Source: a virus
Lineage: Duplodnaviria > Caudoviricetes
IMG/VR virus record: IMGVR_UViG_3300021387_000796
Location: 64,001-128,000 of that record
Length of the DNA: 64,000 nt
Reading direction: 5' to 3' (one strand)
In this document: positions 1 through 64,000 of the stretch, piece by piece
How positions within the stretch are numbered: position 1 is the stretch's first letter
Layout of the letters: each line of letters begins with the position of its first letter
The notes under the pieces: model-generated
Database searches by the model: none
What the model was told of the DNA's origin: nothing
What the model saw: only the letters and a program-made list of their open reading frames with translations
Made by a program: the position numbers and the translations under genes

Positions 1-279
1 GTTCTGTAGATATGCAGATATTAATCCATATGCCATTGATAATCGTGGTTTTACTGCCGATGAACTTATGAAAGGGAGAACTAGAAGTAATAATTATATG
101 TAATTTTGGGAGAGATTCTTAATGAAAGAAGAAAGAATTTTAAAATTAGATGTTGAAGATATTATTAAAATATTGGCTGAACATTTTGATGTTGATGAAA
201 GTGATATAATATTAAAATTATATCATGATACGAATGATTTCGGTGACATTGATGAAGGAATTTTGTGTGAAATAAGGGT

Positions 280-603
280 GTGATTATGGAACAAAAATCT
301 TTTAAACTTGCAGAATCATTAAGAAAAGTAGCAGATTTATTAATGAAAGAAGATTATTTTAATAATCTAGAAGAAACAATTAAAACAAAGAATATCCTTA
401 TTAAAGAACTTTTGAAAGTAATTGTTATGGCTTATAATAGAAATCGAGAATTTTGTGAAGTTTATTCTTTAGGAAGTGTAGAAGATGTAAAAGCATATAT
501 CGATAGTGCTATATTACACTATGGCGAATGTTTGAAGATAAAAGGATATGAAGATATTAATGGTGTAGTTGAAACATTGTATAAAGATTTTGTAGGAGAT
601 TAA
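280..603 (+). CDS. hypothetical protein
   Basis: ORF in a co-directional gene run; no recognisable motif. Confidence 0.6.
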   Translation: MIMEQKSFKLAESLRKVADLLMKEDYFNNLEETIKTKNILIKELLKVIVMAYNRNREFCEVYSLGSVEDVKAYIDSAILHYGECLKIKGYEDINGVVETLYKDFVGD

Positions 604-606
604 TTT

Positions 607-1020
607 ATGGAATACGACTATTGTCCTTGCAGTTATCCGATAGTTGAATTTAAATGCAAAAATGTAACAGATTTAACAAAATTGTATTCCTTGAATGAAT
701 ATCAAAAATCTTTTCATACACGTATTACATTTAATGTTGAATTGATTGATACTTTTAATATTAAAATTAATTATTGTATTCCGTCTGATGTTGCTTGGAT
801 TATGAATTTTGATTTGAATAGTTTTAATGAAGAAATAAATGAAGCGTTATTGGGAAAACTAGCAGATTGTATAACTACACATTTAATTGTAATGCAGATT
901 ATAATGGAAAAATTTAATTCCCATTTGATTGGTATTTGCTTGAATAAAGATGTGGAAGATATTATGATAAAACGAATAGAAAAGAAGAACGAGGTTGAGA
1001 TATATGAAAGAAGAAAGTAG
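607..1020 (+). CDS. hypothetical protein
   Basis: ORF with GGAG RBS upstream. Confidence 0.65.
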   Translation: MEYDYCPCSYPIVEFKCKNVTDLTKLYSLNEYQKSFHTRITFNVELIDTFNIKINYCIPSDVAWIMNFDLNSFNEEINEALLGKLADCITTHLIVMQIIMEKFNSHLIGICLNKDVEDIMIKRIEKKNEVEIYERRK

Positions 1021-1357
1021 AAAAATACTTGATGAATTGATAAGAGAACATTCTTGTAGATACGCAAGACTTGAAGGTTTAAGTAATGAAGAATATGAAT
1101 CAATAGACAAAAGTAATAATCACGAAGATAAAATTGAGAATTTTTTAAAATCGATTCCACAAATAGAATCTCGTTTATGTTTGGGTGGATATATTCAAGA
1201 TGAAAACGGAACACCTTGTTGTCATGGTGATAAAATTATTTATGATGAGAATTACGAAGGTATTTTAGAGTGGGATAAAAAGAACGCAAGATTTATAATC
1301 GCTAGTATTTATGGTGATTATGATTTTACAAAAATTAAATCTTTCGTAAAAATATAA
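995..1357 (+). CDS. YopX-like phage protein (start probably 1004)
   Basis: GYIQDENGTPCCHGDKI resembles the YopX GLKDKNGxEIYEGDI motif. Confidence 0.45.
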   Translation: MRYMKEESRKILDELIREHSCRYARLEGLSNEEYESIDKSNNHEDKIENFLKSIPQIESRLCLGGYIQDENGTPCCHGDKIIYDENYEGILEWDKKNARFIIASIYGDYDFTKIKSFVKI

Positions 1358-1366
1358 TAAATAAAC

Positions 1367-1395
1367 TTGACGAATTGAGATAAAAATTATATTAT
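1367..1395 (+). promoter_or_regulatory. sigma70-type promoter
   Basis: TTGACG-N17-TATTAT upstream of the SbcC-like gene. Confidence 0.65.
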
Positions 1396-1413
1396 ATTTT
1401 CTAGGAGAATAAT

Positions 1414-3648
1414 ATGCTTAAACTTATAAAACTTTCATTAAAAGGATTCGGTTGTTTTAAAGATGAAAAGATTTTCGAGTACGAGGATGGAATCAATGTA
1501 ATCCGTGCAGAGAACGGAAGTGGTAAAACTACGCAGATAAACGCAATTTCAATTCTTTTATTGTCTGAATATGAAGGTGGATTCGCAGACTATATGAATA
1601 GAGAATGCAATGAGTTTACAATCTCTTTGGAATTTATGCTTAACGGCAAACATCTTTTGGAAACATTAACTTGTAAAAAAGGAAAGAGTTATACTACAAC
1701 TAGAAACCTTAAAGATATTGATGGAAATGATGTTGCTAATGGCGAAGGTGTAAAAGAATGGCTTAATGAAAATGGAAATTTACCTGTTGCTACTTCTAAA
1801 TATGCCCTTTTTGTAAGACAGAATTCCGATATGGATATTATTCATTGCTCAGATAGTGAAAGACGAGATTTGTTCAAAAAAATTCAAGACCTCGACTATA
1901 CAAAAGAAATCAAGACTCTCATTGAACCAAAGATTGAACAGACTAAAGAGAAAATTATTGAAAATGACAAAGAAATTTTCGCATTAGAAAATAAAGTTTA
2001 TACTACAAAAGATTTTGTCGAACTTCCATTTACTGAAGATGAATACAAATTGAAGAAATCACAGATGGATAAACTTATTGCTGAAAAATCTTTGATTGAA
2101 GAAAAGAATAATCAGTTGAGTGATTTGAGAGAAAGAAAAAATAAACTTGAGTCAGAAATCAACTCCATTAAAGTTTCATCAGATTCAAAGAAGTCAAAAA
2201 TCGATGAATTGAAGTCGTTTGATTTTGATACTGAAAAAGAAAAGATTGAAAAAGAATTTGCCAATAAGAAACTTGAATCTGAAAATAAAATCAAGTCATT
2301 GGAAGAACAGAGAGAAAATCTTGATAAAGATATAAATGAAAAATCTCTTAATCTTGAATGTGAAATTAAAAAGATTGAAGATGAAGGGAATGAACTTGTA
2401 AAAGAAATTGATTCTATTCGTTTGATGAAGTTGATTAAGTTTGATGAATCTTCTCTTGTAAATGCTAGAAATACTTTATCTGAACTTAAAACAAAACATT
2501 CAATTTCAATGTCTAATGCAGAAAAATTAAAAAATGGTGTATGTCCCGTATGTGGTGGCTCATGTACAGATAAACACGCTCAATTTGAATCCGAAGCAAA
2601 AGAATTGGATAAACAGATTGCTGAATCTGAAAACACAATCAGCGACCTTTTGCAGAAGAAAGCGGACATTGAAGAGAAATCAAAAAAGAATGAAGAACTG
2701 AAAGAAAGAAAAAACAATCTTTCAAATGAACTTGTGAAGAAACAGTCTTTGATTGAAAACAAGCGGATGGAACAGAAATCTTTGAATTCTTCTCTCATGG
2801 AAAAGAAGCAAAATTATTCTAATCAGATTGAGAGTGAAAAGAGAATTCTTGAATCTATCGATTCTGAAAAAACTTCAAGATTAAATTCTATAAAAGAAAA
2901 AGCAGATTTATATGAATCACAGACCACCATTTTGGAAAAAGAAATTGAAGATTTGAAAATTCAGCATGATTCAAAGTTTAAGGAATTTGAGGAACTTTCC
3001 AAGAAAATTGAATCTTTCTCCGTAGGAACTTTTGATGAAAACAAAATTGTTGAAATTGAAACTGAACTTAAAAAATATGATTCTGTTGTTGCTGAAAATA
3101 AAGTTGTAAAGGAATATAACGAGCAACTTGAAGAAACAAAGAAAGCAGATAAGAAAGAACTTGAAAAGTTTAAGGAAAGGAAACAAAAGTTTGAGAAAGA
3201 AAAGTTTGATTTGGAAAACAGTAAGAAGATTCTCACAACTGATTATCCGTCTTGGGCAATATTGCAGAATTTGAAGAATATTGAAAATGATATAAATGAA
3301 TTTATCGACCAAGTTTATTATAAACCATTGAATATTAAGTTTGATATGACTCGTAGCGGAATTTCAATGAGATTTGGGGATGATATTAAAGTTGAACGCT
3401 TGAGTGGTGCGGAAAAGGCTATCACAAACATCGGATTCTGTGAGAGTTTTAATAAGAATTTGAATTTGAATATGATTTTGCTTGATGAGCCTGACGCTCC
3501 GTTGAGTGCGACTAGAAAAGAAATGTTTTACTCATCTTTGTTGGAAATGAAAGATGTATTTGAACAGATGATTGTCGTAACTCATTCGAAAGATATGGTT
3601 GCCTATATTCAAGCGAATGATACAGACTGTAATATAATTACTTTATAG
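1414..3648 (+). CDS. sbcC: SbcC/Rad50/gp46-like recombination ATPase
   Basis: Walker A AENGSGKT, long coiled coils, zinc hook CPVCG, signature LSGAEK, Walker B ILLDEPD, H-loop VVTH. Confidence 0.92.
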   Translation: MLKLIKLSLKGFGCFKDEKIFEYEDGINVIRAENGSGKTTQINAISILLLSEYEGGFADYMNRECNEFTISLEFMLNGKHLLETLTCKKGKSYTTTRNLKDIDGNDVANGEGVKEWLNENGNLPVATSKYALFVRQNSDMDIIHCSDSERRDLFKKIQDLDYTKEIKTLIEPKIEQTKEKIIENDKEIFALENKVYTTKDFVELPFTEDEYKLKKSQMDKLIAEKSLIEEKNNQLSDLRERKNKLESEINSIKVSSDSKKSKIDELKSFDFDTEKEKIEKEFANKKLESENKIKSLEEQRENLDKDINEKSLNLECEIKKIEDEGNELVKEIDSIRLMKLIKFDESSLVNARNTLSELKTKHSISMSNAEKLKNGVCPVCGGSCTDKHAQFESEAKELDKQIAESENTISDLLQKKADIEEKSKKNEELKERKNNLSNELVKKQSLIENKRMEQKSLNSSLMEKKQNYSNQIESEKRILESIDSEKTSRLNSIKEKADLYESQTTILEKEIEDLKIQHDSKFKEFEELSKKIESFSVGTFDENKIVEIETELKKYDSVVAENKVVKEYNEQLEETKKADKKELEKFKERKQKFEKEKFDLENSKKILTTDYPSWAILQNLKNIENDINEFIDQVYYKPLNIKFDMTRSGISMRFGDDIKVERLSGAEKAITNIGFCESFNKNLNLNMILLDEPDAPLSATRKEMFYSSLLEMKDVFEQMIVVTHSKDMVAYIQANDTDCNIITL

Positions 3649-3657
3649 GAGAAACGA

Positions 3658-3993
3658 ATGAGAGATAAAATTTCAGTTAAAAATTATTTGGAATATTTGG
3701 ATACAAGATATCCTATTTTTTCAGATATGAGAATGGAAGATGAATTTAGATTTTTCACATGTTTAATCAGAAAGATTATAGATTCGACTTCTGAAATATC
3801 CAAAGATGATAAAATTTTCGTTTATAAATATTTTGATGTTATCAGTAATGAATTTTGGAATAACTTGCAAGAAGAAAAATGTCCACCAAAACCAAAATAT
3901 TCTGCCGAACACGCTTTTGATGTAATCAGAACTTTGAATTGTTCTTTGGAAGATAAATTGAAAATTGCTGAGTTGTTTGAATATTCAGAATAA
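3658..3993 (+). CDS. hypothetical protein
   Basis: ORF with AGGAG RBS. Confidence 0.65.
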   Translation: MRDKISVKNYLEYLDTRYPIFSDMRMEDEFRFFTCLIRKIIDSTSEISKDDKIFVYKYFDVISNEFWNNLQEEKCPPKPKYSAEHAFDVIRTLNCSLEDKLKIAELFEYSE

Positions 3994-4062
3994 TTAAAGT
4001 AAATGTACACACAATTGTATTTTGTGTGTATAATCACTTAGGAAGAATATTGAGGATATTAA

Positions 4063-4569
4063 ATGAAAGTAACTGCATGGACGAATGAAGAATATGCTAG
4101 GAAACATTACATAGACCCTTTTGACGAACGTTTAAATTTAATGAATCCTAATAAGAAAATGATAATGCCAAACGAATTAAAAACTTTGGCAAAAGAAAAT
4201 AATTTATCATGTGATGAAATGTTTGAAAAATGGAAAACTGAAACTGAATATGATAAAATTCCTATGTGGTTAGATGAAGATAAAGTAAAAGAATATAATA
4301 GTCTTTTATCAGAAATGGAAACTTGCATAATAGAACATTGTAAAGAAAAAGGAATCAGATTTTCTGCCGATTATCATCAATATGGTGATTATGGTGTACC
4401 AATTATCGATTATAAATATATGTATTATACTTTTGCTAGAACGTGGGGTTGGATTATGGCAATGGCTGACAATGATAAATCAGATAATGGATATTTGAAA
4501 TACTATCTTCATGGAAACGAACATCCTATCAAATATCCAAACGAAGTAAATGGAGAAATTTGTATATGA
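4063..4569 (+). CDS. hypothetical protein
   Basis: ORF with GAGG RBS. Confidence 0.65.
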   Translation: MKVTAWTNEEYARKHYIDPFDERLNLMNPNKKMIMPNELKTLAKENNLSCDEMFEKWKTETEYDKIPMWLDEDKVKEYNSLLSEMETCIIEHCKEKGIRFSADYHQYGDYGVPIIDYKYMYYTFARTWGWIMAMADNDKSDNGYLKYYLHGNEHPIKYPNEVNGEICI

Positions 4570-4732
4570 GTGATTTCTATATATTTCTTGAAGAAGATAA
4601 AGGTCTAAATAAAAATCAAATAGAAAGTTTATCAGATGAAGAATTAAATAAATATTATAAAGAATATGAAAAAAATATAGAATCTGAAAGAAAAGACTTG
4701 ATAGATGAAGAATAAATTGCAATAATGTAATT

Positions 4733-5227
4733 ATGAAATTTGCTTTAATTTTAGTTTGTATTTATGAATATCTCATGTATTGCTATAATCCAATCAATCG
4801 ATTATTTTTTGAACCGTTATCTATAAAATTCGAAAATGTAAATGAAAAAAAGACAAGGAAAAAAATGGTTGTCGCCGTTGATTTTGATGGCACTATTGCT
4901 AAAACGAATTTTCCGAAAATTATAAAACCGATTCCTCATGCGTTCGATGTTCTTCGAGTTCTTATGAATGACCCATACACAACTTTAATTCTATGGACAT
5001 GTAGAGAAGGTGAAACTCTTAAACAAGCGTTAGATTTTTGTGAATTGTATGGGATAAAATTTGATTATGTGAATGAAAACGATAAAGCACAAACAGAATA
5101 CTACGGTAATGATTCGAGAAAAATCGGAGCGGACTTGTATATAGATGATAAATTTGCTCAAAGTAATATAGAAAAATTATGGAAAGATTGGTGGGATTGG
5201 ATGAAGAAAAACGAATTCCTCAAATGA
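4733..5227 (+). CDS. HAD-superfamily phosphatase (true start may be further downstream)
   Basis: Motif I VAVDFDGT, motif II LILWTCR, motif III/IV RKIGADLYIDDK. Confidence 0.85.
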   Translation: MKFALILVCIYEYLMYCYNPINRLFFEPLSIKFENVNEKKTRKKMVVAVDFDGTIAKTNFPKIIKPIPHAFDVLRVLMNDPYTTLILWTCREGETLKQALDFCELYGIKFDYVNENDKAQTEYYGNDSRKIGADLYIDDKFAQSNIEKLWKDWWDWMKKNEFLK

Positions 5228-5236
5228 CAATTTTCC

Positions 5237-5265
5237 TTGACATTAAGAAAGAATAATGATATTAT
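5237..5265 (+). promoter_or_regulatory. sigma70-type promoter with extended -10
   Basis: TTGACA-N17-TATTAT with TG; preceded by AATTTTCC as at several other promoters. Confidence 0.75.
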
Positions 5266-5454
5266 ATTTCCATACGGAGGTATAATATGAAGAATTATGA
5301 AAATCGAAATGTAATCCATAAAAATTTCGGAAAAGGTAGAGTAATTTCATCTTATGAAAGTGATAATGGAAAAACTGTACTTGTAATCAAATTTGACGCT
5401 CTTGATTCAGAGCGTTCGATTTATGCTAATTTTCATGGTATGCGTGTATTCTAA

Positions 5455-5733
5455 ATGCTAAAATTGGAGTTGTGTATGAGTGTGACTAAAATTGTTTATA
5501 ATTTTTTGGACAATCTGCAAGATGGTTTTATCATAAGTGGATGGACGCTGACAAATGAAATCAATTCTCGAAGTGGTAGAAACACATATCCAAGTACATT
5601 GCTAGGGTATTGTAGAGAATATTGTGATATTGTTGGTGGCGATTGGGAATGTTTGGACAATCAAAAATCCATTTATAAATTTCATAAAGGTGCGGTTATT
5701 TTAGGTGATTGTGTCTTAGACGGAAAAGAATGA
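5455..5733 (+). CDS. hypothetical protein
   Basis: ORF; GGAG RBS suggests a start near 5476. Confidence 0.55.
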   Translation: MLKLELCMSVTKIVYNFLDNLQDGFIISGWTLTNEINSRSGRNTYPSTLLGYCREYCDIVGGDWECLDNQKSIYKFHKGAVILGDCVLDGKE

Positions 5734-5948
5734 TAAAATACAATGATTGGTACTAAGGAGAAATAAAAAATGACAAAGTATGATGAATATATAAACAAAT
5801 CAAACGAATGTATCAAAAGATATAAAAAATACACAAACGATAATAAAGATGTTCACTTAGCAATGTTTTATAACAATGCGTCAATTGGCTTTAAAAGAAA
5901 AGCGGTAAATTCGTTGATTAATGCCGATAAAAATAACTAATGTTTTTA

Positions 5949-6407
5949 TCAAAGGGTTCTGAACATTTCTTGTAAGTCTTTAATTAATGTTTTAGGATTA
6001 CCGTTCCAATCTACATATTTTAAGATGATATTGTGTTTGGAACAGTAATCTTTTTTCATGTTATCTCGCTCTAGTCCTTCCTCAAAGTTTTGTTGAATTT
6101 CTTGTTCTGTCAAATGACCACCAAAATTGGTGGGTTTATAATGTTGTTCACCTTGGACTTCAAGAAGAAACCAAAAATCTTTGAAAAATATTTGGAAATC
6201 AAAGCGCAAAGGAAATTCTTTATTTTTATAATATAAATCAGAAAAAGATTTTTGTTCCTTGAATGCGAGGTTGTGTTTTCTCAAAAAATCTCTTGTAATC
6301 TGTTCACCTTTCGAACCTCGTTTTTTCTTAGACCTCCAAATAGCCAATTTGGATTCCATAGTATGAGAATGATTCTGCATTTTATTCACGTAATTTTGTA
6401 AACTCAT
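5949..6407 (-). CDS. PD-(D/E)XK / Vsr-like endonuclease
   Basis: SKGE...FKEQKSF...LRFDF...LEVQGEQHY...RDNMKKDYC pattern. Confidence 0.75.
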   Translation of the reverse strand: MSLQNYVNKMQNHSHTMESKLAIWRSKKKRGSKGEQITRDFLRKHNLAFKEQKSFSDLYYKNKEFPLRFDFQIFFKDFWFLLEVQGEQHYKPTNFGGHLTEQEIQQNFEEGLERDNMKKDYCSKHNIILKYVDWNGNPKTLIKDLQEMFRTL

Positions 6408-6441
6408 ATAACAAAATAGTTGAATTATTTGATAATTTTAC

Positions 6442-6470
6442 TTGACAAATTATTTTATATGTTGTATATT
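6442..6470 (+). promoter_or_regulatory. sigma70-type promoter
   Basis: TTGACA-N17-TATATT. Confidence 0.65.
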
Positions 6471-6867
6471 ATGAGAGTAAGGAGATTGATGTTCATGATT
6501 AAAACATTAAAACTTTATAAAACAGATTGTGTTGTTTGTTCTCCACATGGTCGTAGAATTGTATACTATGAACCTACAACCGATACTACTTATATTAAAG
6601 TTCGAAATGATATTTGGTCACAATATGATTGTGGTAAATGTTGGAATTTTATAAAAGAAACCGACATTATTATAACACTTGGATATTGAGGAGGTAGAAT
6701 ATGGGTATTATGCATGTGTACACTTATTTGATTAAAACGAAAGATGATGAGTTTGTAGAGACTGTCAGACGAGAGTTCTGTTCAGACGCAGATGATTTCA
6801 TCGCAAAAAAATATCCTGATGCTGATATCGAGTGTATTGAGTATGAGGATGATGATTGGTAATCAAA

Positions 6868-6899
6868 AAAAACCGCTTAATTAATTTTGAGCGGTTTTT
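6868..6899 (+). terminator. intrinsic terminator
   Basis: AAAAACCGCTTAA...TTGAGCGGTTTTT hairpin plus T tract. Confidence 0.75.
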
Positions 6900-6938
6900 C
6901 TGTAACTATATATTTATCATATTATAGGAGAATAATTT

Positions 6939-7601
6939 ATGGTTGTTGATTATGATTTATTTGCTGAACTTGCTAAAGAATACGAATATCAATATAAAGT
7001 TGAAGATTTATATGGTGATATGATTGCTAATAAACTTTCAGAAGAATTTGGAATTTATATTGGATTCGATAATAAATATTTTACTTGTAGTTCTATCGGA
7101 TTTAAAGTTTATTTCAGAGATGTAAAAGACTTTAAACAGTTGCATGATATGATTGCAGATAAAATTGGTAATGGTGCGGATGACGCTAAACTGAATGATA
7201 AATTCCATTACTTTTTTAGTAATGTTTCGGTAGAATCAAAAATTGGTGAATTTCATAATTACGACCGTTATTCATTTAATTCCATGTCGTTCTTTGATTT
7301 GCTTTGGTATTTGAAAACAGACGAATTTATTCGTGACGGTTCAATTGGTCACAAACTTATGGATGTTGCACAAGATTACGCAGACAAATATCCAACAGAT
7401 AATGCAACATATTTCTATCCAAGAAGTGGATTGCAGTATCAGGTTCGTTATGGTGAATGGATTGATATGACAACCGTTGACCCTAAATTCAGTGGTTGGC
7501 AAATCAAGTTCTTCCAAAACGGTAAAGTACAGATGAAAGGTTTGTCTGTAGAAGATTGGGATAAAATTGTTCACCTTGATGAAATTTGTTCAAGAAAATA
7601 A
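6939..7601 (+). CDS. hypothetical protein
   Basis: GGAG RBS; TAACTAT motif at 6903. Confidence 0.7.
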   Translation: MVVDYDLFAELAKEYEYQYKVEDLYGDMIANKLSEEFGIYIGFDNKYFTCSSIGFKVYFRDVKDFKQLHDMIADKIGNGADDAKLNDKFHYFFSNVSVESKIGEFHNYDRYSFNSMSFFDLLWYLKTDEFIRDGSIGHKLMDVAQDYADKYPTDNATYFYPRSGLQYQVRYGEWIDMTTVDPKFSGWQIKFFQNGKVQMKGLSVEDWDKIVHLDEICSRK

Positions 7602-7726
7602 ATAGATGTGTGTTATTTTTCATATCGAAGTTGTATGTCATTTCGATATGAAAATGCTCGGATTTAAGTTCCAAGCATTTTTAATCCCCTAAGTTAATTC
7701 CTAGAGATATTTATTTTCTTTAGGGA

Positions 7727-8230
7727 TTAAATATTTATTTTCTTCAATTTACCGTTCATTCTATGATATACGTTTTGATTTGAACTACCTCGTAATTTCA
7801 AAGTTGTATCTCTTTTAGATTCATCATATAAGCCGTCAATAAAATAATCAATTTTACTCAATATATTTTTTATTCTTAAATCTTTCGATTTCTTTAATTC
7901 TTTGTATATAAATCCACTCCATAAATAAATTATAGTATTGGGAGATTTGTTTTTAATAAAATCAATTAAATCGGATACAATTTGTCTATTTTGTTCTAAT
8001 AAAGGTTCTCCACCCAAAATAGATAATCCCCTATTTATCTCATTTTTATGAAGTAATTCGAGAATAATTTCTTTATAATCTGAAGGTAATTCTTGTCCAC
8101 CATTTAAATCCCAAGTTTGAGGATTATGACAATGAGGACAATGAAACAAACAACCTTGACACCAAAACGACACATTGATTCCGCTGATGGAATCAACTAT
8201 GTCGTTTTCTATAATTCCTGCAAAACGCAT
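7727..8230 (-). CDS. nrdG: anaerobic ribonucleotide reductase activase (radical SAM)
   Basis: QGCLFHCPHCHNPQTW, LGGEP, IDGLY, LRGSSNQ; ATG at 8230 overlaps the nrdD stop (TAATG). Confidence 0.95.
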   Translation of the reverse strand: MRFAGIIENDIVDSISGINVSFWCQGCLFHCPHCHNPQTWDLNGGQELPSDYKEIILELLHKNEINRGLSILGGEPLLEQNRQIVSDLIDFIKNKSPNTIIYLWSGFIYKELKKSKDLRIKNILSKIDYFIDGLYDESKRDTTLKLRGSSNQNVYHRMNGKLKKINI

Positions 8231-8763
8231 TACTTTTTCACCCAATCGTTTAATTTATTTACATGAACGAATCTATCTTTAACTTCCATTTGCTTGCCTT
8301 TGTTAAAATGTTTGTAGTCTGTTGAAAGATAACCTGTTACACGAGCAAGATGCTCTATTTCGTTTTTATCTGCTCCACATTTAGGGCAAGGTTCTTCAAA
8401 TCCAATATTTTCATCACAACCGCATTTTTTGCAATGAGATAAAGGAAGATTCAATGCAAAATATGGTACATCTTTTTCTTTGGCATACAAAACAATATCT
8501 TCAAGAGCCTTCAAGTTGTTAGATGCGTTATCTCCAATTTCAACATATGTGATACAACCTGCTGATGAATAATTTGTCAATTGAGATTCAATATCAATTT
8601 TTTCAAAAGGAGAAACTTCCTTCCATACAGGAACATGAATAGAATTTGTGAAATATCCTCTAGGTTGAAGTTTTCCATTCTCATCTCTGTATGCAGTTAC
8701 ATTTTCAATGAGACCGTATTTTTTGACAAACTTATCGAATGAATTTTTTGACAATCCTTCTGC
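8230..8763 (-). CDS. nrdD: class III RNR C-terminal fragment (NrdD-b), exon 2
   Basis: AEGLS..., YFTNSIHVPV, Zn ribbon CKKCG..CPKCG, glycyl-radical loop ARVTGYL. Confidence 0.92.
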   Translation of the reverse strand, partial: AEGLSKNSFDKFVKKYGLIENVTAYRDENGKLQPRGYFTNSIHVPVWKEVSPFEKIDIESQLTNYSSAGCITYVEIGDNASNNLKALEDIVLYAKEKDVPYFALNLPLSHCKKCGCDENIGFEEPCPKCGADKNEIEHLARVTGYLSTDYKHFNKGKQMEVKDRFVHVNKLNDWVKK

Positions 8764-9055
8764 CGAAATTCTTTATATTTTCATATAAAGTCAGACTATA
8801 TTTTCATCTTTTATTTCTTTTACCAAAATAAAAGAGCCTCTCATTTCCAACATAAGTTGTACTCTACTCATTTATTCGCCTAAGTTTTTCTCTTAGGTTA
8901 TACTTTCGATAGTCGTTAGAGCCATCCATTTTTAGGACTTCCTACGGGGTTAGCCTGCTTATCAAGTTTAGCCTTTCTTATCAGATTATTACTCTTCGCC
9001 CGTTTAGAGAGGGATTTTCATTTACTGTCACCAGTAAAGCACCCACTTAAAATTT
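8764..9055 (-). ncRNA. ORF-less group I intron (292 nt) in nrdD
   Basis: 5' exon CACCU pairs with intron GGGUG (P1 with U.G); P3 CCUCUC/GAGAGG; P7 GACUAU/AUAGUC; terminal G at 8764; removal restores YYTP|AEG in frame. Confidence 0.92.
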
Positions 9056-9154
9056 AGGTGTATAATAAACTCCAAAATTCAATCGATATGATTTCTTTTC
9101 CTTTAATTCCTCAAGTGCTTTTTCATACACCTCTTTTAATTTTTTTTCATCCAT
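9056..9154 (-). CDS. nrdD: class III RNR C-terminal fragment (NrdD-b), exon 1 (not in ORF track)
   Basis: AGGAGG RBS then ATG 9154: MDEKKLKEVYEKALEELKEKKSYRLNFGVYYTP; LNFGVYYTP is conserved NrdD sequence; spliced product 210 aa. Confidence 0.88.
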
Positions 9155-10007
9155 TTAATATCCTCCTGAAATTTTCTTTTATATTTTCTTTATTGTTATA
9201 CCAATCACTTTCTTTAACTCGAAAAAGATTTATACCTTTTTCTTTACAGATTTTATTTTTTAAATTATCTCTTCTTTTCATGTCAGGAAGAGAGTGCCAA
9301 TAATCCCCATCATATTCGATTGCGATTTTCAAATCGGGAATATAAATATCTAATTCTAATGGGAAAATTTGTTCTCTATCAGAATGAATAGAATTTTCTT
9401 TTAATTGTTTTATGAATAAATAAAGTTCATCCTCACCTTTCGATGTTTTATAATTTTTATTTACCAAAAATCCACAAGTCACATCATATTTTTCTATCAA
9501 AGTTTGTTTTCTTTTATTTATAACATCTATCAAAAACGCAGGATTTTCAACATTATATTTATCCAATAATGATTCTTTTATTTTATTCTTTCCGATTTCA
9601 GAACTAAAAATATTAGTAGAGCCATATTTTTCTAAACAAGTATTTTTCATCTTTTGTTGAATTTCCTCGCATTTGGCTGGATTATCAACTCCATATTTTT
9701 CTAAACAAGTTTGTTTTATTTTATTTCTTAAATCCTTATCATTTTGGGCGCATTTAGAACTACAATATTTTGCAAATTTTCGATGTTTTATTGTATTAAT
9801 TTCTTTTCCACAAATTTTACATTTTGGTTTTTCTGTCAAATCATTCAATAAACAAATTCCCATTTCTTTTAAAGAATAATGTTGAGGAAAATATTTTTTT
9901 AATTCCAAAAGCAAATTTAAATTTTTCTTATTATTTAATATCTTATGCCAACATCTAGGATTATCACAAATAATCTTTAAAATTTTATTTTTTATTTCGA
10001 CATCCAT
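9147..10007 (-). CDS. free-standing homing-type endonuclease inserted in nrdD
   Basis: Cys motif CKICG..YCSSKC, KQTCLEKYGVDNP-type repeats, C-terminal Vsr/PD-(D/E)XK-like SKGE..ELDIYIP..AIEYDGDYWH; GGGAG RBS favours ATG 10007. Confidence 0.8.
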   Translation of the reverse strand: MDVEIKNKILKIICDNPRCWHKILNNKKNLNLLLELKKYFPQHYSLKEMGICLLNDLTEKPKCKICGKEINTIKHRKFAKYCSSKCAQNDKDLRNKIKQTCLEKYGVDNPAKCEEIQQKMKNTCLEKYGSTNIFSSEIGKNKIKESLLDKYNVENPAFLIDVINKRKQTLIEKYDVTCGFLVNKNYKTSKGEDELYLFIKQLKENSIHSDREQIFPLELDIYIPDLKIAIEYDGDYWHSLPDMKRRDNLKNKICKEKGINLFRVKESDWYNNKENIKENFRRILNG

Positions 10008-10017
10008 AATCACTCCC

Positions 10018-12345
10018 TTAAAAACGATTTTGTTTTTTACAAAATTCGAAAATTTCTTCTTTGGAAAATTCAACATTTTCTTTTGTTAAATTTTCTATGA
10101 TTTTATCATAGATTTCTTCATTTGTGAATTTTGGACAATGCCATTCTTTTTTAAATTCAGCACATCTTTGCTTGAATAAAGATTCAATTTTTTTAGCAAG
10201 TTCCATTCCTTTATCAGTGCATTGGTCAGTTCCAATTAAAATCTGCAAAGTTTCAGCAAGACCTATCTGACCGATAGCCAAAGTTCCATGTTTCAATGCT
10301 GAACGAATGCCTTCATTTTCGTTATATCCATAGAATGTTCTGTTTTCATACATAAATGAAGCCGATTTAGGATTTTGAGAACAGATATAATTAAATCGTT
10401 CAATCAATTCATCTTTACAATCAGTTATAGCATCATCAAGATTTTTCATAAACAATTCAATTAATTTATCTTCATTAACTTCGTCTTTCATCTTCTTTTT
10501 TGATTCCATAGCAATTGTAGGCAAAACAATTGTAGCAGGTGCGATGTTTCCACGACCATCTTTGAGATGAGATAATTCTTCCGATTCGGCATTTATATCT
10601 GTACTACTATAAGTACGACAATTATGAGAAACAATTCCGCTTAAATCAAACATATCTGTTTCAGTAGTGAAATCATAAGTATTGCATTTTTCATCAGTTA
10701 CTTTTACTGAAATAATTTTATATCCATATCCGCTGACAGAATCATAAATTACATCACCTACTTTCAAATCAGTAGCAATAATTCTACCACGAGCGGTATG
10801 CAAAGGATGGTCTTCTGTGATATGAAGAATTTGATTTTCACCATTTTTATCAAATATAACTTCGTACAATTTTAATGGTGAAGATTCATCATTAAATTCG
10901 ATATTCAAAATATCAACCCATTTATTCTGACATTTAATCTGACAATTTTTTACTTGTTTATACTTTGTATATCCGATTTTATTAGATTTGTTGTTAATCC
11001 ATTCGATATTGGAAGTATAAGAATCTATTGTCTCAATTGCTTTTTTAATTGAAATGTTATTAAATTCCACACCGTTAATTTTGATTGATACAAATTCATC
11101 ACCACGAACTGCACCCATCGTACTAGGATAAGTTCTTGGGTCATCTTTATTATAACCTTGGTCGTTACTCCAATCACAGTTTACATAATTAGGATAAAGA
11201 CGTTTAGAAGTACACTCAATTGCTAACTTAAACAAATCATAATTAGGGTCATTTTCTTTAGCATTTACGCCATCCATTAATTGAAAAATTTGGCAAGGAA
11301 ATATCGAGGTGGCGTGATTACCAACACCATCAATAGTGCATTTCAAAATTTCTTTGATTAATAAGCGACCTTCTTCTAATGTACAAGTTCCGTAGTTTAT
11401 AGACGAAAACGGCAACTGGTTACCTGACCTGCTCTGCAATGAGTTTAAGTTGTGTAACAATCCTTCCACAGACTGATGAATTTCCTTTTTAATCATTTCA
11501 TAAGCATAATTTTGTACTTTTTTATTTTTATAAATTTTTCTATCTAATATTGAAATTGTTTCCACATTAGATAAAGTAATTGGTTTTTTATTTTTAATAA
11601 ATTTCAATCCTTCATTGTAATGCTTAAAAAATGATTTTCTAATATAAGGAATCATACTCCAATCAATATGCGTTACTGCAACACCACCAAACTGTTGTAA
11701 TGATTGCAATTGAATTGCAACGGCGACAAGTTGCATAGCGGTGGATAAACTATTCGCAGGTCTGATAAATACTTGTCTAGTTTTCATACCATTTTTAAGC
11801 AAATCGTCAATGGGTAGCGACAAGCAATTATGCATCCCTACAAAATATGAATCCAAATCGTGAATATAGATTCTATTATTATTATGATTTTTTGCAAACT
11901 TTGGAGAAATCAAATAATTTAATGCAAGTTCTTTCATTAAAACCGAATCGGCTTCACCTTTTCTTCCACCAAATGAAAATTCGTCTACATTTGCGTTCTG
12001 ATTTACTACATTTGTTGCATTTAATTTTTCAAAGATTTTTTTAGTGATATCAAGATTCTTAAATCTTTCAAGTTCACGACTTTTTCTATAATCGATGTAT
12101 GATTTTGCCACATCTTTATTTTCTTTCTTCAAATATTTTTCTACAAGGTCATGAATATCATCAACTTCAATTTCTTCTTTTCCTTCACTTTCGAGAGAAG
12201 ATTTTACAAAAGAAACTGTATTTTTAAGTTGTTCATCCGTAATTTTATTATCAGTTTTCATATTGTCGGATGCGAGTTTGATGGCATCCACAATTTTTGA
12301 TTCATTAAAATTTACTAATCTGCCGTCTCTTTTTCTTACTTTCAT
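10018..12345 (-). CDS. nrdD: class III RNR N-terminal fragment (NrdD-a) with ATP cone and intein
   Basis: ATP cone VRKRDGR, IYIHDLD, HNCL, QFGG, SRSGNQLPFSSINYG, MG/CRT finger loop, GRGNI. Confidence 0.93.
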   Translation of the reverse strand: MKVRKRDGRLVNFNESKIVDAIKLASDNMKTDNKITDEQLKNTVSFVKSSLESEGKEEIEVDDIHDLVEKYLKKENKDVAKSYIDYRKSRELERFKNLDITKKIFEKLNATNVVNQNANVDEFSFGGRKGEADSVLMKELALNYLISPKFAKNHNNNRIYIHDLDSYFVGMHNCLSLPIDDLLKNGMKTRQVFIRPANSLSTAMQLVAVAIQLQSLQQFGGVAVTHIDWSMIPYIRKSFFKHYNEGLKFIKNKKPITLSNVETISILDRKIYKNKKVQNYAYEMIKKEIHQSVEGLLHNLNSLQSRSGNQLPFSSINYGTCTLEEGRLLIKEILKCTIDGVGNHATSIFPCQIFQLMDGVNAKENDPNYDLFKLAIECTSKRLYPNYVNCDWSNDQGYNKDDPRTYPSTMGAVRGDEFVSIKINGVEFNNISIKKAIETIDSYTSNIEWINNKSNKIGYTKYKQVKNCQIKCQNKWVDILNIEFNDESSPLKLYEVIFDKNGENQILHITEDHPLHTARGRIIATDLKVGDVIYDSVSGYGYKIISVKVTDEKCNTYDFTTETDMFDLSGIVSHNCRTYSSTDINAESEELSHLKDGRGNIAPATIVLPTIAMESKKKMKDEVNEDKLIELFMKNLDDAITDCKDELIERFNYICSQNPKSASFMYENRTFYGYNENEGIRSALKHGTLAIGQIGLAETLQILIGTDQCTDKGMELAKKIESLFKQRCAEFKKEWHCPKFTNEEIYDKIIENLTKENVEFSKEEIFEFCKKQNRF
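10621..11112 (-). mobile_element. 164-aa mini-intein starting with Ala, no endonuclease domain
   Basis: Inserted in STMG|CRT; block B ITEDH, DLKVGD, block F TYDF, C-terminal IVSHN followed by Cys. Confidence 0.88.
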
Positions 12346-12364
12346 ATAGCATTACCTCTTTTAA

Positions 12365-12422
12365 TATATATATTTAGTGTTGAATTAAAGATAGTTACAC
12401 TTTAAGCCACAATATTTAGTGG
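12365..12422. promoter_or_regulatory. tandem NrdR-box-like sites upstream of nrdD
   Basis: CCACAATATTTAGTGG (12407-12422) and half-matching TATATATATTTAGTGT (12365-12380), 42 bp apart. Confidence 0.6.
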
Positions 12423-12511
12423 TTTAAAGTGTAATACATTTGAGAATATTTTTCAATATTTTTTTATAAAATCAGTAAGAATAATTCCATCCCTTTAGAG
12501 CGGTGTGTAGT

Positions 12512-15370
12512 TTACAAATATAATGTATGACTTGTTACTGAAGATTTTTTATTATAATTATCAGCCAATAGTTTTGGAGTAACAAGTCTTGAACTAGTGG
12601 ATGTTCCAGCGGTGATTTCTGCTTGTGTTATCGTAGAATATGTGGTATTAGAATCATAGTTTAACCATATATAATATGTACCATCATAAGTAATTTCGCA
12701 TAACCTATTTGCTCTAAATTCTCCACTGTAAGCATATGTCATTTGTGTATAATTTTTATTATATAAATTAATGTCACCTGTTCCATTTATATTTAAAGAA
12801 ATATTTCCTGATGTTGGAGCGGAACCTGCGGTATCGGTGAATTTAACAATGATTTTACAACCTATTTCAAGTTCAAATGTAGGACAAGTTACTACTTTTG
12901 CATTTGTGGCTCTTGATGTAGAACAAGTTCCATAATATAAAGATGTTTGCTCAACTAAATTTGTTGTTTTTTCAATTAAATCTGTTGTTTTCTCTGACAG
13001 TTCAGTAATTCCTTTAAATGCAGAACCTAAATCATTCAAACTATTAAATGTTGAATATTTTATACCATCACTATTACTACTAACAGTACCAATTACCCAA
13101 ATTCCATTTGCATAATAAGGGGTGGAGTAACCAGCACTAGTTATGTTTGAATCACTCCATGTTTTTCCATCTGTTGAATATTTTACACCATTGCTATAAA
13201 CGCTAGTAATTACCCAAATTCCATTTGCGTAACAAGGCTTTTTGTAACCACCGCTAGTTATGTTTGAATCACTCCATGTTTTTCCATCTGTTGAATATTT
13301 TATACCACCACCACTAGTGCTACCAATTACCCAAATTCCATTTGCGTAATAAGGAGCATTATAACCACCGCTAGTTATGTTTGAATCACTCCATGTTTTT
13401 CCATCTGTTGAATATTTTATACCAGTGCCACCAATTACCCAAATTCCATTTGCGTAACAAGGCTTTTTGTAACCACCGCTAGTTATGTTTGAATCACTCC
13501 ATGTTTTTCCATCTGTTGAATATTTTATACCAGTAGTAGCAGTGCCACTAGCACCATCACTACCTATTACCCAAATTCCATTTGCGTAATAAGGGGTATC
13601 GTAACCATTGATAGTTATGTTTGAATTATACCAAGTTGTTCCATTGGTCGAATATTTTATACCATTAGCAATACCACCAATTACCCAAATTCCATTCGCA
13701 TAATGAGGAGTGTTGTACATAAGACTGCTCATGCTTGAACTAGTCCACCAAGTTTTTCCATCGGTTGAATATCTTATACCTGCACCTGAACCTTCATTGG
13801 TAGTAACACTTATTATCCAAATTCCGTTTGCGTAATAAGGGTCACTATAAGCAAAATAACCTGACAGTGAATTATACCAAGTTTTTCCATCAGTAGAATA
13901 TTTTATACCAGTAATACCACTAGCATTATTGATGATGGCAATTACCCAAATTCCATCCGCATAATAAGGAGCGGTATATTTACCGCTAGTTGTGTTTGAA
14001 TCATGCCAAACCATTCCCAATTCATCATCGGTCAATCCTAGATTGGCTTTTGTGATATTTACATCTCCATGCCTATAGGTCGTTTCCGCTTCACCTTTGA
14101 CACCTGTAACATCCCCACTGCCACTACTAATAAATTCATCGTATTGTGCAACTTTTTCGGAAGTTATTCCACTGTTAATCGCATATAATTGTTCAGAGGT
14201 AAAAGGTTCTTCGTTTACTTGATATTCTGCAATCCAACCGTTTTTCCCATCAGTTTCCCAATCACCTGTATATTTAAATCTCCAAGTTCCACTTAATGTT
14301 TCTAATGTATAATCAGAAGCGTCTTGTACAACCAAATAATCGTTTACTGTTGGAGTTGTGTTACCTGAATAATCTTGAGGATAATCTTCTGAGTTTGAAG
14401 GTACATCTGCCCAATCATCCCAATTTCCTCTAAAATTAGCGGTGTTTGTTTGGACTGTAGAATTTACGAATGATTTATCCGCTAATTGATTCGATGATGA
14501 TGCTTGATTTGGAATTAAATCATCAATCGAATCTATCCTATTTGACAAATTAGTATCAAAAAGATTTCTGTTATAAATTTCATTGTTCAAATTGATTTCA
14601 AATAACTCATCTTGCTCAGTTCTTTCTTGAATTTCAGAATTCAAATTTTCACGCAATAAATCGTCTGCTTCTGTTCTAGTTTGAGTTTCGGTGTTTATTT
14701 TTTCTAATAAAGTATTATCTCCATCGATTCTATTTTGTGTTTCTGTTTCTAAATCATCGATGACAACATCTAATTGATTAAGATTTGTTCCATTAGTGTT
14801 TGTATCAGATGTTTTGGAATGGGTTATTATTCCTTCCCACAAATCGGTTTCTTTATTATGAAGTAATTGGTTGTTGATATTTACATCGTGAGTCTCGTCT
14901 GTGGATGTATTTGCACCTAAAGCAATCCCCCCTTGTTCCGCATTTGAGTTTTTACCAATCGGTATGTTTTCTTCATCTTGAAAGGCTAGTTTTGCTTTTC
15001 CAACATATGAATCTGAATAATCTTCTTGAGTCGATGTATTGATTAATTTGGCATAACCAACATCATTATACAATTGAGAAAGTTTTGTAGGAACATCTAT
15101 ACTTATGTTTTTTTCACTATCAGGATAAAATTTTTGTCCACCATTAATAGATATTGTTTCTACTTTATTTTCTTGAGCATTTACTTCAACAGAATTTAAT
15201 TTGAGTTTGTCCGAATCAGTAAAATCGTTAGAACTTAATCCTTTTCCTTTTTCTTTGAGAACATATTTACTCAACAATATTGATATTTGACCATATCCGT
15301 ACAAATCAACATTTCCTTCTGAATTAGTTTTATCGAATTCTACAGTTTGTATTTCCCAATGATTATTCAT
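12512..15370 (-). CDS. tail fibre / receptor-binding protein with beta-propeller repeats
   Basis: GKGLSSNDFT fibre motif, coiled-coil ETQNRI repeats, eight Y(Y/C)ANGIWV..GIKYSTDGKTW (Asp-box-like) repeats. Confidence 0.7.
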   Translation of the reverse strand: MNNHWEIQTVEFDKTNSEGNVDLYGYGQISILLSKYVLKEKGKGLSSNDFTDSDKLKLNSVEVNAQENKVETISINGGQKFYPDSEKNISIDVPTKLSQLYNDVGYAKLINTSTQEDYSDSYVGKAKLAFQDEENIPIGKNSNAEQGGIALGANTSTDETHDVNINNQLLHNKETDLWEGIITHSKTSDTNTNGTNLNQLDVVIDDLETETQNRIDGDNTLLEKINTETQTRTEADDLLRENLNSEIQERTEQDELFEINLNNEIYNRNLFDTNLSNRIDSIDDLIPNQASSSNQLADKSFVNSTVQTNTANFRGNWDDWADVPSNSEDYPQDYSGNTTPTVNDYLVVQDASDYTLETLSGTWRFKYTGDWETDGKNGWIAEYQVNEEPFTSEQLYAINSGITSEKVAQYDEFISSGSGDVTGVKGEAETTYRHGDVNITKANLGLTDDELGMVWHDSNTTSGKYTAPYYADGIWVIAIINNASGITGIKYSTDGKTWYNSLSGYFAYSDPYYANGIWIISVTTNEGSGAGIRYSTDGKTWWTSSSMSSLMYNTPHYANGIWVIGGIANGIKYSTNGTTWYNSNITINGYDTPYYANGIWVIGSDGASGTATTGIKYSTDGKTWSDSNITSGGYKKPCYANGIWVIGGTGIKYSTDGKTWSDSNITSGGYNAPYYANGIWVIGSTSGGGIKYSTDGKTWSDSNITSGGYKKPCYANGIWVITSVYSNGVKYSTDGKTWSDSNITSAGYSTPYYANGIWVIGTVSSNSDGIKYSTFNSLNDLGSAFKGITELSEKTTDLIEKTTNLVEQTSLYYGTCSTSRATNAKVVTCPTFELEIGCKIIVKFTDTAGSAPTSGNISLNINGTGDINLYNKNYTQMTYAYSGEFRANRLCEITYDGTYYIWLNYDSNTTYSTITQAEITAGTSTSSRLVTPKLLADNYNKKSSVTSHTLYL
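13051..14010 (-). repeat. eight tandem ~40-aa propeller repeats, several nearly identical at DNA level
   Basis: TTATGTTTGAATCACTCCATGTTTTTCCATCTGTTGAATATTTTA recurs near 13141, 13258, 13374 and 13483. Confidence 0.9.
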
Positions 15371-15433
15371 ATAATTAAAACCTCATTATCATAGTTATTA
15401 AAATAGTTATTCTCTCTCAATAATAATTTTTTC

Positions 15434-15462
15434 TTGACAATGTTTTTAATATTATATATAAT
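15434..15462 (+). promoter_or_regulatory. consensus sigma70 promoter for the invertase
   Basis: TTGACA-N17-TATAAT. Confidence 0.8.
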
Positions 15463-15490
15463 TTGTTATAATTAAAAAAGGAGTTAATAA

Positions 15491-16171
15491 ATGATATACG
15501 GCTACATTCGAGTTTCTACAGAGGAACAAAATCTTGAAAATCAAAAGAAGGCTATTTTAGAACGATATAAAGTTCGAAAATGGATTGAAGAAAAGAAAAG
15601 TGGAACAATTGATTATCATAAACGAAATTTAGGTAATTTGATAAATCAATTGAAAGAAAATGATGTTTTGGTCGTTACTGAAATTTCAAGATTAGGTCGA
15701 AGTCTGAATATGATATTCAATATAATATCAGAATTAAAAAATAAAGGTGTTAGAGTAATAGCAATTAAAAATAATTTTGATTTGAATCCACAAAAGAAAA
15801 ACGATATAACATCTCAAGTCTTGATGTTTGCCTTTGGTTTATCAGCACAAATTGAGCGAGATTTAATTTCTGAAAGAACAAAACAAGGTTTAGCAGTAGC
15901 AAAATCTAAAGGTAAAAGAATAGGAAGACAAGTTGGTGAAAAAATATATAATGTAAAATTAAGAAGGTATGAAAAACAAATAATGCGAGATTATAAAAAT
16001 AATAAAAGTATAAATTCTATAGCGACAAAATACAATGTGAATTGGATAACGGTAAAAAGATTCATTGATGTATATTCAAAGATGGAAAAACCTGCTCCAC
16101 TTACAGAAAAACCAAAGAAACATGGACATCCTACATATGCTGAATTAGAATACTTTAGGACACATCCATAA
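15491..16171 (+). CDS. small serine recombinase (resolvase/invertase, Mpi-like)
   Basis: YGYIRVST catalytic Ser, EISRLGRS, FAFGLSAQIERDLISERTKQGL, C-terminal HTH. Confidence 0.9.
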   Translation: MIYGYIRVSTEEQNLENQKKAILERYKVRKWIEEKKSGTIDYHKRNLGNLINQLKENDVLVVTEISRLGRSLNMIFNIISELKNKGVRVIAIKNNFDLNPQKKNDITSQVLMFAFGLSAQIERDLISERTKQGLAVAKSKGKRIGRQVGEKIYNVKLRRYEKQIMRDYKNNKSINSIATKYNVNWITVKRFIDVYSKMEKPAPLTEKPKKHGHPTYAELEYFRTHP

Positions 16172-16233
16172 GTTAAACTATCAAGGAATATTAAAAAATA
16201 ACTATTTTATTGAATAAAATAGGAGAATGTGTT

Positions 16234-16452
16234 ATGAGAAATATAAATATTCCAGATAGCAAAGAACATTATGGTAGTTTCGTTTTAACAGAAGTTGCAG
16301 GTAATCACAAAACATTCATGGGTTTAAGTTCTGATGTTGCCCTTCTTCCTAATGAAATGGAAAATACAATTACAGGTTCATCTGCCTTTTGTGTAGATAC
16401 AGGGGAACTTTATCTCTATGAAGAAACTAGCAAAACTTGGTATCAAGTTTGA
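16234..16452 (+). CDS. small virion-associated protein (putative)
   Basis: AGGAG RBS; GSSAFCVDTGELYLY motif of the kind seen near fibre genes. Confidence 0.55.
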   Translation: MRNINIPDSKEHYGSFVLTEVAGNHKTFMGLSSDVALLPNEMENTITGSSAFCVDTGELYLYEETSKTWYQV

Positions 16453-16478
16453 TTTTAAGATTAATGGAGATTTAATTT

Positions 16479-17684
16479 ATGCTTGATATAATTACTTTAG
16501 CGGTTGCAGAAAAATATACAAAAGATACGGCTATTGCTTTAGGTGCGGTTAAAGGTGCGCCGTGTACAATTTCTAAAGTTGAAACTGTCGAAGATGGTAC
16601 AGAAATTACATTCAAATGGACAGGTGACGATGGAAGTACAAATACTAGAAAAATCAAAGTAATGGACGGTATTTCTGTTGTAAGTGGAACTATAGATGAA
16701 AACAAACATTTGATTTTAACATTAAGTGATGGAGCGGAGGTTGATTGTGGTGAACTTCCGTTAGTTGATGATGCTGAAGATGTAGCATACACACAACCTA
16801 AAGAACCAAGTGTTGAGAATGTTAAAGACGCTTTAGATTATTTTTTCGATAAACAAATTACTTCTGATGAAGTAGAATATACAAATTCTCAAACTCCTAC
16901 TATAGAAACCGTTAAAGACGCATTGGATTATGCAATTTCCAAAGGTGCTATTTTGGAACAATCTTTAACAGTAACTAACGCTATAGGTTCTGCAACTAGC
17001 GGAAAAACATACGCTAAAGGAACTTCTTTAGAATCAATAATAAGAAATATGTTGATTAAAGAAGTTGCTCCTAGTTTGTCACTTGCGATTGTACCTAGTA
17101 CAACATTATATGATGTTGTTGATACTTTGATTTCAACAATTCAAATGAAAGCAACTTGTACAAAGAACACTTATGATTTGAATAAAGTTGAATTTTATTT
17201 AAATGACGTATTAAAAAATTCGCAAAATATTACATCTAGTGGAATATATACTTATGATTTAAATTTTGATACACCAACAAATACTGATTTTACCGTAAAA
17301 GCAATTGTGTATGATAAAAAAAGTGGTACACCAATGAGTGCGAGCAAATCAATTACTGTAAAGTTTGTAGGTAAGAGTTATTATGGTACAGTAAGTGCTG
17401 ATGTTGGTGAGCCTACAGAAGCAATTATTAAGGCATTGCAAAATAATGTTCTGAAAGATACAAAGAATTTGACTTATAGTGGAATTACAATGGATTATGG
17501 TAAAGTTGTTTATGCTTATCCTAGTAGTTTTCAAAATCTCTCTAGTATCAAGGATTTAGTAAATAACCTCAATTATACCTCGTCATTTACAAAAACAACA
17601 GTCAGTGTGGATGGAATTTCTTATAATTGTTATACACAAAACGACCCTAGTGCTTCAACCGATGTACAATTGACTTTTGCTTAA
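16479..17684 (+). CDS. fibre/structural protein
   Basis: Thr/Ser-rich, NVKDALD repeats, Ig-like region; C-terminal domain paralogous to the next gene. Confidence 0.6.
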   Translation: MLDIITLAVAEKYTKDTAIALGAVKGAPCTISKVETVEDGTEITFKWTGDDGSTNTRKIKVMDGISVVSGTIDENKHLILTLSDGAEVDCGELPLVDDAEDVAYTQPKEPSVENVKDALDYFFDKQITSDEVEYTNSQTPTIETVKDALDYAISKGAILEQSLTVTNAIGSATSGKTYAKGTSLESIIRNMLIKEVAPSLSLAIVPSTTLYDVVDTLISTIQMKATCTKNTYDLNKVEFYLNDVLKNSQNITSSGIYTYDLNFDTPTNTDFTVKAIVYDKKSGTPMSASKSITVKFVGKSYYGTVSADVGEPTEAIIKALQNNVLKDTKNLTYSGITMDYGKVVYAYPSSFQNLSSIKDLVNNLNYTSSFTKTTVSVDGISYNCYTQNDPSASTDVQLTFA

Positions 17685-17702
17685 TAAATAGGAGAATTTT
17701 TT

Positions 17703-19829
17703 ATGATTTCAATTTTGGACCAATTCGACCTTCGTGCTAAAAAACAGAATTTTCAAAGAGATGCTTTTGAAACAATAGCAGACATGAAGGCATATTCTGA
17801 AAATTATCTACCCCCAATGTTCGATGCGTATTGTTATGAAGACGGTAAAAAATATAGATATAACGCTAGTAATGAAATTCTTGAAGATACAGGAAAATGG
17901 CGTGCAATCGGTGAAGGTGAAGGTGGTGGAGACCTTTCTTCATACTATACAAAAACTCAAATCAATAATCTTCTTGATGAAAAAGTTGATAAAGTTAGCG
18001 GAAAGGATTTATCGACTAATGATTTTACTGACGCTTATAAACAACAAATTGATGATAACGAAAGTGCAATAGAAACTCTCAATGGTGATTCCACTGTTGT
18101 AGGTTCAGTTGATTCTAAAGTTGCCACTGCATATTCAAATGCAACGAGTTATACTGACACGGAATGTACAAAGAAAGTGGACAAGGTGAGTGGAAAAGGA
18201 CTTTCAACAAATGACTTTACCGATGAACTCAAAACCAAGTTGGATAATCTTGAAAATTATGACGCCACTGCCTTGAGCAACAGAGTTACCGCAAATGAAA
18301 ACGCAATAACCGTTCTTAATGGCGATAGCACTGTAAATGGAAGTGTTGATAAAAAAGTTGCTAGTTGTTTATCTGACAGTAAAGATTATACAGATGTAAG
18401 TATACAAAATGCAATTAGACAAACAGCAATAGTTTGTGATGCAAAGCCTACGATAAGCGGAACTACAATTACTTATTATCAAGGTGGAGTTGAAAAAACA
18501 ATAACTTCTGATAATAAAACCAAATTTTATTATACAACTAGTAATGTAAATTATTCTACAATTTGGATTGAAGGAACTGAATTTACAGATACTCTTGCAA
18601 GTGTAGATTTTTCTGATTATGTTTCAAAGACAAATGATGTGACTTCCACATATACAGGAAGTGACGCTGATAAAACAAAAATACCAAATATCGGTGCTAT
18701 GGACGCATTGAAAACTTTGGTTGATACAGAATTAGATGAAAAAGTAAATATTTCGGATGTTGAATCTAGTGTATCATCTTCAAGCGATAATCCTGTTAAA
18801 TCATCTGTATTGTATACAGAATTTGCAAAGAAAGTTAATATTGACCAAGGCTCGGCAAACGAGGGAAAGATTCTTCAAGTTAATTCTAGCGGAAACCTCG
18901 GATTGGTAGACCCACAATCTACCGTAGATTTGTCAGATTATGTTTCAAAGACAAATGATGTAGTTTCTACATACAGTGGTCAAGAAGTCGATAAATCAAA
19001 GATAGGTGATTTAAATGCATTAGATGATTTAAAAGATTTGGTTGATACTGATTTGGCAACCAAAGTTGATATTTCTCAAGGAAGCGCAAACGAAGGAAAA
19101 ATATTACAAGTAAATGCTAGTGGTGATTTGGAGTTGGTAGACCCTAGCGCTTCTATGGGAAGTGATGCTAGTGATATAAGTTATACAAATAGTGATTTTT
19201 CTACATTAAATAATGTTAAAAAGGCTTTGGATAATTTGTTTAATAAAGTTTATTATGTTTCTCCATCGATTTCTTCATTTACTATGTCACCGAGTACAAC
19301 GGTTTATGAAACAGGAAGCACAGTTTCGGAACTTGTATTCAATTGGTCTTATAATAAAGATATTTCTGAACAGACTTTAACTGATTGTAGTTTAGCGGAT
19401 GAAACTGTAAGAACGGCGACCTATTCTACTCCATTCAGCACAAACAAAACATTTACACTTAATGCAACAGATGGCGAAAATAGCGTTTCTAAAAGTTTAT
19501 CAATACAATTTCAAAATAAAATTTATTGGGGAAGTGCAGAAACACCACAAGACTATAACAGTGCTTTCATACTTGGACTTTCTAGTTCTAAATTTGCGAC
19601 TTCATATAAAGGAAGTTATACAATTACCGCAGGTTCAGGACAATACGCTTATATTTGTTGTCCTAAATCTTGGAACATTCCTTCTGTATGTAAAATTTCG
19701 GGATTCTCCACAGAATTAGTAAAAGAAAACTCGATTAGTTTTACCAATAGTTCTGGTGGAGTCGTTGTTTACGATATATTAAGAACTACACATACAGGAT
19801 TAGGTTCAATTACGATGGTATTTGAGTAA
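17703..19829 (+). CDS. head/tail fibre protein
   Basis: KVDKVSGKGLSTNDFT repeats, LNGDSTVxGSV and QGSANEGKILQVN repeats. Confidence 0.7.
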   Translation: MISILDQFDLRAKKQNFQRDAFETIADMKAYSENYLPPMFDAYCYEDGKKYRYNASNEILEDTGKWRAIGEGEGGGDLSSYYTKTQINNLLDEKVDKVSGKDLSTNDFTDAYKQQIDDNESAIETLNGDSTVVGSVDSKVATAYSNATSYTDTECTKKVDKVSGKGLSTNDFTDELKTKLDNLENYDATALSNRVTANENAITVLNGDSTVNGSVDKKVASCLSDSKDYTDVSIQNAIRQTAIVCDAKPTISGTTITYYQGGVEKTITSDNKTKFYYTTSNVNYSTIWIEGTEFTDTLASVDFSDYVSKTNDVTSTYTGSDADKTKIPNIGAMDALKTLVDTELDEKVNISDVESSVSSSSDNPVKSSVLYTEFAKKVNIDQGSANEGKILQVNSSGNLGLVDPQSTVDLSDYVSKTNDVVSTYSGQEVDKSKIGDLNALDDLKDLVDTDLATKVDISQGSANEGKILQVNASGDLELVDPSASMGSDASDISYTNSDFSTLNNVKKALDNLFNKVYYVSPSISSFTMSPSTTVYETGSTVSELVFNWSYNKDISEQTLTDCSLADETVRTATYSTPFSTNKTFTLNATDGENSVSKSLSIQFQNKIYWGSAETPQDYNSAFILGLSSSKFATSYKGSYTITAGSGQYAYICCPKSWNIPSVCKISGFSTELVKENSISFTNSSGGVVVYDILRTTHTGLGSITMVFE

Positions 19830-19852
19830 TTTGTTATAATCTGATTTTAATT

Positions 19853-19888
19853 AAAAAAACGACACTTTTTATCGGTGTCGTTTTTTTT
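19853..19888 (+). terminator. intrinsic terminator
   Basis: AAAAAAACGACAC...GTGTCGTTTTTTTT. Confidence 0.85.
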
Positions 19889-20027
19889 GTAACTATCTAT
19901 ATTAGTGTTGCGGTATGCAATGAAAAAAGGTCAGAACTGCGAATTCCAACCTTTTTGAAATACCAAACGATAAAGAGGTTATCGAATGATAAGATAAGTA
20001 TATAGTTATCTTGTCAGAAAAGCAAAC

Positions 20028-21152
20028 ATGGGATTAATTACAAAAGAAGTTGAAATTAAAGTTAGCGGAACATCTTCATATTATGAAAAATTAGGGTATG
20101 ATGTACCAAAGCATAAAGTTAAAATATCAAAAGAACATCCGAATGGATATGCTTTCACTTTAGGAGAAAAATTTACAGTTAAAATTGAAGATTTACCTAA
20201 GTATTCTATTGCAAAAGTTAAAGTTATTTGTGATTGTTGTGGAAAAACAAAAGAAATAGAATATGGTAAATATATGCAAAGTAAATCAGCAAAAGAAAAT
20301 AAATATTATTGTGGAAATTGCGTATCAAAAGTTTATCTGTACGGTAAACATAACAAACGATATTCTTCTTTCAAAGAAGGAAGGTTTAATTTAGAATATA
20401 GAATGATGAAAAGAAATGTATTATCGAGGGATAATTATAAATGTGTTTGTTGTAGAAAAGATTATAAATTAGAAGTTCATCACTTGAACGGATATGATAA
20501 ATTTGAAGATGAAAGATATGATGTTAATAATGCGGTAACTTTATGTAAAAATTGTCATGATAATTTTCATGCTCGTTATGGTAAAGGAAATAATACTAGA
20601 GAACAATTTGAAGAATGGTTTGGTTCTGTCAAAGATATTGTGTCCAAAGAAAGTGTAAATTTAAATCGAGCAAGAGAAATATATTGTTTTGAAACTGATA
20701 AAATTTATGATGGAACATCTGATGTAATATTAAAATTCAGACCTTTAATATCAAAAACTGATAAAAAAGAAATATTAGATATGTGTAATCTCAAGAATAA
20801 TACTTTTTCAGTTAAAGGTTATCATTTTTTATGGAAAGATATTGCAGAAAAATTAACAAAAGATGAAATTGAACAATATATTTTAAATAATTTTAATAAT
20901 CCTAGACGACCTTTCGTTTTAGATTTATCTACATATTTTATTTTTTATAGCGGAATGGATAGAGATAAATATTTCAAAATACCTTTGAAAAGAACAAATT
21001 ATTATACTGCTCGTTACAATACATTTGAAAAAATAATGAATCATGATAAACAATGTGTAATTTATAATACTTTTTTAAATTTTACAAAAGAGCAACAAGA
21101 AACATTATTAAACGGAAACACACCTCGTTTGTATAATAAACTTATATCATAA
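20028..21152 (+). CDS. HNH homing-type endonuclease
   Basis: RDNYKCVCC..LEVHHL..NAVTLCKNCHDNFH; N-terminal CDCCG/YYCGNC zinc motif. Confidence 0.85.
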   Translation: MGLITKEVEIKVSGTSSYYEKLGYDVPKHKVKISKEHPNGYAFTLGEKFTVKIEDLPKYSIAKVKVICDCCGKTKEIEYGKYMQSKSAKENKYYCGNCVSKVYLYGKHNKRYSSFKEGRFNLEYRMMKRNVLSRDNYKCVCCRKDYKLEVHHLNGYDKFEDERYDVNNAVTLCKNCHDNFHARYGKGNNTREQFEEWFGSVKDIVSKESVNLNRAREIYCFETDKIYDGTSDVILKFRPLISKTDKKEILDMCNLKNNTFSVKGYHFLWKDIAEKLTKDEIEQYILNNFNNPRRPFVLDLSTYFIFYSGMDRDKYFKIPLKRTNYYTARYNTFEKIMNHDKQCVIYNTFLNFTKEQQETLLNGNTPRLYNKLIS

Positions 21153-21217
21153 CTATCTACATAAGATATATTTATGATTTGTTTTAATTTTTTGAATATT
21201 GATAGGAGAATATAAAT

Positions 21218-22741
21218 ATGGCAGTAAGAATTGCAGATAGTCTTAAACAACAAAATGACTTAACTTCTTTCCCTGTAGCATATGGTTCAGATATATGGTT
21301 GGATAAAAATAAAGGGAGTGGAACTCCAAATTACGATTCAATTCAAAATATGTTGAATAATGACGAATTAGGCGGAGGAGGTTCTTCCATTCAAGTTGAA
21401 GAATTATCAATCGCATCATCTGAAGAAAGTGGTAAAATTTATCAATACATTGGAGTTAGCGGAACATACACAAAAGGATTTTTCTACGAATGTATGAATT
21501 ATGGTTATTATTGTTGGACTATCGATAATGACCGTTATTATACGAAAAGTACAGAAACTAAGGCGGATAAAAATGTATATGTAAAAAATGGCGACCTTTA
21601 TGAAGAAGTTGGTGTTATAGTTGAGGTATTTAATGACACTTTAACATTCGAAGACGATAATGAAAATGAAATAACTTTAGGTCGTTATTCAGATGGTGAT
21701 ATAACAAATGTTGGTTATGAATGGACAAGTATAAATGTTGAAGATGGTACAAGTGTTGTTGATGAGGTTGCTAGAGAAAGAGCATATGAAGCCATAGAGT
21801 TAGCAGAAACTAAATTAAGCAGAGTTACAACAATGCCTACAGACATTCAATATACGACTACGGTACTTTATGTCGGAGAAACTACGAGTAAATATACAAA
21901 AGGTCATATATATCAATGTACTCCTTATGAAAAGACATATTTAACAAGCAAAACTACATCTTCATCAATGAGTTTTGATTTAGATACTTTAGAAGAAATA
22001 AATTTTGACAAGATATTAATAAGTGAAGAATCTTATGATATAAGTGGTTTTACTTGTGATGGTAATGCAGTAAATTTATCTCGTGTTTATTTTAATGAGG
22101 GTGATGAACTTTCAACTATAGTTGCGTCTTATAGTGGTACAAGTTCATTAAAATACATCACTTCAATAGATTGGGAAAATAAAACTTTAGTTTTAGGTTC
22201 TTCAGTTACTTATACTTCTTTTGGCGGTTTCGGTTCAAACAATTTCATGAGTACCTATACGGTATTTGAATGGGTAGATATTTCACCGACTACTACAGTA
22301 GACCAAAGTTATAGTGCTACAAGTACAAATGCACAAAGTGGTGTAGCAGTAGCATCAGCGATATCAAGTGCAACAGAAGATTGTGTCAAGACTAGTGGTG
22401 AGCAAGAAATTGACGGGGATAAAACGTTTAATGATGGAATTTATACCGAACACATTCGTTCTCAAGGTGAGGGATTTAGTGGTGAAGTTAATCTCAGTAC
22501 AGGTTCGAATATAGGACATGTTGAACTTCTAGCGCCTGGTGCCAATACAGATGCCACAATCAAGGCTCAAGGTGGTAATAATAGTGAATCTTATGTAAAC
22601 ATGACTGCTGATTTAGTCAAAGCCAACAATAAGAATGTAGTTACATCTGTAAATAGCACACAAGCCGATAATAGTGGTAATGTAACGCTTTCAATTCCTA
22701 CAATAACGGTTGATGGTAATACGGCAACAATTATCTACTAA
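21218..22741 (+). CDS. tail fibre-like protein
   Basis: VDQSYSATSTNAQSGVAV, GEQEIDGDKTF and VTSVNSTQADNSGNVTL fibre motifs. Confidence 0.65.
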   Translation: MAVRIADSLKQQNDLTSFPVAYGSDIWLDKNKGSGTPNYDSIQNMLNNDELGGGGSSIQVEELSIASSEESGKIYQYIGVSGTYTKGFFYECMNYGYYCWTIDNDRYYTKSTETKADKNVYVKNGDLYEEVGVIVEVFNDTLTFEDDNENEITLGRYSDGDITNVGYEWTSINVEDGTSVVDEVARERAYEAIELAETKLSRVTTMPTDIQYTTTVLYVGETTSKYTKGHIYQCTPYEKTYLTSKTTSSSMSFDLDTLEEINFDKILISEESYDISGFTCDGNAVNLSRVYFNEGDELSTIVASYSGTSSLKYITSIDWENKTLVLGSSVTYTSFGGFGSNNFMSTYTVFEWVDISPTTTVDQSYSATSTNAQSGVAVASAISSATEDCVKTSGEQEIDGDKTFNDGIYTEHIRSQGEGFSGEVNLSTGSNIGHVELLAPGANTDATIKAQGGNNSESYVNMTADLVKANNKNVVTSVNSTQADNSGNVTLSIPTITVDGNTATIIY

Positions 22742-22791
22742 AAGTATTGATTTTATAAATAAATTGATGTATTTTTTTATAAGAGGATTAT

Positions 22792-23427
22792 ATGGGAACT
22801 TTAAATTTGACAACTGCGGATAATTATCTTACTGTTATCGTTAATGGTACTACAATCAAACAATTGTGGGCAAAACAAGGTAATGATGGAACACCTGTAA
22901 AAGTGTATCAAAAATGGAAAACAACTCATGTTACACAATACACAAATACTTTAGGAAACACTTATCGAGGTGGTGGTTGGGGAGTTAATTACAAATATGA
23001 AAGTGGAAGAAGCAGTTATTGTATTTATCGTTTGAAAACAACATTGAGTGTATCAACTTCTCGTTCAATAAGAGGTCGTGCATATATCGCAGGATACTTT
23101 AATGGAAGTCTGAAACGCACTAGTCCTTATTGGTATGGTGGGGGGAATCAATTGGAATACCTCGATGATTGTGAAACGGCATATGCATCGTACGATAGCA
23201 GTTATGATGAAAGAGCCTATGCTTGTTATTGGAGATTATACACATCAAGTGGTAGTAGCACTAGCGCAAGTTATGGTCCTGATATGTATACTACAACCAA
23301 TACTGTGCTTACACCTTATCACTCAGAATCTAGTACAGGTGCTATAGCAGGGTCTAGTACCTATGTTAATAGGGATTCATATGAAGGTTTAGATACATCT
23401 TATGATGTTAGAGAAGAAGATAATTAG
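22792..23427 (+). CDS. Ser/Thr/Tyr/Gly-rich protein, probable fibre tip or virion protein
   Basis: Composition and position after the fibre genes. Confidence 0.5.
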   Translation: MGTLNLTTADNYLTVIVNGTTIKQLWAKQGNDGTPVKVYQKWKTTHVTQYTNTLGNTYRGGGWGVNYKYESGRSSYCIYRLKTTLSVSTSRSIRGRAYIAGYFNGSLKRTSPYWYGGGNQLEYLDDCETAYASYDSSYDERAYACYWRLYTSSGSSTSASYGPDMYTTTNTVLTPYHSESSTGAIAGSSTYVNRDSYEGLDTSYDVREEDN

Positions 23428-23436
23428 GAGAAAATT

Positions 23437-24909
23437 ATGGCAAAATGTGATTGGTTTTATTATATTCATCCTTCAATTTGGAATGAAATGAAATTTCATT
23501 TATATCGTGGAATGAATTTGGTTTATAATGGTGAATTACCACAGTATGTGATTGATTTTTGTAATAAAACCGATGTTAATTTGATTCCTTTTTCAGAAAA
23601 GGATATTTATAATTATGAAGAAAGATTTTATAAATTAAAAAAAGAATGGTTACATGACGATGTTGAAAACAACAATTATTCTTTTGAAGTAAATCTCGAT
23701 GATTTATGGAATGAAAGTTGGGATGATATTATAGATGAAAAAACATTATATATCGAATGTAATGTCGATAATATTTGTACAACTTTGTATAACATGAGAG
23801 AATACAAATTTCGTTCTATTCAAAGAGGATGGCTTGAATTAGGTTATAAAATTATCCCTTTGTTTTGGAAAGAATTCATCCCATCACTCAATGAAAGTCA
23901 AATACATTTGGTTGAAAAATTTGATAATATTGCGTTGGCATCAGCATTTGATGTAGATAAATTCGTATGTAGAATTTCTTTATTTCCGAATTCTGTAGAT
24001 GAAATTACGGAAAGAAAATATATACACATTACATCTTCAGATGGTGGAAGACCATTACCATATTATCGTAGGTATTTTTTAAACGACAAACTTAATAAAA
24101 AATGGGGTGATGATTTAGCAACAAACGCTTTCTTGGGGGTAAATACTTCAAAATTGTGTGTAGTTTCACATCCTTCTAATTATATTCCACAATCAGAAAA
24201 AATTTTTTATGATAGAAGTGATAATTGGAAAGGTAGTGGTATGGATAAAGATAGTGAGGATTATATTTTAGAAAAGGCTGATTATATCACATGTTCTTCT
24301 AAGTGGTTGTATAACGATACCTTGAAATATCTTAAAGAAAATAGACCGAACGATGATGTAAAAGTTAAATATATTCCTAATGGTAATGTCATGTTTGATT
24401 ACCCTACTAATGTAGAAAAATTTGAAAAGCCTACGGCTATTTATGTTGGTGCTAGAATAAAGAAAACGGATTTACAATTAATTTATTTGCTTTGTGAAAT
24501 GAATCCTAATTGGAATTTTATGCTTTATGGTGAAGGTGCTAGTGATTTACTTTCAATACCGAGCAATTTATTTGTTCATGAAACTGTTCCAATTGAAGAA
24601 TTGTTTCCGATTATCTGCAAATGTCATGTTGGTCTTATAACATTAAAAGAAAATGAATGGACTGTTGGAATGTTACCTAACAAAGTATTCAATTACATTA
24701 ATGCAAGAATTCCTATTATTTATAGTGGTATCCCTGATATTAACATGGAAGATTATAAAGAATTTTCATATAACATTTCGGACATTTCATCTCTTGATGA
24801 AGTTCTCGAAAATAAGACTACTGCTGAAACATTTGATTCTTATAAAAGAGATTGGTCTACAGTTTGTGATGAAATCATTTCTTGTATAGATGAATTGGAG
24901 AATAATTAA
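23437..24909 (+). CDS. glycosyltransferase (GT-B/GT4-like C-terminal half)
   Basis: ADYITCSS, YIPNG, AIYVG, PNKVFNYINARIPII. Confidence 0.7.
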   Translation: MAKCDWFYYIHPSIWNEMKFHLYRGMNLVYNGELPQYVIDFCNKTDVNLIPFSEKDIYNYEERFYKLKKEWLHDDVENNNYSFEVNLDDLWNESWDDIIDEKTLYIECNVDNICTTLYNMREYKFRSIQRGWLELGYKIIPLFWKEFIPSLNESQIHLVEKFDNIALASAFDVDKFVCRISLFPNSVDEITERKYIHITSSDGGRPLPYYRRYFLNDKLNKKWGDDLATNAFLGVNTSKLCVVSHPSNYIPQSEKIFYDRSDNWKGSGMDKDSEDYILEKADYITCSSKWLYNDTLKYLKENRPNDDVKVKYIPNGNVMFDYPTNVEKFEKPTAIYVGARIKKTDLQLIYLLCEMNPNWNFMLYGEGASDLLSIPSNLFVHETVPIEELFPIICKCHVGLITLKENEWTVGMLPNKVFNYINARIPIIYSGIPDINMEDYKEFSYNISDISSLDEVLENKTTAETFDSYKRDWSTVCDEIISCIDELENN

Positions 24910-25928
24910 TGGGTTTTGTGGATAATATGAATGAACAAAAAATCCCATTCATTGGAGATAAATACAAATATGTTTATACTGGAACAGAATTGAATATCAA
25001 TCGCATTCGTCTCGCTTGGCACATAACAGATTGGTGTAACTATTCTTGTCCGTATTGTATTCAAAGTGTGAATCATCATTATGCTAAAGAACCTAAAGAA
25101 ACTCAAGAATATGTCGAATCTATGGCAAAATTATTAAGACCTAAGTTACACAAACAGAAAGTAACATTGACGCTTTACGGGGGAGAAATATCCACATATT
25201 ATAATCTGAGAAGAATTGTTGAAATTTTATTCAAAGATAATGAATCGGATGCCACAGTAACGTTACTTACTAATTTGTCCGCACCTCTTGAAAAATATAA
25301 AGATTTTATGAATTGTTCTGATAAAAACTTACACATTCGTATTATACCATCTTATCAATGGTCAAATGTTGATGAATTTATAAATAAATGCGTTTTTATA
25401 CGAAAATTTTTAGGAAATGCATTTCAATGTTCATGTGTTGTATTTGATAAGACGACTCTTGAACATCTCAAAGAGGTTGCTGAAAAATTTAGAAAAGCAA
25501 ATATCCCAATTCGTTTTACTCATGGAAGAATGCCAAAAAGTAATAACACATTTTATACTTTACAAGAAGGGGTATCTGATTTTATAATTAATTGGAATAA
25601 AAATGTATTTGAAAAAATAACATGTCATATTACTTATGCTGATGGTACAGAAAAGCCGTGTTTTGCTCGCTCTGATATACTTAAAGAAGTTGCTGATTAC
25701 CAAGGATTTAATGGTGCTTATTTTAAGGATATGATGTGTTTTACAGGACTTAATTTGACACCAAACGGTAATCTCCGTGCAGGAAGTTGTCCTGATAGAA
25801 GTAAATTATATATTGCTAACATTTTTGAAGATAAAGATTTTACATTGAAACCTTATAAGTCGAAATGTGAAGGAAAGGGTTTTTGTAACCTTTGTAATTC
25901 AATTTTAATTTGGAATGGGAAATATTAA
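24909..25928 (+). CDS. radical SAM protein with C-terminal Twitch/SPASM-like cysteines
   Basis: CNYSCPYC, YGGE, TNLS, C-terminal C..GSC..C..CNLC. Confidence 0.88.
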   Translation: MGFVDNMNEQKIPFIGDKYKYVYTGTELNINRIRLAWHITDWCNYSCPYCIQSVNHHYAKEPKETQEYVESMAKLLRPKLHKQKVTLTLYGGEISTYYNLRRIVEILFKDNESDATVTLLTNLSAPLEKYKDFMNCSDKNLHIRIIPSYQWSNVDEFINKCVFIRKFLGNAFQCSCVVFDKTTLEHLKEVAEKFRKANIPIRFTHGRMPKSNNTFYTLQEGVSDFIINWNKNVFEKITCHITYADGTEKPCFARSDILKEVADYQGFNGAYFKDMMCFTGLNLTPNGNLRAGSCPDRSKLYIANIFEDKDFTLKPYKSKCEGKGFCNLCNSILIWNGKY

Positions 25929-26817
25929 TATGCAAATCAAATGGAGATTGTTCAATAATTGTAATTTTCACTGTTCGTATTGTTGTAATAGTGTAATGAA
26001 TAAAGTTCAAAATCCTATTAATTTCGATAGACTTTTACGCATCGCTAAATCTATTCACAATTTGATTGAAAAAGATGAAGATGATGTTTTTGAAGTGAAT
26101 TTGATTGGTGGTGAAATAACTATGTTGCCACTTGAACAAATGAAAGAAATCATTAATACTATTTATTCAAAGAAAATTACTAAATTCCATATTACAAGTA
26201 ATATGTCTGCCAAAGTTGATTATTACATAGCAATAAATGAATTGTGTAATAAATTGAATGTTACATTAAAAATCGTAGGCTCGTTTCATGAAGAGATGAT
26301 GAATTATGATGTTTTTATAAAAAAGGCTAGGATGTTATCTGATAATTTGAAATTATTTATTGCCGAATTTGTGGTTACATCTGAAAATAAAGAAATTTAT
26401 GAAAAAATACAAGAGGATTGTAAAAAATATAATATTGCTTTGATGGTGGATTATAATAGAAAAGAAAAATGGGAAACGAATGATATTGATTATGATAATC
26501 GTAGTATTAAAAATTATCTTCGTATAATATTGAATCCTCAAGGATGCATTTGTAGTAATTCAAAATATATGATAAATGTTTTACCGCATGGCGAAGTTTA
26601 TGGTACAGTTTGTCATAACAGAAAACTTTTAGGTATGATTAACATGATAAAATCATTTCCACATGAAGAATTTATTTGTAAACAAAAAATATGTTCTTTT
26701 TGTGGTAAAATTGAAATAAAAACCCCTCAACAAGAAATTCTTTACTCTAATATAAATAATATCATTGTAAATGAAGATTTGATTAAAAAGCATAATGAGG
26801 AAATAAATGTTATATAA
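25915..26817 (+). CDS. radical SAM protein
   Basis: CNFHCSYC, IGGE, TSN, SFH, C-terminal Cys cluster. Confidence 0.88.
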   Translation: MGNINMQIKWRLFNNCNFHCSYCCNSVMNKVQNPINFDRLLRIAKSIHNLIEKDEDDVFEVNLIGGEITMLPLEQMKEIINTIYSKKITKFHITSNMSAKVDYYIAINELCNKLNVTLKIVGSFHEEMMNYDVFIKKARMLSDNLKLFIAEFVVTSENKEIYEKIQEDCKKYNIALMVDYNRKEKWETNDIDYDNRSIKNYLRIILNPQGCICSNSKYMINVLPHGEVYGTVCHNRKLLGMINMIKSFPHEEFICKQKICSFCGKIEIKTPQQEILYSNINNIIVNEDLIKKHNEEINVI

Positions 26818-27769
26818 ATATGTTCATCCTAGTAGTAACCCACAAATTAATTGTTGGTATATTGATTGGCACATAACAGATTGGTGTAACTATTCTTGTC
26901 CGTATTGTATTCAGACGATAGACCATCATTATGCGAGTCAACCATATGAATCACAAGAATTGGTTGAAAAATATGCAAAATGTATTCGAGAAAAAATTAA
27001 AGGTAGATATATTCATTTGTCATTACATGGTGGAGAAATATCGCAATATGATTTGTTATCCGTTTGTGAAATACTTTTTAAAAATAATAATGTTGTTGGA
27101 ACAGTAAATCTTACAACTAATTTATCAGCACCAATCGAAAAATATATTTCTTTTTGTGAACAAAATTATGGTGATAAAATTAAATTCAAAATAGTGTCAA
27201 GTTATCATTGGACAGATTTGCAAAAATATATTGATAAAGCAAAAATTCTCGCTAAAAATTATAAATCGTTTATGGTTGTTTCAGTAGTTCATGATAAAAT
27301 AACATTAGAACAGATGAAAGTCGTGGCTGAAACTTTTAAGGAAAATAAAATTCCATTTAAATTTACACACGGAAGAATACCAAACGCAAACGGAAAACTT
27401 TATAAAATATCGGACGAATGTTTGGAATATCTTGAAAAAATTAATTCCGAATTTAAAATCGATAATGCTAAATTGATTTATAGCGATGGTACAACGAAAG
27501 TATTTAAAAGTAGGAGTAATTTGTTAAATCAAGTAGCAACTGATTTGAATTTAGATGGTGCTAATTTCAAAGGAATGTATTGTTTTAGCGGTACAATAAT
27601 ATATCCTAGCGGAAAAGTATATTGTGGTAGTTGCCCTGATAGAAAGAAGATGTATAAAGGTTTGATTACTGACGAAAATGTATCTTTATCTCCTACCAAA
27701 GAAATTTGTGGTGGTAAAGGTTTTTGTAATCTTTGCGATTGTATGTTAATTTGGAGTGGCAAATATTGA
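26807..27769 (+). CDS. radical SAM protein (paralog of 24909..25928)
   Basis: CNYSCPYC, HGGE, TTNLS, GSCPDR..KGFCNLC. Confidence 0.88.
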   Translation: MLYKYVHPSSNPQINCWYIDWHITDWCNYSCPYCIQTIDHHYASQPYESQELVEKYAKCIREKIKGRYIHLSLHGGEISQYDLLSVCEILFKNNNVVGTVNLTTNLSAPIEKYISFCEQNYGDKIKFKIVSSYHWTDLQKYIDKAKILAKNYKSFMVVSVVHDKITLEQMKVVAETFKENKIPFKFTHGRIPNANGKLYKISDECLEYLEKINSEFKIDNAKLIYSDGTTKVFKSRSNLLNQVATDLNLDGANFKGMYCFSGTIIYPSGKVYCGSCPDRKKMYKGLITDENVSLSPTKEICGGKGFCNLCDCMLIWSGKY

Positions 27770-28404
27770 TTGTCTTTACAGTAAACCCCTATAACGATGA
27801 TGTTATAAACAGTCCTATACCACAATTCTGTATGAACAGTTGGAAAAAATTAGGATATGAAATTAAAGTATTTGATTATAACAGTGAAGAAGTAAAATAC
27901 GTCAAAGCGGACTGTCATGAACATTTTCAAGGTAAATCAATTTCAATTAAAACAGACGCTATAAGAATGTATATTCTTTCACAATACTCTAATCATTTGT
28001 ATCTTGATTGGGATGTTTATGTTCATAAACCTTTTGAATTAAAAGAAAAATTGATACGACCGTATTTTTGGTCTATTTATAATGCTGACGAATTAAATTA
28101 TTTTAAGGTATTGTATGAACGGTATAAATTAGGATTATTAAAAGATATGTATGACGCAGAAGTGTCTAAAATATTGAATATAAAGGATAATGGTGCTATT
28201 AATGAATTGAATCATCTTTATTCTGCTGATAGACCTTATTATTTGTTTTCGAACAATCAAGACACCGCTACAAAATATGCTCATTCTAAAGTATGTGTAA
28301 TTAATAATGGCGAAAATATTTTACGCAATGCTATAAATATTAAAGGTGATAAAGAATTGTTTGATTTTCTATCATCGTTAAAAAGGATACATGTATATGA
28401 ATAA
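27766..28404 (+). CDS. DXD glycosyltransferase (GT32/Och1-like); TTG start overlapping the upstream stop
   Basis: CMNSWKKL..YEIKVFD, TDAIRMYIL, YLDWDV. Confidence 0.7.
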   Translation: MIVFTVNPYNDDVINSPIPQFCMNSWKKLGYEIKVFDYNSEEVKYVKADCHEHFQGKSISIKTDAIRMYILSQYSNHLYLDWDVYVHKPFELKEKLIRPYFWSIYNADELNYFKVLYERYKLGLLKDMYDAEVSKILNIKDNGAINELNHLYSADRPYYLFSNNQDTATKYAHSKVCVINNGENILRNAINIKGDKELFDFLSSLKRIHVYE

Positions 28405-29512
28405 TACACAATTAATTTCGATGAATGATATTATGGCGATTGAACGACCATATGATAAAAGACCAATATTCAAAATCTCTTGGAAAATGACAGATTTTTG
28501 TCCTTATAGTTGTTCATATTGTTATATGGCTAATGCCGTAGAAAAAGCAAAGAAATGTCAAAATAATCCTACACAGTTTGATGTGGAAGAAATATCAAGC
28601 CGTATTGATGAATTGTTTGAATGTTTAGGAAATAAAAAAGATAGTATTCAGTTACATTTGATTGGTGGAGAACCGTCTATATTTAATCTGATTAAAGTTA
28701 TTGATAAAATCAAAACGCCTAATCTTAAATATTTGAATCTTGCGACAAATCTTTATCGAAATGTGGATTATTATAAAGAATTAAAAAGGTACTGTAACTC
28801 TCGTGGAATCGAATATGGTTCGTCTGCATCATTTCATATAACACAATGTAATCCACAAGAATATGTTGATAAAGTATTGGAGTTAGGCGTTCAGACAAAA
28901 ATAGTTGTCAATAATGAAAACTTAAAATTATATAAGCCTTATCTCGAAATGTTTATGAATAATAATATTTCAATTGAATTAACTGTAGAAAGAAACAGTA
29001 AAAATGAATGTGTGCAATTAACTGATGATAATTTGGATTTTGTTCAAAAAGTAAGAGAATATCAATTCAATCGTAAAATGCAACACAAATCGTATTTACC
29101 ATATTATACAGTTACATTAAGAAATGGTCAGAAGATAAATTACAGTTCAAACATCGCAATGATTAATTCAATCAAAGAAGGTGCGTTGGATACGACTGGA
29201 TTTTACTGTACCGCAGGTCTACACAATGTACGCATTGAAAAAAATGGAAATCTTAAAAGAAGTGCTTGCCGATTGTGTTCTATGTATTTTAAAATGGGTA
29301 ATATTCTAAAAGGCGATTATGAAAAACCAAATGGGGAAATAATCTGTAAGTGTGAAGAAAAAGGTAAAGATGGTATCTTGCAAGAAAAATATTGCACGGC
29401 ATTCAACAATACATCGATGTACAGATTGGGATATAATAGAATTAATGGTATTTATAATGAAAATCATGGAATAAAAATACCAAACTATTGGGAAGAAACC
29501 TACGGACAATAA
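28391..29512 (+). CDS. radical SAM protein
   Basis: CPYSCSYC, IGGEPS, ATNL, ASFH, CTAG..SAC auxiliary cysteines. Confidence 0.88.
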   Translation: MYMNNTQLISMNDIMAIERPYDKRPIFKISWKMTDFCPYSCSYCYMANAVEKAKKCQNNPTQFDVEEISSRIDELFECLGNKKDSIQLHLIGGEPSIFNLIKVIDKIKTPNLKYLNLATNLYRNVDYYKELKRYCNSRGIEYGSSASFHITQCNPQEYVDKVLELGVQTKIVVNNENLKLYKPYLEMFMNNNISIELTVERNSKNECVQLTDDNLDFVQKVREYQFNRKMQHKSYLPYYTVTLRNGQKINYSSNIAMINSIKEGALDTTGFYCTAGLHNVRIEKNGNLKRSACRLCSMYFKMGNILKGDYEKPNGEIICKCEEKGKDGILQEKYCTAFNNTSMYRLGYNRINGIYNENHGIKIPNYWEETYGQ

Positions 29513-29532
29513 AAAAAAACAATTTGTTTTCC

Positions 29533-29561
29533 TTGACATTCTTTTAAATTTAATGTATTAT
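29533..29561 (+). promoter_or_regulatory. sigma70-type promoter
   Basis: TTGACA-N17-TATTAT. Confidence 0.7.
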
Positions 29562-29720
29562 AATGTATATTAAATTTATATGAGGTATTTAATGGTATTG
29601 GCTAATTATATTTTTGATGCAATCTGTGGAATTTTAATTGTCGGAATTCTAGGATTGGTTATTGTCGGTGAATTTTTTCTTATAAAAGAAACTTGGAAAA
29701 AATAAAAAGAGGGGTAAAAA

Positions 29721-31427
29721 TTGAAAGAACTTAGATTGATTGAAGGTTGTATTAAATTTCCAAAAGAATTACCTTATATTGATGAGTATTATACTAACTC
29801 TAACAAATTGAATCTTTCTTATAGAGCGATAAAATGGTTGTTTATGTGGTCAACGTTGGCTGATAAATACAAGAAAGATAAAGTTTATCAGAAAAACTTT
29901 TATACTTCTCTGAAAACCGAACTCAATAAAGAACAGAGAAATTTCAAATTTCCAATTGATTTTGAAAATACACTTAATGAAATGTATCTCATCAAGCAGA
30001 AATACGCAGAAGAAAAGAAAGAGTATAACAAAGAACATCGTAAAGAGATTGCAGAAGAAAATAAAAAATGGAAAGAAGAATACGGCTATGCTTTTGTGGA
30101 TGGTGAAAAGGTAGAAATCGGAAACAGTCTTATCGAAAGTAGTCGTATATTTATTGGTCGTGGAGATTGTTCTTGGAGAGGATTCATTGTAGAAGATGTT
30201 ATGGCTGAAGACATTTCAATCAATTCCTCTTATCCTTTCCCTTGTAATTATCCTACTCATAATTGGAAAGAAGTGTCATTTAAGGATACGATGTCCATTG
30301 CTACATACACAGAACATCTCGTGGGAAATAAAGATGTTACAATTCAAAAGGCTATTTGGTTTTCTAATAAATCATCATTCAAGGCTGATTCTGATGAAGA
30401 AAAATTTGAAAATGCTAGATTGTTGCAAGTAAACATTAAAAAAGTTACTAAAGCAATCAAAGACGCTTTTCTATCTAATGATATTAAAACACGACAGATT
30501 GGTTGTTGTGCCTATATTATAAGTAAATTTGGAATCCGTGCAGGTAACGAAGATAAACGCAACAACGGTGTGGTCGGTGCATCCACTCTTAAAGTAGAAA
30601 ATATTGAATTGTATGTTGACAAACTACAAGTGCATTTGAAGTTTTTGGGTAAAGATTCAATGATGTATGATAATACTCTAAAAGTTGATGCTGATGTTTT
30701 ACTTCCATTGTGGAAATGTATGGACGGTAAGAACTGTAAGGAAAAACTTTTTGATAGAATCACAAGTCATGAAGTAAATGAATTCTTGGGTTCAATTTGC
30801 AAAGATATTCCTCACTTGTCAAACAAGACATTTCGTACATTTTTTGGCACAAGTTTACTTGCAGAAGAAATTCAAAAAAGAGATTGGGATAATTTGACAG
30901 ATAAACAGTTCAAGAATCAATACATGGATTGTGCCAAAGTTGTAACAATTAAACTTAATCACAAGAAAACTCTTACAAAAGAGCAGAATGAAAAGATTAA
31001 TGAATCTACAAAGAAGAAAATCAAATCAGCAAAAGATTCATTTGAAAAGACAAAATCATCTGTAGAAAAGAAATTGAGTAAACTTGAAGGACTTGAATCA
31101 GATTACAAATCTTGTCTTGAGGGAAAGATTCTTAAAAATAAACTTGCAGAAATCAAGGAACAGAAAAACCAACTTAAAGAAAAGTTGAATAATGCTGAAC
31201 AGAAATTTAAAGATACAAAGAAATTAGCAAAGGCTAATTCTGAAAATCGAGAAATTGCCTTGACAACTGCCATGACTAATTACTCTTCACCAAGAGTAGC
31301 GTATTCACTTTGTAAAGAAACAAACCATGAACCTACAACAATCTATTCTAAAGCATTAGTTGAAAGATTTAATGTATGGGCAAGTGATACACCTACTGAT
31401 TATTGGAGAAAGTATCCAAATGTATAA
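29721..31427 (+). CDS. DNA topoisomerase IB, long (eukaryote-like) form
   Basis: Catalytic pentad GIRAGNE, FLGKDS, KTFRT, LNHKK, TNYSSPR; FIGRG cap motif; coiled-coil linker. Confidence 0.9.
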   Translation: MKELRLIEGCIKFPKELPYIDEYYTNSNKLNLSYRAIKWLFMWSTLADKYKKDKVYQKNFYTSLKTELNKEQRNFKFPIDFENTLNEMYLIKQKYAEEKKEYNKEHRKEIAEENKKWKEEYGYAFVDGEKVEIGNSLIESSRIFIGRGDCSWRGFIVEDVMAEDISINSSYPFPCNYPTHNWKEVSFKDTMSIATYTEHLVGNKDVTIQKAIWFSNKSSFKADSDEEKFENARLLQVNIKKVTKAIKDAFLSNDIKTRQIGCCAYIISKFGIRAGNEDKRNNGVVGASTLKVENIELYVDKLQVHLKFLGKDSMMYDNTLKVDADVLLPLWKCMDGKNCKEKLFDRITSHEVNEFLGSICKDIPHLSNKTFRTFFGTSLLAEEIQKRDWDNLTDKQFKNQYMDCAKVVTIKLNHKKTLTKEQNEKINESTKKKIKSAKDSFEKTKSSVEKKLSKLEGLESDYKSCLEGKILKNKLAEIKEQKNQLKEKLNNAEQKFKDTKKLAKANSENREIALTTAMTNYSSPRVAYSLCKETNHEPTTIYSKALVERFNVWASDTPTDYWRKYPNV

Positions 31428-31637
31428 ATATGTGGTGATGTGTTTTAATGAAACGAATAAAGCGTTTCATTTTTTAGTAGAATCGGCTGATGGATATTGT
31501 GCTGAAATAGAAGTCAGAAAAAGATTTCCGAATTATAAAATAAGTCAAGTTATCAGACTTGAAGAACTGAAATAATTATCTGAACATATACACAAAATAT
31601 ATTCAGATAAAAAATATAAAATTTGGAGGAATAAAAT

Positions 31638-32045
31638 ATGATTAAATTAAGAATTGGAAAAGAAGAAGTTGTTTATTCGGATGACGATTTGTTGGTAATG
31701 ACAAGAGACCAACTTAAACAGTTGAAACAAGATTTACAGTGTAATATGGAAGAAGTTTCTGCTAAAAGAGCAAGATATCAAGCAGAAAACAACGAAAAGT
31801 ATAATTCAAAAGAATACTTTACACAGATTGCCAAGTATAAAACCGTTATGGCAAATCTTAAACGAGCAATTGCTAAAGTAAATACTTATGAAATCGATGT
31901 TAAAGAAAATGATTTGAAAGACCGAGAACATTGGCTATGGTCATTTTATGTTAATGTAAAACATAATATTGACAAAAATGAATTTGAAAAACTTGTGAAT
32001 ATGACTGATAACAAAGCAAAATATCACATTGAAATCGGAGAATAA
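31638..32045 (+). CDS. hypothetical coiled-coil protein
   Basis: GGAGG RBS. Confidence 0.65.
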   Translation: MIKLRIGKEEVVYSDDDLLVMTRDQLKQLKQDLQCNMEEVSAKRARYQAENNEKYNSKEYFTQIAKYKTVMANLKRAIAKVNTYEIDVKENDLKDREHWLWSFYVNVKHNIDKNEFEKLVNMTDNKAKYHIEIGE

Positions 32046-32502
32046 AATGACAACATCGAAACATATTACCCCTTATGAAGATTTGGCTATAGAAAATGCT
32101 AATAGAAACACTTTGAAACAATTGGCTTGTGCAATTCTATTATCTGCGGTGGAAGATGCGGATGTGGAATTTTTGACAGATGATTACGAAGAGTGGAAAT
32201 ACTACAGAGAAAAAAGAAAAAAGAAGAGTGATTTTTTTACTGAAATCGATTATCAAATTGGTTTTAAGAAAAAACAAGAATATAAAGAAGTTTTGTTTGA
32301 TATTTGTGAAATCACGGTACGTTCCTCTGATATTCCTAGCAATGTTCTTGAAGAAAGAAGGATGTATGAAAGAAACAAAATGAAAAATCTTATGAAACTC
32401 ACTGGTTTTAAGAAAGAAACATTAATGAATATAGCAAAATTACATGGTTGGAAAATCGGCATTGATTATACAGAACCAAGTATGTTTGATGATAATTTTT
32501 AA
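32029..32502 (+). CDS. hypothetical protein (start probably 32047)
   Basis: ORF in operon with GGAG RBS. Confidence 0.6.
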   Translation: MKSENKMTTSKHITPYEDLAIENANRNTLKQLACAILLSAVEDADVEFLTDDYEEWKYYREKRKKKSDFFTEIDYQIGFKKKQEYKEVLFDICEITVRSSDIPSNVLEERRMYERNKMKNLMKLTGFKKETLMNIAKLHGWKIGIDYTEPSMFDDNF

Positions 32503-32514
32503 TGGAGAATAAGA

Positions 32515-33237
32515 ATGATTAAGATACTAGAAAAGCGTACAGAAAAAGACCCTCTTAATCACATTGGTGAAAATGCAGGTATCTGTTGGGGAGCAGATAT
32601 TTCCAATGAAGAGAAAAACATCAAACGTGGAAAATCTTGTATGAAAAGTGGTCACATGCGATGTGCTGAATATCCTACTGTAGAAATGATTTTGGATGAA
32701 TTTTCAGCGAGGGTAATTCGAGAAACATATACTCATATTATTGGTGTAACTAGACTTCAAGAATCGACAAGATATGTGAATTGTGCTGATTTTGGTTATT
32801 ATACACCAAATGGAATCACAGAAGGGCAGAAAGAAGTGTATGATGATATTATGAAAGAAATCATGAAATCTTATGAAACTCTTTTGGATTTGGGAATGAG
32901 TAAAGAAGATACTGCTAATATTCTTCCACTTGGAATGAATACAAAAATTGTATGGAAGATTAATCTACGTGCTTTGATTCATTTTATGAATATGCGAATG
33001 TGTAATCGAGCATATAAGGAAATCAGACAACTTTGTAAGGAAATTAAAGATTTACTTTCAAATTATTCTGATGAATGGAAATGGATTTCAGACAATTATT
33101 TTGTTCCGAATTGTAAAATGATTGGTTATTGTATGGAAGAAAAATGTTGTGGTCTTATGCCAAAAGGTTTGGATGGTTTGAAAGAAAAGATTATCAAAGA
33201 ATATCTTGATTCTCAAGATAATGATAATTTGAAATAA
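32515..33237 (+). CDS. thyX: flavin-dependent thymidylate synthase
   Basis: GH..CAEY, degenerate ThyX motif RETYTH..RLQESTRY, KEDTANILP, NLRALIHFMNMRMC..AYKEIR. Confidence 0.88.
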   Translation: MIKILEKRTEKDPLNHIGENAGICWGADISNEEKNIKRGKSCMKSGHMRCAEYPTVEMILDEFSARVIRETYTHIIGVTRLQESTRYVNCADFGYYTPNGITEGQKEVYDDIMKEIMKSYETLLDLGMSKEDTANILPLGMNTKIVWKINLRALIHFMNMRMCNRAYKEIRQLCKEIKDLLSNYSDEWKWISDNYFVPNCKMIGYCMEEKCCGLMPKGLDGLKEKIIKEYLDSQDNDNLK

Positions 33238-33267
33238 AATTTCTTGCAAATTAAATAAAAAATTGAT

Positions 33268-33957
33268 ATGATATATTCAAGGAGAAAAATATTGAAAAAA
33301 TACGAAGATGTGTACAATGAAGGTTTTATTAAAAATAATATTCTTCAAGTTCGAGAGAATAATAACAGAAAAGAAGTTGATTTTTATTTAATCAATGTAA
33401 TCGAAGATATAGAAGATTATATTGATTTTTTACGAGAAGTCGATTCATGTCGAGACGGTGATTTAATTACAATTCATGTTAATTGTTATGGTGGTAATTG
33501 CGATGTGGCTATGAACATATATGATTGTTTGAAATTGTCACCTGCGGAAGTGATGATTTCAATTGAGGGTGCTTGTTGTTCATGTGCATCGATGATTATG
33601 CTTGCTGGTAATTATTGGAAAGTTTACCCTCATTCTTATGTTATGATTCATGCTTGGTCCGAAGGTATCTATGGAAAATGGCACGAAATCATTTCCAAAT
33701 TTAATTACGATAAAAGTATATTTGAAAAACAATTTAAAGAACTTTACAAAAACTTTTTGAATGATTATGAAATAGAAGATTGTATTAAAGGAAAAGATTT
33801 TTATTTTGATTCTTCTGAAACAATAAAAAGATTGAATGTTTATCAAGAAGAAGATGTTAAATGTGATGAGGCTATTAAAAAAATCACTGATAAATATTCT
33901 TCTCTTGCAGAAAAAGAAGTAAATCAATACTTAAAAAAAGTATCTAAGAAAAAATAA
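33268..33957 (+). CDS. ClpP-like serine protease
   Basis: HVNCYGG, GACCSCASMI (Ser), VMIH (His), DFYF. Confidence 0.8.
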   Translation: MIYSRRKILKKYEDVYNEGFIKNNILQVRENNNRKEVDFYLINVIEDIEDYIDFLREVDSCRDGDLITIHVNCYGGNCDVAMNIYDCLKLSPAEVMISIEGACCSCASMIMLAGNYWKVYPHSYVMIHAWSEGIYGKWHEIISKFNYDKSIFEKQFKELYKNFLNDYEIEDCIKGKDFYFDSSETIKRLNVYQEEDVKCDEAIKKITDKYSSLAEKEVNQYLKKVSKKK

Positions 33958-33992
33958 AACTTTTCAAACATCATTATAATAGGAGAAAACTA

Positions 33993-36900
33993 ATGAAAAT
34001 GACAATTACAAAACTTAATGATTGGGTTAGAAAACTTGCTGAAACTAAACCATACCGCATTATGGTAAAGAATGGTGCAGGATTTTATGAAGTTCTTTTC
34101 TTGTATGGTGATTATCATTACAACGATAGACTGTATATGCAAGATATGGACGATGAATTGAATTGTCAGAAGAAAGTTTTGGCAATGTGTTCTACATTTG
34201 AACATAATTTCAAATTGAGGACTTTTTAATCTATGGAAAGAAAGATAGAATATTATGAAGAAGAAGGAATTGCTGATTATGTAGAACATCTTTCAAATTC
34301 ATCTATGGAAGAATGTATTGAATCTTGGCGAGATAATTTGGATGAAAAAATCGATTATCCTTGTGAAATTGTAGTGTATGGCTATGCTGAAAAGAACAAA
34401 GATACTTTTATTCCTAATGGCAAAGAAATTTTAGATGATGTTTTTGACGACTTGTATGATGACGGATATATCGATGATTACGGAAATTACGATGAAGATT
34501 TAATAAAATGTTCAAATTTACTTTCCGAATCGATTAAAGAAAATGTTCCGCCTTATTATGAAGCAGTTAAAAAATACACTGTGAAAGTGAATGAAGATTC
34601 ATTTGAAATTATTAAAGAAGGAGATTTTGAATAATGAAAAACAACTTCACATTTAACGCATCTATTAAAATAAAAGATTTAGATAAAATGGAAAAGGTTT
34701 TAAATTTGCTGACACAAGAAGGAGTTAAAAACAAGGATTCTGAAATTTGTGTTGCGTTTAAAAATTTGTTAAATCATTTTGACGATATACCTAAAATAAA
34801 AATGTATGACTTGGTTGATGCGTTTGCCGATTTTTATGAAGAGTTTCTTTATCCTTATTGTAAAGAAACGATTGGTTGTAAAAGATTTGAAGAATTTGAT
34901 TTCGAACAAGTACAATATGTTATGGACAAAATGAAAGAAATAATTTATACTCTCAGTGGACAGTATGGATTATAAAAATAATAAGGAGTTTATATGAAAA
35001 AAGAAATGTTTAACCTTTGGTACAATGAATATGGTAGAGGACTTGCAATTGATGCCCTTCCTATCGATGATGTGGATGAAAAAGAAATTCGAAGAAAAGC
35101 AAAAGAAATTTTTTCATACACATATGATATTTTTTCAGAATTTATGTGTGATAGACTTGCTCCGTTATATGACCATATCGTTTGTCAAAACGATGTGATA
35201 AATGAAATGCATAAAGAAATCTGTATGAGAAAAAAGGATGCAGAAACAATTCGTGACGAAATAACACCTCATATGACAAAATTGTATGATTCGTATTATA
35301 AAGAAAAATCCATCGATAAAGAACAATTTCACTCACTTAAAAAGTATTTTGGTGAAATTCTTTCCGATGCTAAAGAAAAGATTAATGCTTGTGATGTAAC
35401 GCTTTCTATTTTGAAACGTGAAAAGAAGTATGTTGAAAGTCTTTTGGTAACAGAATAAAAAAATAATTGTGTTGAAACTTGATAAGATTGTCGATAATAA
35501 ATTATAGACAATTTTATCAAGGAGTATTATATGAAGAAATTATTTGTAATCTTAGGTTTATTTGTTTGTAGTGTTTCTGCCTTTGCTATGGATTGGTCAG
35601 AGTATGAAATGATGTGTTTCATAAACAATAAAGAACCTAATTACGAAGAATGGGAATATCTTTGTACGGAAGGTGCAACGGATTATGGATATGATGGGTT
35701 TGATTTAGAAAATTTTCTAATCGAAAATGAAAAATAAAAGGATTGTTTTATGAAAAATTTAATAATCGATGGTTGGAATTTATTTAGTTATGATGGTATT
35801 CCTAATGATACGGAAGATAAAAAAACCGTAGCGGTTAAACAACTTGGTAATAACTGTGCAGAAATCATGTTGGATGTAAAAACTATGAGTTTTGAATTTG
35901 TAAAAAACGGAAATAATTTTTCACCAATAAGATGTAATAGATTTTCAACTTGTCTTAAAATGGCTGACGAATGGTTTAGAATTTTGGAGGAATAACGTGG
36001 GTGAAAATAAAAGTGGTAGTGGTGGAAGTTTTTTAGCAAGTTTGATTTTCGTAGTTTTTCTTGTAATGAAACTTACTGAAAAATGTGCTTTTTGGGGTGA
36101 TAATTTTCCTAGATTCTTGAAAAGTACAGAAGCGTGGTGGGATGGATGGTTTATGGTGTTTTTGCCATTATGGATTGGTTTACCAACGGTGTTGATTATT
36201 TTGTTGATTGGACTTATATTTATTAGGAATAAATAAAAATAATTCCATTACTGTAGTCTTGTAACTACAAAGGAGGGTAACACTATCTCAAAATGGACAA
36301 GTAAATGTGATTTCTGCGATGATTGTGAAATGATACACAATCCACAAGAAATCATTGAAAAATCAAAAATTTATTTGGGTGACGCAAGAGTAATGATAAA
36401 GGAAGAAAAAGATTTGATTCCTTATTATACTCATTTAGTTGCATCAGCATGTTACAACAAAGAAAGTGGTAACGTAATTCATCTATCAAGAGATTCTTTC
36501 ATTAATTCAGAAGAAAGAGAATTTCTTGCTTGGAAAATTCGTGATGTAATTGGTGCATTCAGAAAAGCAAAGAAAGAGAATGTTGAAGTTACGCTAGATT
36601 ATCTTAAATCAAAAAAGTATTATTTAGATAATACCGAGAAATTTATTTGGTTAGCATTGATTGATAAAATAAAACATAACACTGATTTGATTAAAGTTCA
36701 TCTTCCTAAAGATTATAGAGAATGTTCTTATTTTATCAGTGAATGGCTGATACCAAATTACTTTAATGATATTCATGATTCTATACACAATCGACAAAGA
36801 GAAGAGTTTATAAAGTTTGCTCAAGAAAACGGATACAGAAATTTTGAAGATGGGATTTATCATCCTATTATTTGGAAAATGTGTGCTGATATAAATGAAT

Positions 36901-37513
36901 ATTATAAAATGAAAGAAAAATATGGAGGTAATGTATGATTTATCCAAACGGTACTATTGAATTGAATAAACTAAAAAGAATGGTCAATTCTAAAGATTTT
37001 ATTGTATATTATGAAGAAAACACAAAAGAACCTACTAATTGGGATTGGAGAAAAGATGGTATTTTTCATGGAAACAAATATCCTATTCATAATGAAGAAG
37101 AACTAATTTCTTGCATTAGCAAAGAATTAAAAAATGAAGGAACAATTTGCTATGATGTTACAGAAGAATACTACAGAAAACATCCTTGTGAGGGTGAAGA
37201 AGTAATCTATGTTAAACCTAAGTTCTTTTGGGAGTGGCAGTCGCACAATACAAAGAAATGTTATTCCATTGAAGAATCATCTTATCTTGGTGAAAAACCG
37301 AAGAATGTTCCTTTATCGCTGAACTTGTTTGATGATAATTTTGAAGGAACTTGTTTTGTAATTGGAACGTGGGAAAGAGATAATGAAGGTTACGAATTCC
37401 GTTCTGTTGGCTCAAGAATGTTCGATTATGTTGATGATGAAGATTTGAGTGAAATTTGGAAGGCGATTAAAAACGCTGACAAATATTTGAACGATAGATT
37501 TCTGACAGAATAA
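33993..37513 (+). CDS. run of small hypothetical genes (33993, 34233, 34634, 34994, 35531 signal-peptide protein, 35750, 35997 membrane protein, 36330, 36935)
   Basis: Tightly packed ORFs with RBSs; no recognisable domains. Confidence 0.55.
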
Positions 37514-37723
37514 ATTATTTTTTAATATTAAGAGTAAATAATTTATCGTTTAGGTCTTTTATATCTAAGTCGTGTTTATCCAAGCGATGAGTATTTGAAT
37601 CAACTTTGGATGTAATACGACCTATTTTGTAGAGAATTACTGCTAATGATATGATTGTACCAATTAAAGTACAAGTTTCAACTATATTCATACTATAAAT
37701 AGTAGATAAAATATGGAGGAAAA

Positions 37724-38341
37724 ATGAGTAAAGAATTATGGTTAAAAAGAATTCGCAATTATGCTGGTTTTCTTGGTATGGTTTTACCTTGGATATCGCT
37801 CATAGGAGCATTGTTATTTAAAGGAACACAACCTTCGTGGAGTGATTTTTCAATTAGTGCGACATATTATGTAACACCTGCGCTAACGGCGATTTTAACA
37901 TCTGCTTCTATTGTTCTGATGTGTTATGATGGATACGATAAGTGGGATTCTTTTGTAACAACAATTAGTGGTGTGTTCGGTTTATGTATCGTTTTGTTTC
38001 CTTGTAAATGTAATGTGAGTTCTGATTATGTTGGTTTTTTCCAATTACCGATTAAGGTATCTAGTATCTTACATTGTACATCAGCGACAATATTTTTTAT
38101 TTTGTTAGCCTATAATGATATTTTTTTATTTACAAAGCATGAAGAATCTATGACAAGTAAAAAGAAAATTAGAAACATAGTTTATATTGTTTGTGGAATA
38201 GGAATGTTGTCAGCAATGATTCTTATGCCTTTGCCGATTCATTTTGATGCAAAGACTTGGTGGATAGAAATGATAGCATTGACATTCTTTGGGATTTCGT
38301 GGTTGACCAAAGGTGGAGCATTTAAATTTTTGAATGATTAA
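37724..38341 (+). CDS. multi-pass membrane protein
   Basis: About six hydrophobic segments, SISATYY, LHCTSA. Confidence 0.7.
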   Translation: MSKELWLKRIRNYAGFLGMVLPWISLIGALLFKGTQPSWSDFSISATYYVTPALTAILTSASIVLMCYDGYDKWDSFVTTISGVFGLCIVLFPCKCNVSSDYVGFFQLPIKVSSILHCTSATIFFILLAYNDIFLFTKHEESMTSKKKIRNIVYIVCGIGMLSAMILMPLPIHFDAKTWWIEMIALTFFGISWLTKGGAFKFLND

Positions 38342-38541
38342 AATTTAATAACAGAAACTATTTTTAGTATAATCGAGCGTAAACATTCCACCCCTTTAGG
38401 GTGGCGGTAGTTCACTTTCTGTTTTTTAATAAAAAAAATAATAAAGTAATTTAATTATTTTCCGATAATATAAATAACTTACATAAAAAGTCACCAAAAC
38501 TATACACTTTTGGTGACAAAATTTTTCTAGGAGGAAAAATT

Positions 38542-38739
38542 ATGAAAAAATTTATCAAATCTATTCTTTTATTTGTTGGCGCAACATTTGTATCACTTTT
38601 ATTTATGAACTTGTTTCTTAATGCATGGGATAACACAATGACTGATGAAGAAATTGTGTACTACTTGGAACAGTATCCTACAGAAGAAAAGTTGATGAAA
38701 TTGGCTGAAAAAAGAAACTTGATTGAAAAGGCTGAATAA
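38542..38739 (+). CDS. small membrane-anchored or secreted protein
   Basis: MKK plus hydrophobic stretch; AGGAGG RBS. Confidence 0.6.
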   Translation: MKKFIKSILLFVGATFVSLLFMNLFLNAWDNTMTDEEIVYYLEQYPTEEKLMKLAEKRNLIEKAE

Positions 38740-38855
38740 AATCATTTCGGCAAAAAAAATGACTTTAATAAAAGGGAAGTATCAATCTTCCCTTTTATTA
38801 TATACTACACTTTGGCAAAATACTGAAAAATTGCCAAAATGTATGATAATTTTTA

Positions 38856-38884
38856 TTGACAAAGATTTATCTTTTATATATTAT
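38856..38884 (+). promoter_or_regulatory. sigma70-type promoter
   Basis: TTGACA-N17-TATTAT. Confidence 0.65.
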
Positions 38885-38954
38885 TAAAAAATAATATTGA
38901 AAATAATTAACTATTTTTCATAGAAATATAACACCTTGATAGGAGAAAAATAAT

Positions 38955-39293
38955 ATGGCAAAAAATACAGTTGAAATTGATGAAGACCTTTTCATAGATT
39001 TAATTTATGAAAGAATCGATGAAGTAAAACATAATTGGGGCGATTATGGTGAAGAATTTTGGACAGATTGTATAGATTATCTTTCTGAAATCGGTTGGTT
39101 GAAACCTAATTACAATGACCCTAAATATATTGTTGATAATATTCTGATAAACGGTGAAATTTGTGCAGTAGAAGATTGTGCAGATAATTATGATGAAATC
39201 AATAAAGATTATGACGGTGATGTTGATGAATGGGCACAAGATAACGACTATTCTATATTCGGCGGTTACGTTGTAATTAACCTTGGACTTTAA
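38955..39293 (+). CDS. highly acidic hypothetical protein
   Basis: D/E-rich ORF, AGGAG RBS, TAACTAT at 38908. Confidence 0.7.
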   Translation: MAKNTVEIDEDLFIDLIYERIDEVKHNWGDYGEEFWTDCIDYLSEIGWLKPNYNDPKYIVDNILINGEICAVEDCADNYDEINKDYDGDVDEWAQDNDYSIFGGYVVINLGL

Positions 39294-39314
39294 TTTTTTT
39301 GGAGTTAAATTGTC

Positions 39315-40301
39315 ATGGCAAAAATAGCAATAATTTTCAATACTTCACAGAATAAAAACACATATCGTTATGAAATAGACCAACTTAAAGTTGTAGATTG
39401 GAATGATGTGTTGGGTTGTTGTTTGTGGAATAGCAAATTGAAAGACCAAGATATGAGTTTTTATGTAGGAATGCCTGCTTATGAAGTTTACGAGGATATC
39501 AAAAAATATGCTGAAAAAGAATTATGGTCTGATGTTTGGAAAATCGGTAAACCTTTTTCCGCAAAAGTTGTAAAGGCTTCAACAATCGAAGAATATGCTG
39601 AATGTGCAATTAAATCTTATATGCATACTCTTAATTATAACAATCTTTGTTGTGTAATTGCCAATGGAAAAGCAAAAGATATAATGCAGAGAATTTCCAA
39701 TTTAATTAATGACAAGGATAACTTTGATAGCGGTTATAATATAAGAAGAATTTGTATGTTTGGAAATAATGATAAAACAATCAGATATACAGATTCAAGA
39801 GAAAAATTAACATTCATTCCTTGTAACGATTCTTATGCTTATTATAATATGGAAGATTATTATGATAAACTTGGTTTTGAAGTATGGGATGATTATAAAT
39901 TATATGAAGGTAAAAAGGAGAATAAAACTATGAAAAAGAACAGAATGACAGAAAGATTTGACGCACCAAAAGATTGGGATTTTGAAGATATGCTAGATGA
40001 TTATGGAATGGAATATCTTCAAGAAAATGATTCGGACAATGAACCTATCGATATGGATAGTTTCGATGAATTTTTAGATAGTCCTTGGGAAGCAGTAAGA
40101 AGTGCTTTTTATGGAGGAAGATTTGGGTTTGATAGAGATTCTTTTAATCCAACAGACCCATATTTTAGATTCAATGGTTATGGTAATGTTGAAAGTATTC
40201 CATATCTAGATGATTATCTTAAAGATATGATTGATGAAGAATCATTTTATGATTGGTGTGTGGAACAAGGTTATTTTGAATCTGATGAAGATAACGAATA
40301 A
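39315..40301 (+). CDS. two-module hypothetical protein with acidic C-terminal module
   Basis: Internal GGAG plus ATG near 39930; FNPTDPYFRFNGYGNVES. Confidence 0.7.
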   Translation: MAKIAIIFNTSQNKNTYRYEIDQLKVVDWNDVLGCCLWNSKLKDQDMSFYVGMPAYEVYEDIKKYAEKELWSDVWKIGKPFSAKVVKASTIEEYAECAIKSYMHTLNYNNLCCVIANGKAKDIMQRISNLINDKDNFDSGYNIRRICMFGNNDKTIRYTDSREKLTFIPCNDSYAYYNMEDYYDKLGFEVWDDYKLYEGKKENKTMKKNRMTERFDAPKDWDFEDMLDDYGMEYLQENDSDNEPIDMDSFDEFLDSPWEAVRSAFYGGRFGFDRDSFNPTDPYFRFNGYGNVESIPYLDDYLKDMIDEESFYDWCVEQGYFESDEDNE

Positions 40302-40339
40302 TAAAATTATCTGATGTACTAGAGTACAAACAGTTTCTG

Positions 40340-40380
40340 AGAGCGGAAAGTTGAAATATTACTTCCGCTCTTTGTTTTTT
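40340..40380 (+). terminator. intrinsic terminator
   Basis: AGAGCGGAA...TTCCGCTCT followed by T tract. Confidence 0.75.
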
Positions 40381-40455
40381 ATAACGTTTATATTCCTAGA
40401 CATTTTGAATAATTTTGTCTAAAAATATAAACATTATAATTTTTAATAATTTTCG

Positions 40456-40484
40456 TTGACAAATGAAATAGGAATGTGTATAAT
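40456..40484 (+). promoter_or_regulatory. consensus sigma70 promoter
   Basis: TTGACA-N17-TATAAT. Confidence 0.8.
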
Positions 40485-43400
40485 ATAGAAAATAAAATAG
40501 AAGGGGGTAATGTATTGGAAAACATAATTCCTAATCCATCAGTAGATTGTTATAGTCTGCATCAAGAAATGGTTAATCATTCTTTGCAAGGAGAAATTCT
40601 GAATGTAAAGATTGAAAACGATAAACTGAAAAATGAAAATAATGAATTAAAACATTTTATAAGAGATTTAATCTATGAAAATCATAACACCTGTTTTCAT
40701 TTTTGTAATACAATTTTCTTGTTTAATTCTGATTATATAAAAAGAGCAGAAGAACTTATAGGAGAAAAATTATGACAAGAGAAGAAAGAGCAAACGACTA
40801 CGCTGAACATAATATTGGTAAATATACAAACGACTATGCAAATATCTATAATGCTTATTTGAAAGGGGCAGATGAAGAAACAAAAGAACTGAAAAATGAA
40901 AATGATGAATTAAAGGCTCAACTTGAAAGAGCAAAAGTTTATCTAAAGGCTACTTCTGATTTGTTACAGAAACAGAACGAAAGTCATTATGTACTCAATC
41001 TTCTTGAAACAACTGTATTTTATGATGAAGCAGATTGCGATGGATATTGTTTGAAAGACGAAATAGATACTCTTCTTGAAATGGGGGTTTAACATATGAA
41101 TTATTTTTTCGGCAGAAAAGAACTGCAATTTGGTTAGATAAAACAGAATTCTTTAATATCAGTCAGACCACAGAAAAAGACTTGGAGTATTATTTGAATG
41201 ACAGAAGAGAAAGGGAAAATTATCTTGATATGCTTCCAAAAATAAAACTTGCCTATAAATATTTTAAGACCAAGGCTTATGAAAGGGAAGATTATTTTAG
41301 GGAACATTTCATGGATAATTAATTAAAACGGTGATTTATTATTTTTTTAGGAGGAAGAAAATGGGATATATACCAAATGAATTAAGTGCGGATGAAGCAC
41401 GAAATCTTTACAAGCAAGGTGAAATATCAGCAGATGAAGCAAGACACTTGTCTAACAATGCTTATGACCCATACGGCAGAGGACATCATTGTGAGTACAA
41501 CGGAAGAGGGCAGAAAGGTTATTGGGATAGTGATGACCGTTGGCACACAGTTAAAGACGATGACTAATGAGGAGTAATTATGTTTGAGAAAATAAAACAA
41601 TTTTTTAATCCTTGCAGAATATGTAAGAAAAGAAAACGTCTTGAACAAAATAAAAACTATGTCGGTTGTTTTTGTACTTTAGGATTTATGGGAGTTCTCA
41701 AGGAAAACTTGACAACTGAAAAGGGAATCTAAATGAGCGAAAAATCAAATAAGGTTTATCGTTATGTCTGGAGAAACCTAGAACGAAATGCCGTAGAACA
41801 TTACGGATATTTAACATTCTTTCAAAAATTAAAATGGGGATTTAATAAAAAGAAGTATGTTAAATGGTATTGCGAAAACAATAAGCAGAATTATCCTTAT
41901 TTGAGGAGTTTTAAATGAAACCTGAAGAATTAGACCGAATTAATCGAGCAGAAGAGATACAACTCTACACAGAAAACAGAGAGGTGAAGAATGACAGTAA
42001 ATGAATTATTTGGTGTTTGGTTGCATAATAAAAATCCTTATGCTATAATAAATGTGTGGGATAGAAGTGTTGGGGATTACATATTTAAGACAAATCCACC
42101 TATACCTAATCAGAATGTAGAAGAAATTGGTAAAATGGAAGTGAAATGCTTTTATACTTCTGAAGAAAATGGTAAAAATCCTATTCTGACAATAAATGTG
42201 GGAGAATATGATTAACAGAAAGGGAATAAATGGTTGAAAAGATATTGAATAATGAAATTATCGGCAGTTATTTAAGAAAATGCCGAAAATATCATAAAGA
42301 ATTCTTGGAGGTATTGAATGAAGAATATTGAAACCTTGTATGAAGAAAGGAAAAATTTAAATCAAAAACTTATGGAATTAGATGATGAAATTAACAATTG
42401 TAAGGTTGGAGATATTCTAAACAAATTTCAAATTGGTAAATTTTATGAAGTTCAGTATGGTTCGTGTGTGAGATTTTATTGGTATTGTGATTGTAAACTT
42501 GAACTTAATAAAGGTATTTTATATCTGAATGAAATATTAACGATATATTGCACAAGAATGTGCTATGATAGAACTTTATCTAAGCGATTGTGTTTTCATA
42601 TTGAAGATATTATCAATTGGTCGGTGAAAGAAATTTCAAAAGAAGATTATTTTGATGAGTTTAATGAACTTTATCGTGATATTAAACATCAACTTGATAA
42701 TATAGAAGATACAAGTAAAAATAAATAACAAAAGGAGGAATAAATTATGTTATGGATTTTGGTTGGAATATCATTAGTGGCTTTAATTATCAGTATACTT
42801 TATGAACAAGAGATACTTGAAGTAATTTCAGGTACAATGTTTTCTTGTGGTGTAATTGCAATTCTTTGTGTATTGGGTTATTATAATTCTACAAAAGCAA
42901 CGGCAGATAAACAGATTGCAGTTCTTGAACAGAGAAATGACGAAGTAATTGCTCAGATTGAGCCATTGATTAAACAATATTTTGAATACGAATCATCTAC
43001 ATTTAAGGACTTAAAACCTAGTGCAGATAAGGTTATTGCTATTTCACAGTACCCTAACCTTAAAGGTAATGAGTTTGTACAGACACAGATAAAAATTATC
43101 CTTGAAAATCAGAAAAAGATAACTGACTTGAAATTGGATAAAGTAAGTCTTGATGCTTATAAACTCTGGCTTTTTATGGGAGAATAAATCATTCATAATT
43201 TAATAGGAGGAATTAGATGATTATAGATTTTGAAAAGACGATAACGTTTCATGCTGAAATTGATGACAAACAGTTTCAGAATGAATTTGGAAATATTACT
43301 GAAGATTCAATTATCAGTTATTGTGAATCGATTGATTCTCCTACAGATGATGAAACTTGTTGGATTTACTCTGATGAATTGAAAAACATAAGTTGGAAAA

Positions 43401-45050
43401 AATCAGAAAAAGATAATGAACATAAAATCACAGAAGCAGAGTACATCAAATATTGTGATGAAAGGGAGAATGCTGAACGTTGTTATGAATGCAGTGGATA
43501 TGGTGATGATTATGGTGTTGGTGAAAATGGCGAAATGATTAGTAATTGTGATAATTGTCCTTTTAATTCTAGGGCAAATAATGCTGAGTAATTTATTTGA
43601 TTGAGGAATGCGAATTATGAGAATACTAGACAAAAATAAGGATTTCTACGATTATCTTCAAGATTATGAATCGGATATAGTTTTCGATAGACGAGGTTCG
43701 CATATCCTCACGAATGAAGAGTTGAATTTTTTTCCGTTGTATAACAGATATAAAGTTGATGATGTATATTTGCTTTTGCAAATCGGATATACAAATTGGC
43801 TGATTGTTGAGAAACCGATTAAAATAATTAAAGATATAAGTGGATACAACATAGTTAAAGATTTTTCTATCGAACTGATTGAAATGTGGAAAGATTATAA
43901 TAAATCTATAGACTTCAAGTTTGGTGAAATCAAAAATCGTTACACCATTGAATATCTTACATCCAAAAAATTTAATCAAGACCTTGCGTTAATGGATGAT
44001 ATAAAACTAGGAAACTTTGAATATAAAAATAATCTTGCAGAAAAATCACCAATTGTATTGAGTAAAACCAAACTTCCGTCTATATTGAATGCACAAGATG
44101 TTTATCTTGCTATTGAAGAATGGTTGTCACATAAAAAAGATGATGTTGCACATGATTCAATGACAGATAAAGAAAAGATTGTATCACATGGATTTGATAC
44201 AAAATCAAGTTTCAGAGGAAAATAGAATATGAATGAACACAAAGAAAGTATAAAATATGAAACATTCGAGCAGTTTTGGGATGACGTTTACGGTGAAGAA
44301 TACGGATATTCTAACAAATATACATTAGAACCTTATTATTCAATTGCTCAATATGCGTGGGAAATGGGAGAAAATCACGGATATTACCTTGGAAAAGATT
44401 ACGGCAACATAAATAAAGGGGAATAAATGAAATTATTCAAAATCGAATTAGATAATGTTGGTTATGATGATTATGATTCTTGTATAATTGTCGCTGAAAG
44501 TAAGGAACAAGTGGAAGAATTATGCAGATGTAATTTTGTGAAATATGAAGATTGGGATACCGAACATCGTTGTCCTAAAGTTCTATACGACCATAGAAAT
44601 GTTTTGAGTGAATCTTTTAATATTCATAATGGTCAAAAATGGACTATCACGGAAGTTGATGTTAATGAGATTAAACAACCGACAATTATATGTTCAAGTT
44701 TTAATGCGAGGTGAAAAATGAACAGTTTTGAAATTACAGGATACGGAACTTGTGGTGGAGACCAATGTTCGCCTTATTATATTGAAGTTTCTCCTAGTGC
44801 TACTGTTCGTAGTGTCATTAAAGACATACTTTCCAATAAAAATGAATGGGGTAGTATTCGTATCGAACGGAAAAGTCTGAGAGATAATGACCATGAGATT
44901 GAATACGAATATGGTAAATTATTAAAGGATAAAATGAGTGAAGAAGAAAAATATTTTTGGAATAATATTTTAGATTGGAAAGTTGTTAGTATGCGTGGAT
45001 ATGGTGGTTGGTCTGCTAGTGATTATTGGTTGACTATTCAAAGTAATTAA
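40476..45050 (+). CDS. run of small hypothetical genes (40476, 40772, 41331, 41733, 41991, 42318, 42747 membrane protein, 43217, 43608, 44229, 44427, 44718)
   Basis: Co-directional ORFs with RBSs; no confident function. Confidence 0.55.
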
Positions 45051-45230
45051 TTGGAGAATATATGAAACTTTATGTTCTTAAAAAATGGGAAGTCAGAGAT
45101 TTAGTTGGCTATTGGGTAAATAACGGAGTAGTTGCTACGATTGATGAGGCAGAAAGTTATGTAGAACATGATAGAGAAAATCGTGATTATGATGAATACA
45201 TGAACGGTGAAATTAAATAAGGATAAATAA

Positions 45231-46148
45231 ATGAAAACATACGGATTACCTTACAAAGGAAGTAAAGATAAGATTTGCGAAAAAATTTGTTCGCTTTTTC
45301 CCATAAAGGAAAACTTTTATGACTTATTTATGGGGGGGGGCAGTATAACTCATTATCAGTTGTTGCAGAATCAATACAAGAATTATTATGCGAATGATTT
45401 TAATCCGCTTGTTGTGAAAGCATTTGATATGGCAATTCATGGAAAGTTCAAGAATGAAACAAGATGGATAAGTCATGAGGAATTCGACAAGTTGAAAAAT
45501 ATTGACCCTTATGTTGCGTTCTGCTTCAGTTTTGGGAACGATTTGAAATCATACGCATACGGAAAAGATATAGAACCATATAAAAAAGCATTACATTACT
45601 TGGTGGTATTTCAAGATGAAAGTCTGATGAAAGAAATATTTCCAAACATTGATTTTTCTTTTGTACATAAGATTAAAGATGTGAATGAAAGAAGATTAAA
45701 AGTAAAGAAAGTAATTGATGATTTGTTGATAACATCTGATGATAACAGAATAAGAAGTAATGAATCTTTGCAAAGTTTTATTCAATTAGAAAGTTGTCAG
45801 CGGTTGGCAAACATTGAACGGTTGGCAATATATAACAAATCTTATGATGAAATAGAGATTAAACCTAATTCAGTTATATATCTTGACCCACCTTATAAAT
45901 TTACAAATAAATATGAAATATCCAAAAATTTTGACTATGAGAAATTTTATTCTTGGTGTGAAAGGCAGACTGAATTATGTTTTATATCAGAATATTCCAT
46001 GCCGAAGGATAGATTTACTTGCATCGCTGAAATAGAGCATAGAAGTATCATTTGTGCAAATGAAAATCAGTCTGTAATAGAAAGAGTATTTTTGCCGAAT
46101 CATCAAGTGAAGGACTATACAATTCCTAGTTTGTTTGATATGATATGA
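45231..46148 (+). CDS. Dam-like N6-adenine DNA methyltransferase
   Basis: LPYKGSK, DLFMGGGS, AND, YLDPPY, FISEY. Confidence 0.88.
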   Translation: MKTYGLPYKGSKDKICEKICSLFPIKENFYDLFMGGGSITHYQLLQNQYKNYYANDFNPLVVKAFDMAIHGKFKNETRWISHEEFDKLKNIDPYVAFCFSFGNDLKSYAYGKDIEPYKKALHYLVVFQDESLMKEIFPNIDFSFVHKIKDVNERRLKVKKVIDDLLITSDDNRIRSNESLQSFIQLESCQRLANIERLAIYNKSYDEIEIKPNSVIYLDPPYKFTNKYEISKNFDYEKFYSWCERQTELCFISEYSMPKDRFTCIAEIEHRSIICANENQSVIERVFLPNHQVKDYTIPSLFDMI

Positions 46149-46175
46149 AAGAATAAATTATGAAAAATAAATGAG

Positions 46176-46961
46176 GTGAATAATATGAGCGAAGTAAAAT
46201 TGTATCATGGTGATTGTTTAATTGAAATGAATAAAATTGCTGATAAATCAATTGATATGATTTTATGCGATTTGCCTTATGGAACAACCGTGTGTAAATG
46301 GGATGTAATTATTCCGTTTGACAAGTTATGGGCACAATATAATCGAGTGATTAAAGACAATGGGGCAATTGTTTTGTTTGGCAAAGAACCTTTTTCATCG
46401 AAATTAAGATGTTCTAATATAGATATGTTCAAATACGATTGGTATTGGAAAAAAGATACAAAGTCAAATTTTCCACAAGCAAGTAAGCAACCTCTCAATA
46501 ATATAGAAATTATAAGTGTTTTTTCTAAAGGCTATGCTCGTTGTGGTTTAGAAGAAAGTAAAACAATGATTTATAATCCACAATTTATTATTGGTGAAAC
46601 ATATTCAAAACCAAAAGATAGTAAAACAAAAGGGATTTTTTCTGAAAACTTTAGAAATGGAAAATTTATTCATAAGGATAGGGATACATCAAAAAGATAT
46701 CCGTATAATATTTTAGATTTTAATGCTCCAAAGAAAAGATTACATCCTACACAAAAACCAACGGATTTATTAGAATACTTGATTAAAACCTACACAATAG
46801 AAGGTGAGACAGTTTTGGATAATTGTATGGGAAGTGGTAGTTGTGGTGTTGCTTGTATAAACACAAAACGCAATTTCATTGGAATAGAACTTGATGATAA
46901 TTATTTCAAGATTGCGGAAGATAGGATAAACAAGGTCAGAGAAACGATATTTGATATTTAA
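46176..46961 (+). CDS. beta-class N4/N6 DNA methyltransferase
   Basis: GDCL, CDLPYG, HPTQKP, VLDNCMGSGS, FIGIELD. Confidence 0.92.
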   Translation: MNNMSEVKLYHGDCLIEMNKIADKSIDMILCDLPYGTTVCKWDVIIPFDKLWAQYNRVIKDNGAIVLFGKEPFSSKLRCSNIDMFKYDWYWKKDTKSNFPQASKQPLNNIEIISVFSKGYARCGLEESKTMIYNPQFIIGETYSKPKDSKTKGIFSENFRNGKFIHKDRDTSKRYPYNILDFNAPKKRLHPTQKPTDLLEYLIKTYTIEGETVLDNCMGSGSCGVACINTKRNFIGIELDDNYFKIAEDRINKVRETIFDI

Positions 46962-46988
46962 CTATTTTATAATATATAGGAGAATAAT

Positions 46989-47306
46989 ATGATTTATAAT
47001 TTTGATTATTTTTACAATCTGTTCAAAAACGCTGATTTGAAGTTTGAAATTATTCATGCAAATGAAGATGACGAATGTAAAACATTATCTTTTGAAAATT
47101 TGAAGTTCAATCTTGTTACAAAATACGTTGAACTTAAAAACATTGATTCGGAAATGATTACATTCAGCAATCATCTTATTACTATAATTTGTAACAAAAC
47201 TCATACTAGCGTATTCAGATATGATTATATAAAGAATTGTGTATTTGAAGATAATGTGTTGAAAATTGCTTTGGATGATAATTCGGTTATAGAGATAAAT
47301 TTTTAA
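46989..47306 (+). CDS. hypothetical protein
   Basis: AGGAG RBS; TAACTAT at 46959. Confidence 0.6.
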   Translation: MIYNFDYFYNLFKNADLKFEIIHANEDDECKTLSFENLKFNLVTKYVELKNIDSEMITFSNHLITIICNKTHTSVFRYDYIKNCVFEDNVLKIALDDNSVIEINF

Positions 47307-47409
47307 CTATCTATAATAGATTTAACTCAGTATTCATATAAAGGGAATCGGTTTTTAATTGATTCCTTTTATTTTTTTAATCTCAATTATGAAGAAATAA
47401 TAATTTTCC

Positions 47410-47438
47410 TTGACAATATAACCGTTATCCGTTATATT
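47410..47438 (+). promoter_or_regulatory. sigma70-type promoter
   Basis: TTGACA-N17-TATATT. Confidence 0.65.
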
Positions 47439-47461
47439 ATACATCAAGGAGTATTAAAGCA

Positions 47462-47662
47462 ATGAAATACGATTTGGTTGGTGTTGGCGGAAACGCTTTA
47501 GTAATAATGGGATACGTTCTTAAAGCAATGAGAGAATGCAAGATGTCTAAAGAAGAACAGTCAGATTATCAGAGGAAAGCAATAATTGGCGATTACGACC
47601 ATCTTTTGGCAGTATCAATTGAAATGATTGATTTGTGTAATGAGATTGCAGAAGAATCTTAA
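47462..47662 (+). CDS. small conserved-looking phage protein
   Basis: LVGVGGNA..IMGYV..AMR..GDYDHLL pattern. Confidence 0.6.
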   Translation: MKYDLVGVGGNALVIMGYVLKAMRECKMSKEEQSDYQRKAIIGDYDHLLAVSIEMIDLCNEIAEES

Positions 47663-47783
47663 TGTGTAAAAACTTGCGTATTAACCTTGTTTTTATTAGT
47701 TAAAGTGCAAGTTCTTACTAGTTATGAAAAAAGTAACTATCTTTTTATAGAAATATTATTTTTTTTAATGGAGAAATAGAATT

Positions 47784-48146
47784 ATGTTTAGTGTAACATC
47801 AGAACATTGGGAAGAAATCTTACCAAAAATTGAAAAAATTTGTAATAATTATAATAAAAAATTTTCTAAATTTGACGGTGAACTTAAAGACATCAGTGCT
47901 TATAGTGGAAATAATGAAAATGAAATAGAATTTTTTGTACCTACTTTAAGATTTTATCCTTTTGATAGCAGAAATGTGTGTAGAATTGAATGCGATGATG
48001 ATAATAAAGCGACATATAGTGTTTCTTTACCAAATCATATTTATAATGATGAGGAATTTGATAATATTGTAAATGGCTTGGAAAAGGTAACATCTTGTAA
48101 ACTTTTCTATGAAAATTTAATTGATGAAATTACAGAATTGGTTTAA
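47784..48146 (+). CDS. hypothetical protein
   Basis: GGAG RBS; TAACTAT at 47734. Confidence 0.6.
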   Translation: MFSVTSEHWEEILPKIEKICNNYNKKFSKFDGELKDISAYSGNNENEIEFFVPTLRFYPFDSRNVCRIECDDDNKATYSVSLPNHIYNDEEFDNIVNGLEKVTSCKLFYENLIDEITELV

Positions 48147-48162
48147 TGGAGAAAAATAAATT

Positions 48163-49071
48163 ATGGCGATTGCAGAAATAAAATGGAAATTGGTGAAAGA
48201 CACCTACCTTTTTGACACCACAACTTGTTATCTCAGTGAAAACGGTGATTACATGTTTTATAGAGGTAAAGAAAAACGAATTGAAATTTTAATAGATGAC
48301 CTTAATGAATTAGTTAGAAAAGGTTGTGCGATGTGGCTTAAACTTGGAGAATATGATTTTTATGATTTTGGTTTGGATAAACTTCCAAAATGTCCAACAC
48401 AAACATGGTATGGTATTCATCAGATGTTATATTCTCTTGAACCTTGGGGAGTTATGAAAGAATCAAAGGAATCGACAAGAAAATCAATCAAGGAATCTAA
48501 ATCTGATTTATTAATCGATATTCAAAATCTTATTTCGAGTAGTGGACTTTTAGATTCCATAGCAGATGTTGAAGATACATTAGAAATTGCATATATGATT
48601 GCTGAAAGATTAGACCCTAGTGATTATGGATTTAAAGATGAAGATGCATTAGCAAATAAAATAAATTTTGAATTAAAATATGATAGGGAATACGCAAAGT
48701 TATTTGAATCAAAAAAATTTGTTCGTAAATCAATCAAGGAAGCGAACGAAAGCGTAATTATTGACGGCAAAAAGACGAACTTTAAAATTAACGATTACGG
48801 TACATTTTTTGGCGAAAAGATAAAGTATATGTTAATCGGTAAGCCTTCGGAAAATAAAGATGTTTTGGCTGATTTCTTGGAAGAAAATTCTAATTTTGAA
48901 TTCGAGGAATATAAAATACCTTATTCTACTGTATATTACATTTATAATGATGAGAAAAGTTTGTTTGGGGTGGCTTACAGACATTACATTAGGTTGACTA
49001 ATGATGAGAAAGATGCAAAAATTATGTTGGCTTACGCAACAGACAAAAGAGATTTGTATAACGGTCTTTGA
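48163..49071 (+). CDS. three-module protein with two ES..RKSIKE linkers
   Basis: MKESKESTRKSIKES and LFESKKFVRKSIKEA. Confidence 0.7.
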   Translation: MAIAEIKWKLVKDTYLFDTTTCYLSENGDYMFYRGKEKRIEILIDDLNELVRKGCAMWLKLGEYDFYDFGLDKLPKCPTQTWYGIHQMLYSLEPWGVMKESKESTRKSIKESKSDLLIDIQNLISSSGLLDSIADVEDTLEIAYMIAERLDPSDYGFKDEDALANKINFELKYDREYAKLFESKKFVRKSIKEANESVIIDGKKTNFKINDYGTFFGEKIKYMLIGKPSENKDVLADFLEENSNFEFEEYKIPYSTVYYIYNDEKSLFGVAYRHYIRLTNDEKDAKIMLAYATDKRDLYNGL

Positions 49072-49675
49072 TATAAATAAGAGGAACAAATTAAATAAAA
49101 TTAAAGATGATATTAATGCCGAGACTGCAATGGATGTAATCAGAATGATTTTTAACAAATTGAATGATTCTGAAATTTTATCTACACCCACATTAAATAA
49201 AAAACTTCATTATTTTAATGATACTTATTTTGGAACAAAATTATTGAGTGCTGATAAACAAGATTTCAAAGATGCTATTGAAGAAGCATTAGATTATATG
49301 GAAGATTGTATATCTAAAGGTTCAAAGAAAGCAATAGATGTAAAATTAACAGACGAAGATACAAAACGAGAATTTGAAAACTTGTATAATTTTTTGAATG
49401 ACCATTCTAAAGATTATGAGTTTGGTATGGATGGAAGTGCAAAAGGGTCGGTGAATTTTTGGATTTATCCGAAGAATACAGATAAGTCATTAGAGGTTAG
49501 TATTTCTGAAAATTATCATAAACATTCTTTCCAAGTTACCGTATTTGAACTTGATGAAAATGGTGAAGAAGATAACATCCCTTGGAGCAAAGAATATGGC
49601 AATGTAGACGAAGAATTTTTTGATTATGGAGATTTAAGGGCATTATTGGAATCAATTTCTTGGGGTAATTTTTAA
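49001..49675 (+). CDS. acidic hypothetical protein (start uncertain, likely after 49071)
   Basis: ORF track; the 5' part overlaps the previous gene. Confidence 0.55.
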   Translation: MMRKMQKLCWLTQQTKEICITVFDINKRNKLNKIKDDINAETAMDVIRMIFNKLNDSEILSTPTLNKKLHYFNDTYFGTKLLSADKQDFKDAIEEALDYMEDCISKGSKKAIDVKLTDEDTKREFENLYNFLNDHSKDYEFGMDGSAKGSVNFWIYPKNTDKSLEVSISENYHKHSFQVTVFELDENGEEDNIPWSKEYGNVDEEFFDYGDLRALLESISWGNF

Positions 49676-49676
49676 T

Positions 49677-50060
49677 ATGGCAAAGGGAAATTTCAGAAAC
49701 CTATCAAATCAATGTACAATGTGTGGAAAATCTAAAGTTGTAGCCAAAGAAGGAAAAGGTGCAAATAAATATTATATGTGTACCGATTGTTTATGGAAAA
49801 CAATTCTTTCTGAAATTAAAAATAACGAATCCATGCAGTATCTCACAATTTTTGAATTGGATGCTTCTGATATTTCCAAAAATGATATGATTGAAATTCT
49901 GTACGATATGGAAAGATTAGGTTATGATTTTTCTGATGATGATTTTCATATTGTTGACAGTGATAGAGATATAACAAAAGTATATATGAATGAAAGTTTG
50001 CAAGGTGGTTGGTACAGAAAATATATGAGTAAAGAAGAATTGAGCAAAAAGATGAATTAA
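49677..50060 (+). CDS. zinc-finger-containing hypothetical protein
   Basis: CTMCG...CTDC. Confidence 0.55.
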   Translation: MAKGNFRNLSNQCTMCGKSKVVAKEGKGANKYYMCTDCLWKTILSEIKNNESMQYLTIFELDASDISKNDMIEILYDMERLGYDFSDDDFHIVDSDRDITKVYMNESLQGGWYRKYMSKEELSKKMN

Positions 50061-50161
50061 CTATCTTATATAACTAATGGGGGTGTAACAAGTGTTACTT
50101 CCCTTACATTCCCCATTTAAATAAATATTAAATTATTAATGAGAATGGAGAAAATAAAATT

Positions 50162-50980
50162 ATGACAAAAGCAGAAAAAATATTGAACAAATGCGAACAT
50201 ATTCTTGATGATTATGATGCAGATTATCGTGGTGGATATGTAGATGTTATTGACGGAACAACTTATATTGTTTTCAAATATTATGGTGGAAAACACGATA
50301 CTATAGACAGAAATGATGATTCTTGGGATGAGATGTATGAACTCGAAGGTGTTGCTGATGTTGGTTATGGTAGTGGATATGGAATGGACAATACAAAATA
50401 TGAAGATATGCTTTTAATTGAATTAGAAGATGGATTGAATGAATCTAAAAATTCTGCAAGAAAATCAATCAAGGAATCTAAATATAAGGTAAGTGATTTT
50501 AAAAACACATCAAATAAAGAAGTATCTATTTCATATGTTGACGAAGATGACAATCCTTTATGGGTAGGAAGTCCTGATGAATTGGAAGATTGTGATTATT
50601 CTGATTATGATGTTGAAGAAGTTGGAGAAGAAGGAAACACACTCTATCTATCAATTGAAGAATCTAAAAAGTCAATGAGAAAATCAATTAAGGAAGCAAA
50701 AAATATAACTTTCTCAGATTTATGTGATGAATTAGGAATATCTTATATGGATATTTATGCTATAGGATATGATGATGGTGATGCTGATGGAATATCTTAT
50801 TATTGTGATGAAATGTTAAAAGTTGGAATTAAAATACTTAAAAATGAAGCAATTCAAATTACAGGTCTTGGTACTTTTATTGGAAAATTTAATTTTAATG
50901 ATTATATAAAATATCCAACAAGTAATACATCTATTTTATTACAAGATAAATCAAGACTTTTAGATATTTATCTTAAATAG
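50162..50980 (+). CDS. three-module acidic protein with two ES..RKSIKE linkers
   Basis: LNESKNSARKSIKES and IEESKKSMRKSIKEA. Confidence 0.7.
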   Translation: MTKAEKILNKCEHILDDYDADYRGGYVDVIDGTTYIVFKYYGGKHDTIDRNDDSWDEMYELEGVADVGYGSGYGMDNTKYEDMLLIELEDGLNESKNSARKSIKESKYKVSDFKNTSNKEVSISYVDEDDNPLWVGSPDELEDCDYSDYDVEEVGEEGNTLYLSIEESKKSMRKSIKEAKNITFSDLCDELGISYMDIYAIGYDDGDADGISYYCDEMLKVGIKILKNEAIQITGLGTFIGKFNFNDYIKYPTSNTSILLQDKSRLLDIYLK

Positions 50981-51009
50981 AAACTTTTAATAAATTAAAA
51001 AAAAAGAAA

Positions 51010-51034
51010 AGACCTAGACTAAAAATCTAGGTCT
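51010..51034. terminator. hairpin, copy 1
   Basis: AGACCTAGA-N7-TCTAGGTCT. Confidence 0.65.
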
Positions 51035-51064
51035 CTATTATAATAAGAGACATGGAGGAAATAT

Positions 51065-51502
51065 ATGAATTTATATGACAAACATTTTATACACAAAGTT
51101 TGGGATGAAAGTTTAAGATACAGATGTGTCTTACCGTCAAATGATTTGAAAGAAATAAAGGATTGCATTAAAGGAAATTATGGAGGATATATGAGTGTGT
51201 ATCCTTCTGATGATGAAGATTTTCCATTCAAAAACGAATATTTGGGAAACTTCAAATATGTTTATTATGACCCTTATTGCTATGAAAAATTGGAATATTA
51301 TAAAGGAACTCCACTAGAAGTAAAAATAAAAGGAAAATGGGTTGATGTAAAAAACGACAAATTTAAATGGAATCATGAATACCGAATTAAAGTTAGTAGT
51401 GCGGATAATTCTGTATTTGAAACAAACATTTACGAAATGAATGAAGATAAAACAAGGTTTGCTAAAATTATGGAATTTTTAAGAAAAATATTGAAGAAAT
51501 AA
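51065..51502 (+). CDS. hypothetical protein, paralog of the 59028..59852 N-terminus
   Basis: Shared L(Y/F)DK..W, PF, YYDP, KW, (Y/W)RIK pattern. Confidence 0.65.
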   Translation: MNLYDKHFIHKVWDESLRYRCVLPSNDLKEIKDCIKGNYGGYMSVYPSDDEDFPFKNEYLGNFKYVYYDPYCYEKLEYYKGTPLEVKIKGKWVDVKNDKFKWNHEYRIKVSSADNSVFETNIYEMNEDKTRFAKIMEFLRKILKK

Positions 51503-51511
51503 TTGAAAAAT

Positions 51512-51546
51512 AAAAAGACCTAGATTTTATTCTAGGTCTTTTCTTT
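51512..51546. terminator. bidirectional terminator, copy 2
   Basis: AAAAGACCTAGA-N6-TCTAGGTCTTTT between convergent genes. Confidence 0.75.
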
Positions 51547-51567
51547 TCTTTTTAATTTCCCAATATT

Positions 51568-51978
51568 TTATTTTTCCATAGCCACGAAAACTTGTTTGAA
51601 ATCTGCATGACCACCACATCTTGAAGAAACTCTTTTAATTGCAATATCCAACAGATTATCGTTATTCACAAATTTCTTTGAAATAAATATCGCTATAGGA
51701 TTTTGTCCTAGAAGATTGAACCTATTAACTGCATAAACAAACTGATTGTTTCCTTCATCATTATACAACTCACACATTCTGTTTACATCTTCTTCATCTT
51801 TACATAGAACTGCAATACAAGGATTTGACTTTGGACTCCATTTCAATTCTTCTGTAGAAGGTTTTGGAAGATTAAATAAATCTTTCATCGAAATTTCAGT
51901 CATGTTTACTGTTTTTTCATTTTTAGGGATATGAAATAATCCGCTTTCTTCGCCTAAACCAATCATATTTTCCTCCAT
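51568..51978 (-). CDS. hypothetical protein, possibly with a DHHA1-like C-terminus
   Basis: CGGHADF. Confidence 0.45.
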   Translation of the reverse strand: MEENMIGLGEESGLFHIPKNEKTVNMTEISMKDLFNLPKPSTEELKWSPKSNPCIAVLCKDEEDVNRMCELYNDEGNNQFVYAVNRFNLLGQNPIAIFISKKFVNNDNLLDIAIKRVSSRCGGHADFKQVFVAMEK

Positions 51979-52063
51979 TTTATTTTTATAATAAAACCTA
52001 AATTTATATTAATATAGTTATGATGAACAATCAAGAATTTTTGCCAAATTTTTGATAATTTCC

Positions 52064-52092
52064 TTGACAATTATTTCCTTATATGCTATTAT
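52064..52092 (+). promoter_or_regulatory. sigma70 promoter with extended -10
   Basis: TTGACA-N17-TATTAT with TG. Confidence 0.75.
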
Positions 52093-52116
52093 AATAATGT
52101 AAGGGAGATTACGACT

Positions 52117-53547
52117 ATGGAAAACATTATCATTAACGTACACGAAGACAACCTTTCAATTTTCAACGAAAAACTCAAGGAATTAAATGAGAAGTTCAGC
52201 AAGAAAGGACTTCCGCTCATCAACTGTTCTATGGAACAGAAAGAGATGGAATGTGTCGATGAATGGACTAAGGAAAAGTTTTCATACACAATGTATATTG
52301 CTACCCTTTCATCTGATTTTAATAATACAAATCTTAGTGGTGTTGATGTTGAATTCTGTGGAGTTGTATCTTTGGTAGAGGGCAATGAAAACGACAAGAT
52401 TTACACTTTCAAGAACATCAACTACTCTTCTCTCCTTGCAAACTGTTCTTGCGATAAATGCCACAAGAAAATTGGTCGTAACAAGTACCTCGTATTCAGT
52501 AAGGTTGGAAAAGAAGTAGAAACTCGTGATGACCTTGTAGTGCTTGGAACATCTTGTGCAAAAGATTATTTCCCATTCAGCGTAGAATCATATTTTGGTT
52601 TCTTGGAATCTGCTTTCGAAGAACTCGGTTCTTATGATGAATTCCGTGGTTCATTCGGTGGTTGTTCTTCTCATTATCACACACTTTCAGCAATCTATAC
52701 TGCTACACTTGCTTGTAGTGACAACTTGAAGTGCTATGAAAAAGAAGGTGTAACAAAGGGTAATGTTCTTGGATGGCTCAATAATCTTAAAATGGATAAA
52801 TACACATACTATCGTGATGCTTATCCTATGCCACAGAATCCTATTCCTTTTGAAGATGTAATTTCTTGGATAAAGGATATTTACGATACTGATGACTTTG
52901 TAAGTGATTTCCACACAAACGCTCGTTCAGTATTCTTCAAGACACTTAATGATGGTACTCGTGAAATGCGACATGAAATCCACGAAAAGTATATGGGAAT
53001 TGCCGTATATGCTATGTTCTCTGCAAAACAGAATCACGATAAAATGGTTGCTAAAAAGATTGCAGAAGAAAAGCGTATGGCTGAAAATGCAAAGGTTGAA
53101 TATTACGGCAATGTTGGTGACAAGTTTGAACTCACTCTTACTTTTGATAAATCATTCGGTTTTGAAGGTGCTTATGGTTTTACTTATATTCACCTTTTCC
53201 ACGATGATGAAAATCATGTTTTTGCTTGGAGTTCTAGTAATGGAAATTACAAAGTAGAATATGCTAAAAATGTAACTTGGGGTGGAATTGAATACGTTGA
53301 GTATGAAGTAGGACATAAATATCTCATTAAAGGTTCTATCAAAGACCATCGTGAGTATCGTAATGTAAAACAGACAGTTATTACACGTTGTAAGGTTTTA
53401 GATGATTTTATTGAAAGAAAAGTTGAAGTAAAGGAAAATCTCAAGGGTGAAAAATGTGCAAGAATTGTTGATGATGAAGAAGTTTTAGATAAGTTGCTTG
53501 ATACTACAAGTGAATCAGAATTTGAAAAAATTATAAAAATCGCATAA
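52117..53547 (+). CDS. phage protein with zinc motif and C-terminal OB-fold-like domain
   Basis: CDKCH..R..GTSCAKDY; YYGNVGDK..GAYG..IKGSIKDHREYRNVKQTVITRCKV; highly-expressed-type codon usage. Confidence 0.7.
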   Translation: MENIIINVHEDNLSIFNEKLKELNEKFSKKGLPLINCSMEQKEMECVDEWTKEKFSYTMYIATLSSDFNNTNLSGVDVEFCGVVSLVEGNENDKIYTFKNINYSSLLANCSCDKCHKKIGRNKYLVFSKVGKEVETRDDLVVLGTSCAKDYFPFSVESYFGFLESAFEELGSYDEFRGSFGGCSSHYHTLSAIYTATLACSDNLKCYEKEGVTKGNVLGWLNNLKMDKYTYYRDAYPMPQNPIPFEDVISWIKDIYDTDDFVSDFHTNARSVFFKTLNDGTREMRHEIHEKYMGIAVYAMFSAKQNHDKMVAKKIAEEKRMAENAKVEYYGNVGDKFELTLTFDKSFGFEGAYGFTYIHLFHDDENHVFAWSSSNGNYKVEYAKNVTWGGIEYVEYEVGHKYLIKGSIKDHREYRNVKQTVITRCKVLDDFIERKVEVKENLKGEKCARIVDDEEVLDKLLDTTSESEFEKIIKIA

Positions 53548-53552
53548 TATAT

Positions 53553-54041
53553 TTGTATAATTTTGGAGGATTTATGAGTAAACGTTCGAGATTAAATGAT
53601 ATTTTCAGAAATATGAAACGAAGATGTTATGATGAAAAATGTAAATGTTATGAATATTATGGTGGAAAAGGGGTAAAAATTTGTGATGAATGGCTTAATC
53701 TAGAGCGAGTTCCTAAAGAAGATAATGCTACAAAAGGTTATCTTGCTTTTAAATCTTGGGCATTAGCCAATGGTTATAAAGATGATTTAACTATCGATAG
53801 AATAAATTATGACGGAAATTATGAACCTTCTAATTGCCGTTGGGTAACAATGAAAAATCAATGTAACAATCGAAGCAGTAATTATCTTATAACTTATAAA
53901 GGTGAAACAAAAAATCTTAGTTTATGGTGTGATGAACTTGAATTAGATTATTATAGAATTAGAGATAGATTGCAGAAATTACAATGGTCTGTTGAAAAAA
54001 GTTTTGAAACACCAATAAGAAAATGTAAAAGAAAACCTTAA
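53553..54041 (+). CDS. HNH homing-type endonuclease
   Basis: MKRRCY..YYGGKGVKICDEW..LTIDRINYDGNYEPSNCRWVT..QCNNR. Confidence 0.88.
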   Translation: MYNFGGFMSKRSRLNDIFRNMKRRCYDEKCKCYEYYGGKGVKICDEWLNLERVPKEDNATKGYLAFKSWALANGYKDDLTIDRINYDGNYEPSNCRWVTMKNQCNNRSSNYLITYKGETKNLSLWCDELELDYYRIRDRLQKLQWSVEKSFETPIRKCKRKP

Positions 54042-54129
54042 CGGTAATACTGTTGCTCGTGTAGTTGAATATGAAGACCCATTTGACACACTTATGGAAA
54101 CAATGGCTTCTGTAGAACAGAGTGCATAA
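54025..54129 (+). pseudogene. orphaned original 3' end of the 52117 gene
   Basis: Encodes VKENLNGNTVARVVEYEDPFDTLM.., homologous to in-gene VKENLKGEKCARIVDDEEVLDKLL. Confidence 0.75.
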
Positions 54130-54329
54130 AATAAAAAATTACAAAGGAAATTTGGAATAAAAAAGGAGTAAAATAAAATGAATCCAACAATTTGTAATAT
54201 GACACTAGAAGAAAGATTGAAATGGCAACTTGAAGAAGAAAAAGAACTTCATGAAATTGAAAGAGAATTGCTCATTCATCAGATTGAGGTTCTTAAAGAA
54301 AAACTTGCTCGTAAATAAGGAGTAAAATT

Positions 54330-54933
54330 ATGAATCAGTTTGATATAAGAAAACAAGCAAAATCATCAGCAGAAAAGCATGGATATTACATACATAATGA
54401 AGAATATGAAGACGGATATTGTATAGGTTTTCGTGCAGGATATAATGAATGTAAAAATAATGCGAAAAATATAATTAAAGACTTGTTGAATTTGTTAAAT
54501 AATGAAGCATATAGAACTAGATGTTATGAAGAAATACAGAGGGCAGAAGAATTTATAAAGGAGTAATATATGACAAAAGAAAAACTTGAAGAATATCTGT
54601 CTAATCTAAACTTGAGTTATTATACCGAAGAAGAACTCGAAAAGATTTATAATTCGGTAAAATCAGCAGTAGATTGTATTGAAGAACATATTGGATGTGA
54701 GGAGTAAAAAGGAGTAATAAATTATGCTAAAGAAAATCATTTATTATGTAAGACAGTTTTTGAATTTAGTTTGTATCAGTAATGGACTTTCTTGTTTGAT
54801 AGGAGTATTTACTCATACATTAACTACAGAAATGCAATTTGTCATTGGTGGTATTGGTATGTTTTCCTTTATTTACGGTGCAAATAAAATAATTGAACTT
54901 GCTATTGAAGAACATATTGGGCATGAGGAGTAA
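54330..54933 (+). CDS. small hypothetical genes (54330, ~54570, 54724 membrane protein)
   Basis: AAGGAG RBSs. Confidence 0.5.
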
Positions 54934-54938
54934 TTAAA

Positions 54939-55246
54939 ATGAGTAAAGAATGGTTTTTGGAAAGTTTGGTTGACCCTCGGTTTTTAATTCTGTCAGAGAA
55001 TTTCAGTCCGATGTACAAGAGGGTGGAATTATTGAATCTGACGGTTGTGGTAATCTTCTTTTCATCAATAAAGAAACACTTCAACTTGAGGAAGGTGAAA
55101 GTTGCTTCAAGGATGGAATTGAAGTTTGGAAAGTTGCAGAAGGTGAACCCTCTTATGGCATACCTGATGAAACAATTGAGAGAATTATCAACCACTTTAG
55201 TGATGATAAAAGACAGTTGATTGGAGTTCTTTGGTATAACAAGTAA
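54939..55246 (+). pseudogene. frameshifted gene; the likely coding frame is -1 after ~54980
   Basis: Alternative frame FNSVREFQSDVQEGGIIESDGCG...GVLWYNK* has phage-like codon usage but no start codon. Confidence 0.55.
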
Positions 55247-55435
55247 AAAAGGAAAATAGATTATGATAATTTTTATCAAACATAAAGACGGACGTGCGGA
55301 AAGTTATAAAATAAAAGATTTCACCATGGTGGATTCTACAATCCGTATAGTAACAGAAGACAAAATTTTATATTTAGATTATTTTGATATTGAAGATATG
55401 CAAATAATTAATTCTTAAAAAGGAGAATAATAATT

Positions 55436-55834
55436 ATGTGGCTGAAGAGTGCCTTGCAAGAACATTATGGTATCACACGAAAAGGTCATAGCGGACATTT
55501 GAATAAAACTATAGACGAATTGTTGAACAAAATTATTTTAATGGATTGCGCTGAATATTATAATAGAAAAGTGAATTTTTGCTTTTATAAAAATACTTCA
55601 TCGAAAGCATCTATGAAAATCGATTTTGATAATAATACCGTTGATGTAAAAATCTTGATGAGGTATTACGCTCACAAAAGTTCAAACATTCATAAACTAT
55701 ACGAATTTCTTTCTGTTGAAAAAGAATATAGCAGTAAAATAAACGATATGTTTTATGAAGTTCGTGCATATTATATTGATGAAAGTGCGATTGGTATTTC
55801 TTTCAAATATAATAAAGATGAAGTTTTAAAATAA
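55436..55834 (+). CDS. hypothetical protein
   Basis: AGGAG RBS. Confidence 0.6.
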   Translation: MWLKSALQEHYGITRKGHSGHLNKTIDELLNKIILMDCAEYYNRKVNFCFYKNTSSKASMKIDFDNNTVDVKILMRYYAHKSSNIHKLYEFLSVEKEYSSKINDMFYEVRAYYIDESAIGISFKYNKDEVLK

Positions 55835-55897
55835 AAATCAAAAAGTTATTGACAAATAGTTATAAATAACTTATCATACATTAAAGGAGTTAAGAAA

Positions 55898-56257
55898 ATG
55901 TATCATGATATAAGCGACCATGAACTTATTGAATGGTGTAACAAGTGGAATTTGCTTACTAAAATTCAGAAAAGACTAATTACTCTATTGGAAGAATCAC
56001 CTAGAGTTGGAAATTATTCCGATATTGTAAAGTTCTGCGGAATTAATGTAAACAATCAGACCGCAAACATGAAACAGATTAAAAAACTTGTTGAATGGGG
56101 AATTATCACAATTTCTGATTTTGAAGAAAAGGATAAAGAAGAACTTGAACATCAGATTGGAATCGCCATAAACAGTAGAACTAAAACTTTCCGATTGGCA
56201 GAAGGTTGGTTTAAGGCATTGAGTGATTTAGACAGTGATAAAATTATAGAAAAATAG
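55898..56257 (+). CDS. putative winged-helix DNA-binding protein
   Basis: LTKIQKRLITLL..YSDIVKFCG..QIKKLVEWGII; own TTGACA promoter at 55849. Confidence 0.5.
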   Translation: MYHDISDHELIEWCNKWNLLTKIQKRLITLLEESPRVGNYSDIVKFCGINVNNQTANMKQIKKLVEWGIITISDFEEKDKEELEHQIGIAINSRTKTFRLAEGWFKALSDLDSDKIIEK

Positions 56258-56266
56258 AGGATAAAA

Positions 56267-56593
56267 ATGGTTAAATTTGAAACATTTGAAAAAACCATAA
56301 AATTATTAGACGACATCAGTCTTGAACTAGATAATTTTAATGATGGACTGCAAAAAGTGTTCGGTGTGGATTCTTGCACGATGTATTATACACCTTCGTC
56401 TATTGTCGATGATTATGTAATTGATTTTGTACAGACAGAATTTGGTGAAAGTAAAGAAGGTGCTGAATGGTTTGTATATGAAGGACTTCCGCAAATTAAA
56501 AGAGGTGGAACTAGTATTGAAGAAAATGGTAAAATATGGAATATTAAAAGTATAAAAGATTATTACAATTATTTAATCTCCTTACAAAAATAA
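56267..56593 (+). CDS. hypothetical protein
   Basis: GAGG RBS. Confidence 0.6.
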   Translation: MVKFETFEKTIKLLDDISLELDNFNDGLQKVFGVDSCTMYYTPSSIVDDYVIDFVQTEFGESKEGAEWFVYEGLPQIKRGGTSIEENGKIWNIKSIKDYYNYLISLQK

Positions 56594-56737
56594 TTGTTGT
56601 TATTTAAAAAAGTAATTCGTTACCTCTCCTTGAGAACGCTTGTTTTTGTACTCCTTCCAAGCGTTCTCTTTTTTAACTATTTTTTTTTAAGTATAGTTGT
56701 TATACATACTTATTTAAAAAGAGAGGTAAAAAATCAA

Positions 56738-57412
56738 ATGAATTTCCTAGATTTTTATAATCAGCATTACATTAGTTTAACATTCATCATCATTTGTTTG
56801 GTTGGATGTGTGGTTTTATCGATTGTTTATTTTTTTCGTAAATCTGACAAAAAAATAAAAACTCCGTGGTTTGAAATAGCGCCTGATTCAGTGAATGTGC
56901 CAGAATCAGAAGATATGGGAAAAACTAGACTTTTATTAAAAAGACAATTCGAATACGTGGATAATTATATAAATGGTTTATCGAATACCTTTTTAGCACT
57001 AGAAAAAGTTATCGTAGAAGATGCTATGAAAGTATTATTTCAAGACGGTAAAGTTCCAAAAACACACATGCAAACTTGCCTTATAAGTTCTAACACAAAT
57101 GAACTTATACAACAATTAAAAAATTACATAAACGGTCTACTAGTAATTAATCATATAGGAAGCAATAAAGATAAAATAAAGAGATATGCAAAATCACACG
57201 TTTGTCAAGTTGTGGCAATTACAAAGAAGCACGCTTGCGATTTATTTTGTAAATTAAGCGGTGCAATATGTACAGATTCTAAAAAATATTGGAATAGTAT
57301 TGGAATAAGCGACCCTAATTCATGGGCAGAAATACATCTGACAGAGTTGTTAATTGGTTTAAGTGAATTGAGATATTCGGATTTTGATATGACAAATGAT
57401 ACAGAGGAATAA
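56738..57412 (+). CDS. N-terminally membrane-anchored protein
   Basis: GAGG RBS, one TM segment; TAACTAT at 56674. Confidence 0.6.
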   Translation: MNFLDFYNQHYISLTFIIICLVGCVVLSIVYFFRKSDKKIKTPWFEIAPDSVNVPESEDMGKTRLLLKRQFEYVDNYINGLSNTFLALEKVIVEDAMKVLFQDGKVPKTHMQTCLISSNTNELIQQLKNYINGLLVINHIGSNKDKIKRYAKSHVCQVVAITKKHACDLFCKLSGAICTDSKKYWNSIGISDPNSWAEIHLTELLIGLSELRYSDFDMTNDTEE

Positions 57413-57438
57413 AGTTTGAGATACAATCAAAAAAATTA

Positions 57439-57468
57439 ATCCGCCCTTTTGAAGAGCGGATTTTTTTA
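57439..57468. terminator. bidirectional terminator
   Basis: AATCCGC..GCGGATT flanked by A/T tracts. Confidence 0.7.
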
Positions 57469-57777
57469 TTTTCCGTCATTATCAATTTCTGTATTTATTT
57501 CTTGTGTTTCTAATGGTTTTTTATCATTATAATCTTTTTTAGGTTCGAAACCTTGTAAAGCCTTTGGGGTAACAACTAATGTGGTTAATACACCTAGTAA
57601 AGTTGCTACTGCATAAAAGAATGAATTATCCAACGGTCTTTTTAAGAAGTGGAATAAACAAAATACAATTACAGATGCAACAATCACAACCATATCAAAC
57701 ATTATAACAGTAGCAAATGCCCATCTTGTTGAAGAAATACTTGAATTATCGTCTGAAATTTCTCTTATACTTATCAT
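57466..57777 (-). CDS. putative holin (two TM segments)
   Basis: SSTRW N-terminus, two TM helices, charged C-tail. Confidence 0.5.
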   Translation of the reverse strand: MISIREISDDNSSISSTRWAFATVIMFDMVVIVASVIVFCLFHFLKRPLDNSFFYAVATLLGVLTTLVVTPKALQGFEPKKDYNDKKPLETQEINTEIDNDGK

Positions 57778-57788
57778 AAGAGAAATAG

Positions 57789-60700
57789 TTATTTTATCAG
57801 TTTATTCTTTTCTAATTCATTCAACAAATCGTCAAACTTTATAAACTTGGAATACTGTTCTATTAAATTAAAAGCGTTTTCCAAATCAGCACAATTTATA
57901 GGGTTAGATTCTTTATCATATCCATTTGAAAATACAATGTTCCAACTGAAATTATCTTTATTAAAATGTGGTTTTATTGTTGCAACATAATCCATAAAAT
58001 TCACATAAATTTCGTTGTGTATTATGTATTTACGCCCTTCAATATACATTTTTTATTTCTCCCAACAGATAGGAACATATTTTAATTCCATATAAGGTTC
58101 GACTTTATCATAAATGTATTCGAAACAAAGATGATATTTTGTTCTTGCCCAACAGTTAAATTTTTCATTAGAAAATTCTTCAGCATATTTATACAAATTT
58201 TCCAATGCGAATTCTTTTATAACATCAACCAATTCATCATCTTCATTTTCACAAAATTCATTAAAGAAAGTTTTTTCAATTTCAGCAACTTTTTCCCAAT
58301 CGAAAAAAGTCATTATTTCAGCAATCGATTTATGCAATGAATCTTTCATAAACACCTCATTTTCTTTTCGGTTCAATCAAACGATAAACTTGAATTAAAA
58401 TCAAAATTACATTCAAAAATATATTTGACCAACTATGGATAAAAATACCATACACGATAAACAACGATGCACCTATGGAATCCAAGATACGAATAATCCT
58501 TACATCTTTGAACATGAAGGCAAGTATGATAAATAAACTTCCAATCATTCCTAAAACTTCAACCACTTCAATCCTCCACATAATCGATTTTTCTTACTCT
58601 TATTTTCCCGCAATCCAAGTTTATAATTAAAATGTATCCATCTTTATCATTAAATGAAATGTCTTTGAAATTAAACTTGAAATCCAAATATTTTTTCACC
58701 GCTGATATAGAATCACAAATTGCAAAAACTTCAGTCACATCTTCTGTTAAAAATTCTATTATATATTTTGTCGATAATTTCATACAAATTCCTTTTTTAA
58801 TGAGATTTTTCCCAAATTTTTGCAACGTTGAACCAAGGATAAATTTTTACCTTTTCGGCATACATAAATCCATCGACAAAATGAATAACTTCAATTTTAT
58901 CATCTGTAAAACTTTTTTCAACATTGAAAACTTCCGAATAAACGATTTTAGATAAGCACCATTTATTTTTAATTTTTGTATATATTTTAAGTATCATATC
59001 TTCATTCACCTCACAATATAAATTTATTCAGACTTCAATTAAAGGTTCTCTCCATTCATCAGAACCAAAATCACGAATACGAATAGAATTTTCAACTTCT
59101 TTATTTTCTGTTCCTTCTAAATAACTATGAGATGCGTATACTGTAGGTTTAATAGCATTAAATGAAAAATAATTTATTTTCATTTCTCCATTACCTTTAG
59201 CGAGCCACTGAGAAAGTTCACGATTCGTCATTCTACGAGTAAATTTTATATTATCTATAAATTTTTTTAATTCTTTACATTCATGACAATATAAACCGTT
59301 GCATTCTGCGCATTTTTCATTATTACGAATAAAATTTTTACTAACTGTATTCATAACAAATTCACATTTTTCTTTATCACCAAAATAAATAGGATTGCTT
59401 ACATCATATTTAGATATAGACAAATTAAAACAACCGTTTTTATATATATTGAGAACATATGTATTATAATGCTTTTCATTTTCTTTTATTGTAGGTTTAA
59501 TCCGCCATTCATAAGCATCCCATTTTATATCATAAAAGAATGCACTTGTTATAGAAAAATCATCTTTCCATTTATTTAGAACAAGTCTTTGAATAGTTTT
59601 ACCTTCAAGCCACGCTTTTTTTACTTTTAAGTTAGGGTCATAATAGCAGAAATCACATTCTACACAATGATTCGTAAAAGGTTTTTCTGTTCCCTTATTT
59701 ACTTTAAAGATTCTATCTTTATCACCACTATTCACAAAATTTTTTAAATTTTGATATGTTTTGGCAAGAATACAATCTTTTCCTTCAAGTTCATCAGACC
59801 ACTCAAGATAAACGTATCTTTTATCAAATAATTCAATATCCATAAATTTCATACCTCAATTCTCAATATATTTCATTAATCGGTAAAAATCAATAAGATT
59901 TTATGTCTCCATCATTTTTATATTTTTATTACCAAACATTAAAAAATTCTTTAATGCTTCTTCAACATCTTCTTCTTTATAAGACGTGCAAATACAATCC
60001 CACACATTTTCTTTCTCTTCATAATATAATGCCAACTTACCGCCATGCATATTATCCCACATTTTTTCATTCAATTTTGAAAGGTTAGGAATTACAAATT
60101 CAAACTTTGTGGAATCAGCCTTAAATTCAATTGAGCAGTTATACCTCTCATATCCTTCAAATTTGATAGATGTGATTTCAAGGGATGGATTTTTGAAAAT
60201 CTCTTCTCTCAGTATATTCTGTAGATATTCAAAATCTTCCTTCTCTTTATACTTCTTTCTTTTATCTAAAGATTTATCTTCATTCATAAGAATCCAATTC
60301 TGAGCAGAAGTAAGTAGTTTTTCAGAATAATACATGTAACGAACCGTATCTTTAATAACTTCAATTCTATCTTTTTTAGCAAGTTCCAACAATTTAGAAT
60401 ATTTATAATATTCCTTACGCATATCTTCTACCAATTCATCAGCATAATTCAACTTTAATTCATTTGCGTTAAGGTTTAATCCGAATTTTTCATGTTCAAT
60501 AATCATATATTAATCCTCTCATAATTCTTTGAAAACTTTGAAAAATTCAACATCCAATCCACAAAGGGCATTTAATATCAAATCGATTATAATCCATGAT
60601 GCAACGTGAATAATTAAATAACCAAGCATCGGAAAAATCAGCCATAAAATAAGCATATTTGAATAAATACTAATCACTACACCTATCAAAAACATAGAAA

Positions 60701-61170
60701 ATGTAATTGCAAATAATGTATTCATGATTTTTTCAAAAATATCAGTAAACTTCATATAAATTTACCTCTTAATCGAACAAAAACTTGGTTTCTTCATTAT
60801 AAGGAATCCATTTGGTGTGCTTTTCCTTACAGAAAGATTTGAAAACATCAAGGAATTTAATGAAAGCCTTTCTATCCTTGAATTCTTCTTCGTTTCTGCA
60901 ATGTCCACCTTCATAATAACATGAAAGCCAATATGACGCTTCCTCACAAAAATCATCAACTGTCCTATAAGGTTCTACACTAGTATCAGATTCTACCCAC
61001 GCATCCTTACTTGGGTCAAAATGAACTTCTTCATGTTCCAAATAATAACCGTTAGCAAGTTCGTTCCAATACTTGGCACATAAAGCAAGCAATTCAGATG
61101 AAGACTGCATAGCATGATGTATTGCCTTAATCATTGTAGGTTTTCTTGTTGTTCGTTCGTATCGTTTCAT
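57789..61170 (-). CDS. run of minus-strand hypothetical genes (57789, 58053, 58357 YgjV-like membrane protein, 58568, 58797, 59028, 59901, 60519 membrane protein, 60769)
   Basis: Co-directional ORFs downstream of a TTGACA-N17-TATTCT promoter at 61220-61192. Confidence 0.55.
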
Positions 61171-61236
61171 AATTTTTACTCCTTATATAGAAGAATATCA
61201 CAAATAAAGAGTTTTGTCAAGGGAATTATAAAAAAA

Positions 61237-61270
61237 AATAACCTACTCTCATAAAAGAAAGTAGGTTATT
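61237..61270 (-). terminator. terminator, copy 1
   Basis: AATAACCTACT..AGTAGGTTATT with A tract on the + strand. Confidence 0.75.
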
Positions 61271-61341
61271 ATACCAATTATAGGTAATATTAAAATAATT
61301 ACCGAGAATTAGTCTAAATATTCATTAAAAATATTTTTTTA

Positions 61342-61644
61342 TTATTCTTCAGTCCAAATATCAAGTCTTCGTTTAAGAATATGCATAAGTTTCTTCTGCA
61401 CGATATACTGTTTTGCCAAAAGTTTCTTCTGTTCACCACTCAAAGAATTAAGCAATTTCTGATGTGCTTCCCAATTATCAGATTTAATTTTACCTAGCAG
61501 ATTGCCAAGTTTCTCATTTCTTTCTGTAAGTTCATCAAGTTCAATCTTTACTCTTTCTTTGGCGGTGGTTGTTTTTGAAGTTTCTTTAATTTCTTTATTG
61601 TTTTCTGTTTTCTTTTTAGCCATAACATTTATCTCCTTTTTCAA
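61342..61644 (-). CDS. crAss001_48-like helical hairpin protein
   Basis: ERVKIELDELTER..KL..LS.EQ..LL.KQ......ILKRRL. Confidence 0.55.
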   Translation of the reverse strand: MKKEINVMAKKKTENNKEIKETSKTTTAKERVKIELDELTERNEKLGNLLGKIKSDNWEAHQKLLNSLSGEQKKLLAKQYIVQKKLMHILKRRLDIWTEE

Positions 61645-61710
61645 AAAAAATTATGTATAAATTAAATATAATGTAGGAAAGAGGGGAATTCAATACCAAA
61701 ATGAAAAAAA

Positions 61711-61742
61711 AATAACCCACTCTCATAAGAAAGTAGGTTATT
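61711..61742 (-). terminator. terminator, copy 2
   Basis: Near-identical to 61237..61270. Confidence 0.7.
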
Positions 61743-61785
61743 AAATGTTATGTAACTTGATTAACTTTTTTAAGTAAGTTACAGA

Positions 61786-62316
61786 TTATTCGTGGTCAGA
61801 TATCCAAGATGAAATGTCAGAAATCATACTAACTAATTTTTTATTTTCCAACATCCATGAACTATAACCATCAAGCGCACTTACAATGTTACTTAAATCT
61901 TCTGTAATTTCTTCATCTTTTACAGATTTATTGATTTCATCTTCGAGATTTTCCAAGGCATTACGTGTGATTTCTGCGTCTTCTTTATCATTTTCATAAC
62001 TTGAATCTTCTTTATCAAGATTTTCTATGAATGATTCAACTTCTTCAATTCCATCTTTAATGAGTTTAGAATCGCATAAATCAGAAAGTTCATCCCAAGA
62101 AACCATACCAATATCCTTCTTTAATTGTTCACCGTCAAAACGAAGAATATCATTTAAGTGTGTAAGGTCAATTCCGTCATAGTAAACATCATCGATATAC
62201 TGTACAAAATTGTCATACATGTCAGCATCAATAATCTCTTCAAGTGTTTTTTCAGCACCACTCCACAACATTCCTTTCAAATCCCATTCGCTAGGGTCTT
62301 CTATAAAAATCTTCAT
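61786..62316 (-). CDS. highly acidic hypothetical protein
   Basis: WSGA..TL..LNDILRFD N-terminal domain; D/E-rich. Confidence 0.7.
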   Translation of the reverse strand: MKIFIEDPSEWDLKGMLWSGAEKTLEEIIDADMYDNFVQYIDDVYYDGIDLTHLNDILRFDGEQLKKDIGMVSWDELSDLCDSKLIKDGIEEVESFIENLDKEDSSYENDKEDAEITRNALENLEDEINKSVKDEEITEDLSNIVSALDGYSSWMLENKKLVSMISDISSWISDHE

Positions 62317-62350
62317 AATTATTATCTCCTATCGTTTTTAGTTTATATTA

Positions 62351-63019
62351 TTAGAACTGTTCAGTTACTTCTCTAATGGCGTCAGTGATGAACTCTTCCA
62401 AATCATCAACATCTTCTTGTAAAAGAACTGTATTAGGTTTGTAATTATTTACCAAAGCATGTCCATATTCGTCTTGTACTGTCATAGAAACTGTAAGTTC
62501 AATACCTTCATCGGTTTCTTCAAGTTCGCAAAAAACATCAGTGTACAAATCCATTCCATCCAAATCATTTTCATAATTGGAAAGTTCTTCAGCGATGTCT
62601 CTTGCACCCATATCATACAAATCATTATAATTCAACTTTTCATCATCTTTATCTGTGATTCCAAGTTCAATGAGTTCATCTTTATTTTCATCCCAAACTC
62701 TTTCTCTTGCATAATCAAGTTGTGAATCCATCATATCTTCACAAATTTTAGCAAGTTTCTTGTTACTTGGTGTATATCCGCTAGAATAAAAATATGTAGG
62801 AAGTGTAATGTAATCTATATCAACATCACCATTAGAAGTGATTCTTGCACGACCTTTATTGTCATAAGTAACGATACCATCAGAATAACCCAAATCAAAC
62901 AAATCAGAATGTGGGTCTTCCAAAATACTTACGATTGTATCTCTTACCAACTGTTCAAATCCTACTGTACGATATTCTTTTAATGATTTTTTATTTCCTT
63001 TCTTTGATTCCATAATCAT
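62351..63019 (-). CDS. acidic protein with N-terminal ESKK..KSLKE leader
   Basis: MIMESKKGNKKSLKEY. Confidence 0.7.
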   Translation of the reverse strand: MIMESKKGNKKSLKEYRTVGFEQLVRDTIVSILEDPHSDLFDLGYSDGIVTYDNKGRARITSNGDVDIDYITLPTYFYSSGYTPSNKKLAKICEDMMDSQLDYARERVWDENKDELIELGITDKDDEKLNYNDLYDMGARDIAEELSNYENDLDGMDLYTDVFCELEETDEGIELTVSMTVQDEYGHALVNNYKPNTVLLQEDVDDLEEFITDAIREVTEQF

Positions 63020-63044
63020 TATTTCCTCTATTTCCTTTTATTCG

Positions 63045-63911
63045 TTAAAAAGCATCAATCATTCTCTGAATCTGCTTTCTGAAATCCTTTTCGTTATCGG
63101 CAAGTTTTTCTCTTGCAACTTCTGTTGAACCAAGTCCGTTACCTAAATCAACATCAGCATAAACCAAAAGTTCCTTCAAATCGATTGTAAGTATGAAAAC
63201 AATTGGCTCATACTCATTCAAAACATCAAAGTATTTTTCATCGTCTCCATCAACATCTTCCCATACTTTATTAACTTCTTTATAATATTCGTTATCTACT
63301 TTTTTGTTGGTAAAAGAGTATCCTGTGTCAATTGGTACGGTGAAATCGGCGATAGCAGAAATTTCAATATATCTGTCTTCATCACGTGATTCATCATCCC
63401 AATGTGATGATTCACCAAACAATCCACCTCTTGAATACTTCCATTTCTCATCAAGAATATTCATAAGTTCTTCAAGTGGAATAGCACCTTCGTATTCAAA
63501 AGATTCTTTAATTGATTTCTTTTCTTCTTTCATAGATTCCTCAAACTTGTTAAAATATTCTTCAATGTTAGAACTAATCATTTTATATGAATAATCAATA
63601 TCATATTTTGCAAAGTGCCAACTTCCAAGATGGTCGTCTGTATATGATGCACCATCTGTATAATGTCTTGTAATGTCTGCCCATCCACCTTCATCAAATG
63701 TAAAGAACAATCTTACAGGAAAATCATTGTTTTCAGCCACAATATAACAGTTATCTTGACCATAATCAGCCTTAAACCACCAATCCTTCTTGAACTCTTT
63801 TGTAAGATATTCAACCATTTTCTTGAGATTAATATGAATCAAGAAATAAGCATATAAGTCATCAGACCAATCTTCATCTCTCGGTTCAACTTTCCAATCA
63901 TATTTTGCCAT
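63045..63911 (-). CDS. two-module acidic protein with EES..KKSIKES linker
   Basis: FEESMKEEKKSIKESF; AGGAG RBS favours start 63911. Confidence 0.7.
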   Translation of the reverse strand: MAKYDWKVEPRDEDWSDDLYAYFLIHINLKKMVEYLTKEFKKDWWFKADYGQDNCYIVAENNDFPVRLFFTFDEGGWADITRHYTDGASYTDDHLGSWHFAKYDIDYSYKMISSNIEEYFNKFEESMKEEKKSIKESFEYEGAIPLEELMNILDEKWKYSRGGLFGESSHWDDESRDEDRYIEISAIADFTVPIDTGYSFTNKKVDNEYYKEVNKVWEDVDGDDEKYFDVLNEYEPIVFILTIDLKELLVYADVDLGNGLGSTEVAREKLADNEKDFRKQIQRMIDAF

Positions 63912-64000
63912 AAATTTATCTCCTAAATTGATTTTTTTAGTTTTATACATTATATAGTTAAATAACTATTTTGTGAAGGAGAATTATCATAAATGTATTA

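Follow-up and report, generated by a model that had tools for sequence, protein, structure and literature searches.

The window analysed here, a stretch of 64,000 nucleotides, carries the nrdD locus of a ~218-kb ruminant-gut phage, encoded on the minus strand in the order nrdD-a, homing endonuclease gene (HEG), nrdD-b and nrdG; all the features described below lie on this strand. The activase gene nrdG (7727..8230) matched Pfam Fer4_12 (1.1e-35) and Radical_SAM, and its ATG overlaps the stop codon of nrdD-b (TAATG). Together, nrdD and nrdG were the sole ribonucleotide reductase (RNR) detected in the phage genome, estimated to be 92% complete. An assembly artefact was ruled out, as every junction was bridged by contigs from an independent sheep-gut run and the JGI contig L092, 99.1% identical to the window locus, showed an unchanged layout.

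The nrdD-a ORF (10018..12345, 775 aa plus stop) encodes an ATP-cone, the N-terminal part of NrdD, an intein, the middle part of NrdD and a C-terminal tail. It matched Pfam ATP-cone (1.4e-19) and NRDD (1.6e-82), and could be aligned to PDB 8p23 along residues 9-413 and 436-574. The mini-intein, of 164 aa (10621..11112), belongs to the Ala1 type, beginning with Ala (MG|AVRGDE..) and ending in ..VSHN|, followed by a +1 Cys. Its AF2 model (pLDDT 73) recovered 33 Foldseek matches in the PDB at E<=1e-3, all 33 of them inteins or intein-like Hint domains, with TM scores up to 0.68, and Pfam PT-HINT gave 24 bits, under its cut-off. The +1 Cys (codon 10618..10620, CRT motif) aligned with MGCRT/MGCRS of the relatives and is the residue known in NrdD to bear the thiyl radical, doubling as intein nucleophile. 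The motif given as MG-CRT in the earlier note is not contiguous in the window, where the intein (11112..10621) separates MG from CRT. In most relatives the intein is missing and MG|CRT is contiguous (gap 0); it is also missing from the allele P0123, and was found in L010 and L015.

Homology to solved NrdDs and to relatives stops at ..RCAEFKKEWH, with H736 (codon 10140-10138) as the last residue, and is followed by a 39-aa tail (CPKFTNEE..KKQNRF, 10021..10137) and the stop TAA (10020-10018), confirming the previously proposed end of NrdD homology at RCAEFKKEW and the non-NrdD nature of what follows. The GC content of the tail region is 21%, against 31-32% in the nrdD exons, and in the AF2 model of allele P0123 the tail forms a helix (550-563), a loop and a second helix (570-579), with pLDDT 74-80. 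Similarity was also noticed between the window tail and the CPKC-nuclease junction found in other endonucleases of this phage genome. Downstream, as had been noted, lies an endonuclease gene, a free-standing "Hef-like" HEG of 286 aa (9147..10007) preceded by a Shine-Dalgarno (SD) sequence GGGAG (10017-10013). It combines DUF7487 repeats with a Vsr-like PD-(D/E)xK nuclease (Pfam DUF7487, 61 bits, and MTES_1575, 41 bits, each over its curated cut-off), and at the DNA level it matches genes in Campylobacter and AR9/PBS1 phages that carry a Hef-like HEG annotation. Orthologues with 46-50% identity occupy the same nrdD site in L098, L099 and L100/L101, and the P0010 contig has a HEG at this site with the same layout, according to gene calls.

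The start of nrdD-b is an ATG at 9154 that overlaps the HEG stop (ATGgATGA), led by an AGGAGG (9162..9167) within the 3' end of the HEG, 7 nt ahead of it; the same design, in which AGGAG precedes by 7-9 nt an ATG that overlaps the HEG stop, was found in L010, L098, L099 and L100. Translation from this ATG yields a 24-aa N-terminal head, MDEKKLKEVYEKALEELKEKKSYR (MDEKK..KKSYR, 9083..9154), and then a mini-exon of 27 nt, LNFGVYYTP (9056..9082), which ends exon 1 and whose peptide is identical and uninterrupted in L010 and TR-TP1. The start, its overlap with the HEG stop and the head before LNFGVYYTP were thus as first described, but the ORF is not continuous with the remaining NrdD: after 35 codons it reaches a stop at 9047, and a different frame takes up NrdD again at 8763 (AEGLSKN..). 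Exon 2 (8230..8763, 177 aa plus stop) matched Pfam NRDD positions 415-562 and Gly_radical, aligned to PDB 8p23 and 1h78, and includes the Zn-ribbon cysteines and the glycyl-radical motif RVTGY. The alignments bear out the assignment of the thiyl Cys to fragment a and of the Zn ribbon and glycyl site to fragment b; TP and AE of the "TPAE loop" are encoded on separate exons.

The stop at 9047 is explained by an ORF-less group I intron of 292 nt (8764..9055) between YYTP and AEGL, with its 5' splice site after U9056 and its terminal G at 8764. Its pairings include P1 (CACCU/GGGUG, IGS 9044-9040), P3 (9013-9007/8842-8837), P7 (within 8916-8909/8799-8792) and a P9 hairpin (8790-8771). The match to Rfam RF00028 was full-length, with 29.6 bits (E 6.7e-6), below the gathering threshold of 50, and removal of the intron gives YYTP|AEGL, precisely the sequence of L010. 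At the same CCT|GCN site, L100, L102 and L099 have inserts with 85%, 82% and 78% nucleotide identity to it, respectively, and blocks of the intron are common to an HNH-containing intron of L028 and the intron of E. coli phage TH18. A homologous intron at CCT|GCN was found in all four endonuclease-bearing loci for which DNA was available (window, L098, L099 and L100/101). The two elements are nevertheless separable, the P0010 contig having the HEG without the intron and L102 the intron without the HEG.

Neither tail nor head is NrdD sequence, since in 75 of 79 IMG/VR relatives exactly 27 nt (LNFGVYYTP) join the a-type and b-type homology blocks directly, with no tail or head. The closest relative, L010, runs straight through (..EFKNEYK LNFGVYYTP AEGL..), and HEG-less, intron-less alleles (..KKE YKL NFG..) were present in the same sheep-gut run. 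Extra residues appear to be tolerated in this loop, as L033 has an in-frame 9-aa insertion at the split point. The suggested search for the same tails in other phage genes found them on other split NrdDs, with or without a HEG between the halves. A helix-plus-tail profile search recovered NrdD-a proteins ending in a homologous tail of ~40 aa from ~14 clusters (50% identity), among which are genes that have lost the endonuclease. Tail length ranges from 39 to 67 aa. The first tail residue varies (C, Y, A, T, Q, K), and in shuffling tests the window tail reached z 2.6 against L096 and no significance against L095. The tail is far less conserved than the head: homologous heads start eight other split NrdD-b proteins, the window head scored z = 10.2, 8.7, 7.8 and 3.5 against those of P0023, P0010, P0077 and P0001 (shuffles), and similar heads occur in L098-L102. 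Among genes with 54-75% identity in their b cores, heads still share ~50%, near the level of the enzyme core. That head and tail form conserved families is the new result; their conservation raises the odds that both peptides matter, and they probably do so for the two-piece enzyme.

Split loci vary, some having an orthologous HEG between the halves and others none, and some sharing the same intron; in L095 the stop of a overlaps the ATG of b by 8 nt and in L096 a 29-nt spacer separates them, both keeping tail and head. On a 46-row tree of NrdD cores, obtained by a quick search on a biased sample, the nine split forms required seven state changes, at least five of them made unavoidable by branches whose SH-aLRT support is at least 95, and they clustered no more strongly than shuffled labels. 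This scattering fits a mobile tail-HEG-head cassette. Between the window and L092 no differences were found over 11118..8423 (2.7 kb), with 11 differences in 1233 and 17 in 503 positions of the flanks (N-terminal part of a and nrdG, respectively); the cassette tract is thus identical between strains of this lineage, and constraint is read from distant homologues only. The intein-less allele P0123 is 95% identical to the window over most of a, with its last ~110 residues, among them the tail, free of mismatches, and continues with the same endonuclease and then a 35-aa ORF.

Our reading, which we hold with a probability of about three in four, is that this nrdD has been invaded three times: by a mini-intein, by a cassette of tail, HEG and head, and by an ORF-less group I intron. 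The intein, immediately before the thiyl-radical Cys, would excise itself from NrdD-a. The cassette lies in the loop that connects the last helix (..EFKKEWH) to the strand LNFGVYYTP and comprises the tail coding sequence and its stop, the free-standing PD-(D/E)xK HEG, and the SD, ATG and head coding sequence, so that tail and head would be parts of the mobile unit. Not being removed at the RNA or protein level, it would split nrdD permanently, and the 292-nt intron, 27 nt beyond it, would self-splice to join the 33-codon exon 1 of nrdD-b to the rest. Expression of nrdD-b is accordingly predicted to require RNA splicing and that of nrdD-a protein splicing. The earlier note had proposed that the endonuclease divides nrdD into two polypeptides and that its insert is not spliced, which sequence comparison supports; "non-splicing" holds for the HEG insert and not for the whole gene, with a group I intron in fragment b and an intein in fragment a.

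The four genes (a, HEG, b and nrdG) would form one operon, with nrdD-b translation coupled to the HEG through the overlapping ATG. The active enzyme would be a non-covalent assembly of a and b with a composite active site, to which a would contribute the Cys loop and b the glycyl-radical loop and Zn ribbon. The helix-loop-helix tail and the amphipathic head would leave the fold at the same point and, by analogy with Aeh1 NrdA, might stabilise this assembly. Endonuclease-driven gene conversion would move the cassette horizontally among gut-phage nrdD genes, usually together with the neighbouring intron, and the split would outlive the loss of the HEG. Enzyme activity, the role of the tails, the endonuclease target and an immunity conferred by the intron are what we infer. 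Of 300 highly conserved NrdD columns, 283 are retained, and L010 shares 14 of the 17 losses, so that the gene is likely functional.

Such a count argues against a decaying pseudogene, in which the HEG insertion would have inactivated nrdD and the phage would use the host RNR. Three parasitic elements in one gene could signal relaxed selection, and the cassette tract is evolutionarily recent in the window lineage, but all frames are open, the catalytic motifs (CRT, NC, Zn cysteines, RVTGY) are intact, and the 300 conserved columns show only 3 lineage-unique losses, where intact relatives have a median of 2.5. With nrdG kept and overlapping the b stop, the same split present in many diverged phages with and without HEG, and no other RNR detected in the phage genome, we consider decay improbable. 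More plausible, although still on the unlikely side, is a real split in which the halves assemble through the native NrdD interface and the foreign tail and head are tolerated leftovers with no role. The spread in tail length, the marginal similarity to L096 and lack of it to L095, the likeness of the tail to a piece of another endonuclease gene, as expected of a relic, and the dispensability of the Aeh1 tails for a/b heterodimer formation (PMC3045599) are in line with it. Against it, heads hold their identity close to that of the b cores, the shared tail motif persists across the ~14 clusters, HEG-less genes included, and tail deletions abolished Aeh1 activity.

Were the HEG region removed from the RNA, being a second group I intron or twintron whose loop holds the ORF, a single polypeptide would result, and tail and head would be no more than read-through and chance ORFs. 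An in-frame EWH|NFGVYY join can be drawn in which U precedes the 5' site and G the 3' site, shuffled sequences fold less well than the tail region (z -3.5), and Rfam is insensitive to ORF-containing phage introns, returning nothing for the structured L010 insert. However, an Rfam search of 9040-10180 found no group I match at the same narrow setting that detected the neighbouring intron, the tail-region stems are A/U-only with no G+C-rich stems, and heads and tails are kept as in-frame peptides in distant homologues. In addition, five loci have a perfect SD and an ATG over the HEG stop, and the tail- and head-bearing genes of L095 and L096 leave no space where an intron could sit. This already disfavoured explanation is thus very improbable. 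The statement that no intron core flanks the insertion stands for 9040-10180 and fails on the downstream side, where a core starts 27 nt past the head. Two RNA runs shared words with the region, with coverage outside 9046-10032. Least credible of all is a split intein ligating a and b by trans-splicing, despite a tail starting with Cys and a layout (gene half, free-standing endonuclease, gene half) matching the "fractured genes" of Dassa et al. 2009 (PMC2677866). It can be considered excluded because tail and head sum to 63 aa, about half a HINT domain, and the head ends in ..SYR instead of ..HN, with Leu as +1 residue in all homologues, which bears out the noted absence of split-intein termini. 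Moreover, the first tail residue is unconserved and the modelled tail consists of two helices with no beta structure. Unlike in the fractured genes, reassembly would therefore have to be non-covalent.

The locus is a class III analogue of the NrdA/MobE split of Aeromonas phage Aeh1 (nrdA-a/mobE/nrdA-b; PMC3045599, reviewed in PMC2988022), aptly cited before as class I precedent. In both, a free-standing homing endonuclease splits the gene of an RNR catalytic subunit, the insert is spliced at neither the RNA nor the protein level, the downstream half overlaps the endonuclease gene, AT-rich non-homologous tails extend the halves at the C- and N-termini, and active-site residues are shared out between polypeptides. 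The Aeh1 enzyme is class Ia and its endonuclease the HNH protein MobE, whereas the window holds a class III, glycyl-radical NrdD/NrdG system of predicted activity and a PD-(D/E)xK/DUF7487 endonuclease; the Aeh1 tails had no database relatives, in contrast to the tail and head families of the window, conserved in many genes, some HEG-less. In Aeh1 the tails were shown experimentally to be essential for activity and to be required for dimerisation of the heterodimers, not for a/b pairing (PMC3045599), so the docking pair suggested in the earlier note may be the wrong picture, direct docking of tail on head being only one option.

A free-standing endonuclease beside an intron lacking a working one, co-inherited within an RNR gene, is also known from T4 mobE and the nrdB intron (PMC2790892), a pairing with an ORF-less or defective intron; the term "collaborative homing" occurs in several papers. 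Co-inheritance in the window is indicated by the intron in four of four endonuclease-bearing loci and by the 2.7-kb strain-identical tract spanning both elements, and joint homing may be its cause. Unlike in T4, the endonuclease gene interrupts coding sequence, 99 nt ahead of the intron, and hence the protein is split; moreover, the intron is missing from one homologous contig that has the endonuclease. T4 nrdD (sunY) shares with the window the host gene, a phage group I intron and a homing-endonuclease-rich nrdD-nrdG locus, but its intron lies at ..AYE|VNTL.. and encodes its own GIY-YIG endonuclease, I-TevII, whereas that of the window lies at TP|AE and is ORF-less, and T4 NrdD is one polypeptide where the window has two.

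Fragmented nrdD genes in gut jumbo phages have also been reported for the "Jug" group, where group I introns, endonuclease genes and intein domains break up nrdD in 95 of 104 genomes and one inter-fragment gap showed no evidence of mRNA splicing (Sci Adv 2026, PMC12880540). Jug phages form a separate group with genomes of 360-402 kb and Bacteroides/Phocaeicola hosts, and the passages searched mention neither tails or heads nor a defined split site or mobile cassette. Finally, Hef of the T4-like phage U5, cited in PMC2988022, is free-standing and RNR-associated like the window HEG, whose Hef-likeness is DNA similarity to Campylobacter, AR9 and PBS1 phage genes annotated as Hef-like; U5 Hef is located between nrdA and nrdB and splits no gene there, whereas the window HEG splits nrdD.

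The window forms part of a 218-kb IMG/VR phage record (bases 64001-128000; G+C ~29%), and near-identical DNA was found in gut metagenomes of sheep, goat and bovine from multiple studies. All features of the nrdD locus, encoding the class III ribonucleotide reductase (RNR), lie on the minus strand. The nrdD-a ORF (12345..10018, 775 aa) carries the ATP-cone and the NrdD family domain according to Pfam, and was aligned to the NrdD structure of Prevotella copri (8p23) in two blocks (query residues 3-408 and 597-736). As the earlier note had read, NrdD homology stops at RCAEFKKEW, the last such residue being H736 (..RCAEFKKEWH), and is followed by a non-NrdD tail of 39 codons (10021..10137) and a TAA. 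After the Shine-Dalgarno sequence GGGAG comes the endonuclease gene (HEG; 10007..9147, 286 aa), with DUF7487 repeats and a PD-(D/E)xK nuclease domain of the MTES_1575/DUF2726 type. The ATG at 9154 proposed as the start of nrdD-b indeed overlaps the HEG stop and is led by AGGAGG 7 nt upstream, and the extra residues before LNFGVYYTP amount to a 24-aa head (9083..9154). The claim that NrdD simply resumes from this ORF had to be abandoned, as its 35 codons (head, LNFGVYYTP, KF) run into a stop at 9047 and NrdD continues in another frame at 8763, beyond a 292-nt group I intron without ORF (9055..8764) recognized by comparison, with a sub-threshold Rfam match. Exon 2 of nrdD-b (8763..8230), starting AEGLSKN.., holds the Zn-ribbon cysteines and the RVTGY glycyl site (Pfam, structure alignment), and its stop at 8230 is overlapped by the nrdG start. 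In addition, an alignment gap and fold comparison revealed a 164-aa mini-intein within nrdD-a (11112..10621). Upstream of nrdD, a 952-aa ORF (12512-15370, minus strand) with a coiled N-part and around nine repeats of the form ..GIKYSTDGKTW..YANGIWVI.. probably encodes a tail-fibre or receptor-binding protein.

The product of the HEG passed the Pfam cut-offs for both MTES_1575 (41.2 bits, cut-off 38.2) and DUF7487 (61.2 bits, cut-off 27), and the DNA of the gene is similar to that of genes which, in Campylobacter phages and AR9/PBS1 phages, are annotated as Hef-like homing endonucleases; no close relatives were found in IMG/VR outside its own genome. Alignment to intact NrdD, suggested in the earlier note, showed neither tail nor head in 75 of 79 relatives, where ..EFKxEYK runs straight into 27 nt (LNFGVYYTP) and then AE. 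As these 27 nt join both homology blocks, tail and head are not NrdD sequence, and none of the intact homologues inspected carried both; P0315, a database protein that at first seemed to be intact NrdD carrying the tail internally, turned out on inspection to be a normal NrdD. One relative has an in-frame insertion of 9 aa exactly at the split point, which therefore corresponds to a tolerant loop.

Could the insert be removed by splicing, at the RNA or the protein level? No group I core was matched by Rfam in 9040-10180 at a setting that finds the neighbouring intron, a negative that would be weak over long stretches, as 7600-12600 (5 kb) searched at E<=1 gave nothing, even for the 292-nt intron. 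The tail region has 21% G+C, and its stems consist of A/U pairs exclusively. Inspected by eye, it shows neither a loop able to pair with the GGGAG ribosome-binding site nor any likeness to the leader of the 40-kb endonuclease copy of the genome. A split intein, as in a "fractured gene", is excluded by the total of 63 aa in tail and head and by the ..YR end of the head with Leu at +1; the tail was, in addition, modelled as helical by AlphaFold2. Moreover, two relatives keep tail and head without any gene between them, the nrdD-a stop overlapping the nrdD-b ATG in L095 and the halves lying 29 nt apart in L096. As far as sequence can show, the HEG insert is a true split of nrdD and neither intron nor intein, so that the view of an endonuclease gene dividing nrdD into two polypeptides proved largely right. 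The accompanying statement that no intron core or split-intein termini flank the insert stands for 9040-10180, but not for its surroundings, where the group I intron begins 27 nt past the head. The RNA runs X19 and X20 shared 7-8% of sampled words with the region and left 9046-10032 uncovered, with no read joining the sides of either junction, and are thus uninformative on splicing.

The presence of AGGAG in the last HEG codons, with the nrdD-b ATG overlapping the HEG stop, is common to every HEG-bearing locus for which DNA was available, and the same design was found in an unrelated split in L010, the closest relative. A scan of 7600-12700 for sigma-70-like promoters placed the best match (10/12, extended -10 TG) at 10100-10128 (minus strand), inside the tail coding region and ~95 nt upstream of the HEG start, the total of promoter-like sites not being above shuffle expectation.

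The intron begins after a U (U9056) and ends with G8764. Base pairing is possible between CACCU, at the 5' exon end, and GGGUG located 11 nt inside the insert, and the sequence also shows GACUA/UAGUC (P7) as well as a P9 hairpin capped by GAAA. When 8740-9080 was searched alone, Rfam RF00028 (Intron_gpI) matched over its full length; the 29.6 bits obtained (E 6.7e-6) fall short of the gathering score, which is 50. Comparison with relatives provides the stronger evidence. Removal of the intron yields YYTP+AEGLSK, which is the uninterrupted reading of L010. Inserts between CCT and GCN that end in G were also detected in L100, L102 and the E. coli phage TH18, where the length is 290 nt, and as longer elements of 1.0-1.1 kb, all containing an ORF for an HNH endonuclease, in L028, L049 and L080; the window intron is 85%, 82% and 78% identical in nucleotides to those of L100, L102 and L099, respectively, and has three blocks in common with the ORF-containing intron of L028. 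On these features, we assign 9055..8764 to group I introns with high confidence, and fragment b would consequently need RNA splicing. Ten base pairs are possible between head codons (AGGUGUAUGA, 9123-9132) and the 5' exon end (UUAUACACCU, 9056-9065), which would compete with the intron P1 (-12.7 kcal/mol, 0/500 shuffles as low). This pairing is probably due to chance, because it is not conserved in the homologous loci L098, L099, L100 and L102.

Tail and head both belong to families. A search with nrdD-b exon 2 retrieved short NrdD C-terminal proteins, four of which start with a non-NrdD head directly before LNFGVY, ending in ..YR except in P0001 (..CK). Comparison of the window head with those of P0023, P0010, P0077 and P0001 gave z = 10.2, 8.7, 7.8 and 3.5 against shuffles, and head identity (~50%) is comparable to that of the b cores (54-75%). 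For the tail, word-indexed searches returned identical copies only, and a profile search without word index was needed; a profile of the last helix plus tail, made from the window, L095 and L096, was run against 1.84 billion cluster representatives. It recovered ~14 clusters of NrdD-a-like proteins with a homologous tail of ~40 aa straight after ..E(Y/W)(H/R), following the pattern T.E(E/Q)I...M(I/L).K......R.L(S/T).EEIK.I..(Y/F)(C/V), to which the window tail conforms. The search for the same tails elsewhere, also proposed earlier, was in this way answered by homologous heads and tails in other nrdD genes, flanking a HEG in some of the loci. In the intein-less allele P0123, whose tail is identical, AlphaFold2 modelled a helix-loop-helix with pLDDT 74-80.

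These loci differ in composition. The window, L092 (a second strain, 99.1% identical) and the contig of P0123, known from its proteins only, combine a 39-aa tail, a 286-aa HEG and a 24-aa head, with the 292-nt intron in the window and L092. Diverged HEGs were found in L098 (288 aa, 46% identical; tail 41 aa, head 24 aa, the contig ending inside the intron), L099 (287 aa, 47%; tail 40 aa, head 32 aa, intron present) and L100/L101 (285 aa, 50%; tail 43 aa, head 22 aa, intron 293 nt). The P0010 contig, where the tail is not visible, has a HEG of 285 aa and a 22-aa head without intron, whereas the ORF-less intron is present in all four HEG-bearing loci with DNA. The HEG is missing from L102 (tail 40 aa, head 25 aa, intron 286 nt) and, together with the intron, from L095 (tail 67 aa, head 25 aa) and L096 (tail 42 aa, head 24 aa).

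Regarding the origin of the extensions, the head as a diverged copy of the preceding NrdD helix was not supported (pairwise p ~0.07; with an HMM of 109 natural helices, P0023 alone reached p ~0.04 and the others were not significant), nor was the tail significantly similar to NrdD sequence downstream of the split. The window tail (10021-10137) resembles the junction between the last GCPKC zinc knuckle and the start of the nuclease domain in other large endonuclease genes of its own genome (G000:C1:198083-197982 and 15136-15240), with a score of 63 against 26+-5 for shuffles (0/5000; 3/3000 without the CPK residues). This likeness may be coincidental or a remnant of an earlier endonuclease, and is not seen in the tails of L095 and L096. 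In addition, the NrdD-b-like protein P0028 (ENA, 255 aa) has a GIY-YIG fragment (..GIYYIKN..KYYIGQS..) fused in frame to ..EKYH immediately before LNFGVYYTP, which suggests that a second endonuclease family rearranged the same split site.

On a tree of the NrdD core (46 rows, tails removed), the nine split genes imply seven state changes, at least five of them forced by branches with SH-aLRT >=95, and are not more clustered than shuffled labels. Independent invention is excluded by the homology of tails and heads, and horizontal transfer of the cassette would be the economical reading. Comparison of the window with L092 revealed 11 differences in 1233 positions of the N-part and 17 in 503 of nrdG, and none over the 2.7 kb comprising the intein, the C-terminal part of nrdD-a, tail, HEG, head, intron and the 5' part of exon 2. 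P0123 is 95% identical to the window over most of fragment a, and matches it completely over the final ~110 residues, which include the tail. Alleles without HEG or without intron were present in the same sheep-gut sample (run X3). The scatter on the tree, the L092 tract, P0123 and the coexisting alleles fit endonuclease-driven gene conversion of the cassette, with the intron, and at times the intein too, apparently hitch-hiking.

L010 is unsplit at the window's site, and its nrdD is split ~450 codons upstream, in a variable loop, by its own DUF7487 endonuclease (26-31% identical; L010:2903-4692), whose stop is overlapped by the ATG of the next fragment. About 150 nt downstream of this endonuclease, between SRSG and NQLPF, lies a structured, ORF-less insert of 262 nt (fold z -4.1, P1-like GGGU/GCCC), and no Rfam group I match was obtained in 4400-4720 of this locus. 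Further DUF7487 endonuclease genes closely follow nrdD(-b) and precede nrdG or the next gene (L012:6699-7595; L095:5672-6841). The nrdD-nrdG locus is generally an attractor of DUF7487 endonucleases.

Regarding function, nrdD/nrdG is the sole RNR detected in a genome estimated to be 92% complete. The split NrdD has intact catalytic motifs and retains 283 of 300 highly conserved columns, with 14 of the 17 changes also present in L010, and the split has been kept in diverged phages that lost the HEG. From this pattern, we infer that the split NrdD likely works as an enzyme. Tail and head leave the fold at adjacent residues and must therefore lie close together, and may contact each other, the core or a second protomer; complex prediction with residues 712-775 of fragment a and the 35-aa exon-1 ORF of b gave 0.10, against a mark of 0.34, and speaks neither for nor against pairing.

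A more far-reaching reading, to which we tentatively give a probability of about 40%, is that a mobile HEG cassette includes tail and head as integral components and moves horizontally with the intron, the split RNR outlasting the HEG. Such a selfish element would bring its own repair kit, consisting upstream of a stop codon and the helix-loop-helix tail, and downstream of a ribosome-binding site, a start codon and the amphipathic head, and could in this way interrupt the coding sequence for an essential glycyl-radical enzyme with no need for splicing. The cassette would move among the nrdD genes of gut phages, dragging along the ORF-less group I intron that lies 27 nt further on; this intron may in turn protect its own genome from cleavage by the HEG. 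After loss of the HEG, the split and tailed enzyme would stay as a stable two-subunit class III RNR.

To our knowledge, the class Ia NrdA of the Aeromonas phage Aeh1 is so far the single biochemical case of HEG fragmentation rescued by tails. The earlier note had pointed to this nrdA, split by mobE, as precedent, and it is of the same kind, an RNR gene split by an endonuclease into tailed halves; its tails are essential, not being needed for a/b pairing but for dimerisation and activity, and its authors expected similarity searches to miss such tails because of their variability (PMC3045599). In contrast, the split nrdD comes with homologous tail and head families, and the enzyme, a class III glycyl-radical RNR, is predicted to have its Cys loop on one chain and its Gly loop on the other. 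Gene 39/60 of T4 is likewise split by mobA (PMC2988022), and introns, endonucleases and inteins were recently reported to fragment the nrdD of "Jug" jumbo gut phages, where one gap showed no evidence of splicing (PMC12880540). The T4 nrdD intron occupies a different site from that between TP and AE in the window. In the literature searched, a class III, glycyl-radical RNR with a defined split by an endonuclease appears new, as do the homologous tail and head families, their scattered tree distribution, which implies a portable cassette, and the repeated linkage of this cassette to an intron without ORF that follows after 27 nt. These families, together with natural variants in which HEG, intron and intein are each present or absent, make it possible to test how split enzymes reassemble, whether tails belong to the mobile element, and whether a free-standing endonuclease cooperates with an ORF-less intron. 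For annotation, gene callers give split nrdD genes as unrelated fragments and usually miss the 33-43-codon exon 1 of nrdD-b.

The thiyl Cys (MG-CRT) had been placed in fragment a, where it was found, but MG and CRT are separated there by the intein, whose 164 residues lie between ..PSTMG and CRTYSS.., starting with Ala and ending in ..VSHN. Most relatives and the allele P0123, otherwise 95% identical, are intein-free, with MG and CRT contiguous. The intein is common to the window, L010 and L015, with Ala1 and ..VSHN before CRT in all three. Sequence searches against PDB and NCBIfam gave no match and fold comparison was required; with an AlphaFold2 model (pLDDT 73), all 33 PDB matches at E<=1e-3 were inteins or intein-like Hint domains. 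The element combines in-frame insertion and a conserved position with a HINT fold, a C-terminal His-Asn and Cys at +1. The N-terminal Cys/Ser nucleophile of class 1 inteins is absent, residue 1 being Ala in all three copies, which points to a class 2-like (KlbA-type) route; an Asp at the expected block F position, located by eye, argues against the WCT motif of class 3. Since the intein directly precedes CRT, the catalytic thiyl Cys would also be the +1 nucleophile of this Ala1, class 2-like mini-intein.

The site between MG and CR(T/S) is an insertion hot spot (window 10618-11136; L001, L002 and many IMG/VR loci), with group I introns in the Thomasclavelia phage TR-TP1, together with an HNH endonuclease, and in TH18, and further insertions, 180-1250 nt long, in some two dozen IMG/VR relatives. 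Finally, the split NrdD-a of L095 (L095:1982-5008) has an in-frame insert of ~300 aa at the Cys site, which starts with Cys, ends in ..MHN before CRT and includes a GIY-YIG-like stretch, the protein giving a weak Pfam match to GIY-YIG; L095 is a candidate for an intein that bears a GIY-YIG endonuclease domain, which would be an unusual combination.

Follow-up and report, generated by a model that had tools for sequence, protein, structure and literature searches.

The window, the whole 64,000-nucleotide stretch of DNA analyzed here, comes from a gut or rumen phage with a 218-kb genome that is 92% complete. Seven tightly coupled genes occupy positions 22792-29512, all on the + strand, and encode a 211-residue protein (p211), a predicted glycosyltransferase (p490), radical SAM enzymes of subtypes A, B and A', a probable small glycosyltransferase (p223) and a fourth radical SAM enzyme, subtype C. 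This cassette extends over 6.7 kb, and its genes meet at overlaps of 1-14 nt or at a 9-nt gap, in agreement with the overlapping or abutting arrangement described in an earlier note on this DNA. The same note placed the cassette behind fibre genes, and the upstream genes are indeed fibre-like. A 708-aa protein (17703-19829, + strand), which we treat as context outside the mobile cassette, matches a tail fiber family (PHROG 32680, E=1.5e-5) and has a GKGLS-x-NDFTD repeat in common with a 952-aa protein encoded on the - strand; it shares no more than 62% identity with its counterpart in the sister phage L006, in an alignment of 270 aa. Directly 5' of the cassette, also as context, lies the gene for a 507-aa protein (21218-22741, + strand) with no family match in Pfam, PHROG or NCBIfam. 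Its first 184 residues are 80% identical to the product of an L006 gene and the remainder is unalignable, and it is weakly similar to genes in the fibre position of another relative, L001. As the earlier note stated, no convincing terminator separates the fibre genes from the cassette: over 21218-29512 we found only two 5-bp stems, within coding sequence and at chance level. A sigma70-like promoter (TTGACA-17-TATTAT, 29533-29561, + strand; 11/12 matches, by consensus only), followed 3' by a topoisomerase IB gene, appears to mark the downstream boundary.

The four radical SAM enzymes belong to one uncurated family of three subtypes (A together with its paralogue A', B, and C). The Pfam Radical_SAM model (PF04055) matches all of them, with A (43.7 bits, E=4.4e-11) and B (33.6 bits) over the cut-off of 29.5 and A' (27.4 bits) and C (29.3 bits) just under it. 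Homologue alignments show that CxxxCxxC and GGE are kept in all four, along with four to six conserved C-terminal cysteines in each. Subtype A (339 aa, 24909-25928), for which only 14 homologous clusters were found, has C43-x3-C47-x2-C50 and G91-G92-E93 conserved across 16 sequences, as are C277, C294, C320, C326 and C329 of A and A'. Subtype A' (320 aa, 26807-27769) is 45% identical to A, has identical motifs and is missing from the minimal cassette of L002-4. Subtype B (300 aa, 25915-26817) also matches Fer4_12 (29.3 bits), and its invariant residues are C16-x3-C20-x2-C23, GGE 65-67, C213, C255, C260 and C263. The most conserved member is subtype C (373 aa, 28391-29512), with 47 homologous clusters and 65-66% identity between cassettes; here C37-x3-C41-x2-C44, GGE 92-94, C273, C293, C296, C319, C321 and C335 are invariant.

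These cysteines had been called Twitch/SPASM-like. The description holds in that a CxxxCxxC motif is combined in every case with a conserved, Cys-rich C-terminal extension, as in the SPASM/Twitch enzymes anSME, BtrN, MoaA, QhpD and the sactisynthases, and such an extension would be expected to hold one or more auxiliary Fe-S clusters. It does not hold at the level of models: in Pfam and NCBIfam none of the four matched a SPASM or Twitch HMM or a Fer4_14-type family, N_Twi_rSAM (NF033640) was unmatched at E<=1, no curated subfamily scored over its cut-off, and the cysteine spacing is unlike the canonical SPASM motif. The designation "auxiliary cluster" is thus based solely on the cysteine pattern. 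MoaA (E=4e-4) was the sole solved structure retrieved by profile search, and the sequences of the four enzymes do not reveal a substrate class.

The best NCBIfam and PADLOC matches for all four enzymes were prokaryotic viperin models (E 5e-11 to 1e-7). Enzymes of this kind would make nucleotide or nucleotide-sugar analogues, small molecules acting inside the host in counter-defence or takeover. We regard this as highly improbable here: the matches span only the first 80-98 of approximately 260-280 model positions and reach 31-42 bits where the cut-off is 180, and a viperin-like activity leaves unexplained why relatives have fusions to GT-B enzymes and why the genes keep company with p211 and with fibre genes. 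Viperins are also not known to have conserved C-terminal cysteine clusters such as those of the four enzymes.

The larger glycosyltransferase, p490 (490 aa, 23437-24909), combines a family-specific alpha/beta domain (approximately residues 1-190) with a GT-B region (192-490). It has no Pfam match; its phmmer relatives include proteins with Glyco_trans_1_4 or Glycos_transf_1, and its Atlas features score 0.96-0.97 to Glyco_trans_1_4 clusters. In VIA-align comparisons of the AF2 model (pLDDT 90.8), residues 192-490 match GT4-type GT-B enzymes over their full extent (Z 19-20.8), including sucrose-phosphate synthase, HepE, BshA, WaaG, PglA and PimA, and from the model we predict that this region is a full GT4-like glycosyltransferase of the GT-B fold. 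The ranking of folds cannot tell apart lipid, small-molecule, polysaccharide, DNA and protein acceptors of GT4-type enzymes. Among the better structural matches are GtfA/GtfB and Gtf3/GtfC of streptococci and lactobacilli (PDB 4pqg, 5e9t, 3rhz, 3qkw, 4w6q, 9htx; Foldseek E 2.6e-8 to 1e-6, Z 17-18). These are cytoplasmic, GT4-like GT-B enzymes, as p490 is predicted to be, and they O-glycosylate Ser/Thr-rich regions of a dedicated serine-rich-repeat adhesin, whose glycan is extended by further transferases. However, identity to p490 is only 11-15%, scores just as high or higher come from ordinary GT4 enzymes whose substrates are lipids or small molecules, radical SAM partners are missing from the adhesin loci, and the N-terminal domain of p490 is unrelated to theirs by sequence.

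The smaller protein, p223, is probably a GT-A-type DXD glycosyltransferase, on weaker evidence than that for the GT-B enzyme. It matches Pfam Gly_transf_sug (PF04488) under the cut-off (E=0.011), its ESM-Atlas features (0.94) yield 19 matches to viral Gly_transf_sug/Caps_synth clusters, and a D-x-D motif (L-D-[WL]-D) is kept in four homologues. Its reading frame can start at 27733 (223 aa) or 27766 (212 aa) and ends at 28404; the Atlas version begins at residue 12, and the TTG at 27766 is the more likely start. The gene is accessory: apart from the window it occurs only in L006 and in L001, which has two copies. With this qualification for p223, the reading of the locus as four radical SAM enzymes and two glycosyltransferases is borne out.

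T4 alpha-glucosyltransferase (1y6f, Z 17.3) is also among the GT-B matches of p490, and the earlier note had listed DNA hypermodification as an alternative. In that case the bases of the phage DNA would be the acceptors of the GT-B enzyme, as they are for the alpha- and beta-glucosyltransferases of T4, and the group so added would be edited by the radical SAM enzymes, allowing escape from restriction or CRISPR. Radical SAM enzymes participate in thymidine hypermodification of some phages, and genes of DNA metabolism (topoisomerase IB, ThyX and NrdD) lie near the cassette. Against this, 1y6f ranks under approximately 29 ordinary GT4 enzymes, neither a kinase nor a pyrophosphorylase is encoded in the cassette, the presence of ThyX is what one would expect of ordinary dTMP synthesis, and the promoter-like site lies between the cassette and the topoisomerase gene. 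No ThyA-family dCMP/dUMP hydroxymethylase was found in the 92%-complete genome, which argues against T4-style DNA glycosylation. Since the cassette lies 3' of fibre genes in many phages and also occurs on an integrase-bearing contig, the alternative is weakened further, and we consider it very unlikely.

The first gene of the cassette encodes p211 (22792-23427), the sole non-enzyme of the mobile unit, which may serve the enzymes as acceptor or partner. The description of this protein as Ser/Thr/Tyr/Gly-rich was accurate: these residues make up 48% of positions 61-152 and 54% of positions 153-211. In the family alignment, residues 1-43 and a C-terminal R-x-E-D-N are near-invariant and the middle is variable. 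No known structural-protein family was matched in Pfam, PHROG or NCBIfam. AF2 gives an all-beta model, in which residues 55-150 have pLDDT 75-90, and its fold matches are to generic sandwiches only (Z<=6.7); p211 is predicted to be a soluble protein with a folded beta-sandwich core, unlike a peptide-type precursor. Between the window and L006, p211 is 71% identical and the cassette enzymes are 86-96% identical, and this divergence of p211 between sister phages follows the pattern of the fibre genes. In every relative found with a full-length glycosyltransferase of this type (the window, L001, L002-4, L005, L006 and L016), p211 directly precedes it, and the gene 5' of p211 varies, being either a fibre gene or a short dehydrogenase (L002, L005). 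In more distant cassettes a small protein, Tyr/Ser-rich or Cys-rich, stands directly before the glycosyltransferase (175 aa in L015, 228 aa in L010).

The architecture of p211, with its near-invariant N-terminal 45 or so residues and conserved extreme C-terminus flanking a variable middle, is also what one might see in a long precursor or scaffold of the RiPP or protein-derived-cofactor style. With the N-terminus as leader, the radical SAM enzymes would crosslink either a piece of the variable region or the R-x-E-D-N end, which, once also glycosylated, would be set free or put on display and might serve in signalling or in the manner of a bacteriocin. The presence of multiple radical SAM enzymes whose cysteines are of auxiliary-cluster type would fit such a product, as would the Cys-rich small protein that precedes a fusion of glycosyltransferase and radical SAM enzyme in L010. 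In mycofactocin, a radical SAM enzyme and a glycosyltransferase act on a ribosomal peptide. Weak NCBIfam similarity to the peptide maturases QhpD, PapB, YhhB and SkfB points in the same direction, but these matches span only the N-terminal cluster-binding region and lie 10-30 times below the cut-offs. Moreover, p211 is 211 residues long with a predicted folded core, its variable part has no invariant cysteine or other obvious core motif in the family alignment, and the cassette contains no RRE/PqqD-type leader-binding domain, protease or exporter detectable with Pfam and NCBIfam. A scaffold-derived product is, in our estimate, decidedly unlikely.

The earlier note proposed gene-neighbourhood conservation as a check, and the cassette does recur, with its genes together, in six or more further gut or rumen phage contigs. 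The order p211-GT-A-B-(A')-C is kept in differing phage backgrounds, including the distant L016, with enzymes 38-66% identical, and the glycosyltransferase/radical SAM core lies 3' of tail-fibre, Collar, Laminin_G or host-specificity genes in L001, L005, L007, L009, L015 and L016; in L009 a tape measure gene is followed by that of a 1304-aa host-specificity protein and then by the glycosyltransferase. Subtype C is fused to or adjoins the glycosyltransferase in L007, L008, L009 and L015, and four single polypeptides (P0064, P0048, P0070 and P0083) comprise a GT-rSAM(C), an rSAM-GT-rSAM(C) and two further GT-rSAM fusions. By the Rosetta-stone argument, such fusions place the glycosyltransferase and the radical SAM enzyme in one pathway. 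They point to chemistry at or beside the sugar in preference to independent peptide crosslinking, and the GT-B enzyme and the C-type radical SAM enzyme are the old core pair. No p211 homologue was detectable beside the core in L007, L008, L009 and L012, which excludes p211 as a universal acceptor. L012 contains seven paralogous radical SAM genes, and the 6 kb preceding the first of them contain no fibre gene; the lone nearby fibre-type gene encodes a beta-helix protein and lies approximately 3 kb 3' of the last.

The cassette has other companions as well. Stealth_CR2 capsule-type phosphotransferase genes are present in some cassettes, and a short UDP-glucose-dehydrogenase-like gene, which fits general sugar metabolism without specifically indicating protein modification, is a frequent neighbour. 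Both would suit remodelling of the host envelope, in which the two transferases, the radical SAM enzymes and the short dehydrogenase act, in an infected or lysogenic cell, on the host's lipid-linked precursors or nucleotide sugars and alter a capsule, teichuronic-acid-like polymer or O-antigen, leading to superinfection exclusion or to less sticking of progeny to debris; p211 would play no part in this and would instead be an accessory to the fibres, for example in their assembly. The sole curated sequence match of p490 and its relatives is the teichuronic-acid protein TuaH (E 1e-9 to 1.5e-15), although the match of p490 itself (E=1e-9) is far below the cut-off (37.6 vs 550 bits), and its top Foldseek match, at E=2.8e-9 with all others weaker, is a capsule-synthesis multienzyme. 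The integrase near one cassette recalls lysogenic-conversion genes; the cassette in the window sits within the fibre block of a large phage, with no integrase seen inside the window. Envelope remodelling is also at odds with the strict adjacency of p211 to the glycosyltransferase, which persists even where a dehydrogenase gene parts p211 from the fibre gene. Furthermore, no cassette protein, p211 included, has a transmembrane segment, and neither a membrane protein nor a flippase, polymerase or lipid-carrier (initiating) transferase was found in the cassette by Pfam, NCBIfam and the transmembrane check. We therefore judge envelope remodelling unlikely, while noting that modification of the host O-chain was preferred by those who described similar islands in pelagimyophages (PMC7029224).

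Those islands, the host recognition cluster or hypervariable fibre island of pelagimyophages and cyanomyophages (Zaragoza-Solas et al. 2020, PMC7029224), resemble our locus in placing glycosyltransferases, UDP-glucose-dehydrogenase-type genes and variable radical SAM cassettes, all of predicted function, among tail-fibre genes of large phages. They differ in being 20-45 kb long, rich in GT8/GT2 enzymes and oxygenases, and carried by T4-like phages of aerobic marine or freshwater habitats, whereas the present cassette is compact, belongs to phages of anaerobe-dominated gut, includes a dedicated small protein and has relatives in which glycosyltransferase and radical SAM enzyme are fused. The only known experimental precedent for the function we propose is provided by mycobacteriophages Che8 and Rita, whose own glycosyltransferases glycosylate their structural proteins, the acceptors being major capsid proteins (Freeman et al. 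2023, Cell Host Microbe, cited in PMC11256854). The likeness we draw is one of function; the hosts there are aerobic actinobacteria, and radical SAM enzymes are not involved.

We tentatively propose, as a serious possibility, that the cassette tailors p211, the fibres or both with a glycan and radical chemistry. This reading is suggested by the intact-looking enzymes, their translational coupling, the recurrence of the cassette and the fusions; by the recurrent fibre-side position, the strict p211-glycosyltransferase adjacency, and the near-invariant ends of p211 combined with its fast divergence; and by the small proteins in L015 and L010, the missing membrane machinery and the Che8/Rita precedent. 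It is weakened by the cores that lack p211, the layout of L012, the non-discriminating GT4 fold and the generic fold of p211. Of the tailoring system with p211 as substrate put forward in the earlier note, the enzyme identities stand, the membership of p211 in the unit is strengthened and the tie to fibre genes recurs, while the crosslinking or epimerisation named there is conjecture. Gene content, folds, motifs, cassette conservation, fusions, fibre-gene adjacency and divergence pattern are observed; the acceptor, the donor, each chemical step and the location in the virion we infer.

The likeliest acceptor would be p211, with the neighbouring fibre proteins possibly modified too. Tail tube proteins reportedly serve as acceptors in Che8 and Rita likewise. 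The N-terminal 45 or so residues of p211, and perhaps also its R-x-E-D-N end, would be a handle recognized by the enzymes, most plausibly through the N-terminal, family-specific domain of p490. With a nucleotide sugar as donor, the GT-B domain would then place a hexose or hexuronic acid on Ser, Thr or Tyr in the variable, S/T/Y/G-rich part of p211, and the DXD transferase, where encoded, would add a second sugar. The C-type radical SAM enzyme, as the obligate partner of the glycosyltransferase, and then the A and B paralogues would edit the attached sugar or its linkage by 5'-deoxyadenosyl radical chemistry with the help of auxiliary Fe-S clusters; candidate reactions are oxidation, epimerisation, deoxygenation, decarboxylation and formation of a sugar-to-residue crosslink.

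This previously unstudied fibre-side cassette is most likely a self-contained, horizontally mobile set of soluble enzymes by which a phage protein acquires a sugar decoration that is chemically edited. It may represent an oxygen-independent counterpart to the oxygenase-rich islands of aquatic phages, and the fibre proteins encoded next to it are the host-recognition end of the virion.

The cassette at window positions 22792-29512 lies in an IMG/VR virus record of 218,066 bp, of which the window comprises bases 64001-128000; the record is estimated by CheckV to be 92% complete, and GC content is about 29%. It is filled by seven genes on the + strand: p211, the GT-B type glycosyltransferase (GT) gene p490, the radical SAM genes A, B and A', the gene of a putative DXD transferase, p223, and radical SAM gene C. 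Each of the six junctions is either an overlap of 1-14 nt or a gap of 9 nt. The radical SAM and glycosyltransferase identities and the tight junctions described for this region in the earlier note hold, as does the lack of any convincing terminator between 21218 and 29512; a sigma70-like promoter was found at 29533, past the end of the cassette. The window has 24 copies of the T4-type late-promoter motif TATAAATA versus 15.4 expected, which is no clear enrichment, as 3 of 100 shuffles reached 24; one copy lies 31 nt upstream of the p211 start codon. Other genes near the cassette encode an anaerobic ribonucleotide reductase with an intein-like insert, a serine recombinase, HNH endonucleases, a eukaryote-type topoisomerase IB and ThyX.

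Upstream of the cassette, window 12512-19829 carries a 952-aa gene (- strand), a serine recombinase gene (15491-16171) and genes of 401 and 708 aa (+ strand; the latter at 17703-19829). The divergent, fibre-like 952-aa and 708-aa genes flank the recombinase, which is of the Hin/Gin type with an HTH. Both contain GKGLS-x-NDFTD repeats and both are homologous to a single 751-aa fibre gene of the sister phage (L006), which has no recombinase, 952-aa gene or 401-aa gene. The 3' ends of both gene sets are closely followed by the arms of a 20-nt inverted repeat, 90% complementary (12458-12477 / 22745-22764). This arrangement could reflect a fibre-switching inversion or an inserted element carrying fibre and recombinase genes; the repeat is AT-rich and may have arisen by chance. 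A free-standing HNH endonuclease gene (374 aa, 20028-21152) sits between the 708-aa and 507-aa fibre-like genes, and its position in the sister phage is taken by a different gene of 493 aa, 36% identical.

The AF2 model of p490 (pLDDT 90.8) superimposes residues 192-490 on whole GT4-type enzymes, including sucrose-phosphate synthase, HepE, BshA, WaaG, PglA and PimA (Z 20.8-19 over 271-284 residues, rmsd 3.1-3.9), and Foldseek E-values are as low as 2.8e-9. As modeled, this part of the protein is a complete GT-B glycosyltransferase of the GT4-like type, and residues 1-190 form a predicted extra alpha/beta domain that is barely included in the GT-B matches. No direct Pfam match to p490 was detected even at E<=10, and PDB sequence profiles returned nothing. 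Its link to Glycos_transf_1/Glyco_trans_1_4 is transitive, via phmmer matches bearing those domains, and Atlas features gave 0.96. Exhaustive phmmer searches identified 562 relatives, some of which bear Glyco_trans_1_4 or Glycos_transf_1; only about ten clusters match over the full length, and the others have the GT-B part in common with p490. All 26 aligned sequences keep R211, R212, D262, K343, G338 and K416. The 223-aa ORF of the second transferase probably starts at a TTG codon at 27766, giving 212 aa. We assign p223 as a probable DXD transferase of the GT-A type because of its similarity to PF04488 Gly_transf_sug (GT32-like; E=0.011, 16.8 bits versus a cut-off of 23), its Atlas features (0.94, 175 shared features) and a D-x-D motif kept in four homologues.

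Alignments of the four radical SAM proteins with their homologues (A3, A4 and A6) show that the CxxxCxxC and GGE motifs are invariant in all of them. Subtypes A (339 aa) and B (300 aa) score over the PF04055 cut-off of 29.5 bits (43.7 and 33.6, respectively), and A' (320 aa, 45% identical to A) and C (373 aa) are just under it (27.4 and 29.3). HMM cross-scores, with E-values of 1e-14 to 1e-25, unite the four enzymes in one family with three subtypes, A/A', B and C. The C-terminal regions contain conserved cysteines, four in B, five in A/A' and six in C; these sets, predicted to hold at least one additional [4Fe-4S] cluster in a SPASM/Twitch-like manner, depart from the canonical SPASM motif in their spacing. 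No SPASM-type Pfam family was found for the four proteins at E<=0.01, N_Twi_rSAM (NF033640) matched none of them at E<=1, and matches to SPASM maturase NCBIfam models are confined to the N-terminal core. Against PDB sequence profiles, rSAM-A matched MoaA only (E=4e-4). The sole such match of rSAM-C (gene 28391-29512) is a weak one to the human FBXO3 ApaG domain (PDB 5hdw, E=0.0045) and is probably due to chance; it covers the cysteine-bearing C-terminal part of the protein (window 29172-29485, approximately residues 277-365 in profile positions).

The best NCBIfam/PADLOC matches of these enzymes are prokaryotic viperin and STM4011-type models, which align with the cluster-binding N-terminus only and score 5-6 times below their cut-offs. 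The viperin/pVip models (NF038283, PDLC02903) reach 31-42 bits versus a cut-off of 180 and match at model positions 2-98 only, leaving the C-terminal nucleotide-binding part unmatched. The matches that suggest viperin-like chemistry on a small molecule thus all fall within the N-terminal core, and we regard such a role as very unlikely. No curated family claims any of the four enzymes. The cassette defines an uncurated radical SAM family with subtypes A, B and C, for which 14 (subtype A) to 47 (subtype C) homologous clusters were found among 5.8 billion proteins.

Once contigs of A, p211 and C homologues were fetched (from JGI sample 3300028591, human gut metagenomes, one of them labeled Hadza, and other gut-type samples), the same gene order was seen elsewhere. 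All seven genes recur in the sister jumbo phage. Contig L001 carries p207 in the p211 position, followed by GT, A, B, B, a 200-aa gene, A', two DXD genes, C and a short dehydrogenase. In L005, a tail-fibre-like 561-aa gene, a 197-aa gene and a short dehydrogenase precede p231, GT, A, B, A' and C, and in L002-L004 a short dehydrogenase is followed by p222, GT, A, B and C, with a tyrosine integrase 5 kb off. L016 encodes a 230-aa fibre-like protein, a p211 homologue, a 469-aa GT and radical SAM enzymes. The minimal common set is p211, GT, A, B and C, with A' and the DXD transferase being accessory; judging from these sequence comparisons, the cassette is a mobile unit.

The short dehydrogenase belongs to the UDP-glucose/GDP-mannose dehydrogenase family and turns up repeatedly, in L001, L002, L005, L008, L009 and L015. 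It is 219-270 aa long and has the NAD-binding and central domains without the UDP-binding domain. The genome of the window encodes a distant relative (E=4e-12, approximately 26% identity, no Pfam match) in a 237-aa ORF at G000:C1:137814-138527 (- strand; L011:1315-2028), 45 kb from the cassette and about 10 kb past the window end. The L002 gene upstream of p222 (L002:2616-3381, 219 aa) appears to be truncated or frameshifted, two small overlapping ORFs matching the same HMM. A widespread gut jumbo phage, L012 (GCA_902730945.1, CACVHG010000001.1, 240,683 bp), a protein of which was seen on 61 contigs, has seven paralogous A/B/C-family radical SAM genes in one block (7303-17416), with a beta-helix (pectate-lyase-like) protein encoded about 2 kb downstream; cassette HMMs detected no p490-type GT, p211 or short dehydrogenase in this block. 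Nucleotide and protein searches of 50,697 GenBank phage records gave no match to the region, p490 or rSAM-C. Pattern scans found no relatives in IMG/VR (rSAM-C and p490 alignments) and no close relative in 185,579 GTDB species genomes (p490), and so gave no host or prophage; a cultured phage or host with the cassette was not found among GenBank phages, IMG/VR or GTDB species genomes.

In more distant contigs, HMM typing shows that the GT is accompanied by subtype C. In contig L009, genes for a tape measure protein and a 1304-aa host-specificity/tail-fibre protein come before those for a 443-aa GT, a C-type enzyme (E=1.9e-82), a short dehydrogenase and a B-like radical SAM enzyme, and L015 encodes, in this order, a Laminin_G fibre protein, small proteins, a GT, a C-type enzyme, a 362-aa gene product, a short dehydrogenase and a Stealth protein. 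The two activities are also found in single proteins: P0064 (L007:6446-8545, 699 aa), downstream of a Collar-domain fibre gene, is a fusion of GT and C-type enzyme; P0048 (L008:8001-10979, 992 aa) has the architecture rSAM-GT-rSAM(C); and P0070 (L010:8001-10025) and P0083 are further GT-rSAM fusions. These gene fusions are strong evidence that the GT and the radical SAM enzyme belong to one pathway, and the two are probably in physical contact. Our literature searches found no paper on GT-rSAM fusions or on the A/B/C radical SAM family, and no functional study of radical SAM and glycosyltransferase sets in phages, jumbo phages included, whether linked to fibres or to UDP-glucose dehydrogenase.

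Homologues of p211 form seven clusters among 5.8 billion proteins. Nine homologues and that of L016 show almost no variation in residues 1-43 and end in R-x-E-D-N, and their middle and tail are highly variable; S, T, Y and G together account for 54% of residues 153-211. The AF2 model is all-beta, with a pLDDT of 75-90 in the core (residues 55-150) and poor values in the N-terminal 50 residues and the tail. Fold searches (Foldseek PDB, BFVD, VIA wide) returned only generic C2/Ig/FnIII-like sandwiches (E>=6e-3, Z<=6.7). The protein has no signal peptide and no TM segment, and in the genome and the fetched loci its N-terminal motifs were found solely in p211 homologues. Its conserved ends would fit a RiPP-like maturation. 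However, a protein of 211 aa with a predicted folded beta-sandwich differs from a short precursor peptide, and the RRE/PqqD, protease and exporter/transporter families were not found in the cassette, which makes p211 quite an improbable RiPP.

Between the window and the sister phage, the enzymes are 86-96% identical, p211 is 71% identical and the fibre genes are only partly alignable; therefore p211 evolves like host-recognition genes. It always stands immediately before a full-length GT, and the gene upstream of it is a fibre gene or a dehydrogenase, depending on the contig; it is the GT, not any one fibre gene, to which p211 is tied. Six contexts combine p211 with a GT that retains the extra N-terminal domain (the window, L001, L002-4, L005, L006 and L016). 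The exception is L015, where the full-length GT is preceded by a 175-aa protein without detectable p211 homology that is likewise small and Tyr/Ser/Arg-rich. Directly before the GT-rSAM fusion gene of L010 lies a gene for a 228-aa Cys/Tyr/Trp/Gly-rich protein of no family (L010:7305-7991), which looks like a possible radical SAM substrate, p211-like by position. The predicted complex of p490 and p211 (score 0.11, mark 0.32) is evidence neither way. Because of its adjacency to the GT, its conserved ends and variable middle, its fibre-like divergence and its co-occurrence with full-length GTs, p211 is the best candidate acceptor or partner of the cassette enzymes. The interpretation in the earlier note, a tailoring system for virion fibres with the 211-aa protein as candidate substrate, is partly supported. 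GT adjacency strengthens the case for p211, but p211 is not a universal acceptor, since L007, L008, L009 and L012 lack it.

We tentatively favor the possible reading that a protein of the host-recognition apparatus, probably p211, is tailored with a glycan and by radical chemistry; here we infer the donor, acceptor, reaction and virion location. DNA hypermodification, an alternative raised in the earlier note, or T4-type DNA glycosylation is weakened and now seems very unlikely: no match to the ThyA family (PF00303), the dCMP or dUMP hydroxymethylase expected there, was found at E<=0.01 in the 218-kb record, and the control run recovered this family from 10 of the 14 control genomes; kinase and pyrophosphorylase are absent from the cassette; and the cassette is found beside an integrase and recurrently at the fibre side. 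A more specific form of protein tailoring is speculative and on balance doubtful: GT-B and rSAM-C would act as an obligate pair in an undescribed modification, attaching a sugar to Ser/Thr/Tyr of p211, taken as a hypervariable virion adhesin, and a radical reaction would then rearrange this sugar or crosslink it to the protein in anoxic conditions. Such a post-translational modification, if real, would be the first on a virus particle to depend on a radical SAM enzyme, and glycoprotein chemistry would gain a new enzyme family.

Islands of glycosyltransferase and radical SAM genes next to those for tail fibres are a repeated observation in large phages. Fibre-side islands of pelagimyophages and cyanomyophages contain glycosyltransferases, UDP-glucose dehydrogenase and radical SAM cassettes, described without function (PMC7029224). 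In the window and its relatives, as in this host recognition cluster, sited between VrlC and gp14 in T4-like marine phages, GT and radical SAM genes lie among those for tail fibres. The authors of the pelagimyophage study favor remodeling of the host envelope (PMC7029224), and for the present cassette the similarities to TuaH and capsule enzymes and the Stealth and dehydrogenase neighbors agree with this view. Against it stand the fixed adjacency of p211 and GT and the absence of a membrane or lipid-carrier component from the cassette, and we consider envelope remodeling unlikely. Unlike the known fibre-side islands, the present cassette is small and modular, comes from phages of anaerobic gut communities, uses a different, uncurated radical SAM family, has a dedicated hypervariable small protein and has relatives with GT-rSAM fusions.

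With seven soluble genes and one obvious candidate acceptor in 6.7 kb, the cassette is small enough to test, and the natural GT-rSAM fusions indicate which enzymes act together. For mycobacteriophages, virion glycosylation has been demonstrated experimentally (Freeman et al. 2023, cited in PMC11256854). If a virion protein is modified by the cassette, then phage virion glycosylation would reach beyond mycobacteriophages to phages of anaerobes in the gut and rumen, and radical chemistry would join the known virion modifications, with a bearing on host range, on how phages in the gut are shielded from proteases or immunity, and on phage particle design.

Follow-up and report, generated by a model that had tools for sequence, protein, structure and literature searches.

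Type IB DNA topoisomerases (TopIB) have been described in a long and a short form. In published accounts, the long form occurs in eukaryotes and, among prokaryotes, only in Thaumarchaeota-related archaea, and short enzymes are attributed to bacteria, poxviruses and mimiviruses (PMC4824112, PMC8748870). From this distribution of the long form it has been argued that the archaeal-eukaryal ancestor already had Top1 (PMC2621148). Human Topo70 (PDB 1K4T, 1A36, 1RRJ) is built of a cap, a core, a coiled-coil linker and a C-terminal tyrosine domain, and it carries the R-K-R-H-Y catalytic pentad. The archaeal enzyme, represented by CsTOP1 of Caldiarchaeum subterraneum (PDB 6Z01), has the same domains and pentad in a compact protein of about 540-600 aa that does not have the eukaryotic N-terminus; long TopIB is also present in Thaumarchaeota and Bathyarchaeota, and the archaeal enzymes are the sole 'prokaryotic' long form in the literature (PMC2621148, PMC4824112, PMC8748870). 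Short TopIB (vaccinia/variola, 2H7F; Deinococcus, 2F4Q) shares the catalytic fold and the pentad chemistry, but measures only about 310-350 aa and lacks the linker, its small N-terminal domain being unrelated.

Viruses encode other enzymes of this type. Giant viruses (Marseillevirus LCMAC101/202, Dasosvirus and the GVMAG locus L026) have a long form, and the jumbo phages PaBG, Motura, phiRSL1, Lu11 and NCTB have a 'phage-specific' topoisomerase I (Iyer et al. 2021, PMC7824862), a TopIB-type protein of about 540-560 aa with a tyrosine-recombinase fold. In the openly accessible literature, we found no description of a long-form TopIB in tailed phages or in jumbo, huge or megaphages.

The gene studied here lies in a 64,000-nucleotide stretch of viral DNA (hereafter the window), which corresponds to positions 64,001 to 128,000 of the IMG/VR record IMGVR_UViG_3300021387_000796. 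The gene and the parts of its product are as follows.

29721..31427, + strand: gene of the long-form type IB DNA topoisomerase; product of 568 aa, start codon TTG, stop codon TAA.
29793..30329, + strand: cap / DNA-binding fragment, core subdomains I-II (residues 25-203), Topoisom_I_N (PF02919).
30372..31058, + strand: catalytic core (residues 218-446) with R273, K311, R372 and H414, Topoisom_I (PF01028).
30978..31244, + strand: linker, formed in the AF2 model by a pair of long helices in antiparallel arrangement (residues 420-465 and 468-508).
31200..31403, + strand: C-terminal domain (residues 494-561) with the catalytic and invariant Y521, Topo_C_assoc (PF14370).

An initial annotation had proposed that this gene encodes a eukaryote/archaea-style long TopIB, and three Pfam models, an end-to-end alignment with the human enzyme and the predicted fold all agree with this. 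Topoisom_I_N, the domain that had been singled out as a check, was found well above its curated cut-off (89.9 bits versus 25; E = 2.2e-25), with positions 28-207 of the 213 of the profile covered. Topoisom_I matched with 160.8 bits (cut-off 23.7; 4.5e-47) over profile positions 2-226 of 228, a match also recovered when the genome was searched in six frames, with Deinococcus as a control genome that likewise matched, and Topo_C_assoc with 49.9 bits (cut-off 25.1; 2.9e-13). The five residues of the pentad that the annotation had reported are indeed present: R273, K311, R372, H414 and Y521 align with human R488, K532, R590, H632 and Y723, and they are invariant in homologue alignments of 29 and 54 sequences. 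The motifs that it had quoted were likewise all recovered (YGYAFVDGEKVEIGN...RIFIGRG at residues 121-148, GIRAGNE at 271-277, VGASTLKVE at 285-293, LNHKK at 412-416, and NYSSPR with Y521).

The structural predictions gave the same picture. The AF2 model of TopIB (pLDDT 93, pTM 0.81) contains the coiled-coil linker as two helices, with pLDDT mostly above 90, and its cap superposes on that of human Top1. A Foldseek search of the PDB returned 1k4t_A (E = 3.9e-32; TM 0.77/0.77 over 584 columns), the human structures 1k4t and 1rrj matching the model with a TM of 0.76-0.77, two-helix linker included. In phmmer searches against the PDB, human Top1 aligned across residues 17-558, again with the linker (E = 8e-50), and CsTOP1 (6Z01) gave an E of 2.6e-46. 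The match to the long-form architecture is far beyond chance.

Two other identities were considered and rejected. Short bacterial or poxviral TopIB matched in its catalytic part only: in phmmer, vaccinia/variola gave an E of just 1e-5 across some 108 residues and Deinococcus an E of 0.015, and the variola and Deinococcus structures aligned over about 230 columns with a TM of about 0.3. Similarly, PaBG and Motura gave partial and weak matches among BFVD structures (TM 0.42 and 0.38 at 12% and 17% identity), and a tblastn search with TopIB at 1e-5 against 50,697 GenBank phage records (INPHARED) returned no match, from which we conclude that the PaBG type is not built on the eukaryote-type plan of cap, linker and C-terminal domain. 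Long TopIBs of nucleocytoplasmic large DNA viruses (NCLDV), on the other hand, matched the phage model over its full length in BFVD (TM 0.73-0.76).

Compared with human Top1, to which it is about 27% identical, the phage enzyme does not have the charged N-terminal domain or the nuclear localisation region, and its gene lies in a tailed phage. Its linker region is longer, the catalytic His and Tyr being separated by 107 residues versus 91 in the human enzyme; the spacing is 106-107 in most of the phage clade described below. The archaeal linker is, in contrast, shorter (53 aa in CsTOP1), and 65-79 residues separate His and Tyr in two archaeal rows of our alignment, one of them from Nitrososphaeraceae.

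The replicon that carries this gene is a tailed jumbo phage of the ruminant gut. The record is a linear, metagenome-assembled sequence of 218,066 bp with a CheckV completeness of 92%. It encodes a tail sheath (phrog_23), a baseplate wedge (phrog_219, 8.6e-41) and a T4-like set of replication proteins (DNA polymerase, clamp loader, DnaB, UvsX, Dda and ligase), together with GroEL, NrdD and SbcC; many of its large ORFs matched neither PHROG nor Pfam. Sequencing runs of about 12 studies contain the stretch, most of them from ruminant gut, and no RNA dataset was listed among these runs. A megablast of 20 kb against the INPHARED GenBank phages, a set that may lack the record of the window itself, returned no match. 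Around the gene, the following features were identified.

29533..29561, + strand: promoter-like site (TTGACA, 17 nt, TATTAT), intergenic, 5' of the TopIB unit, 11/12 consensus matches.
29580..29705, + strand: small ORF of 41 aa, hydrophobic, read from the sequence, between the promoter-like site and TopIB.
29709..29714, + strand: Shine-Dalgarno-like GAGGGG, seen by inspection of the sequence, 6 nt 5' of the TTG start of TopIB.
31420..31575, + strand: 51-aa ORF with an 8-nt overlap between its ATG and the TopIB stop (translation comparison).
32515..33237, + strand: ThyX thymidylate synthase (PF02511, 4e-39), downstream synteny anchor, in the same order in the related phage L014.
33268..33957, + strand: ClpP-like protease (PF00574, 1e-13), downstream synteny anchor.
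10018..12345, - strand: NrdD anaerobic ribonucleotide reductase with an intein-like insert, upstream synteny anchor.

The promoter-like site is the best-scoring sigma-70-like match in the region, but it is only a hint, because the total number of such sites does not exceed the shuffled expectation. The relative L012 has an ATG at the position equivalent to the TTG start of TopIB, and a comparison of translations showed that the 51-aa ORF is also kept in L012 and in a further relative, L013.

We considered the possibility that the contig is chimeric, as the initial annotation had cautioned, or that it belongs in reality to a giant virus, an archaeal virus or a cellular genome. That the record is linear and assembled from a metagenome, and that neither a terminase (no Terminase_6N match) nor an HK97-fold major capsid protein was recognised in it, could be read in this way. 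Yet, assemblies from other studies bridge both junctions of the TopIB gene: a 9.2-kb sheep-gut contig (X5) shows 52 differences over window positions 26884-36064, and positions 24000-37000 are spanned by X6, a bovine contig of 19 kb. The GC content is even (27-33% along the window), the coding density is 89%, the strand blocks are phage-like, and the tail sheath, baseplate wedge and T4-like replication genes are on the record itself. No NCLDV marker was seen in the record, and the contexts of NCLDV copies are different (mRNA capping enzyme). GroEL and DnaB are of bacterial type, all of the nearest cellular GroELs being bacterial, from scattered taxa and 42-44% identical. An artefact or a misclassification is thus extremely improbable. 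The host of the phage is likely to be a bacterium; besides GroEL and DnaB, the sigma-70-like promoter match and the strong Shine-Dalgarno site were considered here, and searches of the record for the endolysin families Amidase_2, Amidase_3 and GH25 gave no match.

The gene order is also conserved between phages. In L014, the TopIB of which is just 42% identical, the order NrdD...TopIB...ThyX-ClpP is retained, with an intein-bearing NrdD just upstream of TopIB, and synteny around the gene is kept in L012 and L013 as well. In these last two relatives TopIB is split, between the equivalents of human K532 and R590, by a GIY-YIG cassette into a 394-aa and a C-terminal fragment, the window's own gene being unsplit. 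A group I intron was considered for the insert of L012 and set aside, as no Rfam match was obtained at E values up to 1; we prefer to view it as a free-standing endonuclease cassette. The heterodimeric TopIB of kinetoplastids (Leishmania, PDB 2B9S) is a precedent for a long form made of two polypeptides, though its break precedes the tyrosine domain, unlike that of L012/L013. The dN value against the L012 copy was 0.13-0.18, which we counted towards selection; since dS was saturated, only dN, and no dN/dS ratio, is reported.

The phylogeny extended the proposal of the initial annotation that the gene represents a phage lineage of the long form. In the main tree (IQ-TREE, LG+C20 PMSF, 70 rows, unrooted), the query falls in a clade of compact metagenomic proteins (clade V, support 100/98) which is outside both the archaeal clade (core 100/100) and the clade of eukaryotes and giant viruses (100/99); the split between phage and cellular sequences was supported at 97/70, and trees of 182 and 115 rows agreed with this picture. 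In the Pfam, phmmer and structure comparisons above, TopIB does not group with the short enzymes, and it has the cap domain. Clade V comprises 64 representatives at 50% clustering, a diversity equal to that of the eukaryote or the archaeal clade. The rows of the tree are mostly unlabelled metagenomic proteins, the label 'phage' deriving from sampled contexts, and 'eukaryote' from protein length, one fungal name and NCLDV contexts. All 11 of the distinct contexts sampled (in clade V, in a second group termed group B, and for the single row P0092) were phage-like, several of them being IMG/VR viral records. A scan of GTDB species genomes with two sequence patterns, the reach of which is limited to those patterns, disclosed no relative. 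Clade V is a large, previously undescribed phage-borne branch of the long TopIB family, set apart from archaea and from eukaryotes with NCLDV, and the phages that carry it are probably bacterial viruses of the gut and other anaerobic habitats.

We also weighed whether the gene is a passenger recently captured from a rumen eukaryote (ciliate or fungus), from a giant virus or from a TopIB-bearing archaeon. Low-GC protists are abundant in rumen habitats, and the long TopIBs of giant viruses are nested within the eukaryote clade, which indicates that such captures do occur. The phage clade differs in being outside eukaryotes and archaea alike, in another viral realm and probably with hosts of another domain, and the archaeal enzyme, a chromosomal lineage hallmark, also forms a clade of its own. 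Well-supported branches part clade V from both candidate sources. Furthermore, TopIB shares only about 30% identity with its nearest archaeal or eukaryote-like sequences, clade V is as diverse as either of the two cellular clades, and the gene is syntenic in phages as distant as L014. A recent horizontal capture is accordingly very unlikely. TopIB rather appears to have been inherited within the phage lineage, in a deep and diverse clade of huge phages, with no recent acquisition from a cell.

The deeper history can be read in more than one way. The unrooted backbone runs as a comb of phage branches (clade V, P0148, group B and P0092) leading to a single branch with archaea and eukaryotes, and midpoint rooting places the root between clade V and the remainder. 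This outgroup-free tree is just as compatible with another rooting, in which the phages are a single clade and the sister group of the cellular enzymes. That Top1 has a viral origin, as has already been proposed for eukaryotic Topo IIA (PMC9752973), is a tentative idea that we regard as rather doubtful.

Taken as a whole, the data make it very probable that this is a genuine and presumably active long-form TopIB, encoded by a tailed jumbo phage from the gut of ruminants, belonging to a deep phage clade and predicted to act as a swivel. The protein would be the equivalent of residues ~215-765 of human Top1, namely the cap, core, coiled-coil linker and tyrosine domain, with the charged eukaryotic N-terminus absent. 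By homology to the human enzyme, the cap and core would clamp duplex DNA, and Y521, assisted by R273, K311, R372 and H414, would attack one strand to form a 3'-phosphotyrosyl link. The free duplex would then swivel, with the linker and cap exerting drag, before the nick is resealed, and positive as well as negative supercoils would be relaxed in this way with no need for ATP.

In the phage, the most likely role of such an activity would be that of a swivel for the replication and transcription of the 218-kb genome. TopIB is located in a block of nucleotide-metabolism and replication genes. Searches of the record with the Topo IIA, GyrB and Topo IA models of Pfam gave no match, which led us to this reading, although, the record being about 92% complete, the remainder could encode another topoisomerase, or one could be so divergent that Pfam misses it. 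A more specialised function may be envisaged instead: the enzyme could be packaged in the virion, take part in recombination or concatemer processing, or replace a host gyrase or Topo IV that is inhibited or degraded. Poxviruses package their own TopIB, as cited in PMC4824112, and the tight coupling of TopIB to the small conserved 51-aa ORF downstream might point to a dedicated function. Nevertheless, the gene is not situated among the structural genes, its product bears neither a portal fusion nor a head-targeting tag, and in group B phages TopIB is found within T4-type replication modules, beside UvsY, UvsW, RNaseH, RecA and ligase. These observations make a specialised role unlikely and favour the replication and transcription swivel.

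The residues that contact camptothecin in human Top1 (F361, G363, R364, D533, T718 and N722) are conserved in the phage enzyme as F144, G146, R147, D312, T516 and N520. Camptothecin sensitivity cannot be argued from the sequence, however, because the archaeal long form is resistant and sensitivity is set by linker and C-terminal dynamics (PMC4824112, PMC8748870). Clamp closure has been tied to a hinge tyrosine, Y426 of the human enzyme (Takahashi et al. 2022, PMC8748870). This residue is replaced by alanine in the phage TopIB, and the position is variable across the phage clades, whereas all four archaeal rows have the tyrosine. The opening and closing of the clamp may therefore differ from that of the human and archaeal enzymes. 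As compact Top1s that are naturally devoid of the N-terminus, with a longer linker and an altered hinge, these proteins would suit studies of clamp opening, controlled rotation and camptothecin action.

If the predicted role is correct, some jumbo phages would handle DNA topology with an ATP-independent, eukaryote-type swivel and not with a T4-type topoisomerase II. A third lineage of long TopIB, deep and diverse and carried by huge phages, also alters the data behind the argument for Top1 in the archaeal-eukaryal ancestor. With this lineage added, the direction of transfer, from virus to cell or from cell to virus, becomes testable by a rooted phylogeny, and clade V thus bears on the source of eukaryotic topoisomerase I.

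The gene at 29721-31427 had been described in the initial annotation as a long, eukaryote/archaea-style type IB topoisomerase (TopIB), and every detail of the enzyme listed there was borne out. A GAGGGG Shine-Dalgarno site lies 6 nt before its TTG start, which is replaced by ATG at the same position in a relative of 77-81% identity. The protein exceeded the curated cut-offs of all three Pfam models for eukaryotic Top1, including that of the cap domain, for which a search had been proposed:

Window 29721-31427, + strand: TopIB ORF, 568 codons, TTG start
Residues 25-203: Topoisom_I_N (cap domain), 89.9 bits
Residues 218-446: Topoisom_I, 160.8 bits
Residues 494-561: Topo_C_assoc, 49.9 bits

Among PDB sequences, human Top1 was the top match (E ~1e-49, in a single stretch, residues 17-558), followed by the Caldiarchaeum enzyme CsTOP1 (2.6e-46) and the Leishmania large subunit; variola and vaccinia reached 1e-5 at best, over ~108 residues, and Deinococcus 0.015. 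R273, K311, R372, H414 and Y521 aligned to human R488, K532, R590, H632 and Y723, and these positions did not vary in either of two alignments, one of 29 and one of 54 homologues. An AlphaFold2 model computed from the 54-sequence alignment (pLDDT 93, pTM 0.81) folded the His-Tyr interval into two long helices (420-465 and 468-508). With Foldseek, its whole chain superposed on human Top1 (1k4t, 1rrj) with a TM of 0.76-0.77 over 584 columns, and short TopIBs over ~230 columns only (TM ~0.3). Purifying selection is evident from a dN of 0.13-0.18 between the gene and a relative, dS being saturated.

The whole IMG/VR record measures 218,066 bp (CheckV completeness 92%, GC 29%, coding density 89%, no N), and its genes are arranged in long single-strand blocks. 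Those recognised by PHROG and Pfam scans included tail sheath and baseplate wedge, DNA polymerase, clamp loader, a DnaB-like helicase, a second DNA helicase, a Dda-like helicase, a UvsX-like recombinase, ATP-dependent ligase and exonuclease, as well as SbcC, RtcB, GroEL, ThyX, ClpP and NrdD with an intein-like insert. No terminase, capsid protein or endolysin was identified in this 92% complete record. With its T4-type set of replication and recombination genes, the replicon belongs to a jumbo myovirus-like phage, and the TopIB is a real long-form Top1-family enzyme encoded by a jumbo tailed phage. A bacterial host is likely, judging from the gene types, the Shine-Dalgarno site and a sigma-70-like promoter close to consensus; the closest cellular relatives of GroEL come from diverse bacteria (42-44% identity). 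A five-tRNA cluster (Gln-TTG, Arg-TCT, Leu-TAA, Leu-CAA and Asn, the last called with the unusual anticodon ATT) lies outside the window at L007:12239-13542 (record ~152,239-153,542). HNH and homing endonucleases were numerous; additional HNH genes lie at window 20028-21152, and a large family of HNH/homing endonucleases has at least four paralogous copies dispersed over the record:

Record 14179-15507: phrog_559/681/4605 family copy
Record 40254-42335: phrog_559/681/4605 family copy
Record 54161-55495: phrog_559/681/4605 family copy
Record 197712-199301: phrog_559/681/4605 family copy

We considered the possibility that the contig is chimeric. Public runs of ~12 studies, mostly of sheep or bovine gut, plus bioreactors, contain a 5-kb stretch around the gene. 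A 9,182-bp sheep-gut contig from a different study spans window 26884-36064 with 52 differences, and a bovine run yielded a 19,234-bp contig spanning the entire 24000-37000; each bridges both TopIB junctions. Two further phage contigs of IMG/VR, 160 kb and 135 kb long, carry the gene and the same downstream genes, and a distant relative, L014 (155 kb), retains the order NrdD(intein) - large ORF - TopIB - two ORFs - ThyX - ClpP with a TopIB only 42% identical. Given these bridging contigs and the shared gene order, the contig is not chimeric, and TopIB is a stable inherited component of this phage lineage.

The NrdD gene (10018-12345, - strand) is interrupted by a HINT/intein-like segment, with a PT-HINT match at residues 492-560; an intein is present in L014 NrdD as well. 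Directly 5' of TopIB lie four consecutive radical-SAM-domain genes and a 223-aa ORF (24909-29512, + strand). These and the genes from ~15.5 kb onward make up a block missing at the syntenic locus of L014, which may be a modification or biosynthesis cassette. Large ORFs of 952, 401, 708, 507 and 490 aa had no Pfam or PHROG match whatsoever:

24909-25928, + strand: radical-SAM-domain gene
25915-26817, + strand: radical-SAM-domain gene
26807-27769, + strand: radical-SAM-domain gene
28391-29512, + strand: radical-SAM-domain gene
12512-15370, - strand: large unmatched ORF
16479-19829, + strand: large unmatched ORFs
21218-22741, + strand: large unmatched ORF
23437-24909, + strand: large unmatched ORF

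In both this phage (31420-31575, + strand) and a related one (L012:12779-12952), a conserved ORF of ~51-57 aa has its start 8 nt ahead of the TopIB stop codon, an arrangement suggestive of translational coupling. At most other phage loci, too, TopIB is abutted or overlapped at its 3' end by a small ORF, apparently an unrelated one.

In L012 and L013 (IMG/VR 3300028886_001681 and 3300032007_000033), the TopIB (L012:10001-12786, identical in L013) is interrupted between residues 363 and 369, immediately ahead of the equivalent of human R590. The ~1.1-kb insert encodes a 314-aa GIY-YIG endonuclease ORF (L012:11178-12122) and is flanked by a 10-nt direct repeat, AAATTGACGA; once the cassette is taken out along with one copy of the repeat, TopIB is again in frame, with a longer loop. 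Rfam gave no match to a group I intron in the insert. Since both halves remain open and conserved, this may be a two-piece enzyme.

Searched exhaustively with HMMER, 1.84 billion representatives gave 1,323 matches, 276 of them below 1e-30. A word-indexed search returned relatives that grade from 95% down to 25% identity, every one having the three-domain architecture. The enzyme fell in the same clade, V, in three trees (FastTree, 182 rows; IQ-TREE, 115 rows; a careful IQ-TREE, 70 rows, LG+C20 PMSF). In the last, which is unrooted, clade V had a support of 100/98 (ultrafast bootstrap/SH-aLRT, as below). It comprises 64 representatives at 50% clustering, all compact (489-603 aa). Opposite lie small compact groups (group B, P0092), an archaeal clade (100/100) with proteins named Bathyarchaeota and Nitrososphaeraceae, and a clade of long proteins (100/99) including one fungal protein. 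Giant-virus long forms, compact at 560-610 aa, nest in the latter, the eukaryote clade: those of two IMG/VR loci, L025 and L026 (L026 a GVMAG contig), and P0096, whose contig (L032) also carries an mRNA capping enzyme.

The unrooted backbone ran V / P0148 / B / P0092 / (archaea, eukaryotes+NCLDV). The split of clade V and group B from P0092, archaea and eukaryotes was supported at 97/70, and that of archaea and eukaryotes alone, which leaves every phage-context sequence on one side, at 91/71. The unrooted trees placed the enzyme apart from eukaryotic, archaeal and NCLDV TopIBs. Its gene was therefore not captured recently from any of the sampled eukaryotes, giant viruses or archaea. The phage TopIBs may be one old clade, or the cellular enzymes may derive from within phage diversity. 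The enzyme has the cap domain and does not group with short TopIBs, which matched it weakly or partially.

Every context sampled in clade V (L014, L015, L016 on a 442-kb contig, L019, L020, L021), group B (L017, L018, L024) and P0092 (L023) was phage-like, with dense small ORFs without Pfam match; several are IMG/VR viral records. They carried UvsY, UvsW, a gp44-like clamp loader, RNaseH, RecA and ligase, and also tubulin, a baseplate Gp10 domain, a head-fibre domain, SAM lyase, SLT, OmpA and ribosomal protein S21. Organism names were absent from all clade V and group B clusters looked up, and among 185,579 GTDB species genomes two pattern scans detected no relative. The proposal of a phage lineage of the long form was supported; the lineage is large, phage-borne and apparently undescribed. 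In L018, a 119-kb T4-like IMG/VR phage contig, a tubulin-family gene (L018:8887-9927) lies immediately 5' of the long-form TopIB.

Like archaeal long forms, the phage enzyme lacks the eukaryotic Top1 N-terminal domain. Its His-to-Tyr spacing is 107 (106-107 in most of clade V), as compared to 91 in human Top1 and 65-79 in two archaeal rows, one named Nitrososphaeraceae; the CsTOP1 linker has 53 aa (PMC4824112). The hinge tyrosine (human Y426), tied to clamp closure by Takahashi et al. (PMC8748870), aligns with tyrosine in 4/4 archaeal rows, but with alanine in the phage enzyme, and varies across phage clades. Camptothecin sensitivity had been raised as possible, and the drug-contact residues F144, G146, R147, D312, T516 and N520 are indeed conserved. 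Yet CsTOP1 is resistant, and sensitivity depends on linker and C-terminal dynamics (PMC4824112, PMC8748870) and is not predictable from sequence.

By homology, cap and core would clamp the duplex and Y521 would form a 3'-phosphotyrosyl link, aided by R273, K311, R372 and H414; the downstream duplex would then rotate against linker and cap, and the nick would be resealed without ATP. Pfam models for Topo IIA (DNA_topoisoIV), GyrB and Topo IA had no match in the 92% complete record, TopIB is surrounded by nucleotide-metabolism and replication genes, and in the phages of group B it lies inside T4-type replication modules. From these observations we infer that the phage uses TopIB as its own swivel in replication and transcription.

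In prokaryotes, the long form has been stated to be limited to Thaumarchaeota-related archaea (PMC4824112, PMC2621148, PMC8748870). A 'phage-specific' topoisomerase I is known from PaBG, Motura, phiRSL1, Lu11 and NCTB (Iyer et al. 2021, PMC7824862), but these proteins matched our model weakly (TM ~0.4, 12-17% identity); its full-length viral matches in BFVD were metagenomic giant viruses only. Jumbo-phage reviews and gut jumbo-phage surveys named topoisomerases generically, with no long form found, and in the openly readable literature we found no publication linking TopIB with jumbo, huge or mega phages. The novelty is the eukaryote-type long form in a phage, not phage TopIB as such. The chemistry is ordinary for a known kind of enzyme; specialists will find the distribution of the long form surprising, and it opens the origin of Top1 to testing.
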